Below are positions 1 through 64,000 of a stretch of DNA of 64,000 nt, piece after piece. This DNA comes from Scyliorhinus canicula (taxonomy: Eukaryota). A program made the translations under genes and the position numbers. Position 1 is the first letter of the stretch. Every line of letters starts with the position of its first letter. Where the stretch lies: the NCBI RefSeq assembly GCF_902713615.1, contig NC_052163.1:37272248-37336247 (forward strand), written 5' to 3'. The notes under the pieces are model-generated. The model saw nothing but the letters and a program-made list of their open reading frames with translations, ran no database searches and was not told the origin of the DNA.

Positions 1-300
1 AAGCTTGGGAGGCAGCCATTCTCTTGTTCACTCTCCATCACAATGCCTCGCCCAATCAGTTTGAATTTAAACAAAAGCTTGGTGGTTAGCTATTCCCTGG
101 TGCATTCCCTATCGCAACACCTCTAATGATCAGCGTTTACTTGTCAACCATACAGCACCTTCTTCTCATGCAGTATAAATTGTTTCCCTCTTTGAGGTTT
201 TGTATTCTTGTGAATCTGTACTGACGAGTACATGGTCAAATGTTTTGACGGCACGTCTGTTTTTCAGCAGTACTCAAGTTCCAAGTTCTCAAGTTACGAA
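1..300 (+). repeat. Probable decayed Penelope-type terminal repeat relic with a broken hammerhead-like motif at 221-250
   Basis: TATAAA at ~174 followed by CTGACGAG...GTCAAA...; the CUGANGA box is present but the GAAA box is not intact. Confidence 0.3.
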
Positions 301-670
301 GCAATGTGATTCTTATTTGTAGATGGGATTGCTGGCAGTTTTAATGCTGCAGTCCACATATTGGACAGGGCCAGGTTCAGAGACGCAGAGCTGGCTACAT
401 AATATAAATGGCCAAGTGCATGAAGGATTTTGCACTGGGTAGAATAAGGCTATTGAAGATGCATTAACTATTTGTGTGAGGTCGTTTAGCTTTCTGCAAT
501 GCTGCAGACAGGTCCTCGGGACCAAACACCTGCAATTCCCCAGCAAGTTGCTTGCAAATTAAATGGTCAACATCTTCCAATCCCACAATATTACCCATTT
601 CTTCTGAGATCTTCCAATCCCAAGTGAAGCTGAAATGGACAGCATAGGCACTCCAGAGAAGGTGCTGCAA

Positions 671-1260
671 TGATATGTATATATACGCCAGTCAAGAGTT
701 AATTATTACATCTCAGTGTAATTCAAACACTAGAGGGCACCACCAGTTCCCAATATAAATATCAGAACTCAGGGAATCTTGGGTGATCAGTTAAGTGTTA
801 GCAGAGGAGAAATATTGATCACAGCTCAGGGAATATGTTAGATTACAGAGACATAGCACAAAGACATCATTAGTTAATTCTCGATTATAGATTACTGTTT
901 AACAGACTCTATCTTACTTTATTAATAGTTATAACTCTGTAGAGTGTGCAAACTCTTTAATTTAATTGTTATTCAATAAATCAGTTTTGCTTTAATCTAA
1001 AGATTGTTTGTTTCATTATCATCAACTCATCAGGCCTTCTGGATCACAAGACAAAGAATAACGACATATTACCACAAAGTGTAATATAACATGGTACCAG
1101 GGATGCCTACTGTAGCTAACTAGTATAGTTCAGTAAGAATCTAGTCCAGAAAAACTAAGAAGCTTGTGACTGCAGAACTTTGACAAATCCAGGACTGATG
1201 GACAAAGCTCAAGCTCCACGACAACTCCGGATCACCAGTAAATCTGATGTTAACTAGCGG
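671..1260 (+). mobile_element. Gypsy-type 5' LTR (~671-1091), PBS and first codons of gag, truncated
   Basis: TG...AACA boundaries with internal TATAAATA and AATAAA. TGGTACCAGGGATG at 1092 resembles the iMet-tRNA PBS. ATGGACAAAGCTCAAGCTCCACGACAACTCCGG (MDKAQAPRQLR) resembles a fish/shark Gypsy gag start. Confidence 0.65.
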
Positions 1261-2112
1261 GTGAGGACTTTGATGTCCGGCACCCCGCCACCCGCCTGGG
1301 CCCTCTCCCATTGGTTGTGGATCAACTTCTCCTGCGGGGACACTAGAGGGGGCATCATTAGCTGCATGCATGATTCATCACAAGGGAGGTACACAGGGTT
1401 GGTGGGGGCTTGGGGAGATGGGCTGCATGTGGGGGGTGGAGAGGATAGGTGGGGGATGGGGGAATGGAGGGAAGTATGGGAGAGGGGATGAGAAGAATTG
1501 GATGTGGGGAGTATGGGAGGGTATGGGAGGGACTACTGGTCATGGGTGGGCCGTGGTACGGTACAGTGCTGGGCGGGGCAGGGCCAGGCACATTCTCTTG
1601 GGTGGTGGGGGGGGGGGGGGGCGTTGGCGGTCTGGTGCAAACTCATCCGAGTGGCCCAGTGGAGGTCGTTGACCTTCTTGTGGCATTGGGTGCCAGTCCT
1701 CCTGGTCACACTCCCCGAGCTGATTGCCGCTGCCACTTGCCCCCCTCCCCCCCCAAAGTTGCTGTGGCTGCCCTGTTGCTGACCCTCCCAGATCGTCGGG
1801 GGAACAGGCCATCCCATCTGGCCTGTACCTCTTCCAGAAATCTTCCCAGGTCACCATCGCCGAATCATGGGGCTGGCTGTGCAGGATCAGTTTAAGTGCT
1901 GCTCTTCCTTGTTAGCGGGGGGGGCTGACAAGCAAGGACCCGGCAAATCAGCCAGTGGGACCATGATTTGCGTCAGGAAGCCCGTGGCACCTTGTTAAGT
2001 GAACCAATTAACGTTTTATTGTGGTGACGACATCGCCCGGCCAAGCGTCGGGAAGCTTGCGGCAGTTTGCGCTCGCTACCATACTTAGAAACAGTTTGGT
2101 TAAAATGTGCCC
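1261..2112 (-). mobile_element. PIF/Harbinger relic carrying a degenerate Myb/SANT-like gene
   Basis: Minus-strand peptide VAAAISSGSVTRRTGTQCHKKVNDLH (Myb/SANT-like, as in Harbinger ORF1); terminus GGGCACATTTTAACC at 2112 resembles the other Harbinger termini in the window. Confidence 0.65.
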
Positions 2113-2149
2113 AATATTCCTAGACTGTTGCTTTTTAATCATTTAGCGA

Positions 2150-2910
2150 GTGCATAGTTCTATTGTCTTTAAGTCCAAAATGGGCAGTCTCACATTTGCC
2201 GACATTGAAATCCATTTGCAGCAGTTTTGCCCATTCACTTGACCTATAAGTATATTTTTCCAATTGTATGCTTCCATCTGGGGCAGCAGGGTAGCATGAT
2301 GGTTAGCATAAATGCTTCACAGCTCCAGGGTCCCAGGTTCGATTCCCGGCTGGGTCACTGTCTGTGTGGAGTCTGCACGTCCTCCCCCTGTGTGCGTGGG
2401 TTTCTTCCGGGTGCTCCGGTTTCCTCCCACAGTCCAAAGATGTGCGGGTTAGGTGGATTGGCCATGATAAATTGCCCGTAGTGTCCTAATAAAAGTAAGG
2501 TTAAGGGGGGGTTGTTGGGTTACGGGTATAGGGTGGGTTTGAGTAGGGTGATCATGGCTCGGCACAACATTAAGGGCCTGTTCTGTGCTGTACTGTTCTA
2601 TGTTCTATCTAAACTGTATGCAATGTTGCCTATCTTTGTGTCATCAACAATCTTGAATATGTGATTTTCTATCCTTAAAATCTAAATTATTAATACATAA
2701 AGCAACTGGCTGAAGCCCCAACAAAGGACAACAACAGGTCATTTTTGCCGATGAAAGTATATGCCCATTATCCCTACTCTGCCTCCTGCCACTCAGCCAA
2801 CATTCGTGCTGCATCAATGATGTGCCTACAATCCCATGAGCCTCAACTTTAGCAAACAGCACAAAGGGAATTATACAAGGCTCGCTTGGTGCACAGGTGT
2901 AGCAAGCAGC
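2150..2910 (-). mobile_element. CR1 LINE RT relic, interrupted by a SINE
   Basis: Peptide LFAKVEAHGIVG; sequence is continuous across the SINE at 2280-2608. Confidence 0.7.
2280..2608 (+). mobile_element. HE1/V-SINE-type tRNA-derived SINE, full length
   Basis: A/B-box head (GGTTCGATTCCC), central CCGGGTGCTCCGGTTTCCTCCCACAGTCCAAAGA, CR1-like tail ending (GTTCTAT)n; near-identical copies at 31823, 52360 and 60569. Confidence 0.9.
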
Positions 2911-3224
2911 AGAGTTTTGAACAAGTTGAGGTTTGAAGGGCAGAGGATAGGGGTCCTGACCACTAAAGCTCTAGAATAGTCATTGTGATGGAACCTGTGA
3001 TAAGATCAAGAGAGGCAAAGGTAAGTGGTATCAGTGTTGATGATGGATCCAACAGTATACAGGAGATGGAATGGTTTACATTTTCATCGTCATGGGGACC
3101 AATGGATTTTTTTTGCTTTTCAACCTTTTGGTAGGAATGGGATCAAGGGTTAATAGAAGCTGTATCTCATGGATAAACTAAGCTTGGTGATAACACAAGG
3201 TGAGATAGGAGAACAGCTACAATC

Positions 3225-4170
3225 TCAGAATTATTACGGTGCAGAAGGAGACCATTCAGCCCATTGTTTCTGTACTGGCTCTCCAAATGAGCATGTTTGA
3301 CTTTGTGCCATTCCTCTGCCCTTTCCCCACAGCCCTACACATTGTTTCTAATCATTTAATAGCCTCTTAAATGCCTCAATTGAACCTCCCCCACACTTCC
3401 AGGCAGTGCATTGCAGTCCTGAACCACTCACTGCATGAAAAACATTTTCTCCTATCACGTTTGCTTCTTTTGTAAATCACTTTAAATCTGTGCCGTCTCG
3501 TTCTTGATCCTTTTACGAGCGGAAACAGTTTCTCCCTATCTGCTCTGTCCAGCCCCCCTCATGATTTTGAACATCTTTATCAAACCTCCTCCTAGACTTC
3601 TTTTCCACAGGGAGAACGGTTCCATCATCTCCAACCTATCTTCATAACTGAAGGTTCACATCCCTGGAACTATCTTTGTAACCCTCTTCTGCACTCTATT
3701 GTGTGGCGCCCAGAACTGTTCGCAATAGTTCAGCTGAGTTCTAGCTGGTGTCTTGAACAAATTTGGCACAATCTCCTTGCTCTTGTACTTTATGCCCCTA
3801 TTAATCAAGCTCAGGATACTGTGTACTTTACTGCTCTCTGCACCTGTCATGCCACCTTCAATGAATAATGTACAAATTCAGGCAGATCTCGCGGCTCCTG
3901 CAAAGAGTTAAGAATTGTACCCTTATTTTATAACCTCTGTCCATGTTCTTCCAAAATGCTTCCAACTCGCAGGTCTCTGCATTGAACTTCACCTGCCAAC
4001 TCTCTGCCCACTCCACCAATTTTTCTGTATCCTTTTGAAGTTCTACACTGTCCTCCTCACAGCTTACAATGCTTCTAAGTTTTGTATCATCCGCAAGCTT
4101 TGAAATCGTCCCCTGCACACCAGGATCTAGATCATTAATATGCATGAAGAAAAGCAAGGATCCCTTGGAA
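3225..4170 (-). mobile_element. CR1 LINE 3' fragment (RT C-terminus plus tail)
   Basis: HINDLDPGVQGTISKLADDTKL...WQVKFNAETCE and YCEQFWAPH motifs. Confidence 0.85.
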
Positions 4171-4464
4171 ACTCCACCTCCTCCCTCAACGCGAAATCCA
4201 GTTGACAACAGCGGGACGGGTAGATCCCGCTGGCGGGCCACCTCCGCTGTGAAAAACAAGCATCATTTATGCAAAGCCAGGTTGTGTGATAATTGATTTA
4301 TGTATTATATATTTATCTATAAAACAAGTCGCTATACCTCAGACATAAGTTATTGGCTATTAATTGCCTTGGGCATCTTGAGGTTGAATGAGGCATCATA
4401 TCAATGAATATACTTTCTTTCTTTACTGTTGGGGCATTTATGAATAAAACCACAACTTTTACAG

Positions 4465-5160
4465 CAAAATTGTCTGAATAGTTCAAAGTCTTTGGTGCTG
4501 AATGCTGCCAATCCAGTTTCTCGAGAGCTGGCAAAGAATTTAATCTCCATTATGGTATGTTTTTTGCTGCATGAATGGATTGTGGAAAAATTGTTTGCGT
4601 CAAAAATGTTTTCTGACTCTGTAACCATCTTCAGATTTCCATAGCCTAGCTGCAGCATCTGCCACTGAAGTGAAACATGCCAGAAGCTGCTTTGGGCATT
4701 AAGTACTACTTCCCCAAAGACCAAGATGTGGTAAAGTTTTAACAGACATTGCAACAGCTATTCTAAAGTACACCTGCTGCTTTCCTTCAGTCTAATTTTT
4801 TTCGTTGAAGTTTATTGTTTTTCTGGTTATTTTCCATTTCAATTTCAGTTCGGCTTTTTACATTTTTGTTTCTGATGAACGGCTAAAAGAATTTGCGCAC
4901 AAACATTCTCATGAGTGTAATGACTGTTCACTATGTTTTCCTTTTCAGTTCTCTACTTGAGTCATTTCTTCACTGAAAGGGGTGAAATTGCTGCCTGCAA
5001 ATTGACTTTCATGTGGCAGAGGTTGGTTATTATGGAATACCCTGCCAACATTTTTACTGTAAACCTGTCGTGGAGAAATTGTGTTATTCGCAAAGTGGCT
5101 GATTTACTGCATTTCACCCTTTCACTGATTCTGAATAATGGATGCCAGCAACAGAAAGCT
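4465..5160 (+). pseudogene. Candidate three-exon gene fragment of unknown identity (exons 4465-4554, 4635-4730, 4949-5160)
   Basis: Canonical AG/GT sites (donors GTATGT, GTAAAG, GTAAGT), introns of 80 and 218 bp, phase-compatible exon lengths 90/96/212. The phase-1 frame has one stop in each of the first two exons and is open for 70 codons in the third. Confidence 0.4.
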
Positions 5161-5241
5161 GTAAGTGTGTCTGGTCAGGAGACATTATTGACTATGAAAG
5201 TGATAGTGGGTGGGTTCTAACTCTCATGTTTGTGGGATCTT

Positions 5242-5467
5242 GGGCAGCACGGTGGCACAGTGGGTTACCCCTGCAGCCTCATGGCGCCGGGGTCCCAGGT
5301 TCGATCCCGGCTCTGGGTCACTGTCCATGTGGAGTTTGCACATTCTCCCCGTGTTTGCATGGGTTTCGCCCCCACAACCCAAAGATGTGCAGGGTAGGTG
5401 GATTGGCCATGCTAAATTGCCCCTTAATTGGAAAAAATTATTGGGTACTCTAAATTTATTTTAAATA
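5242..5467 (+). mobile_element. tRNA-derived SINE, short-tail subfamily, with a 16-17 bp TSD
   Basis: Same head as HE1; ATGTTTGTGGGATCTTG is repeated at 5226-5242 and 5468-5484. Confidence 0.9.
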
Positions 5468-5929
5468 ATGTTTGTGGGATCTTGTGGCAGTGGTGGTTGC
5501 ATCCCTGCCTTTGAGCCAGGTTCTCCCAAGTTCAAATCTTATCCTTGCACTTAAAATCAGAGGAAAGAGTGTCCATTACACAGGCAAGAAGGGTGGGCAT
5601 CTTCCAACACACACCAATGCTGGATGGAAAGAGTGGGAGTATTCCCTGATCAGCCACATGGGCCTCTACCATGACTATCGATAGCTCCAGGCTACAATGT
5701 GTATATAAATATGTCATTTTCCTCAGAAACCCGGGACTCCCTAAGTGAGCTGTATCACCACCACAACCATAGCTGCCATGCAGCTAGAACACTGCATGAT
5801 GTGTTACAGAACATATGGCTTGAGAAGGCGTAGCCAGTGTTTAATCCCTTTTTTGTGCTGCACTTCAGGGAATAGTGATAGAGCTATAATTAATTTCACT
5901 GACTCAACTAGTCCCGAAAGATTATTAAC

Positions 5930-6890
5930 TGTGGATGATGCATGCATGTCAATATCAGTTGACAATTTCAATGGCCAAAGATCTAACCATCACACCTTGA
6001 CATTCAATGACATCACCATTGCTGAATCCCCTACAATCAACATTCTGAGGGTTACCATAGATCAGAAACTGAACTGGACTAGCCATATTAATACTATGGC
6101 TACCAGAGCAGGTTAAAAGCTAGGAATCCCACACAGAGTAACTTACCTCCTGACCCCCCAAAGCCTGTCCACCATCTACAAGGCACAAGTCAGGAGTGTA
6201 ATGGAATATTCTCCATTTGCCTGGATGAGTGCAGATCCAACAACACTCAAGAAGTTTAACACCATCCAGGACAAAGCAGCCTGCTTGATTGGCACCTCTT
6301 CTACTAACATTCACTCCCTCCAACACCGATGAACAGTGACAGCCACGTGTACCGTCTACAAGATGCACTGCAGGAACTCGTCAAGGTTCCTCAAGTAGCA
6401 TCTTCCAAACCCACAATTACTCCTATTTAGAAGGACAAGAGCAACAGATACCTGGGACCACAACTCCTGAAGGTTCCCCTCCAAGTCACTCGCCATCCCA
6501 ATTTAGAAATATATCGCTGTTCCTTCACTGTCACTGGATCAAAATCCTGGAACTCCCTCTCTAACCGCACTGTGGATGTACCTACACTTCAGGGACTACA
6601 GTGGGCCAAGAAGGCCAAAGATGTGCGGGTTAGGTGGATTGGCCATGCTAAATTGCCCGTAGTGTCCTAAAAGTAAGGTAATGGGGGGGTTGTTGGGTTA
6701 CGGGTATAGGGTGGATACGTGGGTTTGAGTAGGGTGATCATTGCTCGGCACAACATCGAGGGCCGAAGGGCCTGTTCTGTGCTGTACTGTTCTAAAAAAA
6801 AACTCACCACCACTTTCTGACGGGGAACTAGGGATGGGAAATAAATACTGGCCGAACCAGCAATGCCCAAATCCCGTAAATGAATTAAAA
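5930..6890 (+). mobile_element. Non-LTR retrotransposon (CR1/L2-group) 3' relic; a truncated SINE sits in its tail
   Basis: ESPTINILRVTIDQKLNWTSHI...STIYKAQVRSVMEYSP...TIQDKAACLIG; the tail resumes at 6794. Confidence 0.8.
6615..6793 (+). mobile_element. 5'-truncated HE1-type SINE
   Basis: Matches the 3' half of the SINE at 2280. Confidence 0.85.
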
Positions 6891-7423
6891 AATAATATTT
6901 CTTAAGTATTTGTTGTACAAAGAAATAGCTGCTAGGGGTAGCTCAGAAGGTTGGCAGCATATGTGGAAGTATTTTTGCTTGCAGTGGAGGAAGGCAGTAT
7001 GAGAAAGTTGAATTTTAAAAAAAACTATTATGAATCTTGAAATTGCATCAATTCCATCCACCAATTGCAATTTTTAAAAAATATTTAATTTTGGGTGAAA
7101 TCCTACTGAATGTTGGCTGCCACTGAAGGTCCTTACATCAGACCCATGAAAGGGAGCTGGCCAGTTAAATAGAAGAAGTTATCTGGAGCTCACAAAGCTC
7201 AACCATTTGATGAATGCAATGTCACAGCTCAAAATATTAATGAAAAATGTGCTTATGTTATTGGGAAATAACAATAAGTCTGCATATTCATAACACGAGG
7301 AGGTATCTTACAGCTTCACTAATAACGTGTTGGAGAATGGTGTTCTATTATGTGGAAATCCTAGCCAATGGTAGTGCCGATCCTAACCAGAGCCAGAGAA
7401 TAAACATTTCATCCCCAGCCCAT

Positions 7424-8041
7424 TGTCATGTGAGAGTAACTTTAAGAAATGGGTCTTTATAAATGGGTGTGTATATAAATATCTGTAGTGAGAGTACCTT
7501 TATGAAATGGGTGTTTATTACTGCAGTGATGTCAGTGAGTGGGCGGAGCTGGGCTGTCTGTCAGCTTTTTACCTTTGTTTTAGGCTGTTTGCTGCAGGGT
7601 GTGTTTTAGTTTCATTTTCAGAGCCGGATAGCTGCAGTCACAGCCAGAAGAGGTATCAGTCTCTCTCTCTCTGTAATTTAAAAACTGTAAATCGATCCTT
7701 TGGTGATTCAAAACTAATAACTGCTCTCAGTAGTGACTTTAATCTGATGTGCTTCTGTTAAACGTTATTTTTTAAGTCTTAAGGATGTTAAAACGAAAGC
7801 TTAAAGGGTTACTTAGTGTTGTATTCTTTGGGGGTTGCTAAGATGTTCACTGTATGTTTTAAAAATATTAACATGAATTCATAGAATAACATTGTTTTGC
7901 TTTAAAATATACGTATCCATTTCTACTGTACCACTACTGTAGAGTGGGCCGTGTGCTCCCCATACCACAATCTATTAAAAGTTATGGGTCAGGTGAGCCC
8001 CATGATACATTTTGGGGTTATCTAAACCCTGGCCCATAACA
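7424..8041 (+). repeat. 5' LTR of the Gmr1-like element
   Basis: 618 bp, TG...CA, roughly 90% similar by eye to 26546-27177. Confidence 0.92.
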
Positions 8042-8176
8042 AATTTGGGGTTTGTCCAGAATAAAAGTCTATCTATTGGATTTGCTTTGTCACCTTAATG
8101 GCGGTGAGGGGTGAGGATATTGTGGTTGCTTTTCAGGTGTGGTATTCTAGTTTAAGTTGGGAGTGTGTTGTGGAAA

Positions 8177-9257
8177 ATGGCTCTTTGCGAGGCTCAGACG
8201 TTTTAGGGGGTGGAGACGGTCACACACAGTACCTTACGGACAGAGACTAAAAGCAGACTGTTAAAGTTGACAAAAAAATTGCAGTTAACATTACCTGACA
8301 AAATACGAAAAGATGAGGTAATTATGGTGGTTGCTAAGCATTTAAAGTTGCCTGAGATACAGTTTGACTCACTGGAAATGTCAAAAATTCAGTTACAAAT
8401 TAAACAAATGGAACATGAGAAAGAATTAAAGCAGCTTGAATACGAAAGAGATAGAGAGGAAAAAGAAAGAGAAAGGGAGATACAGATCAGGGAAAAAGAT
8501 AAAGAGAGAGAGTTTGAACTTCAGAAAATGGCCATGAAACATGACAGTCAGTTAAAATTTGCTGGAGTAAAGAGAAACGTACAGTTGGATGATAATGATG
8601 AGAACATTGAGAAAGAGCGTCATAGTCGAAGGTTTGGTGGGGATCGATTTAAATATGTCCAAGCATTGCCAAGGTTAGATGAGAAGGAGGGAGAAGCCTT
8701 TTTCATTTAATTTGAGAAGGTAGCTAAACAAATGAAATGGCCACAGGACATGTGGGTACCACTGATTCAAACAAAGCTGGCAGGTAGAGCTAGTGAATTG
8801 TTTGCATCACTATCAGAGGGGGTATCTGAGTCGTATGAGGAGGTGAAAAAATCCATCTTAGGTGCATATGAGTTAGTGCCTGAAGCCTACAGACAAAGGT
8901 TTAAAAAATTAAGGGAAGAACCTGGTCAAACATACATGGAATTTGAAAGGATCAAACAGAGTAATTTTGATAGGTGGATAAAGGCTTTGAAAATAGACCA
9001 AACGTATGAAGCTCTCAGAGAAATTATACTTTTGGAGGAGTTTAAAAGTTCAATTCCTGATGTAGTGAGAATTCATGTGGAAGAGCAGAGGGTTAAAACT
9101 GAGATTAGCAGCAGAAATGGCAGATGATTATGAATTAGTTCATAAATCAAAGTTTGGTTTCCGACATCAGTTTCAGCCTGTGAGGGATAGAAACTGGGGA
9201 CATGAGAAATACCCAAGTGGTAAAGGTAAAGGTGATCTGATGGGAGATGATAAGGAG
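8177..9257 (+). pseudogene. gag with SCAN-like capsid region, disrupted
   Basis: KWPQDMWVPLIQTKLAGRA...YELVPEAYRQRFKKL...IILLEEFKSSIP; contains stops and frameshifts; interrupted by the hAT at 9258. Confidence 0.85.
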
Positions 9258-9755
9258 CAGTGGCGGACTGGCCAGGGTGTCAGCTTGCCCGATGGCAAGT
9301 GGGCCCCTGATGAAGTGGGCTCCCTATATCAAATAAAAATGCAATAAAGAAATAAACACAGACAACTGTTTTAGTAATAAAAAGGAATAAGAAAAAAAGA
9401 GAGAACAGGACACAAATAAGCAGTGCATGAAAAGGAACTAAGCAGGGGAGGTAGTGGAAGGATGTGGAATAGGGGGGCCCGGGTCGGGCATAATTAAGGA
9501 AATTCCATGTTTTCAACAAGAGTGTGTGAATTTAAAGCTAAAGTTACAGTTCGTGATTTGAGATGGTCGGCAACTTGAAAGGATATCAAGCAGTACATAG
9601 GGTCGTGAGGTCACCGAAAAGGAGAAGCAGTACCTTTGACCGTGAATCATGAGGTCAAAGATATTGAATGATGTGGAGATGCCGGCGTTGGACTGGGGTG
9701 AGCACAGTAAGAAGTCTTACAACACCAGGTTAAAGTCCAACAGGTTTGTTTCAAA

Positions 9756-9790
9756 CACGAGCTTTCGGAGCACGGCTCCTTCTTCAGGTG
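9756..9790 (-). ncRNA. Minimal type I hammerhead ribozyme (mirror copy)
   Basis: Exact reverse complement of 11936-11970. Confidence 0.8.
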
Positions 9791-10634
9791 AATGGAAAGG
9801 CTTGTTCCAGAAATGTTTATATAGACACAGTCAGAGATGCCCCGGAATGCGAGCACCTGCAGGCAATCAAATCATCAAAGATGCAGAGAGAGAGGTAACT
9901 CCAGGTTAAAGAGGTGTGAATTGTCCCAAGCCAGTTCAGTCGGTAGGCCTCTGCAAGTCCAGGCTTGTTGGTGGGGGCCGAATGTAATGCGACATGAATC
10001 CCAGATCCCGGTTGAGTCCGCATTCATGCGTGCGGAACTTAGCTATAAGTTTTTGCTCAGCAATTTTGCGTTGTCGCGTCTCCTGAAGGCCTCCTTGTAG
10101 AAGGCTGACCCGGAGATCAGAGGCTGAATGTCCTTGACTGCTGAAGTGTTCCCCAACTGGAAGGGAACAGTCCTGCCTGTTGATAGTCGCACGATGCCCG
10201 TTTATTCGTTGTCGCAGTGTCTGCATGGTCTCGCCAATGTACCACGCTTCGGGACATCCTTTCCTGCAGCGTATGAGGTAGACTACATTGGTCGAGTCGC
10301 ACGAGTATGCGCCGCGTACCTGGTGGGTGGTGTTTCCACGTGTAATGGTGGTGTCCATGTCGATGATCTGGCATGTCTTGCAGAGATTACCCTGGCAGGG
10401 TTTTGTGGTGTTGTGGTTGCTGTTCTGAAGGCTGGGTAATTTGCTGCAAACAATGGTTTGTTTGAGGTTGCACGGTTGTTTGAAGGCCAGTAGTGGGGGT
10501 GTGGGGATGACCTTGGCAAGATGTCCATCCTCGCTGATGATGTGTTGGAGGCTGCGAAGAAGATGTCGTAGTTTCTCCGCCCCAGGAAAGTACTGGACGA
10601 CGAAAGGTACTCTGTCAGTGGTGTCCCGTGTTTG

Positions 10635-11790
10635 GACACAGGACTTTCAACCGATGCTATACACCAGATACATCGATGACATTTTTTTCCTTTGGACCCA
10701 CGGCGAGACATCACTGAAACGACTACACGATGACATCAATAAGTTCCATCCCACCATCAAACTCACCATGGACTATTCTCCAAATTCAGTTCCATTCTTG
10801 GACACACTCGTCTCCATCAAGGACGGTCACCTCAGCACCTCGCTTTACCGCAAGCCCACAGATAATCTCACGATGCTCCACTTCTCCAGCTTTCACCCGA
10901 AACACATTAAAGAAGCCATCCCCTATGGACAAGCCCTCCGTATACACAGGATCTGCTCAGACAAGGAGGAGCGCAACAGACACCTACAGATGCTGAAAGA
11001 TGCCCTCGTACGAACGGGATATGGCGCTCGACTCATTGATCGACAGTTCCACCGCGCCACAGCAAAAAACCGCACCGACCTCCTCAGAAGACAAACACGG
11101 GACACCACTGACAGAGTACCCTTCGTCGTCCAGTACTTTCCTGGGGCGGAGAAACTACGACATCTTCTTCGCAGCCTCCAACACATCATCAGCGAGGATG
11201 GACATCTTGCCAAGGTCATCCCCACACCCCCACTACTGGCCTTCAAACAACCGCGCAACCTCAAACAAACCATTGTTTGCAGCAAATTACCCAGCCTTCA
11301 GAACAGCAACCACAACACCACAAAACCCTGCCAGGGTAATCTCTGCAAGACATGCCAGATCATCGACATGGACACCACCATTACACGTGGAAACACCACC
11401 CACCAGGTACGCGGCGCATACTCGTGCGACTCGACCAATGTAGTCTACCTCATACGCTGCAGGAAAGGATGTCCCGAAGCGTGGTACATTGGCGAGACCA
11501 TGCAGACACTGCGACAACGAATAAACGGGCATCGTGCGACTATCAACAGGCAGGACTGTTCCCTTCCAGTTGGGGAACACTTCAGCAGTCAAGGACATTC
11601 AGCCTCTGATCTCCGGGTCAGCATTCTACAAGGAGGCCTTCAGGAGACGCGACAACGCAAAATTGCTGAGCAAAAACTTATAGCTAAGTTCCGCACGCAT
11701 GAATGCGGACTCAACCGGGATCTGGGATTCATGTCGCATTACATTCGGCCCCCACCAACAAGCCTGGACTTGCAGAGGCCTACCGACTGA
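10635..11790 (+). CDS. 5'-truncated Penelope ORF: RT C-terminal part plus GIY-YIG endonuclease
   Basis: RYIDDIF RT motif, thumb region, VVYLIRC...WYIGET...RINGH GIY-YIG; the ORF-track start at 10441 is an antisense artefact of the inversion. Confidence 0.9.
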
Positions 11791-11935
11791 ACTGGCTTGG
11801 GACAATTCACACCTCTTTAACCTGGAGTTACCTCTCTCTCTGCATCTTTGATGATTTGATTGCCTGCAGGTGCTCGCATTCCGGGGCATCTCTGACTGTG
11901 TCTATATAAACATTTCTGGAACAAGCCTTTCCATT

Positions 11936-11970
11936 CACCTGAAGAAGGAGCCGTGCTCCGAAAGCTCGTG
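11936..11970 (+). ncRNA. Minimal type I hammerhead ribozyme in the Penelope terminal repeat
   Basis: CAC-CUGAAGA-A-GGAGC(CGU)GCUCC-GAAA-GC-UC/GUG: stem I CAC/GUG, 5-bp stem II, palindromic AGCU in place of stem III; predicted cleavage after 11967. Confidence 0.8.
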
Positions 11971-23467: not shown

Positions 23468-26281
23468 AATGGTAAGAGATTAGGAGTTATGTGGTTTGCA
23501 AAGAATGTTGCCAGAAAAGGTGCGTAATATGTGGAATTCAGGGTGGAAGAGTAGTGTTCCATTATATAAGGTAAGGTTGGAAAGTCTAGTGAAGAATGGT
23601 GAAGTGTTAGTAGGAGTAATAGATAAACTATCTTGTCCAGGAATACAGTTTATATTGGGTAATGATACAGCTGGATTGGAGGTGGGAGTGATGCCTACTG
23701 TGTTTGATAAGCCAGTGGAAAATCAGACAACTGAAGTGTTGAAGGGCGAATATCCTGGGATTTTTCTGGATTGTGTAGTGACAAGGTCACAAAGTCACAG
23801 GTTATAACAAGAGGAGAAATCAAAGAGTGAAGATGACGTTGAAGTGCAATTATCAGAAACGATTTTTAATCAGATGGTTGAAAAAGAACAAGAACAGGTG
23901 GAGGGTGAGGCGGATATTTTTAATTCAGGAAAATTGGCGAAGTTACAACAGAAAGATGTAGAAATGAAACGGATGTATCAGAAGGCATATACAGAAGAGG
24001 AATCTGTGTGTATACCAGAGTGTTATTACTGTAAAAGTGATGTTTTGATGAGAAAATGGAGACATTTACATATGCAGACAGATGAGAAGTGGGCAGAAGT
24101 TCATCAAGTAGTATTGCCAGTTGGGTATAGAAAGGAGGTGTTGCGAGTTGCACATGAGGTACCAGTGGGATGTCATTTGGTAATAAGGAAAACTCAAGCT
24201 AAAATGCAGAAACATTTTTATTGGCCTGGGCTACATAAAGATGTGGTTAAATTTTGTCAATCATGTCACACATGTGAAGTGATAGGGAAACCTCAAACAG
24301 TGATAAAACCAGCACCATTAATATGCATTCCAGCATTTGAGGAACCTTTTAAAAGGGTCCTAATTGATTGCGTAGGACCACTTCCTAAAACGAAAAGTGT
24401 GAATCAATATCTTTTGACTAGAATGGATGTGTCTACAAGGTTTCCAGAGGCCATTCCGGTATGTAATATTACAGCTAAAAGGATTGTAGAGGAGTTACTT
24501 AAATCCTTTACTAGATATGGACTACCCACAGAAATTCAATCGGATCAAGGATCGAATTTTACTTCAAAGTTATTCAAAGACATTGTGGAAAACTTAGGAA
24601 TAAAACAATTTAAATTAACTGCGTACCATCCAGAATCGCAGGGAGTGTTAGAAAGGTGGTATCAGACATTAAAGACAATGTTGAGGACTTCTTGTCAAGA
24701 TTATCCAGAGGATTGAGATAAGGGAATTCCATTCGTACTGTTTGCAATTTGGGATGCACCTAATGAGCCAACCAAATTTAGTCCTTTTGAACTAAATTTT
24801 GGTCATGAGGTAAGAGGATCACTTAAATTGATGAAGGAAAAGTTGGTGAGTGAGAAATCGGAAATTACATCATTGGATTACGTGTCAAATTTTAGGGAAC
24901 AATTAAATAGAGCAGATGAATTGGCTAGCCAACATTTAAAAGTTGCACAAAATGTGATGAAACGGGTAACGGACAAGACTTCCAATGTTCATAGTTTTAC
25001 CAGTGGAAATAAAGTTTTAGTAATTTTACCAGTGATAGGTGAACCTTCAAAAGCAAGGTTTTGTGGACCTTATCAAATTGAAAGGAAATTAAGTGAGGTG
25101 AATTATGTGGTAAAAACACCATAGAAGGAAGATTTACCGAGTGTGTCATGTGAATATGCTTAAAAGGTACTTTGAAAGGGAAGGAGAGAAAAGGGAAGTT
25201 TAAATGATTCTAACTCAAAGTGACAAACCAAATCCAGATGACTGTGAATTTGACATACCTCAAATTAAATTGGAAAACGAGGAAAATTTTCTTTAAAATT
25301 GGGATAAATTATTGAGTTACCTTCCAGAGGGAAAATGAACTGACCTGAAAGAGTTATTGAGATCACATGGGCAAGTTTATGGAGATAAATTGGGAAGTAC
25401 TAAAATGGCTATGCATGATGTAGATGTGGGAAATGCTATTCCAATCAAACAACATCCATATCAGCTTAACCCTTTAAAATTGGCACAGGTTAACAAAGAG
25501 ATTGAGAGTATGCTTAAAAATGGCATAATTGAAGTGGGGTGCAGCCAATGGAGCTCACCCATAGTAATGGTACCAAAGCAGGACGGTACCCAACGGTTGT
25601 GTGTGGACTATAGAAAGGTTAATGCAGTTACAAGAAGGGACTCTTATCCTATCCCACGTTTGGAGGATTGCATTGAGAAAGTAGGACAATCAGCTTTTAT
25701 TTCCAAACTGGATTTACTTAAAAGGTGACTGGTAGGTACCTTTATCCGAAAGGGTGAAGGAGATTTCAGCTTTTGTGACTCCAGATGATATATACCAATT
25801 CAAAGTTATGCCATTTGGCTTGAAAAACGCCCCAGCCACATTTCAATGGTTAACTAACAAAGTTTCAGGATTACCCAATTGTGCGGTATACATCGACGAT
25901 CTGGTAATTTTCAGCCAGACATGGAAAGAACATTTAAAACATCTGATGGAGTTATTCGATCAACTTCAGGAGGCTGGTTTGCTGATAATCCTAGCCAAAA
26001 GTGAATTTGGAAAAGCCCAAGTCACTTTCCTTGAGGAGCTTCCGATACCTTCGAGACGAAGGGAAATAATGCGATTTCTTGGCATGAGTGGATCTGATCA
26101 GACATTTGTGAAAAGTTTTTGTAATGTTGTTGCTCCACTGATAGACTTGCTGAAAAAACGTCGAAAATTTCAGTGGACAGCGGACTTTCAACAGGCATTT
26201 GACTGCCTGAAAGCTGTGATAACCAATGCTCCTGTGTTGGAGAATTACAAGGGACTCTGTGATCAGATGGAACTAAAGTAA
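23468..26281 (+). pseudogene. Remainder of the Gmr1-like pol: protease C-terminus, integrase, then RT
   Basis: AH..PVGCHL...HFYWPGL..DV..FCQSCHTC, LIDCVGPL, IQSDQGSNF, YHPESQG; SPIVMVPK...LCVDYRK, MPFGLKNAP, YIDD; ends in the connection region. Confidence 0.9.
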
Positions 26282-26545
26282 CTGACTTTAAAGAAAAATA
26301 CTGAGGCGTAGAGAAATGGATGGATCGTGCAGAGACCTTCTTGTCCAAAGTGACTGTCAATTGAGAAGGATTCCAGTTGGAGGAAGAAGAAAAAAATGGA
26401 CTATATTATTATACCTGTTTGCGTGTCTTGTTTTTTTTTAAATGAAAAAGTATATTTACTGTGTGCATTTCTTAAAGGATAGTGAGAAGGTGAAAAATGA
26501 AACCATCTTGAAGTTGATGGTTTATTTTTTTTTCTTGGGGGGAGG

Positions 26546-27177
26546 TGTCATGTGAGAGTACCTTCAAAAAATGGGTGTTTATAAATGGGTGTGTATATAA
26601 ATAGCTGTAGTGAGAGTACCTTTAAGAAATGTGTGTTTATTACTGCAGTGATGTCAGTGAGGTAGAGCTGGACTGTCTGTCAGTTTTTTAGTTTCTTTTT
26701 GGGCTGTTTGCTGCAGGGTGTGTTTTAGTTTCATTTTCAGAGCTGGATAGCTGCAGTCACAGCCAGAAGGGGTATTAGTCTCTCTCTCTCTCTGTAATCT
26801 AAAAACTGTAAATCGATCCTTTGGTGATTTCAAACTAATAACTGCTCTCAGTCGTGACTAACCTGATGTGCTTCTGTTAAAAGTTCATTTTTAAGTCTTA
26901 TGGATGTTAAAAGAAAAGCTTAAACTATTATGTAGTGTTGTATTCTTTGGGGTGTATTTGAATTAATGGTTGCTAAGATGTTCACTGTATGTTTTAAAAA
27001 GGTTAACTTGAGTTCATAGAATAAACATTGTTTTGCTTTAAAAAATACTTTTCCATTTCCTCTGTACCACACCTGCAGAGTGGGCCGTGTGTCCCCCATA
27101 CCACAATCTATTAAAAGTTGTGGATCAGATGAACTCCATGATACACTTTGGGGTTCTCTAAACCCTGGCCCATAACA
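26546..27177 (+). repeat. 3' LTR of the Gmr1-like element
   Basis: 632 bp, preceded by the PPT, TG...CA. Confidence 0.92.
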
Positions 27178-27239
27178 CTATCAACCAACCATTAATGCCT
27201 TTCAGGGAAGGAAATCTGCCATCCTTACCTGGTCAAGAT

Positions 27240-29180
27240 CAGCATAAAAGGTAAAGAAAAAGCATACAAAGTGGTGAGGATTAGTGGGAAGCTAGAGGAT
27301 CGGGAAGCCTTTAAAAGCGAGCAGCGGACAACTAAAAAACAATAAGGGGAGAGACGGTGAAGTATGTGTGCAAGCTAGCTAGTGATATAAAGGAAGATTT
27401 GAAGAGTTTACTTTCAATAAATAAAAGGTAAGAAAAAGGCAAAAATAGACATTGGACCACTGGAAAATGTGGCTGGAGAAGTAATGATAGGAAACAAAGA
27501 AATAGCAGATGAACTGAATAGTTATGTTGCATCAGTCTTCACGGTGGAAGCCAGAGAACCAGGAGGCAGAATGTGTGCAGTGACCATTACTTAGGAGAAG
27601 GTTCTGGGGAAACTGAAAAGTCTGAAGGTGAATAAGTCACCTAGACTGGATGAACTACACCCCAGGGTTCTAAAAGAAATAGCTGAGGAAATTGTGGAGG
27701 CATTGGTGATGATCGTTCAGGAATCACTGGAGGACAGAAGTTTCCCAGAGGACTGGAAAGTGGTTAATATAACACCAGTGTTTAAGAAGGGAGGGAGGCA
27801 AAAGACGGGAAATTTAGCCCTTTCTTCAGTCATTCGTAAGATTTTAGAGTCTGTTATTAAAGATGAGATCGCAAACTACTTGGAAGTGCATGGTAAAATA
27901 GGACTGAATCTTTGTCAAAGAGAGGTCATGTCTGACAAATCTGTTAGAGGTCTTTGAGGAGGTAACAAGGAAGTTAGACAAAGGAGAACCAGTGGATGTG
28001 ATTTACTTAGATTTCCAGGTCTTTGACAAGGTGCCGCATAGGAGACTGTTCAATAAGTTAAAAGCCCATGGTGTTAAGGGTAAGATCCTGGCATGGATAG
28101 AGGATTGGCTGATTGACAGAAGGCAGAGAGTGGGGATAAAGGGGTCTTTTTCAGGATGGCAGCCGGTGACTAGTGGCGTGCCTCAGGGGTCTGTGCTGGG
28201 ATCACAACTTTTTACAATATACATTAATGATCTGGAAGAAGGATCTGAAGGCACTGTTGCTGAGTTTGAAGATGATACAAATATATGCAGAGGGACAGGC
28301 AGTATTGAGGAAGCAAGGGGGCTGCAGAAGGATTTGGACAAGCTAGCAGAGTGGTCAATGAAGTGGCAAATTAAATTCAATGCGGAGAAGTGCGAGGTTA
28401 TGCACTTTGGAAGGAGGAATTTAGGCATAGTCTATTTTCAAAATGGGGAAATGCAAAGGAAATCAGAATCATAAAGGGACTTGGTAGTCCTTGTTCACGA
28501 TTCTCTTAAGGTTAACGTGCAGGTTCAGTTGGCAGTTGAGAAGGCAAATGCAATGTTAGCATTCATGTCAACAGGGCTAGAATACAAGACCAGGGAGGTA
28601 CTTATGAGGCTGTATAAAGCTCTGGTCAGACCCCTATTGGAGTATTGTGAGCATTTTTCGGTCCCGTATCTACGGAAATATGTGCTGGCCATGGAAAGCG
28701 TCCAGAGGAGGTTCACAAGAATGCTCCATGGATTGAAGAACTTGTCAGGTGGTTCTGTACTTGTTGGAGTTTCGAAGGATGAGAGGGGATTTTATCAAAA
28801 CTTACAGGATACTGCAAAGCCTGGATAGAGTGGACGTGGAGAGGATGTTTCCACTTGTAGGAGAAACTAGAACCAGAGGACACCATCTCAGACTAAAGGG
28901 ACGATCCTTTAAAACAGAGATGAGGAGGAATTTCTTCAGACAGAGGGTGGTGAATCTATGGAACTCTTTGCCGGAGAAGGCTGTGGAGGCCAAATCACTG
29001 AGTGTCTTTAAGACAGAGATAGATAGGTTCTTGATTAATAAGGGAATCAGGGGTTATGGGGAGAAGGCAGGAGAATGTGGATGAGAAAATATCAGCCATG
29101 ATTGAATGGCGGAGCAGACTCGATGAGCCAAGTAGCCTAATTCTGCTTCTATATCTTTTGGTCATATAGTCTTATGGTCT
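27240..29180 (+). mobile_element. 5'-truncated CR1 LINE, degenerate, with 3' tail
   Basis: KSPRLDELHPRVLKE, DVIYLDFQ.FDKVPH, GVPQGSVLG, EDDT; splits an older SINE whose parts lie at ~27180-27235 and ~29180-29340. Confidence 0.9.
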
Positions 29181-30699
29181 GACCTTCAGGTGACTCTCGA
29201 CCCACAGTGATGTGGTTGACTATTAAATACCATCTGAAATGCATTAGTGAGACATTCAGTTCAAGGGCAATTAGGGATGGGCAATTAATATTGGCCCAGC
29301 CAGTGGCACCCATATTCCATGCATGAATAACAAAAAACAAGAGGTTTGTTCATACTGTCTTTTCCCTACTTATAATCAATGAGTTCTAATTCTATCTGTT
29401 TCGCCTTCGGCCTTCCTCAACCCCTTGTCTCCCACAAAGTGAACCTACCAGCCAAGTTAGGTTATTTTTCTCTCTTTAGCTCTACAAAAGTTAAATCTCT
29501 TTCTCTACCCATCTAGTCACACAGTGTAGCTCTTTGTCAGCATCTACCGCAACAGTTTCTGTACATGGATGCTGCGGTAGTCCGTCACATTTTGGACGGT
29601 AGGCGGGGAATGGTTGAACAGGATTTTCATGCAAGAGGATTGGAGACTGATGATGCACTCACAGGCGATATGTATGGAAGAGAGTGTTCTGGCAGTCTCC
29701 ACTCTTCCTCCTCTTCCCTCTCCTGCTTTTGAAGTGGACACCAAACCAGTTGTGGTAATGGCTGTGCCATGCTGGGCAGGTCATGGAGGCCAAGTCCTTG
29801 AACATCAAGGCTGTGATCATTGGTTTTTAATCAGTAGGAGACTTAAGGGTCACAGAGGTAAGTAGGGAAAGTGGACTTAATGAGCTTTAGATCAGCCATG
29901 ATCTGATTAAATGATGGAGTAGACTCGAAGGGCTGAATGACCCACTCCTGTTCCTATTTCTAATGGACTTATAGACACAACAGATCAATGTGAATTAGGG
30001 CCCATGCGTCCAAGGGGATTTCTTCCAAACAGCCCAGGCAGTGGGAGTGTTCCTTTAATACCCTAATAATCTATTGAATGACGTACTCATGGCAGGCAGT
30101 ATGGCTCTCTTCATAGGAGCACTGGCCCTATGAGGTGGGGTTGTAAGATGAGTCATCAGTCAGAAGCAGAGTACATATCACGCACCATCTGGTGTAGCTA
30201 GGTGGTTGAAAGATTTCTGCGCAGTGGATTGGCATAGCTGATTCATCTCAGTGTTTAAATGCACCACCTGTAAAGCCACTTCTGAGTAATTGATGGCATC
30301 TGAAACCATGGCGAAGATGTTATCCCAGCAAAATACATCGACACTCCTCTTCCTTCTCTCTGTTCAGAAAGAAGCAAGTCCTCTCCTGGAGCACAGCGTC
30401 TCTCTGACCTTTTGGCTGCAGCGATGGGGAGTGAATAGACTGATAATTGCTACCTTTTCTTTTGCATTTTGGAAGCAATGGCCATTGGCAACAAGTCTTT
30501 ACCTGTTTTAAGACGACAGGCCTGATGCCAAGGGTGACACACGTGTCTAATTGTGAATTGTGAATTGCAGCCACTAAATATACTTTGCCGCTGGCTTAGG
30601 TACAGTTATGTAAGTGCTCCTTGAAGACTCTACGTGAGTAAAGACCCCCTGCTAAGATCCCTCCTCCTCCCTCTGTGAACAGCTTGTCTTCTTTGGTAA

Positions 30700-30960
30700 A
30701 AATAAAATACTGCAGATTCTGGAAATCTGAAATAAAAACCGAACATGCAGGAAATACTCATCAGATTTGGCAGAATCTGTGGAGAGTTATTGTTTTCAGT
30801 TCAATCTGACTGTTCATCGGAACGAGCAGCATTTTTGGATGTTACTTCTTAGTTCCAAAGAAGCGTCATCTTCGACTTGAAATGTTAACTCTGTTTCACT
30901 CTCCACGGATGTTGCAGACTTGCTGAGTTTTTCCAGCACCTTCTGGTGTCTTTATTGCCT
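30700..30960. mobile_element. Old Penelope terminal-repeat relic with inverted arms and a decayed hammerhead
   Basis: 30740-30786 is an approximate reverse complement of 30899-30950; CCAAAGAAG-CGTC...GACTT-GAAATGTT at 30853-30888. Confidence 0.6.
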
Positions 30961-31822
30961 CTGCTCCATCGCCTTCTGATTCTGCAGCCTAAGAAGGACT
31001 TCATCGATATCCCCCCCTGCTGGGAGGACGTAGCGGACCTGGAGGCCTTCCAGCACTTTCCAATGTCCAGTCCTATTCCCTGCAGACTTTAGCAACCTTT
31101 CTGAACACCAACAAACACCCACAAACTCAGCAAGACCCGATAGTAATAAACAACCGACACGCGAGTTGGACAATGATGTTGCAAATAGCACTGATAGAGG
31201 AGTTCACTTGTGGGTGTTTGAGACAGGGTTTTAACTAAAGTGGTGAGGTCAAAAATGACAGGTCAGGTATTTCCCAGGCTGGTGCTCTCAACAGCATGAA
31301 ATTAGGCGCTTGCCATCATTTCCACCTCGACCAATAACATAACATCAAAACTTATAGCCATAAGCAGCACTACAGATCTGAATTTTATGGCTCACAATTA
31401 ACCTGTGTTTTATTCAATGGGTTCAAACATTTGCTGTAGTCCATAACCAAAATGCCATCTCCCACTCAGCCTGAGATATTCCATTCCTTTCCTTCACTGG
31501 GTTCGCTGTCTCACTGGAGGAATGTGAATAATCTGATACTTTGTGCACTCCATCAGTATTTTGAACATTAATCCAGCGGAAATTCAATTGAATAAAGACG
31601 GACTATTGTTATGCTGCTGTTTATTCTACAATCACTCCGGGGGTTTGCAATGTGGTTGGGGACATTTTCAGAGAGGGTAACATCCGGGAAGAGAAGTGCT
31701 TGGGGAAAAAAAAAGGTGTCAAATTGACTTGCAACACAATTTGTACCACATCAGAGTCGACACTTGTAACACTCAATGTTGCTCATGAATTGAGGTATGT
31801 AAAAGTAGTGCTCCCACACACG

Positions 31823-32182
31823 GGGGCAGCAGGGTAGCATGGTGGTTAGCATAAATGCTTCACAGCTCCAGGGTCCCAGGTTCGATTCCCGGCTGGGTCA
31901 CTGTCTGTGTGGAGTCTGCACGTCCTCCCCCTGTGTGCGTGGGTTTCCTCCGGGTGCTCCGGTTTCCTCCCACAGTCCAAAGATGTGCGGGTTAGGTGGA
32001 TTGGCCATGCTAAATTGCCCGTAGTGTCCTAATAAAAAGTAAGGTTAAGGGGGGGGGTTGTTGGGTTACAGGTATAGGGTGGATACATGGGTTTGAGTAG
32101 GGTGATCATGGCTCGGCACAACATTGAGGGCCGAAGGGCCTGTTCTGTTCTGTGCTGTACTGTTCTATGTTCTATGTTCTAT
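31823..32182 (+). mobile_element. HE1-type SINE, full length
   Basis: Near-identical to 2280-2608. Confidence 0.92.
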
Positions 32183-32559
32183 CACTAGCTATTCACTTCC
32201 CCTTTCTCCATCTATGGTTGCCTTCTTGAAAGATAGTGATCCAAACATAAATTTATTCTGAGTCAAAAGAAAAGGCCACAGCGCGGCATACAGCACATAG
32301 GTCCCAACTGGGACTACTGATCATGTCAGTCCCAATCCAGACCAGCTTTTAAGTGTTAGCTTCACATGCCTCTGCTATTAAGCCTCTGCCCCTCAATGGG
32401 GGGAACACGTATTTCATGGGTCTCGTGAGGGTTATTCCAGTTATGTATCATAGAGTAGATCCCTGATGGTGAAACATCCTGTGATCTCCACTGACTTCAG
32501 CAGATTCTCCATCTTAGATCGAATGAGCAACATCCAACGTGCCAAACAGGTATGGCACT

Positions 32560-35140
32560 GGTCAGAAGAATAGAAAAGTGCATATAATGAGGTTAAAGAT
32601 GCCTGACAGATAATTGCAATTCCAAGCTGAAGTTACAACTTGCTTGCGATGCAGCACTCTTGGGGGTAAATGCAGTTGTCTTGATATAATGCCTTCTGGA
32701 GAGGAAAGACCAGTAGCATTTACTTCACAAATCTTGACTAGTCCAAAAACTATTTAACCTCAGCTACAAAAAGAGGCATTGAGTGTCATTTTTGGGGTAA
32801 GAATGTTCCACCATTACCTTATGGACGTCATGTTTCTCTTTAGATGGATCATTGACGCTTGATGACAATCTTTGGGCCTGATGCACGATCAATGAACACA
32901 GAAACGAAGGAGTAGTCTGAATCGAAGGTTTTAATCTACAAGAAGTGTGCCCAGCAGCAGGAGTACAGAAAGAACAATGGCTGCTGGGAAACACTAGTTC
33001 TTATACTTCGCCTCATAGGCGGAGCTACCTTCCTCTCGACCAATGAGAAGACAACACTTGGACCAATGGGCAGTGAGCCTTCTACACCAATAGCAGCTCA
33101 CACTCCCAGGTACCATAGTACCTCTAGTCATACTACCACAGGGCTGTATAAAGGTATTCCTTCTTTAGCAGCTAGTATGTGACAGAGACAGTCTATGATA
33201 TTGTCAGCACACACTCACAACATCCAATATCAGAATGCTGTGCTTTGTCCAGATTGTTGGTGCAAGTCAAGTATGACTCAAGAACATTTTGACCAATGTC
33301 CTGTATTTCTCACTCATGGATAATGTACCTGTGACTTCATCCCAAGTACGGAGGTATACGAGAATTGACCCAGTGATGGGGAAGGTGATGGACTTGGTCC
33401 AAAAAGGAATGATGACAGATATTCATTGTAAAGATCCACCCCTCAAGCTCTACATCACAGGAAGACTTGAGTTGACAGTTCAGAATGGAGTTTTATTAAG
33501 GGAAAGCCGAGTGATTATTCCTCTGTGCTTGCGTAGTTAAGTCCTTGACCAACTACGAGGGATATCCTCTGGAACTGGCACACAGTTATTTTTAGTGGCC
33601 AGGATTAGATGCTCAACTCGAAGAGAAAGTGGGCCAATGTCAATTCGATGCAAAACTAAGAAATACTCCGCTACTGCAACTATTACTTTCATGGGACTAG
33701 CCAACACAGCCATGGCAGAAAATACACAAAGACTATGCTGGTCCGGTGGAGGTTTACATGTTTCTGGTGATTGTGGATGCAATCTAAGTGGCCAGAAGTT
33801 GTTATGATGAAATCGCCAATGATAGAACAAAACATTGAGAAGCTAGACAAAATATTTGCAAGATTCGGAACACCGGAGAGGTCGTGAGTACCAATGGTAC
33901 TCAGTTCGCTTCAAAGAAGTTCAAAGACTAGCTGCAGAAAAATGGTCCACATCACATCAGGTTAACTACCTATCATCCTGCAATAATTGAATTGACTGAA
34001 CATTTCATTCAATCATTGAGGCATTCCATCAAGGCACTGAAGGGCCAAGGTACATTGACAACAGGAGCAAACAAATTCTCAATGTCTTACCGTACACTGC
34101 AAATGCAATAATGCAGAGTTCACCAGCAATGCTGCTGTTTTGGAGGAAACTGCGAACAGTTTATTTGTTAATACCACCTCATGTTTCTGAAATTGTCAAA
34201 TGACAGCAATAAGCCCAGATTGCTAGGAGAGAACTAAACTCTTAAAAGTGAGTATTCAATCAAGGAGAGCGAGTGCTTGCCAGAAGCTACAAAAGTGAAA
34301 TGATCCTACTGTGGTCCTAGTAAAGACAGGCCTAATGTCATACACCATGCAGATGGATGATGAAATAGTTTGGCGATGTCGTGCTGATCAGCTCCTAGCT
34401 TCACAAACTGCAAACCTGAAACATTTCAAGAATTATTTTCCATGGAAAATTTAGACAGCGATACATTGGAACAGAGCTTGAAAAAGAGACAAGTGCAGAT
34501 TCTGGTTCTGAGGGCTTCCCAATACCTATAGAGATGGATACTGGAGTAACTTCCCAGGAAGTACCACCTGTTGTGTTTGGCCTTTTATACCTTGCAAAGG
34601 AATCCACCAGACACCTTGACTTGCCCAAACCAGGATCTTTATTTAATCACACATGGTAAGATAGCGATCTGTTACAAAGTTATCATGGAGTTGTTTTGCA
34701 CTCCTCTGGAATAACACCGAGCATGACTGTTCACCTGTATGTCTTACTATCACCTCCTACAAACATCTGCCGATGGACGGATGTGTCCTCACTTGTAAGA
34801 GAGTCCCTGGTTACATGACCAGGGCCTTGAGACCGTATGGTGTGTCTGCACCACTGCCTCTTGGTTGGCGGTCGCACACCATCCATCTACGATATTGCCT
34901 ATAGGCATATCACCACACCACCTACTGAGGAAAAAGAGGACACATACAATGTCGCAAGTAGCCAGGTTCCAGAACATCAGACACACCCACAAGGAATAAA
35001 TATTCACCTGAGACTCTGTCTTATTAAGTTTTATATATATAATATATATATATATACATGTATAGAAATAATGCATAAGTGGGTCTGTTGTATAAATGTT
35101 AAGTTTTGTCATTGTACAAAAGAAGTAAAGAGGGAAGCTT
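32560..35140 (+). mobile_element. Decayed Gypsy internal region (RNase H and integrase)
   Basis: ACDA...EERPVAFTS...QKEALSVIFGV.MFHHYLYG; LTVQNGVLL..SRVIIP; many stops. Confidence 0.75.
32879..33140 (-). mobile_element. Solo LTR inserted into the Gypsy relic
   Basis: TGTGGTAG...GTGCATCA on the minus strand; TSD GGGCC/GGGCT; same termini as the LTR at 46257-46498. Confidence 0.85.
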
Positions 35141-35619
35141 GTTTTGTATCAGAGAATGCATCCATGCTGGTGAAGTGTCACATGATCTGATGATCTGTAA
35201 TGATGTCAGCAGAGAATGTTTCCATTGGCTCCAGTTCTCCGTCTTAGGTTGTATGAGCAGCATCCCTAATAAAATCTCTGATTGCTTTTGTATGAATCCA
35301 AAGTGTGGGCATCTCATCCTTTTTCTTTGCTGCAAACTCAGAGATATAACAAGAATCACAGGAATCACAGAAAAATACAGTGCAGAAAAGGCCCTTCGGG
35401 CCATCAAGTTCTACCCTACCCATATTCATCGTCAACTTGCCAGATTTGTCTTTTCTCCCAGCCCCTCTGTTCTCTTGATGAAAAGGATGATCATTGTCCT
35501 CTTTCTTACATCCTTGCATTTTTTGCACCAGTAACCTCTAACCTGCTACTAACTGAATTTCCCTCGACATGTGCCACAGGAAATAACTCTACCTTAAGTA
35601 CTTGCAGTGCTCTTTAAAA

Positions 35620-36860
35620 AAATTATTTTACGGGATGGAGGCACTGCTGGATTTTGACCCAGTGGCAGTGAAGGAATGTTAATATATTTCCAAGTCAGGA
35701 TGGTCGGTGTTTTGAAGGCAACATCCAGGTGGTGGTGCTCCCATGTTGAGGTGCCAATCGAGTGGACTGCTTTGTCTTGGATGGTATCAAGCTTCTTGCA
35801 CGTTGTTGGAGCTTCACTCACCCAGGCAAGGGGAGAGTATTCCATCACACTCTTGACTTGCGCCTTGTAGATGGTGGACAGGCTTTGGGGAGTCAGAAAG
35901 CAAGTTACTTGCCGCAGGGATCTGAGCTTCTAACCTGCTCTGGTAACCACTGCATTTACATGGCTAGTCCAGTTCATTTTCTGGTTAATAGTGACCAGCA
36001 GGATGTTGATATTTGGGGATTCAGTGATGGTTAAGCCATTGAATATTAAAGCGTGATGGCTGATTCTCTCTGGATGAAGATGGTCATTGCCTCACACTTG
36101 GCTCAAACGTTACTTGCCACTTGTCACGTGTGGAAATTGGCCAGGTCTTTCTGCGTTTGGACATGGACTGCTTCAGTATCTGAAGAGTTGTGAATGGTGC
36201 TGAATGTTGTGCAATCACAACTTCTGACATGTTGAAAGGGAGGTAATGGGTGCAGCAGCTGAAGATGGTCGGGCCTAGATCCTAACCTGAGGAATTCATG
36301 GCAGTGGTGTCCTGGAGCTGAGATGACTGACCTCCAACAACAACCATCTTCCATTGTGCCAGGTATGACTCCAATCAGCAGATGTTTCCCCCCCCAGATT
36401 CCAATTGACTCCAGTTTTACTCGGGCTCTTCGATGCCACACAGTCAGATATGGCCTTGATGTCAAGGGCAGTCACTCTCATCTCATCTTTGTAGTTCAGT
36501 TCTTTTATCCATGTTTGAACAGGCTGATAGGAGGTCAGGAGCTGGGTGGCTCTGGCAGCACCCAGGCTGAGTGTCAATGAGCAGGTTAGTTCAAGGCAAG
36601 TGCACGTGAGAGCACTGTTGATCACCCTTCCATCATTTTACTAATGACCGAGAGTAGCCTGTTGGTTGGGTTTGTCCTGTGTTTTGTATACACGTCATAC
36701 TTGCTCAATTTTCCATATTTCTGGGTAGCTGTCAGTTCTGTACTGGAACAGGAGCACAAGTCTTCAGTACTATTGCCGGAATCATAACCTTTGCAGAATC
36801 CAGTGTCTTCAACCATTTCCTGATATCACCTGGAGTGAATCAAATTGGCTGAAGACTGGA
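35620..36860 (-). mobile_element. LINE relic, same family as 5930-6890
   Basis: MEYSPLAWVSEAPTTCKKLDTIQDKA; ALDIKA..D.V. Confidence 0.8.
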
Positions 36861-37604
36861 ATCTGTCATGCAGGGGATCTCCGGAGGAGGCCGAGTTGAA
36901 TCATCACTTGGCACTTTTGGTTGCAAATTGTAGCTGGACCCTGGCGCTGTGAAGCCACAGTGCTATCCACTTGTGTTACCATGCTGCCCCGTTTGCACCT
37001 TGTTGATCTATTTGGGCACTTCAGAAGGAACACTGGTGTATCTGACTCCCTCTGTTGGTGGTTCACTTGAAACAACAGGCATTCCACACAAATAAAACCC
37101 TCTGCCAGCTGTTCATGTTACTGCAGCCACCTAAAAATACAATAATGAGATTTTGATTGACGTACAAGTGTTTTCTGTTCATCTCTGGTATTGTACCCCA
37201 TGTTAGGTTGTGTACAGCGACGCAAGAATTTTAAAGAACAAGTCAGTCTTTTTTTGATTCATACAAATCTTCCATTTCTTTCCAGGAACACATCTTGTAA
37301 CAAGGTGCCTGTTCACTTAAACCAGGAGTAGAAGCAATATTGATGATGGGAGGAATGAGCAGGAGGGGAAGCTAAAGGAGACGTGAGTCAGGCAATGTGG
37401 CCTCAAGCATTTAGGAAGCTGGGCAAAACCAGGGGATAAGGAGGAAGGGAAGGTCAGTGGCATCGTTTTTAGAGTATGCCAGCACAGTGGCCATGATACT
37501 GTACTAACTATTTAGGCTTTGAAATGAATTCAATAAATCTGCTAAATTAGTGGGTGAGTAATTGGTAGGAAGTACCAGAGTTATCAGGCAAACAAAGGCA
37601 AGGC

Positions 37605-38050
37605 AAAACATAGAAACATGCATAGAAAATAGAATCAGGAGGAGGCCATTCGGCCCTTCGAGCCTGCTCCACCATTCATTATGATCATGGCTGATCATCA
37701 AGTTCAATACCCTGATCCTGCCCTGCCTCCAACTCCCTTGATCCCTTTAGCCCCAAGTGCTATATTTAATTCCTTCTTGAAATCACAAAACATTTTGGCC
37801 TCAACCGTCCGCTTGGTGAAGAAATGTCATCTCACCTCAGTCCGAAAAAGTTTACCCCTTATCCTCAAACTGTTACCCTAGTTCTGGATTCCCCCACCAT
37901 CGGGAATATTCTTTCTGAATCTACCGTGTCTAATCCTGATGGAACTTTAGAAGATTCTACGAGATCCCCTCTCACTCCTCTAAACTCAAATCAATATAAT
38001 GCTAACTAACTTAGTCTCTCCTCATATGGCAGTCCCGCCAACCTAGGAAT
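37605..38050 (-). mobile_element. CR1 3' end
   Basis: Typical tail GGAGGCCATTCGGCCCTTCGAGCCTGCTCC...GATCATGGCTGATC in reverse orientation. Confidence 0.8.
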
Positions 38051-38558
38051 TAATAAATGGACTTGTCCATAGCAGTGTCCTCTCTATTTTATTTCAATGC
38101 ACAGTACCTTTACTTTTCTTTGCACTTCTACACAAGCATTACCTTAAATGGAATAGAATAGAATCCCTGCAGAAGGAGGCCATTCGGCCCATCGAGTCTG
38201 CACCGACCCAGACTTTCTTGCCTTCAACGTTCGTCGGAGGGCAACCCTCTCCCCCACGCAATACCTTCCCACCCCACCCCCACCAGACCCCCAAAATAAC
38301 GAGAGACCCCTAGAAACACCCTATATAAGTAGACCTCTCCAGAGATCCCCTAAATAACGAGAACCCCCACAGGCCCCCAGAAAAGAGACCTCTGTCAGGA
38401 AGCCCCCCCCCCAGAAAAGAGACCCTTGACAGGTAGCCCCGACTAGAAAGGAGACCCCCATCAGGAAGCTAGAGAGTAGCCCAGACAGAGGCAGTGAAAA
38501 TAATGACTGTTGTAACACTGGGCAATATACCTGCTGGCACAGACACAAGATACATCAC

Positions 38559-38780
38559 GCAACACAGTGGTGCAATGGTTAGCACTGCTGCCTACGATGC
38601 TGAGGACCCTGGTTCAATCCCAGCGCCGGGTCACTGTCTGTGGGGAGTTTGCATGTTCTCCCGTGTTTGCTTGGGTTTCACCCCACAACCGAAGATGTAC
38701 AGGTTAGGTGGATTGGCCACACTAAATAGTCCTTAATTGGAAGAAAAATAATTGGGTACTCTAAATTTATTTTTAAAAAA
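38559..38780 (+). mobile_element. SINE, short-tail subfamily
   Basis: Similar to 5242-5467. Confidence 0.85.
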
Positions 38781-39283
38781 GGATGCACCACATGTCAATT
38801 CCTAGAAAGAGAAAACCAGATGACTATGTTTAAACCCCCTCAGATCATTGAACTGCAAGCCATTCATTAATTTCCCTTACTTGGCTATGATTGACAGTTT
38901 TCACACAAACACACAGCCATCATCTTTACTCCATTCATCTTCCTTCATGGTTGAGTATCTCTTAGGTGCTCTAACCCCAATGTTTATAAACATCAACCAC
39001 TCAAATTGAGTTAAGTGGTTTCAAATCACCTCCCTTCATGCTTGAGTGATTTTGAAGTGATCAGCTGGAAATTGACAGTACTTTGAAGTGGCTGATGTTT
39101 GTAAACATTGCATTATCATTTCACTAATTCCATACAATCCCTACAGTATAGAAGGAGGCCATTCAGTCCATCTGGTCTGCACCGATCCTCCAAAGGACCA
39201 CACTACCTAGGCCCACTCCCCCACCCTATCCCTGTAACCCCATCTAAGCTGCACATCATTGGACACTAAGGAGCAATATATAA

Positions 39284-39582
39284 GGGCAGCAGATAGCACA
39301 GTGGTTAGCACTGTGGCTTGCCAGGGTCCCAGGTTCGATTTCCCGCTGGGTCACTGTCTGTGCAGAGTCTGCACGTTCTTCCCGTGTCTGCGTGGGTTTC
39401 CTCCGGGTGCTCCGGAGTTGCCTCCCATTAGTCCCGAAAGACATGTCGTTATGTAACTTGGACAGTCTAAATTCTCCCTCTATTTATCCGAACAGGTGCT
39501 GGAATGTGGCGACTAGGGGCTTTTCACAGTAACTTCACTGCAATGTCAGCCTACTTGTGACAATAAAGATTATTATTATTAT
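39284..39582 (+). mobile_element. SINE, third tail subfamily ending (ATT)n
   Basis: HE1-type head, tail GTGACAATAAAGATTATTATT; the same tail occurs reversed at ~58258-58390. Confidence 0.85.
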
Positions 39583-40112
39583 AGTCGCTGCTCTCATTAT
39601 TCTGGGACAAGCTCATTAAAAGCTAAAAGAGTAGCACAGAGTGAATTTTATTCCAGTGCAGTACACCCTCTAGTGGCTTGAACTGATAAAATTAATTCCT
39701 GTTAATCAGATATGCCTGAAGCGTTGGTTTGAGTTTGCAATCTGAATGTTGAATCTCTTGATTGAACACCCAGTGATACCACTGGAACTACCAAGTGTCT
39801 GAAAATATAACATTTGACACATTGGTGTAGAACAGCACGATATCAAAAGTAGTCCCACATTTATATTCTCGTCCACAATGGAGTGTGACATCTACAATCA
39901 CTTAGTTGTCCCGTGTGGTGTGACATTTCTTGAAAACTTGTTTGATTTTCTCTGAAACTTGGAACAGGTCAGTAAATATTTGTAGCCAGTTTTCAGATAC
40001 TTATCCCCCTTTTCTCCCATTCTTTCCTGAAGGTCGTGGCAAATGTGATTCTGAGTTCAAACTCGGCCCTCCTATAACTTAAGTGATCATCCTTTTGGGT
40101 TTGGGTCTGGAC

Positions 40113-40330
40113 AGGAGGTCGGTTAGCTCAATTGGCTGGATGGCTGGGTTGTGATGTGGAGCAATGCAAACAGCGTGGGTTCAATTCCTGTGCCAGCTGT
40201 GGTTATTAATGAAGGCTCAACCTTGCCCTCTTGCCTGATGTGTGGTGACCCTCAGGTTAAATCACCACCAGTCAGCTATCTCTCTTTAAAAAGGGGAGAG
40301 TGGCCTATGGGGATTATGGCGACTTTCATG
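40113..40330 (+). mobile_element. Older tRNA-derived SINE of a different family
   Basis: GGTTAGCTCAATTGG A-box and GGGTTCAATTCC B-box. Confidence 0.65.
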
Positions 40331-40818
40331 TTTCAGCTGTTTAGTTGCTATTCTGTCCTCATTCAAAGTCCTTCTCCCTTGCGAGTACACTGTTTTTCAA
40401 ACTTGGACAATGGGTTTATAAAGCTTTATACTTATCAGGAACATCATCCGTTCTCGCAGAACTTTATGAAAGTTTTCAGCTCAAGTTATTGAGTGGACAA
40501 AGCTTTTTAACATTCTGTATTCCAAGGTTAATTCTAAAGATCACTTAACTCAGCACCGAGCAAGGATACCAATGAATTAACCCACTAATCCAGATGGGAA
40601 ACCCAATATTTGGCACACACAATGCGTGATTTCTGTCTGTAATTGTTCTATCTGCACTACTGGTGCATGATTACAGACCTCAAGCCCAACAGAAGTTTTC
40701 TCAGACATTTCTCAGAACTTAAGCGCAAGGAGTTGATATTTAGTTGTTTCTTTTTGGTTTTCTGACTGGTGTATGAAAAATTGTATTGCTACTTATTCAT
40801 TCTTTGCTCTTTATTAAG

Positions 40819-41001
40819 AGATTTAGGGAAGGCTGCTTCAGTGCCTGTTGTATATGCAACCCCATATTATGCACTGGTGGTGAGAGGTCGCATTAGGAAG
40901 GGTGAGAGCGTATTTATCCATTCGGGGTCTGGTGATGTTGGGCAGGCTGCCATTTCCATTGCCCTCAGTTTGGGATGTTCTGTCTTTACTACTGTCGGAA
41001 G
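40819..41001 (+). pseudogene. FASN: Isolated fatty acid synthase exon (enoyl-reductase NADPH-binding segment)
   Basis: [56 protein letters not shown] matches vertebrate FASN ER as remembered; bounded by AG (40817-18) and GT (41002-03); no neighbouring FASN exons recognised. Confidence 0.85.
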
Positions 41002-41160
41002 GTAAAATGGGATTTTATTTGGTTATAAAATGGTTTGATGATGAGGAAATATTTTTCTTCCAAAATATACTTTCTTCATAAAACTTGTAAAGGTACAATA
41101 CAAAAAGTCTCAACTTAAAGTGCAGTAAAATTCAACCCAGCCAGGGTCCCAGGTTCGATT

Positions 41161-42390
41161 ATTTTGGAGGAATTTAAAGATTCACTTCCCGTAGCGAGAA
41201 TTCATGTGGAAGAGCTGTTATGGGCCAGGGTTTAGAGAACCCCAAAGTGTATCATGGAGTTTACCTGACCCACAACTTTTACTAGATTGTGGTATGGGGA
41301 GCACACGGCCCACTCTACAGGTGTGGTACAGCAGAAATGGAGAAGTATTTTTTAAAGCAAAACAATGTTTATTCTATGAACACAAGTTAACCTTTATAAA
41401 ACGTACAGTGAACATCTTAGCAACCATTAATTCAAATACAACCCCCAAAGACTACGACATTAAGTAAACCTTTAAGCTTTCCTTTTTAACATCCATACGA
41501 CTTAAAAATACAACCTTTATCAGAAGCACATCAGGTTAAAGTCACTACTGCAAACATTTATAATTCTGAATTCACCAAATGATCAAGAGATAGTCTTTTG
41601 ATGGCAGAGAGAACAGCAGTATACCTGCTTGGTCTGGTTTCAGGTTCAACACTGAAAAAGAAACTAAAACGCACCCTGCAGCCTGCTCAAAAACAAAAGT
41701 AAAAAGCTGACAGACAGCCCAGCTCCACCCACTCTCTGACATTACTGCAGTAGTAAACACCCATTTCTTAAAGGTACTCTCACTACAGATATTTATATAC
41801 ACACCCATTTATAACACCCTTTTATTAAAGGTACTCTCACATGACAGAGCAAAGGGTTACAACTGTTAGACGGGCAACAGAATTGGCAGATGATTTTGAA
41901 TTAGTTCATAAATTAAGGTATGGTTTTTGACATCAAGTTCAATGTATGAAGGATGGAAAAGCGGAAATAGGAAATCCACAAGTTGGCAAAGGAGGTCTAG
42001 TTGGAGATATTAAGGAGACTTTGTCTCAGGTTTAAACGGAAACCTCGGATTGTGGAAGAGAGATAAGAAAACTTTTAATTGTAATAAAATTGGACACATG
42101 AAGTCACAGTGTTGGTTGTTTAAGAAAAATACTAAGAAGACAGATTTGTTAAGCCAAGATAGGTTTGGTGAGGTTTGTAAAAGTGGAATAAGGACCACGA
42201 TTCAAGCCTAAGAGGTAAAAAGAGTACAGCGTATGTAGATGTTGGTGGATAAACAGGTGCCAGATCCTTTTAAGGATTTTATTTGCAAGGGTAAGGTTTA
42301 CACTTGTGTACAAGGTAGAACAGTAAGGAGATTAAAATCTTAAGGGAATGAGAAGCAAGTAAATCTTTAATGATGAGAGATAAGGAGATA
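41161..42390 (+). mobile_element. gag relic of a second Gmr1-like element
   Basis: ILEEFKDSLP..RIHVEE|QRVTTVRRATELADDFELVHK and CNKIGHMKSQCW, homologous to 8177-9257 and 15796. Confidence 0.8.
41216..41846 (-). mobile_element. Solo LTR of the same family as 7424-8041
   Basis: Reverse complement of the Gmr1-like LTR; perfect 4-bp TSD GAGC (41212-41215, 41847-41850). Confidence 0.93.
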
Positions 42391-42392
42391 TG

Positions 42393-42880
42393 GGGCAGAA
42401 TTCTCCGCACCCGCGCGGCTTCGGGAAGGCCATCGTGAACTCAGCCGAGTTTCACGACGGCCTTGGAGCCTGCTCCTTGCACCCTATTCACTCCCCCCCC
42501 CCCACCCCCAGGGGGCTAGGAGCGGTGCACCGTAAATCTCGGCCGCCGGGCCTTGACACTTGCGGCAAGGCGGCGCGCCGAGAATGACGCGACGGCGGCG
42601 CCTAAGTGACGTCAGCCGCGCATGCGCAGGTCGGCCGGCTCCAACCCGCGCATGCGTGGCTGACGTCATGATGGCTTCCGGCTCCAACCCGCGCATGCGA
42701 CGTGGTGGCTTGATCTTGCGGGGCGGCGGAGGGGAAAGAGTGCGTCTCTTGGAGACGCCGGCCCGACGATCAACGACGACGAGCACGGCCGTGGTGCTCA
42801 CTCCCCTCTCCACCTCCCACAAGCCACAAACAAAACTTTGGCACCATGTTCACGACGGCAGTGACCATGTGTGGGTGCAC
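42393..42880 (+). mobile_element. Harbinger-type non-autonomous element, left part only
   Basis: Terminus GGGCAGAATTCTCCG; internal similarity to 51030-51741. Confidence 0.7.
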
Positions 42881-45800
42881 CGGGGGGAAGGGAGGGTGGC
42901 GCCGGGGCGGGTGAAAGGAGGGTGGCGCCGGGGCGGGGGGTGGTGAGCGTGGGGAACCAGCTGGTGCCTGGTCCCTGAGGGAGACTGTGTCTTGGCGGCC
43001 GTCGGGGTACGCTACGTAAGCGTACTGCGGGTTGGCGTGGAGTAGCAGTACCCTCTCAACCAACGGATCCGGGTTGTGGAGTAGCATGTGTCTACGGAGG
43101 AGAATGGGTCCTGGAGCTGCCAGCCACGTTGGGAGCAAAATCCCGGAGGTGGACTTCCTGGGGAAGGCAAAGAGACGTTCATGGGGGCTTTTGTTAGTCG
43201 TGGTGCACAGGAGCAGCCGAATGGAGTGGAGGACCTCCTGCCAGTGGGAGAGCAGGAGATTTCTGGGCCGTAGGGCCAGCTGGACGGCCCTCCAGACCAT
43301 CCCATTCTCCCGCTCCACCTGCCCGTTTCCCCTGGGGTTGTTGCTAGTCGTCCTGCTTGAGGCAATGTCCCTGTTGAGCAGGTACTGGCACAGCTTATCG
43401 CTCATAAATGAGGATCCCCTGTCGCTGTGGATGTAGGCGGGGAAACCGAGTAAAGATGGTGTTGAGGGATTTGATGACGGTGGCAGACGTCATATCAGGG
43501 CATGGGACAGCAAAGGGGAATCGGGAATATTCGTCGACCACACTGAGGAAGTACGTGTTTCGATCAGTGGAGGGGAGGAGACCTTTGAAGTCCACCCTGA
43601 GGCGTTCAAAGGGGAGGGAGGCCTTCACCAGACGTGCATGGTCTGGCCGGTAGAAGGACAGTTTACACTCCACGCAGACCTGGCAGCCTCTGGGGATAGC
43701 CCTGACTTCCTCAATGGAGTAGGGCAGATTGCGGGCCTTAATGAAGTGGTAAAAACCGGTGACTCCTGGGTGACAGAGATTGTTGTGCAGGGTCTGGAGT
43801 CGGTCCACTTGTGAGCTGGCACATGTACCGCAGGATAGGGCATCGGGGGGCTCATTGAGCTTATCGGGGTGATACAAAATCTCGTAGTTGTAGGTGGAGA
43901 GCTCGATCCTCCACCTCAAGATTTTATCGTTTTTGATCTTGCCCCGCTGTGTGTTATTGAACATGAAGGCAACCGACCGTTGGTCAGTAAGGAGAGTGAG
44001 CCTCGGCCGTCAGTGGGAAAACGTGGATTGAATGAGTGTGTGGGCTATGTCCGCATAGTTGAGGAACCACTAGGTGTAGTACTAAAAGAACCCAGGCATC
44101 ATTTGAGGGCCTTGGGGCAGTGGGCTAGGGGGAGTTCCATGAGGGGAAGCATATGATCGGGGTCGGCCCCAGAACTCCGTTCTGGAACACATAGCCAAGG
44201 ATGGCTAATCGGTTCATGCTGAACACACACTTCTTCTTGTTCTAAGTGAGGTTGAGGAGAGTGGCGGTGTGGAGAAATTTGGAAAGGTTAACATCGTGGT
44301 CCTGCTGGTCGTGGCCGCAGATGGTGATGTTGTCCAGGTACGGGAAAGTGGCCCGCAGTGCGTACCGGTCAACCATTCGGTCCATCTCCCGTTGGAACAC
44401 GAAGACCCCATTGGTGAAGCCGTAGAGAACCCTAAGGAAATGGTAAAGGCGGCTGTCTACTTCAAACGCAGTGTATGGGCGGTCCGCTTTACGGATGGGG
44501 AGCTGGTGTTAGGCAAATTTCAGGTCCACTGTCGAGAAGACCCGGTATTGTGCCATTTGATTGACCATATCAGATATGCATGGGACGGGGTACGCATCGA
44601 GCTGCATGTACCAGTTGATGGTCTGACTGTAGTCAACGACCATCCTGTGTTTCTCCCCAGTTTTCACCACTACCACTTGGGCTCTCCAGGGGCTGTTGCT
44701 GGCCTCGATGATACCTTCCCGCAGCAACCGCTGGACCTCCGACTTGATGAAGGTCCTGTCCTGGGCGCTGTACCATCTGCTCCTGCTGGCGATGGGTTTG
44801 CAATCCGGGGTTAGGTTTGCAAAAAGGAAAGGCGGGCCGACCTTAAGGTTTACGAGGCCGCAAACAGCAAGGGGTGGTAAGGGCCCGCCAAATTTCAGGG
44901 TTAGGCTCTGGAGGTTGCAATGGAAGTCCAGGACGAGTAGCAAGGCAACGCAGAGGTTGGGAGGCGGAAACCACTGAACTCTTCGCCCTGGACGGTGAGG
45001 GTGGCGATGCAGTACCCCCGGATCGCCACGGAGTGGGATCCGGAGGCCAGGGATATTCTCTGGTTAGCGGGGTGTGCCGCGAGGGAGCAGCGCCTTACAG
45101 TATCGGGTGGATGAAGCTCTCAGTGCTCCTGGAGTACAGAAGGCAGGAGATCTCATGCCCGTCGACCTTCATCTGTATCGAAGTGGTCGCGAGGTTGTGT
45201 GGTTGTGACTAGTCAATCGTGACCGACAGGAGACGTGGCTGGTCATCGGCGGTTGCAGGTCATGAGCGGCCTGATGAGGTGCTCGACGGGCAGGGGTCCT
45301 GAGGTGGGTAAGATGGCGGCGCCCTCGGGCCGCACGCGTTCTGGGGCAGGCAAGATGGCGACGCCCATTGGTTCTGAGGCAGGCAAGATGGCGGCACCCA
45401 CGGGCCGCACGTAGTTCGAGGAGGGGAGGATGGTGGCACCCATTGGCCACACATGGGGGGTGCCGGGACAATAGCGACGATTGAGCGGGCCAGGCAGCTG
45501 CAGCAAAATGTCCCTTCTTGCCGCAGGACTTGCAGAGCGCGCTCCGCGTTGGGCAGCACTGCCGGGGGTGTTTGGACTGTCTGCAGAAGTAGCATTTAGG
45601 TCCCCGGGGTTGGTTGGTTGCCGCGTGGCGTAGGCATGGGATTGACTGGGGGCGGTAGCTGATGGCGTTGGCGGGGTCCACGATGCATGGGCGGGGGGTG
45701 GAGGGGAGGGCCGCGCGGTCGGGGGCATACGCCTGAACGTTGCGTGAGGCAACCATAAGTGAGAGTGCCAGTTTTTTTGGTCGCCGCGAGGTCAAGCGTG

Positions 45801-46498
45801 GACCCTTCTAAGAGGCGATGGCAAATGTAGTCAGACCCTATGCCCATAACGAACGTGTCTCTCATCAGCAGGTTCAAATATTTCGTAGCTGAAATGCCCC
45901 CCCCCCGCGCAGAAATCGTCCACAGACTCAGCGGGAAGTTGGCGCCACGTGGATAGGAGCTACCTGGCGTAGATGTTGTTGGTCCGCTGAGAGTAATTTT
46001 CCTTCAGTTGAGCCATGGCTTCTGAGTAGGTCGGCGCAGCCTGGACGAGTGGAAAAACGTTGGAGCTCAGCCGCGTGTACAGAATCTGGAGCTTCTGGGC
46101 TTCTGGGATTGGGTCAGGCGCAGACCCGATGTATGCTTCAAAACAGGCTAGCCAATGTTCAAAATCTTTTTTGCCGTTGTCTGTTTGAGGATGCAGCTGC
46201 AGGCGATCCGGCTTTGATGTGGAGGTCCATCTCTGAAAAATCTCTGTGTAATAAATTGATGCACTATCAATTACGAGAAGATGAGAGTAGAATGTAATCG
46301 AGGCTTTATTACACTGAGATGTGTGGCCTCCTACAGCAGCTGACAAAATGGCTGCTGTACGGGGAGCACGCATATTTATACTCCGCCTACGGGCGGAGCC
46401 AGCAGGCAGGGATCTGCCCCCATACCTGTAGTACAGGGGCCTTACCGTAAAACCCATATATATATATACGGCATAATACATCAGTGGTGACTACCACA
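42880..46498 (-). mobile_element. Gypsy LTR retrotransposon (5' LTR, gag, PR, RT, RH, IN), frameshifted, 3' LTR missing
   Basis: gag FEHWLACFEAYI..., RT SPWRAQVVVVK...VVDYSQTIN, IN LCHPGV...CVEC, VDFKG...VVDEYSRFPFA, NPRGNGQVERENG. Confidence 0.9.
46257..46498 (-). repeat. 5' LTR (242 bp) with TATA box and AATAAA
   Basis: TGTGGTAG...GTGCATCA; TATAAATA at ~46376-46383; gag ATG at 46230. Confidence 0.85.
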
Positions 46499-46499
46499 A

Positions 46500-49400
46500 C
46501 GAGGCTGGAAATGACGGCGGGATGCCTCGCTAATGAGATTTTAAATTATTATAGTGTTTTGAGATATCCTGAAGAGATGAAAAGTGTTCCACAAATGCAA
46601 AGGCGGCTTGAGTTTAAGAGCCGCGGGGTTATGCTGCAACTGAGCATGACCCTGGTGAGACCATGGGCGAAATTCTCCGCGGACCGACGTGACGCCCATT
46701 TCCGGCGGGAAAAAGCGGTGTGCATGACTCCGGCGTCCGGGCCTTCTTTTAAGCCGGTAATCTCCGTTCCCGGAAGGGCCAGCAGCGGACTGACGCGATA
46801 GGCGTCAGTTTCTCCAGCTGCGGAAGTGGCCAGTCCCGGCGTTTGTGTGGTGGGGAGAGAGAGCGACCCGGCATTGGGGGGGGGGGGGGGGGAAGGGGGG
46901 GGGGGAGTGGGGGGGGGGGGGAGAAGAGCGACCCGGCATTGGGGGGGGGGAGAAGAGCGACCCGGCATTTGGGGGGGGGGGGGGAGAAGAGCGACCCGGC
47001 ATTGGGGGGGGGGGGAGGGGAGAAGAGCAACCTGGCATTGGGGGGGGGGGGAGAGAAGAGCGACCCGGCATCGGGGGGGGGGGGGGTTGCGGCATCGGGG
47101 GGGGGTTGGGGGCAGCGGCGTGCAGAGAGGGGGGGCGACGGATGCCCGGGGCCAACGCACCGTCGCCCCCCCTCTGTACGCCGCTACCCCCTACCCCAAC
47201 CACCCCCCCCTCACCACCCTACCTCCCTCCAATGCCCCTACCCCCCTCCCCACCACCCCTACCCCCCTCCAATGCCGCCCCCCCATCTCTCGCAACGCCG
47301 CACCCCCCCCCCCTCAACGCCGGGTCCCCCCCCCCTCAACGCCGGTACCCACACCCCGTCCCCCTCCCTCTGAAGGCCGGTACCCACACCCCCCCTCCCT
47401 CTGAAGGCCGGTACCCACCCCCCCTCCTTCCTCCTCCCACCTTCCTTCCTCCTCCCCCCCTTCCTTCCTCATTAGCGGGGGGGGGGGGTGCGGCGTTAGT
47501 GGGGGGTGGGTGGGGGGTGGGTGGGTGCGGCGTTGGAGGGGGGTAGGGGTGGTGAGGGTGGGGTGGTTGGGGTAGGGGGCAGCGGCGTGCAGAGAGGGGG
47601 GGCGACGGATGCCCGGGGCCAATGCACCGTCGTCCCCCCTCTGCACGCCACTGCCCCTACCCCAACCCCCCCCTCACCACCCCTACCCCCTTCACCACCC
47701 CTACCCCCCTCCAACGCCGCACCCCCCCACCCCCCATGAACGCCGCACCCCCCCCTCCCACTAACGGAGGAAGGAAGGGGGGGAGGAGGAAGGAAGGGGG
47801 GACGAGGAAGGAGGGTGGGGAGGAAGGAAGGGGGGGAGGAGGAGAGAGGGGGTGTGTGTGGGTACCGGCGTTGAGGGGGGGGGGACCCGGCGATGAGGGT
47901 GGGGGGGTTGCGGCATTGCGAGAGATGGGGGGGCGGCGTTGGAGGGGGGATGGGGGTGCGGCGTTGGAGGGGGGATGGGGGGGCGGCGTTGGAGGGGGGA
48001 TGGTGGGGCGGCGTTGGAGGGGGGATGGGGGGGCGGCGTTGGAGGGGGGTAGGGGTGGTGGGGAGGGGGTAGGGGTGGTGGGGAGGGGGGTAGGGGTGGT
48101 GGGGAGGGGGGTAGGGATGGTGGGGAGGGGGGTAGGGGCGTTGGAGGGAGGTAGGGGTGGTGAGGGGGGGTGGTTGGGGTAGGGGGCAGCAGCGCACAGA
48201 GGGGGGGGCGACGGTGCGTTGGCCCCGGGCATCCGTCGCCCCCCCTCTCTGCACGCCGCTGCCCCCAAACCCCCCCCCGATGCCGCAAACCACCCCCCCA
48301 TGCCGCAAACCCCCCCCATGCCGCAAACCCCCCCCATGCCGCAACCCACCCCCCCCATGCCGCAACCCACCCCCCCCCCATCCATCCCCCCCCAATCTAC
48401 CAGCACGAAAGTAATTGATTGATCTCTCTCTCTTAACAAACACCTCCCCCCCCAATCTACCGGCACTCGAGGTAAGTGATTGATCTCTCTATTCCCAACA
48501 CCCCCAACCCACTACCCCCCCCCACCCTACCCCATCCCCCCTACCTCCCCACCCCTCTCTCCCCCTACCTCCTCCCCATTCCCTATCCCCCCACCGCCCC
48601 CCACCGCTCCCCACCGCGCTCCAATGCCTCCAATGCCTCCTCTACCGTGCCCCCCACCGCTCCCCACCGCGCTCCAATGCCTCCAATGCCTCCTCTACCG
48701 TGCCCCCCACCGCTCCCCACCGCCCCCCACCGCTCCCCACCGCTCCCCACCGCGCTCCAATGCTTCCAATGCCTCCTCTACCGCGCCCCCCACCGCCCCC
48801 CCACCGCTTCCCCCACCGCGCTCCAATGCCTCCTCCACCGCTCCCCCCACCGCGCTCCAATGCCGCTACCCACCCCACGCGCATTCGCCCCCCATCACTG
48901 AACGGCGTCAACCATCTTCAATGGTTGACGCCGTTTTAAAGCAACTTTGATTTTCACCGACGTGACCCGTGGCCACGTCGGCGGGACTTCGGCCCATCCG
49001 GGCCGGAGATTTGTGGACAGTAAAAAAAAAATGAAATCCCGCCGGCGCCAGCTGTTTTCAGAGGCTGCCGGCGGGATTTGCACAACGCTGGTTTTTGGCC
49101 GGTGGGAGATTTAAAAACCCTGCGGGAGCGGGAATAACGCCGCTGCCGGCCGATTCTCCGATCCTGCGTGGGGTCGGAGAATCCCACCCCATATTTGGAG
49201 TATTGTGTGCAGTTCTGGTCACCTCACTATAGGAAGGATGTGGAAGCATTGGAAAGGGTGCAAAGGAGATTTACCAGGATGCTGCCTGGTTTGGAGGATA
49301 GGTCTTCTGAGGAAAGGTTGAGGGAGCTTGGGCTTTTCTCTTTGGAGCGGAGAGGCAATTTAATAGAGGTTTATAAGATGATGATGAGGGATAGATAGAG

Positions 49401-49733
49401 TTGACATTCAGAGACTATTTCCTCGGGTGGGTGTAGCTGTTACAAAGGGGCATAACTATAAGGTTCAGGGTGGTAGATGTAGGAGGGATGTCCGAGGTAG
49501 GTTCTTTACTCAGAGAGTGGTTAGGGTGTGGAATGTGACTGTGTGGAATGGACTGCCTGCTGTGATAGTGGAGTTGGACACTTCGGGAACTTTCAAGCGG
49601 TCATTGGATAGGCACATGGAGCACACCAGAATGACAGGGAGTTGGATAGCTTGATCTTGGTTTCGGACAAGGCTCGGCACAACATCGAGTTCTGAAGGGC
49701 CTGTTCTGTGCTGTACTGTTCTATGTTCTATGT
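46500..49733 (+). mobile_element. CR1/HER1-type LINE 3' fragment split by a Harbinger element
   Basis: LVRP|YLEYCVQFWSPHYRKDVEALERVQRRFTRMLPGLE rejoins across 46665-49189; tail GAAGGGCCTGTTCTGTGCTGTACTGTTCTATG is shared with the HE1-type SINEs. Confidence 0.88.
46665..49189. mobile_element. PIF/Harbinger-type non-autonomous element filled with G/C-rich repeats
   Basis: Imperfect TIRs GGGCGAAATTCTCCG / GGGTGGGATTCTCCG; 3-bp TSD CAT (46662-46664, 49190-49192). Confidence 0.85.
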
Positions 49734-49889
49734 AAAGTCATTACTTGTTCTCTCAACATGACCCTCATTATAATTTATTGTTTGCCTATCTCACATGTCA
49801 AACTTGTGGATGTGAGAATTAATTGGAATTGATTGCCAATTAAAGGCAACCAATATTCTACCAGGGAGAATATCAGAGAAAGAATACTG

Positions 49890-50380
49890 TTACCCACCTT
49901 TAACGTTCAGTGTGATGATTTTACTGACATGACTAGACACTATTTCCCCAGTATATTTATAAGTCCATTGATCTGCCAGACATGTTTTCTGGATCAACAG
50001 TGATACATCTTGTGAATCTGAATGAAGTAATTTAATTTGATTTTGAGGTTCTTCATCACCAGCTTTGAAGCTAAACAAGGATGTTACCTTTTCATTGTTT
50101 CCCACTTTACTGAGTTCAATGAAATCAAATGTTCTCACTTTTGTTGAATTGATTGAGCAGGGTAGTTTAGTGTCTTCATTCAATATTCCTGTCACTGAAA
50201 TCTCACAATCTAATGTCACAAAGCCTGAAAATCAAGAATTTCCATTAGCTCACATTACCTCAGTTATAATCGGTGTTCAATGGGCTAGAAATTGAGTAGC
50301 ACTCAGTACTTACTTTGTGCAAAGGATGCACTTCTGTCCAAGATAACATAAAGGAAAATTGTTATACTGTGCAAACCCAT
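49890..50380 (-). CDS. B7-like Ig gene 2: signal-peptide exon (CDS 50380-50314) and V-like exon (50224-49898); read-through GG-stop gives 133 aa
   Basis: MGLHSITIFLYVILDRSASFAQ|SFVTLDCEISVTGILNEDTKLPC...DVSLLIQKTCLADQWTYKY...ITLNVK; phase-1 GT/AG junctions identical in layout to gene 1; no stops. Confidence 0.8.
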
Positions 50381-50400
50381 TCCTGGAATTTCAGGTTACC

Positions 50401-50914
50401 TGAAGTGTTCCAGTCGGGGAACACTTCAGCAGTCAAGGGCATTCAGCCTCTGATCTCCGGGTAAGCGTTCTCCAAGGCGGTCTTCAGGACACACAACAAC
50501 GTAGAATTGCCGAGCAAAAACTTATAGCTAAGTTCCGCACGCATGAGTGCGGCCTCAACCAGGATCTTGGATTCATGTCGCATTACATCCACCCCCCACC
50601 ATCTGGCCTGGACTTGTAAAATCCTACCAACTGTCCTGGCTTGAGACAATTCACACCTCTTTAACCTGTGATCATCCCTCTCCCTGGATCTGTAATGATT
50701 TGATTACCTGCTAATGCTCACATTCCAAGCATTGTCCAGCATCTCTGACTTTGTCTATATAAATGTTTCGGGAACATATCTCTTCATTCACCTGAGGAAG
50801 GAGCTGCGCTCCGAAAGCTAGTGTTTGAAACAAACCTGTTGGACTTTAACCTGGTGTTGTAAGACTTCTTACTGTGTTCACCCCAGGCATCTCCACATCA
50901 TGGCTAATTTGAAG
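50401..50914 (+). mobile_element. 5'-truncated Penelope copy (GIY-YIG end plus terminal repeat)
   Basis: Colinear with 11565-12019; flanked by TGAAG (50401-50405, 50910-50914). Confidence 0.9.
50789..50823 (+). ncRNA. Minimal type I hammerhead ribozyme, third copy
   Basis: CAC-CUGAGGA-A-GGAGC(UGC)GCUCC-GAAA-GC-UA/GUG; differences from 11936 fall only at N7, the loop II and H17. Confidence 0.75.
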
Positions 50915-51029
50915 ACAAAGACAAAATTAATTAAAAACACAGGGCTGAATTTTTCAACAGAAGATCTGTTGCTGGATCTGAAAACTGCAGACAAACATGC
51001 TCCGGTGGGCAATGGCACCCAGGCATGGC

Positions 51030-51741
51030 AGGCGCGATTCTCCCAAAGGGAGACAGAGTGCCGACGCCGGAGTGAAACCCGCTCCTCGCCCCCTATTCTC
51101 TCCCCCCCCCCCCCCCCCCCACCCCCGGGGGGCTAGGAGCTGCGGTGCGTGAATCTTGGCCGCCAGGCCTTGACGCTTGCGTCAAAGCGGCGCGCCAAGA
51201 ATGACGCGGCCGGCAGCGCCTAAGTGACGTCAGCCATGCATGCGCAGGTTGGCTGGCTCCAACCCGCACATGTGTGGTTGCCATCTTCCCCTCCGCTGCC
51301 CCGCGAGACGTGGCGGCTTGATCTTGTGGGGTGGCGGAGGGGAAAGAGTGCTTCTCTTAGAGACGCCGGCCCGATGATCGGTGGGCACCGATCGCGGGCC
51401 AGTCACCTCACGAGCACGCCCGTGGTGCTCGATCCTCTCTCCGCCCCCCACAGCCCCCACACTTACCTGTCGTGCGATGTTCACACCGGGAGCGACCAGG
51501 TGTAGTTGCCGTCGGCATGAAATGATCGGGGTCGTCAGGCCGCTCGGCCCATCCAGGCCAGAGAATCGGCAGTCGCGGGAAAAACGGCGAGCGGCGATTC
51601 TCCGAGCGGCGTGTCGCAAAACGCGATACGCCATTTTGGGGGGGGTGGAAGAATCGTGGGTGGTGCCAGGGCGGTGTGATGTGATTCACCTGGCCCTCCC
51701 GCGATTCTCCCACCCGGCGTGGGGAGCAGAGAATCGCGCCC
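51030..51741. mobile_element. Harbinger-type MITE
   Basis: TIRs AGGCGCGATTCTC / GAGAATCGCGCCC; 3-bp TSD GGC. Confidence 0.85.
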
Positions 51742-52359
51742 GGCATTTTTGCTGGAGCTGTCCAATTAACAACATTTGAGGACAATGGCCTGCCCCTTGC
51801 GCCCTCCATCCCCCAGAGCGAACTAGAGGGCTGGCAACTCAGGGGGAGGGGGCGGAGAGGGGGATCATCCTAGCAGCCACTTTGGATGTGTGGGTGGCCA
51901 TTACCCACAAGTAGCCTTTCCATAGGCAATGGAGTTCCCTTCAATCTCCCCACAGACTCTCCACAGGAACAGGCTCGTACACAAAATTAGATGGGCAATT
52001 TAACAAAATAAATTTGTACAGCAATGTGTCTAATTGGATTACCCTACACATCGCTGGCATGATTTTGGGTACACTGTTGGCAATGTGCTCTGCTGGCATG
52101 AAGATGTTGGACCATTGCCAGTTCTCCTGCTGCCTCCCTACTAAAGCCCTTAGTAATCTAAATCAAACCAGATTCACTTTGGCACCTGAGGTAGGTTTAA
52201 TCAGGAATGTTAAGGCACTGTGTACGGTTAGAGTACTCAAATACACATCAGATATATTTGCATTGCCAAGAATGTTTGCTTTACACAAGCGTGAACAAAA
52301 CAATTTATTAAGTTTCTTAAAGTCAGACTATACCTTTGCTTTACAAGTGGAAACAAAAC

Positions 52360-52709
52360 GAGCAGCACGGTAGCATGGTGGTTAGCATAAATGCATCACA
52401 GCTCCAGGGTCCCAGGTTCGATTCCCGGCTGGGTCACTGTCTGTGCGGAGTCTGCACGTCCTCCCCGTGTGTGCGTGGGTTTCCTCCGGGTGCTCCGGTT
52501 TCCTCCCACAGTCCAAAGATGTGCAGGTTAGGTGGATTGGCCATGCTAAATTGCCCGTAGTGTCCTAAAAAAGTAAGGTTAAGGGGGGAGGGGGGGTTGT
52601 TGGGTTACGGGTATAGGGTGGATACGTGGGTTTGAGTGGGGTGATCATGGCTCGGCACAACATCGAGGGCCGAAGGGCCTGTTCTGTGCTGTACTGTTCT
52701 ATGTTCTAT
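52360..52709 (+). mobile_element. HE1-type SINE, full length
   Basis: Near-identical to 2280 and 31823. Confidence 0.92.
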
Positions 52710-53002
52710 TAGAGCCACACCAGTCCCACACAGAACAAGGGGGTGGGGGGGTGAGCTAGCGTTGAGAACAAACAGTGAACAAAGGTTTAGTTCACCTGCA
52801 ACATCCTCGTATCGTTTCACATTTGAAATGAACACAAGAACTGCTCCTCCTGCTCGCTTTTCTTCCTTGGGTGTAAACTTTCTCTTTCGATAGAATTGGT
52901 CATCAGCGGTCGAGTTGACTCAGAACGAGATTCAAACGAAAATAAAAAATCCAGAAAAAATGTGAGTGTCGAGCCCTCAGCAAACTTTCCCCACCAGCAC
53001 TG

Positions 53003-53848
53003 ATAATATGCAAGATGTAATGGACAGGAAATAATAGACAAGAAATAATATGCAGGATGAAAAATACAGTGAAAAATAAGCAGGAAATAATAGACAGAAA
53101 GTAATAGACAGGAAATAATGAACAGGATGTAATGGACAGCAAATAATAAGCAGGATGTAATGGACAGGAAATAATAGCCAGGATGTAATGGACAGGAAAT
53201 AATAGACAGGATGTAATATACAGGAAATAATAAGCAGGAAATAATAGGCATGATGTAATAGACAGGAAATTATAGGCGGAATGCAATAGACAGGAAATAA
53301 TAGACAGGATGTAATCGACAGGAAGTATTGACAGGAAATAATAGACAGGAAGTAATCAACTGGAAATAATAGACAGGTTGTATTAGACAGGAAATAATAG
53401 ACAGGTTGTATTAAACAGGAATATTAGACAGGAAGTAATCAACAGGAAATAATAGACAGGAAGTATTAGACAGGAAATAATAGACAGGAAGTATTAGACA
53501 GGAAGTAATCGACAGGAAATATTAAACAGAAAATCATAGGCAGGTTGTAATAGACAGAAAGTAATGAACAGGAAATAATAGACAGGATGTAACAGACAGG
53601 AAATAATAGACTGTAAATAATAGACAGGAAATAATAGACAGGCTGTAATAGGCACAATGTAATAGACAGGAAATAGTAAGCCGAAAGTTAGACAGGAAGT
53701 AATGGACATTAAATAATAGACAAGATGTAATAGACAGGAAAAATAGACAGGAAATAATAGGCAGGATGTAATAGACAGGAAATAATAGGCAGGAAGTAAT
53801 AGCCAGGATGTAATAGACAGGAAATAATAGACAGGATGTAATAGACAA
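53003..53848. repeat. 14-bp minisatellite, about 60 units (GACAGGAAATAATA / GACAGGATGTAATA / GACAGGAAGTATTA)
   Basis: Directly visible tandem periodicity. Confidence 0.95.
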
Positions 53849-54779
53849 GCTAGCAGCAAGAATTGGGATTGGGTGAAGAACAACGCGCAATGGAAAAATC
53901 ACAATTTACACCTCTCCCGACACCATTCTCCAGTCCCCGGCTGATGGCATGAGCGAAGTTCACGCCCCGTGCCGGCAGGCCTTGCTAATCCGCTATTTTC
54001 CTGGATTTAAATCTCTTTACCGGGTTCCGAAACTCTATTGGGCTCCCTAGTGGGTGGAGGCAATCTGGTCGCTCAGCCCTGCAATCGCCCTCAGAGTTAT
54101 GGGTAGATCAAAGTAAATTTACATTAAAACCAAAATTGGGCCCAGCCTCTTCCATGATTTAAGGAGAACTTTGGGGGCGATTCTCTGATATTGAGGCCAA
54201 GTGTTCGCGCCGTCGTGAACGCTGTTGCATTTCACGACGGCGCGAACAGGGCCCAGGTACGACCTATTTGGGGGACCAGCACGGCATTGGAGCGGTTCAC
54301 ACCGCTCCAGCCTCCTTATGCGGCGCCAAATGGGGGCCGCGCCAACTGGCGCATGCGCAGTTGGGCCAGCTCAATCCTGTGCATGCGCAGTTGGGCCGCA
54401 CCATCCTGCGCCCTTTAAATTATATCAGACAATCTGTAATTTAGGAAAATTCTTTGTGATAATCTAGGCTTGATACTTTTACACAGCATTTGCTGTAAGG
54501 AGACAAATAAAATTATTGAATTATACAGAATTTTAGCAAATGAACAAGCAGATGAAACAAGAATACTATTTGTTAAACTTTACAATGGGGACATTTTTTG
54601 TACATAACCAATTCATACAAAACAATGAAAAGGTGAAAAACCATTCATTTAAAAAAATATATATTTACATGTCGTTCACAGCAAAATATGAATCACAGCA
54701 CCTCAGTCAAATCAGATTTTACAATAAATTAATTGCTTGATTGACTTAAATTAAATCGTACTAATTGTTTCTTGATTTT

Positions 54780-55370
54780 TATTTACAGGATGCAGGCTTC
54801 ATTAGTTAGGCCTGCATTTATTGTCCATCCCTTATTGCCCTGGAGAAGGTGGTGATGAGCTGCCTTCTTGAACCACTGCAGTCCCTATGGTGTTAGTACA
54901 CCCACAGTCTATTAGGGAGGGAGTTCCAGGAGTTTGACTCAATGACGGTGAAGGAATGGTGATATGTTTCCAAGTCAGCAGAGTGAGTAACTTGGGGGGG
55001 TGGACATCCAGTTGGTGGTGTTCCCTGCTATCTGCTGGCCTTGTCCTTCTCGATGGTGATGATTGTAGCCTTGGAAGGTGCTGTCTCATGAGCCTCGGTG
55101 AGTCCCTGAAGTGCATCTTGTAGATGCTGTGCGCTGCTGCCACTGTTCAACAGTGGTGGATGGAGCGAATGTTTGCAGAAGGAGTGCCAGTCAAGTGGCC
55201 ATTTTTTTCTTGGATGTTAGTGGGCTTCTTGAATGTCATTGCAGCTGCATTCAGGAGTCAGGTGATAAGTCACCCACCATAGTATTCCTAACTTTTGAAC
55301 TGTTTGTGCAGCCACAGTATTTATATGGCTAACCAGTCCAGTTTCCGATCAATGGTAACCCCCAGGGTAT
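54780..55370 (-). mobile_element. LINE relic, same family as 5930-6890
   Basis: Reverse complement of the CTCACCACCACCTTCTCCAGGGCAATAAGGGATGG-type tail plus RT end. Confidence 0.8.
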
Positions 55371-55796
55371 TTGTCATTGACTATTGATATAAAACAAAGT
55401 AGTAAAGCAAAGCGTTGGACAGTAAAATAGTTAACATGAGAACGATTTACAGTAATTGATGTGCAAATGTAATTATCGATTTGCACAATTTTGCTAATAA
55501 AGGATATCCTTTATCAATTTCAGTTTCCCAAAGTAGTTGCCTGCAACCATAATTCCTCTTTACCAGAATGAAGAATACAGTCCAGCACAAAAATCCTTAC
55601 AAAATATTGAGGGATCGCCAACCATGTCCACGCACTGAGTAAATTAAAGAAAATATATTTATCTAAACAAGCACCAGGTATCTGTTGGCCTTGTCCTTCC
55701 AGAAGGAAGTTTTGGAAGGTGTTGTTTTTTAAAGTATGACTGGACCAACGATTTTCTTCTCCTTCGACAGAGCACAGTGATGTCGCAAAATGAAAC

Positions 55797-55802
55797 TTTT
55801 AT
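55797..55802 (-). terminator. Candidate poly(A) signal of B7-like gene 1
   Basis: AATAAA on the minus strand about 420 nt after the stop at 56223. Confidence 0.4.
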
Positions 55803-56222
55803 TAACCTCGCTGTAAAAATAGGAATACTTCTTGATAGACAGCTGCCAGGATTGAAGGGTTTACTCTGCAGTTTCTGTTTAGGAACCCAGTGTTTTACCA
55901 ATGTTGTTCATGGACAAGTAATATGCGAGATTGTTTCTTTGGGGAGAAAATTAATAGTGAAGAGATCAGCATGCTGCCATACATATTATCCTAGGGAGGA
56001 ACTGCATGAAGAATATGTCATTTCCAGGTTCTCATTGAATAGGGATGTGGCAGTGCTTGAAATGCTCTGTGTGGTTTCAATCCACTTTCCATTATTCACA
56101 TGGTACAAAAGGACCTGAATAACTGTTCATATGAAGTATCATATGTTCCTCAAACTGTCCATGACATTGACGTCAATGCATTCTTCACGTCAGAAATAAG
56201 AATGATTCAATTGCAATTGCTA

Positions 56223-56363
56223 TTAAGCTTCAGCCCTCCGGTCACTGGACAACTGTTAAAAGACAAAAAAATTATTTTCAGAAACTGTGACACATGGCTT
56301 TCAAACAATCTCTAATGTTTGAAATCGCACCTACCATTGGGGTTTCAGATGGTTCTCTAACTT
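56223..56363 (-). CDS. Gene 1 cytoplasmic exons (29 nt and 30 nt, 82-bp intron)
   Basis: Strong polypyrimidine acceptors and GTAGGT donor; EVREPSETPM|LSSDRRAEA*. Confidence 0.7.
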
Positions 56364-59300
56364 CTGAAATTAAAAAAAACAACAAATTAATTATTTTTGT
56401 CACACAATATTTGATCTGAATTAACATGCCCAACTGTGAAATATGCAGTCTGTTATTTATTTTAGTTCCATTGGGCAAATCAAATTAGTCACAATACTGT
56501 AGAAGAGGAATTCTTGGAGTGATGGTTTTCTGGATCAATATGCTGAAGAACCAACTAGAGAACAGGCCATCCGAGACTGGGTATTGTGGAATGAAAAAGG
56601 AATAATTGGTAATCTAGTTGTGCGAGACACCTTGGGGATGAGTGCCCACAATATGATAGAATTTTGCATCAATATGGAGAGTGATGTAGTTGATTCTGAG
56701 AGTAGAGTCCTGAATTTAAATAAAGGAAACTACGATGATATGAGGCGTGATTTGGTCATGATAGATTGGGAAACATTACTGAAAGGGATGATAGTGAATA
56801 TGCAAAGGCAAACATATAAGAATTGCATGGGTGTACCACAACAATTGCAAATGTAAAATGGGAAGGGTGGTCAAATCATGGCTTACAAGGGAAATTAGAA
56901 ATCATATTAGATCCAAGGACGAGACATACAAATTGGCCAAGAAAAACAATAGATCAGAGGAATGGGAGCAGATTAGAATTCAGCAAAGGAGGACCGAGGG
57001 ATTGATTAAGAAGAAGAAAATAGAGTATGAGAGTAAGCTTGTGGGGAACATAAAATCTGACTGTAACTTTTCTATTGGTGTGTGCAGAGAAAAAGATTGG
57101 TCAAGACAAATGTAGGTCCCTTAGTTGGGAACAAGGGACTTATAATGGCGAAGAATGAAATGGTTGACCAACTTAATACATACTTTGGTTCTGTCTTCAC
57201 AAAGGAGGACGCAAAAAAACAGAAATGTTGGGTAACACAGGGTTTATTGAGAGGGAAGAACTAAATGAGATCAGTATTAGTAGGGAAATTGTATTGGCAA
57301 TATTAACTGGATTGAAGTCCAGGTGGCCTGATAATGTACCTCCCAGAATACTTAAGGAAGTGGCATGAGATATAATGGATGCATTGGTCATCATCGTCCA
57401 AGATTTTATAGACTCTAATAGTTCCTACAAATTGGAGTATAGCTAATGGAACCGCACCATTTAAAAAGGGAGGTAGAGCGAAAATAGAGAATTCTTGACC
57501 AGCAAGCCTGACGTCTGTAGTGGGGAAAATTCTAGAATCCATTATCAAAGATATTATAGTAGAGCATTTGGAAAATAGTGGCAGGATTGGACAAACATGA
57601 ATTCATGAAAGAGAAATCATGCTTGAAAACATCCACTGGAATTCTTTGAGGATGTTACTAGTAGAGTTGATGGGGGAGTCAGTGGATGTGGCTTACTTGC
57701 ACTTTCTGAAGGCTTTCGACAAAGTCCCGCAAAAGAGATTAGCTTGTAAATTAAAGCGTATGGGATTAGGGGTAGTGTATTGAGATGGATAGAAAACTGG
57801 TTGGCAGAAAGGAAACAAATGTAGGAATAAATGTGTATTTTTCCAAGTGGTACTGCAGAGATCAGTGCTGGAACCCCAGCTACTAAAAATGTATATTTAT
57901 GATTTAGATGAGGGAACTAAATGTAACATCTCCACTTTTGCAGATGCCCCCAAGTTGTGTGAGAGGGAGAGCTGTGAGGATGATGCAGAGATCCTTCAGT
58001 GTAATTTGGACAAGATGAGTGAGTAGCCAAATGAATGGCAGATGCAATACAGTGTGTATAAATAAGAGGCTATGCACTTTTGGAGCAAAAACGGGAAGGC
58101 GGATTATTATCTGTAATGCTATAAATTAGGTTAGGGTAATGTGCAACGAGACATGGGTGTCCTCATCCACCAGTTTTTGAAGGTAAGCATGCAGATGCAG
58201 CAGACGATAAAGAAGCAAATGGTATACTGGCCTTAATATAAACAGGATTCGAGTGTTATAATAATAATAATATTTATTGTCACAAGTAGGCTTACATTAA
58301 CACTGCAATGAAGTTACTGTGAAAAGCCCCTCGTCGCCACATTCCGGTACCTGTTCGGGTACACAGAGGGAGAATTCAGAATGTCCAATTCATCGAGGAG
58401 CAGGGATGTCTTGCTGCAAATATACAGGCATTGGCGAGACCATACTTGGAATACTGTATGCAGTTTTGGTCTCCTTATCTGAGGTAGGATATTCTTGCTG
58501 TCGAGGGAGTTTAGAGAAAGTTTACCAGATTGATCCCTGGGACGGCGGGACTGTGTATAAGGAGAGATTGAGTTGGTTAGGATTGTATTCGCTGGAGTTC
58601 AGAAGAATGAGGGTCTTTCTCATAGAAACCTATAAAATTCTAACAGGATTAGACAGGATAGATGCAAGAAGGATGTTCCCGATGGTGGGGGTGTCAAGAG
58701 CCAGGATTCGCAGTCTGAGCAAATGGGGTTGACGATTTAGGACTGATATGAGAAGACATTTCTTCACCTAGAGAGTGGTCAGCCTGTGGAATTCGCTGCC
58801 ACAGAAAATAGTTGAGGCCAAAAAAATTGTATGTTTAGGGGAAGGCCCAACAACACCTTCCCATGGCTACTCAGAATAAGAAACAGATACCAGCTTTTCC
58901 AGTGGCACACATGACCAGAGAGTGATTTTAAAAAGTTATGTTTCTTTCATTTACTCCCCGTTTTCCTTTCCCTATACCGACATCATAACTGGGAAACACC
59001 AGATGATTTAATCCCAAATCTTTCCCAATGCTGCTTGAATCATATGCCCCAATCGAAGGTGCCCCAAAGCAGTTCAGCGTGGCTCACCTGGGCTTTTCCC
59101 CTATCTCCTTGTGGGAGTACAGGAGGGGTGGAAACCGGGTTTGTATTTGTGTATTACCTAACCCCTCTTCACCCAATTATATCTCATGATTGCAACTAAT
59201 TAGGCAACATTCATAGCTTTAGACATTCCTTGTCTATTGAGCAAACAAATTCACAAACATTTCCTTCATCGGTAAGGAAAGGGTATTTGATTAACAATGG

Positions 59301-62300
59301 TTCAGCCAAACGATTATGCAAGCCAGACAATTCTGGCAAGCGAATTAGAATGCCAAACGGAATTTCAAACTGTTAGGACATTGGAGGTTCTGGAACTTTT
59401 TGATTAAGCTTTGGAACTTATGATAGTTAGCATATGGTAAGGCTAAACTGTATCGCTTAACAGATTATGGGTATATTCAAGATAAAAGTGTAAGATTAAA
59501 TTGTGTACTGATCAAAAGTTTTAAAAAGGGAAAATGAAGCATTTCCACAACCATCATACCGGAATGCCTTGTCCTCATAAATTCCAAAACCACCAAGATT
59601 GCTATTACAAGTAAACCTCCTGGAAGAATCACAGAGGTAGCTATCAGAATCTTTTTCTTCTTTTCCTCTTCTGCTAGCTTTTCAATATTAGATGCATCAC
59701 TCAAGACTGAAACAAAAAATGTGGGGAGAAATTATTTTATTCATGATTAATTTCAGCATCAACCATGATATACATAACAATGTCACTTATTCCTATCCTC
59801 TGGCACTATATTAATTAGCCACAGCAAAATTGACATTCGAACAACATTGTGAGGAAAAGGACTGCAATAGTTTAACAAGGAATTCCCCATGAGCATTTCA
59901 GCCTAAATGGTCATGGATATTAAATGCAGCCTTGCAATAATGTCCACATCTTCAGAATAAATGATATTAATAAAGTTGCCTTTCTTCCAACAGCAATGTG
60001 TTAAAATCACTTGCAGAATGAATGCTATGAACTTACTTGAAAAGTTTTGCCACAGTTTGTATTCAATTTCCTCCACATTCCGCACAGCGCAAGAATAATT
60101 GCCTTTGGAAACATTTACTCCTTCGATCTGAAGTGTACTGGTAATATTGAACAGACCCTGTGGGGTTTTTACACTACTAGTATTAGCACTAGATGTCAGG
60201 TTGCTTGTTCCATTGATGAACCAGTGAATCTGAGCCAGCGGATATCCAATTGTATTACAAATGAGGATTTCTGTTCTCACTGGTGTGGTTATTGGGATTC
60301 CAGTCACACTTGATAAATGGTGTGGAGCTAAAAAGAATAATTGTATTATTATTATTGTAATGAAAAAGAGCTGTAGAGTAACAGGGGTGCAGTTTTTGCA
60401 CTTCACGCCACACCAATAAAAAACACCAGTATTTATGACAATAAATACAGATTATGTATTTAGGATATCCCAGATTAGGAGTACGAGAGAGGAAAATATT
60501 TATTGGTACCAATCTGTGATTTTGCCTTGGACCAGAATTTTACGCTCTTTCTGGCAGAGACGGGGTTACATAGAACAGTACAGCACAGAACAGGCCCTTC
60601 GGCCCTCGATGTTGTGCCGAGCAATGATCACCCTACTCAAACCCACGTATCCACCCTATACCCGTAACCCAACAACCCCCCCCCCCCCCTCTTAACCTTA
60701 TTTTTAGGACACTACGGGCAATTTAACATGGCCAATCCACCTAACTCGCACATCTTTGGACTGTGGGAGGAAACCGGAGCACCCGGAAGAAACCCACGCA
60801 CACACGGGGAGGACGTGCAGACTCCACACAGACAGTGACCCAGCCGGGAATCGAACCTGGGACCCTGGAGCTGTGAAGCATTTATGCTAACCACCATGCT
60901 ACCGTGGTTCCCTCCAGGTTTCCTCCCACCGTAACTTTGCAGTGATTTTATACTGGGGCAGGCAAGGCTGGCGACAGGAAGACCACCGTTGCTCCAATTA
61001 AGGCCCTTAAGTGGCCACTTAAAGATGGTTTCCCACCTGGCCTCAATCTTTTGGTAGGTGGGCAGATGGTAGCTCAAGGGGAGGGCTCCTGGAAATGAAT
61101 AGAGTTAGATCTAGCGTGAGAAGGTTTGGGGGGAGGGGTGGGGGGCAGAGCACAGGGGTACCCTTCCCCACTGAAGCCCCTGAGGCCTTTCCTAACCTGC
61201 CCATCTGAGCCCCTCACTGCAGCACTGTTCCTGGAGAGACTGCAGGGCCGGCAGCTCCCCAGGATGGAGAGTGCAGAACAGAAGACCCACCTTATGCCAA
61301 TCAATGCAAAATGGTAATAGACCTGTAATAGCAGGGATGTGTTCCCTGACTACCAAATAATTCAGGCCTTGAGTTCTGAGTACTTCTATTTCAAATGTGT
61401 GCATGTTTTTCTGGAGTATATAAGTGTCCTCCACAAATCTTCTGTTTTGTTTACAATGTTGGTTTTGCTTATTTAGTGGCAACAGCAGGAAGGAAAAGTA
61501 AAACTGTAAACCCTAGACTGCCATAATTTAACAGTTACAGCCTAATATTCAAGTTAACTTATGCATATAAAATGATTTGACAATATTAAAAATGGAGAAT
61601 GAGAAATGTATTTATTAGATTGTAATGCACAAAGTAAAAGTCATTCAAATATTGAATAGTTTCTTTAAATGGCAGCATTACAAAAGTATGCTTTGGTATG
61701 GAGGTTATCACTGGTTTATATTGCTGCAGATTGAAAATTAGTTTGAATCGGTGGGAACTATTACTCCTTTGGAATGAAAATGCTCATTGTGTGTATGATA
61801 GCATCATCTTGCCTGGCATGAAACCATCACCATACTGCTGGCCGAGGCGGCTTCCGCAAGGGCTGGGAGAACTGGTAGGGAGTGACCAGGGGGATACTGT
61901 CTGGCAGGTTGGGTCCGCGCGCGACCGGCACCATGTTGTGCGGCACGACCCCTGCAGGTTGTTGCCATGCGCACGCGCGGCCGCGGACCAGCAATTCTCT
62001 GGCCATTTATCTTGTTCCCGCCTAGAGGTTTACGTGGCTCAGCTGCTGGCCTCTCATCAATCGGAGGATCGCTGCTGGGGCGGCACCGATTTTGTTTGAC
62101 GCAAAACGTCACGGATCCTCCAGACGTAGATCCCGAATCGAATCCAGCCCGTTGTCTTTGAGAGGAAACATTCAACTGTAACTCCCAGGTATCTGCTCAC
62201 ACAGATAGAAAAGGCACTATTCAAAGGTGAGCAATGTATTCTCCAGCTATCCTGTTATTTAGCCAACACCACCAAAAACAGAGGAAATTATCATTCATTC

Positions 62301-63052
62301 CGTTAATTGATGTTTGTGGAATCTCTCCCGTTCAAGTTGATTGTTGAGCTCGATTCCATAGCAATAGATACTGCAACTCAGAACAATCGCTGTCTGCCAC
62401 ATACTTCAGGTGGTTCTGAGGATCTAAGTATCACTATTTCTTTCCTCTCTAACGTGTCTCCCGTTTTAATCTGTTGTCAGTCACACATATCAAGCTTTTT
62501 AAGAATAATAACAGAAATTGGAATTTGTTACTAATTCGCAGCAACCAATATTTTACCAGGAAGAACACCAGGGAAATAAATGTTATCCACCTTTAACCTT
62601 CAGTGTGATGGTTTGAATTCTGTGACCCGAAGTTGTTTCCACGTCGTACTGGTATGTTCCACCATCTGACAATTGTGTTTTCTGGATTATCAGTGAGATA
62701 TCCAGTGAATTTGGGTGAAGTAATTTAATTCGACCTTGAGCTCCTCTGAAATGTGTGCTGCCGTTCAAGATTGTACTTCCATTTTTAGATATACGCAGTT
62801 CCATCAAGTGAAGTGTGTTGATTTTGCATGGCAGTTCTGTGTCTCTATCAAATAGTCCTGTCACTGAATGGCTGCAATTTAAAGTTAGGAACTCTGAAAA
62901 ACAAACATATTCATTTCCTCCCATTATTGCCTCAGTGACAATCGCTGTTAAATCAACCACATATTCAGAAATACTTGGTACTTACGTGTTGCCAGGTATG
63001 TGCGTGTGGATAGGATGACACAAAGGAAAGTCACTGTGTGATAGAAACCCAT
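56223..63052 (-). CDS. B7-family-like type I membrane Ig protein (SP-V-C-TM-short tail), 288 aa, six coding exons: 63052-62986, 62893-62591, 60327-60037, 59706-59560, 56363-56335, 56252-56223
   Basis: All junctions are GT/AG with phases 1,1,1,1,0 and the 867-nt frame is open. The C domain LIC..IGYP.A.I.W...ANTS..T..GLFNITSTL...YSCAV.N is CD80/PD-L1-like. There are 10 N-glycosylation sequons and one TM segment. The two tail exons are the least certain part. Confidence 0.85.
56480..58830 (+). mobile_element. Degenerate CR1 LINE in gene 1 intron (antisense to the gene)
   Basis: AIRDWVLWNE, KSWLTREIR, LDRIDARRMFP; a SINE tail is inserted at ~58258-58390. Confidence 0.85.
59560..59706 (-). CDS. 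Gene 1 stalk and transmembrane exon
   Basis: 147 nt, phase 1-1; ILIATSVILPGGLLVIAILVVL. Confidence 0.88.
60037..60327 (-). CDS. Gene 1 IgC exon
   Basis: 291 nt, phase 1-1; canonical C...W...YSC. Confidence 0.92.
60569..60912 (-). mobile_element. HE1-type SINE in the V-C intron of gene 1
   Basis: Reverse complement of the 52360 copy. Confidence 0.9.
62591..62893 (-). CDS. Gene 1 V-like exon
   Basis: 303 nt, phase 1-1; LPC...DISLIIQKTQLSDGGTYQY. Confidence 0.9.
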
Positions 63053-63674
63053 CCCTGAAGGTAGTTCACCTGGGAAAATACAGAACCATTAAGTCTCAGG
63101 AATCTAATGAAACCTGCTGTTTTCACTATCTTAGGCATCACGTTAGCTTTTGTTTTAGGAAACTCGAAGAGCAAGGTAGAGCCGCATTAATAATTCCATT
63201 AAGGCACATTTGCATTACTAAAAAAAAAATGAATGCTCGTAATTATTTAATGTGCTTCAGGGGTAAAACAAAAACGAAACAATCAGTTTTTTAATGTTTT
63301 CCTACAGTTCCCACAGCCAGAACAGCAGAATCCACAAACTGATAACAGTTTACAAATGGACGGTGCAGCAATGTCCAATCTCGACAGGCTGTGTGGAATT
63401 TTGCATCAGCAACGGATTTTTGCCAAAATCAGTTCCCCGCAACGATTGACAGCTTTGCCGTGCAGTCGGACCGGGTACATTCCTCTATAACTGCTGTCCT
63501 ATCCTGGGATCTGGGTGGTCCGATTCTGGATGTTGGTCCGATCTCAGTGTTGTGATATCCCATCCGAATGGCTATCAATCGTTGAGCAAGTGCTGGCACA
63601 GCATTTCAAATGGGGGGGGGGGGGGGGGGGGGGCGTAAGTACCAAGTATTTCTGAATATGTGGTTGATTTAACA
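62946..63674. repeat. Perfect 41-bp inverted repeat (arms 62946-62986 and 63634-63674)
   Basis: TGTTAAATCAACCACATATTCAGAAATACTTGGTACTTACG versus CGTAAGTACCAAGTATTTCTGAATATGTGGTTGATTTAACA. Confidence 0.95.
62986..63069 (-). CDS. Gene 1 signal-peptide exon (ATG at 63052)
   Basis: TTTCCCAG acceptor, MGFYHTVTFLCVILSTRTYLAT, GTAAGT donor. Confidence 0.85.
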
Positions 63675-64000
63675 ATGTGTTCTTTCAGACGGTCGGAGAC
63701 TCGATGGGCTGAATGGCCTCCTTCTGCACCGTCGGCATTCCATGAACTTCCTAGTTTCTCAACCGCTGCGTCCACTTACAGCCTGTGTGATCAGCAATCA
63801 GAAAGGACACGTTTAAATATCCCAAATGTATTTTCTAGTTTACCTTTGAGTTTAACAGCCTTTGAATGTTTGCAGTGAGTTATGTCGGCTTCTTGAGTGT
63901 AAGGGTTGAAACTGGGGGCATGCCGGAGGGTGACGCTGTTCGGGAGTGTTCGCCAGTGTCCTGAGATTAACCGCACTTCACTTAATGCTGAGGTCACCAT

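What the first reader, a model, noticed from the sequence alone, without database searches (positions are those of the whole stretch)
49774..62591. Conserved GG-stop plus intronic poly(A) signal after the V exon in both paralogues: membrane ligand and secreted decoy pair
Seen: both V exons end AAA G|GT GGN TAA at non-consensus donors (GTGGAT, GTGGGT). A poly(A) hexamer lies about 120 nt downstream in each (ATTAAA 62465-62470; AATAAA 49774-49779), and the first ~130 nt of intron are clearly alignable although the V domains share only about 40% of residues. Read-through gives secreted V-only proteins (125-aa and 133-aa precursors). Established: secreted PD-L1 arises by intronic polyadenylation. 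Inference: gene 1 makes membrane and soluble forms, while gene 2, with no C/TM exon found, may be a dedicated soluble form.
Basis: partly seen in the sequence, partly recalled or inferred. Interest (0 to 1): 0.72.

Follow-up and report, generated by a model that had tools for sequence, protein, structure and literature searches.

The report
Catshark B7-like gene plus truncated copy
Two neighbouring catshark immune-ligand-like genes do share a stop codon and a poly(A) hexamer just past their first Ig exon. That stretch evolves no more slowly than silent sites, the second "gene" is a two-exon remnant of a full-length paralogue, and nothing yet shows that secreted V-only proteins are made.

Summary
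The sequence observation is correct. On the minus strand of this Scyliorhinus canicula window both V exons end AAA G|GT GGN TAA. Read-through gives 125-aa and 133-aa precursors. ATTAAA and AATAAA lie at +121 and +119 of the intron, and the intron start aligns between the copies.

The functional reading is not borne out.
- Gene 1 is the annotated V-C-TM protein LOC119953204. It belongs to an elasmobranch B7-like family and is not the published catshark PD-L1.
- Gene 2 is not an old partner. It is a Scyliorhinus-lineage duplicate of a full-length "CD276 antigen" gene (P0039), reduced to a 671-bp leader+V island between transposon copies. It has no C/TM exon and no called gene, and no indexed run holds it. 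Two otherwise invariant glycines are replaced.
- In four shark genes with DNA available, the stop at codon 3 is present 4/4 and the hexamer 3/4. One skate gene has neither.
- The intron start (57-67% identity) diverges as fast as synonymous sites and faster than intron 1.
- Hexamers occur at 1.3 per kb, and both catshark sites lack U-rich and UGUA elements.

A gene 1 intronic-polyadenylation isoform therefore stays untested; I put it at about 20%.

The parts
62986..63055 (-). Gene 1 (LOC119953204) leader exon. The ATG is at 63052 and an acceptor-like CCTTCAG lies just upstream.
   Evidence: Translation and tblastn with P0001. The acceptor was read from the sequence.
62591..62893 (-). Gene 1 V exon, phase 1 at both ends, V-set domain.
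   Evidence: P0001 joins it to the C exon as KVK|APHH.
62583..62590 (-). Gene 1 donor GTGGAT followed by AA. Read-through codons are GGT GGA TAA, with TAA at 62585-62583.
62465..62470 (-). ATTAAA hexamer at +121 of gene 1 intron 2. The next 50 nt are T-poor (0.20 against a background of 0.30) and there is no upstream UGUA.
60037..60327 (-). Gene 1 IgC exon, with the B7-type GYP...W motif.
59560..59706 (-). Gene 1 stalk and transmembrane exon.
56226..56367 (-). Gene 1 two short cytoplasmic coding exons, about 56367-56326 and 56252-56226.
   Evidence: tblastn with P0001.
50314..50380 (-). Gene 2 leader exon, 91% identical to the S. torazame P0034 leader.
49898..50224 (-). Gene 2 V exon. The ORF is open, but it carries G111W (the DxGxY glycine) and G122S at positions invariant in 9 relatives.
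49890..49897 (-). Gene 2 donor GTGGGT followed by AA. Read-through codons are GGT GGG TAA, with TAA at 49892-49890.
49774..49779 (-). AATAAA at +119 of the gene 2 intron. It aligns exactly with AATAAA of the Chiloscyllium punctatum P0035 gene (L001 12142-12147).
49668..49736 (.). Multi-copy repeat that ends gene 2's homology to its relatives at about +165 of the intron.
   Evidence: Self-comparison of the window and blastn against L001.
50408..50901 (.). Transposon copy, 84-85% identical to 9668-10162 and 11564-12019, lying 28 nt upstream of the gene 2 ATG. It replaces the upstream region that gene 1 shares with Chiloscyllium.
42770..48900 (-). Retroelement (integrase core domain hit at 43395-43964) plus a G-rich/Pro-coding low-complexity tract. 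These fill the space where gene 2's C, TM and cytoplasmic exons should lie.

Best explanation
The window holds part of a tandem cluster of an elasmobranch B7-like family. Automatic pipelines name its members CD276-, PD-L1- or PD-L2-like.

Gene 1 is an intact V-C-TM-cytoplasmic gene, LOC119953204. Its V-exon donor is used for normal splicing to the C exon.

Gene 2 is a relic. It is a Scyliorhinus-lineage duplicate of the full-length type-B gene, of which only the leader and V exons and 165 nt of intron survive between transposon copies. It is most likely a silent pseudogene whose frame is still open.

The G-G/R-stop and the hexamer about 120 nt into the intron were already in the ancestral shark gene. 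They persist because shark non-coding DNA diverges slowly. The stop's T is donor position +6, and the hexamer lies in sequence that drifts at the synonymous rate.

Shown here: gene structures, family placement, truncation, and the comparative rates. Inferred: that gene 2 is silent, and that the hexamers are little used.
For: Gene 1:
- It equals P0001, 288 aa, V-C-TM.
- The best solved relatives are CD276 (E 2e-19), PD-L1 and PD-L2.

Gene 2:
- No C/TM exon anywhere in the window.
- No other called gene within 10 kb of gene 1.
- Flanked by repeat copies at 50408-50901 and 49668-49736.
- Groups 100/100 with full-length S. canicula P0039 and S. torazame P0034, and has the longest branch, 0.18 against 0.09 and 0.06.
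- Unique G111W and G122S.
- The highest V-exon dN/dS values are in pairs that include it, 0.81-1.24.
- No listed run holds it, whereas 18 runs from 8 studies hold gene 1.

Motifs:
- Intron 2 +1..+165 is 57-67% identical among four shark genes, against 69-80% for intron 1 and dS 0.32-0.73 for the V exon.
- Introns 3 and 4 align for 260-520 nt at 70-76%.
- About 10% of aligned non-coding 6-mers are perfectly conserved.
- The hexamer is absent from the Chiloscyllium type-B gene, and both motifs are absent from the skate gene.
- The PAS context is poor.
- No family protein shorter than 196 aa turned up in three protein searches.
Against: - The gene 2 frame is intact, and its V-exon indels against gene 1 are 15 and 9 nt, so in frame. 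If its whole branch were neutral I would roughly expect a stop or frameshift (my estimate, 5-25% chance of none).
- AATAAA sits at exactly the same aligned place in gene 2 and in Chiloscyllium P0035. Gene 1 lost it but has ATTAAA 4 nt further on, which looks like turnover under constraint.
- The stop is kept through a TAA/TGA difference in 4 of 4 shark genes.
- Four runs of one study hold 73-75% of the 31-mers of 62300-63100. That is more than the 41% expected from spliced exons, and it equals the 75% expected if intron 1 is kept and RNA runs on to about 62445.
- Reads were never laid, so use of the sites is not excluded.
Confidence: 0.66

Rival explanations
1. Gene 1 has a composite terminal exon. 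When the weak GTGGAT donor is not spliced, cleavage after ATTAAA at 62465 yields an mRNA for a secreted 125-aa V-only precursor. This would be made beside the membrane form, as with IgM secretory/membrane switching or human CD274-L2A.
For: - In-frame stop two codons past the exon, with a hexamer at +121.
- The gene 1 donor has G-to-A at +5, whereas relatives have GTAGGT.
- The motif pair recurs in 3 of 4 shark genes, with an apparent hexamer shift in gene 1.
- Run shares of 0.53-0.59 and 0.73-0.75 exceed the spliced expectation of 0.41.
- V-only and V-C soluble PD-L1 variants exist in humans (PMC6877088).
Against: - No sequence constraint above the synonymous rate.
- T-poor downstream region and no UGUA.
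- Hexamers are at background density.
- The hexamer is lost in the Chiloscyllium type-B gene, and both motifs are absent in the skate gene.
- No annotated V-only product in about 15 elasmobranch species.
- The only annotated soluble-type isoform in the family skips the TM exon (P0059).
- Excess 31-mer share is equally explained by pre-mRNA.
Confidence: 0.2
2. Gene 2 is a living gene for a secreted single-V protein. Truncation left leader, V exon, immediate stop and AATAAA, so its default product would be a 133-aa soluble decoy for the receptor of the type-B ligand.
For: - Open frame with both splice signals of intron 1 intact.
- In-frame indels only.
- AATAAA at +119 is the first signal a transcript would meet.
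- Its branch is only about twice that of its full-length relatives.
Against: - No run listed as holding it, although gene 1 is held by 18.
- No called gene there.
- The upstream region shared by gene 1 and Chiloscyllium is replaced by a transposon copy 28 nt before the ATG.
- Radical changes at two invariant glycines, one being the DxGxY glycine.
- dN/dS about 0.8-1.2.
- The sister genes P0039 and P0034 are full length.
Confidence: 0.1
3. The alignable start of intron 2 is kept as a splicing control element for a suboptimal phase-1 donor. On this reading the stop and hexamer are passengers.
For: +1..+50 is 84% identical between gene 1 and gene 2, the best of all segments. Blocks such as TTGGTTGC and AATTCCA are shared by three or four genes.
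Against: - Across four genes the region is no better kept than synonymous sites and worse than intron 1.
- The Chiloscyllium type-B gene has a gap of about 17 nt inside it.
- The 84% rests on 50 nt.
Confidence: 0.06

Closest known systems
Human CD274-L2A / secreted PD-L1 (intronic polyadenylation in intron 4; PMC6877088)
   Same: A B7-family gene with a phase-1 Ig exon donor left unspliced, a short in-frame tail, then a stop and a poly(A) signal about 100 nt into the intron, removing the TM exon.
   Different: - In humans it follows the IgC exon, so V and C are both kept. Here it would follow the V exon.
- In humans the signal comes from a LINE-2 element and transcripts, protein and function were shown. 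Here nothing but the motifs is seen, and they show no extra conservation.
- These genes are not PD-L1.
IgM secretory/membrane composite exon (knowledge of the field, not tested here)
   Same: Competition between a suboptimal 5' splice site and a nearby downstream poly(A) site decides between secreted and membrane forms.
   Different: The IgM secretory site has strong, regulated auxiliary elements and abundant transcripts. The catshark sites have a T-poor downstream region.
TM-exon skipping soluble isoforms of B7/CD28 proteins
   Same: Another way to get a soluble form from the same family. It is annotated within this family itself: Hemiscyllium ocellatum CD276 isoform X2 (P0059) lacks exactly the TM exon.
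   Different: It uses ordinary splice sites and the normal 3' end, and keeps V and C.
CD276 (B7-H3), PD-L1 and PD-L2
   Same: V-C-TM layout and an IgC domain with GYP...W. These are the best solved matches: E 2e-19 for CD276 and about 1e-9 for PD-L1 and PD-L2.
   Different: - The V domain lacks the canonical Cys-Trp-Cys core, with Y-x-Y in place of Y-x-C.
- The true catshark PD-L1 is another gene, XP_038660173.
- The neighbour in the window is a FASN exon, not the human CD274 or CD276 neighbourhood.
Truncated duplicate (unprocessed pseudogene) in a tandem immune-gene cluster
   Same: Gene 2 keeps its intron 1 and splice signals, lacks the 3' exons, is embedded in transposons, and shows faster and more radical protein change.
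   Different: No stop or frameshift has yet hit the remaining 131 codons.

Membership tests
B7 family (IgV-IgC-TM ligands) | Signal peptide, V-set domain, C-type Ig domain, single TM, phase-1 exon per domain | tested here: met
   For gene 1: Pfam V-set 8.9e-7, and Ig_3/C2-set hits on the C exon. Exon phases were read from the sequence. PDB matches are CD276, PD-L1, PD-L2, BTN1A1 and CD80. Gene 2 has only the leader and V.
PD-L1 (CD274) orthologue | Identity with the lineage's PD-L1 gene, and a canonical V core (Cys...Trp...Cys) | tested here: not met
   The published catshark PD-L1 is XP_038660173, with a canonical ...VECRF...YWH...YRC... V domain (PMC12151841 supplement). P0001 and gene 2 have no such core.
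CD276 (B7-H3) orthologue | Orthology by tree and synteny with vertebrate CD276 | tested here: inconclusive
   CD276 is the best PDB hit, but mainly over the C domain. The names are automatic. The one neighbouring gene identified in the window is FASN. No tree with tetrapod B7 genes was built.
Intronic-polyadenylation (composite terminal exon) isoform | In-frame stop soon after the unspliced donor | tested here: met
   Stop at codon 3 in gene 1, gene 2 and both Chiloscyllium genes, and at codon 7 in the skate gene.
Intronic-polyadenylation (composite terminal exon) isoform | Poly(A) hexamer with auxiliary elements (downstream U/GU-rich, upstream UGUA) | tested here: not met
   The hexamers are present, but the downstream 50 nt have T 0.20 and 0.24 against a background of 0.30, and there is no UGUA within 60 nt upstream.
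Intronic-polyadenylation (composite terminal exon) isoform | Transcripts that end at the site | not testable with these tools
Only coarse 31-mer shares are available.
Intronic-polyadenylation (composite terminal exon) isoform | Conservation of the exonised intron part above the neutral rate | tested here: not met
   Identity 57-67% (JC distance about 0.43-0.63) against dS 0.32-0.73, and against intron 1 at 69-80%. The hexamer is lost in L003.
Pseudogene (gene 2) | Loss of essential exons | tested here: met
   No C, TM or cytoplasmic exon in the window, while the closest relatives P0039 and P0034 have them. Homology ends at repeats on both sides.
Pseudogene (gene 2) | Frame-disabling mutation in what remains | tested here: not met
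   Leader and V translate without a stop, and the splice signals of intron 1 are intact.
Pseudogene (gene 2) | No expression | tested here: inconclusive
   No run was listed as holding 49700-50430, although 18 hold the gene 1 stretch. The raw-read runs were never laid.

The most novel reading that the evidence does not exclude
Sharks keep, in an elasmobranch-only B7-like family, a composite terminal exon right after the V exon. This lets each gene release a bare receptor-binding V domain. The truncated gene 2 would then be a copy frozen in the secreted state, a natural single-domain decoy. The stop kept in 4 of 4 shark genes, and the AATAAA-to-ATTAAA shift in gene 1, would be the footprints of that selection.
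Probability: 0.07. Interest if true: 0.6.

Novelty: new member of a known kind. Interest (0 to 1): 0.27.

Why it matters
If the sites were used, they would show that the membrane/soluble switch by intronic polyadenylation seen in human PD-L1 has an older or independent counterpart in cartilaginous fish. They would also point to a natural V-only checkpoint-ligand decoy.

As it stands, the value is more modest.
- It documents an unannotated two-exon remnant in a tandem B7-like cluster.
- In sharks, alignable introns and shared motifs between old paralogues are the neutral expectation, not a sign of function.
- The automatic PD-L1, PD-L2 and CD276 names in this family should not be taken as orthology.

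Tried and rejected
- Local sandbox scripts that read the whole window file did include them.
- The word-indexed homologue search with the V domain plus GG found nothing. This shows only that no 56-178-aa relative is indexed.
- The look-up of encoding contigs gave no DNA for S. canicula, S. torazame, Heterodontus, Mustelus or Hypanus because the files were too large. Two isoform look-ups were not on record. The closest orthologues therefore could not be compared at the DNA level.
- I first took S. torazame P0034 as the one-to-one orthologue of gene 2. I dropped this when full-length S. canicula P0039 appeared.
- I considered gene conversion between genes 1 and 2 to explain the shared GTGG..TAA. 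Pairwise identities give only a slight excess (0.67 against 0.57-0.63), so I left it open.
- I took the C. punctatum 161-aa V-set model P0058 as a possible V-only product. It is V spliced to the last exon across assembly gaps.
- A motif scan for further FASN exons found none. The scan was crude.
Full report
**What is there**

Both genes lie on the minus strand. The species is Scyliorhinus canicula. The C-exon search returns a 100% match to NCBI "uncharacterized protein LOC119953204" (P0001, 288 aa).

Gene 1 has these exons:
- a leader exon at 63052-62986;
- a V exon at 62893-62591;
- a C exon at 60327-60037;
- a stalk/TM exon at 59706-59560;
- two short cytoplasmic exons near 56367-56226.

Gene 2 has a leader exon at 50380-50314 and a V exon at 50224-49898. 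Both V exons hit Pfam V-set.

**The observation**

- The V exons end AAA G|GT GGA TAA and AAA G|GT GGG TAA.
- Read-through precursors are 125 and 133 aa.
- ATTAAA is at 62470-62465 (+121) and AATAAA at 49779-49774 (+119).
- The introns align at 84% over +1..+50 and 72% over +1..+130, and homology ends near +165.

One refinement concerns the hexamers. They are not the same aligned hexamer. Gene 1 reads AACAGA where gene 2 has AATAAA, and its ATTAAA begins 4 nt further on.

**Chance**

- Sense AATAAA/ATTAAA occurs 1.25-1.3 times per kb in this window.
- 21% of positions have one within 200 nt.
- Gene 1 has eight intronic ones.
- A stop by codon 3 after GGTR is seen at 4% of such sites.
- In a real phase-1 donor the T of that codon is consensus position +6. 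From established knowledge of 5' splice sites, the prior is therefore higher than 4%.
- The two copies inherited the arrangement, so it is a single event.

**Family**

- A full HMMER scan with the gene 1 V domain finds about a dozen 196-300-aa elasmobranch proteins. Pipelines name them PD-L1-like, PD-L2-like, CD276 or butyrophilin-like.
- The best solved relatives of P0001 are CD276 (E 2e-19), PD-L1 and PD-L2 (about 1e-9).
- The published catshark PD-L1 is a different protein, XP_038660173, with a canonical V core (PMC12151841 supplement).
- These genes are therefore B7-like but not PD-L1.

**Gene 2 is a remnant, not a partner**

- A search with S. torazame P0034 found a full-length S. canicula gene on the same chromosome: P0039, "CD276 antigen", 297 aa, 86% identical.
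- In a 23-protein tree, gene 2 forms a 100/100 group with P0039 and P0034. It has the longest branch, 0.18 against 0.09 and 0.06.
- Gene 1 belongs to a different clade, with Carcharodon P0003 and Cetorhinus P0050.
- tblastn with P0034, P0007, P0001 and P0003 finds no C, TM or cytoplasmic exon for gene 2 anywhere in the window.
- Its homology to relatives is a 671-bp island. Upstream, a transposon copy occupies 50408-50901, 28 nt before the ATG. It replaces about 850 nt of upstream sequence that gene 1 shares with Chiloscyllium.
- Downstream, a multi-copy repeat begins at 49736.
- Further down lie a low-complexity tract and a retroelement with an integrase domain.
- No gene is called within 10 kb of gene 1.
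- Gene 2 alone has G111W at the DxGxY glycine and G122S, at positions invariant in nine relatives.
- V-exon dN/dS is highest in pairs that include it, 0.81-1.24.
- No run is listed as holding 49700-50430, while 18 runs from 8 studies hold the gene 1 stretch.
- Against a dead gene: the frame is open, and its indels relative to gene 1 are 15 and 9 nt, so in frame.

**Is the motif conserved beyond background?**

DNA could be fetched for three relatives.

| Gene | V-exon end and read-through | Hexamer in intron 2 |
|---|---|---|
| Chiloscyllium punctatum P0035 (L001) | G\|GT AGG TGA | AATAAA at +110, aligned exactly with gene 2's |
| C. punctatum type-B gene (L003) | G\|GT AGG TGA | AGCAAG at that place; no AATAAA/ATTAAA in the first 400 nt |
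| Skate Rhinoraja longicauda P0018 (L002) | G\|GT AGG TCA, first stop at codon 7 | none in its 215-nt intron |

In sharks the stop is therefore present 4 of 4 and the hexamer 3 of 4. In the one skate gene neither is present.

The rates, however, show no constraint:
- Intron 2 +1..+165 is 57-67% identical among the four shark genes.
- Intron 1 is 69-80% identical and the V exon 63-77%.
- V-exon synonymous distances are 0.32-0.73. That is the same range as the intron distance.
- Between gene 1 and L001, introns 3 and 4 align at 70-76% for 260 and 520 nt, and upstream DNA aligns for about 850 nt.
- About 10% of aligned non-coding 6-mers are perfectly kept. One shared AATAAA is therefore unremarkable.
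- The ancestral donor was GTAGGT, a good site. Only gene 1 has the weakening +5 A.
- Both catshark hexamers are followed by T-poor sequence (0.20 and 0.24, against a background of 0.30) and have no UGUA upstream.

**Transcripts**

What remains is indirect.
- Most RNA-like runs hold 0.37-0.48 of the 31-mers of 62300-63100. That is close to the 0.41 expected from spliced exons.
- Two runs hold 0.53-0.59, and four runs of one study hold 0.73-0.75.
- The expected share is 0.60 for read-through to about 62445, and 0.75 if intron 1 is also kept.
- This is compatible with read-through, but equally with pre-mRNA. It is a lead only.
- No family product shorter than 196 aa appears in any protein search.
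- The only annotated soluble-type isoform skips the TM exon (Hemiscyllium P0059).

**Comparison with the known case**

Human CD274-L2A skips the exon-4 donor and ends at a LINE-2-borne signal about 100 nt into intron 4. It keeps both V and C, and it was shown at RNA, protein and functional level (PMC6877088).

The catshark layout resembles it in geometry only. It comes after the V exon, without auxiliary signals, without extra conservation, and without transcripts shown.

**Verdict**

- The best explanation (0.66) is inherited, largely neutral sequence in an intact membrane B7-like gene and in a truncated, probably silent duplicate.
- A used intronic poly(A) site in gene 1 keeps about 0.2.
- A living V-only gene 2 keeps about 0.1.

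Noticed in passing
window 40769-41005 (+): This ORF contains an exon of the fatty acid synthase enoyl-reductase domain (E 1.9e-24 to human FASN residues about 1674-1732). The B7-like cluster therefore abuts, or lies within, a FASN gene on the opposite strand. A crude motif scan found no further FASN exons to the right.
   Followed up: partly
window 42770-46481 (-): Retroelement remains with an integrase core domain hit (43395-43964) and gag/pol-like ORFs. They occupy the place where gene 2's 3' exons would be expected.
   Followed up: partly
window 46500-48900: About 2.4 kb of G-rich low-complexity repeat that reads as Pro/Gly-rich ORFs in all frames on both strands.
   Followed up: no
window 62893-62591 and 50224-49898; L001 11709-12032; L003 19177-19503: The V exons evolve about as fast as silent sites (dN/dS 0.55-1.24). 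True orthologues P0039 and P0034 are 79% identical in V but 91% in the rest. This points to diversifying or very relaxed evolution of the receptor-binding domain across the family.
   Followed up: partly
P0059 (Hemiscyllium ocellatum CD276 isoform X2), P0002 (Heterodontus, 230 aa), P0016 (Amblyraja, 196 aa): Annotated family isoforms lack exactly the TM exon (P0059), end after the C domain (P0002), or lack the C domain (P0016). Soluble or shortened forms of this family may therefore exist, but by routes other than a V-only read-through.
   Followed up: partly
L003 10001-27879; P0058, P0062: The C. punctatum v1 model P0058 (161 aa, V-set only) is an assembly artefact. V is spliced to the last exon across N gaps, and the C/TM part sits on a separate 2-kb contig as P0062.
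   Followed up: yes
L002 14986-15758: In the skate Rhinoraja longicauda a second V-set gene (293-aa product) starts about 5 kb downstream of P0018. The tandem arrangement may therefore extend to skates.
   Followed up: no
window 52362-52500, 2283-2421, 31826-31964 and a copy inside gene 1 intron 2: A roughly 140-bp SINE-like element is present in several 95-98% identical copies.
   Followed up: no
window 60037 / L001 13555: In Chiloscyllium the C-exon donor is also followed at once by a stop (A|GT TAG). In catshark gene 1 the frame stays open for 44 codons. Immediate stops after phase-1 Ig exon donors are thus not peculiar to the V exon.
   Followed up: partly
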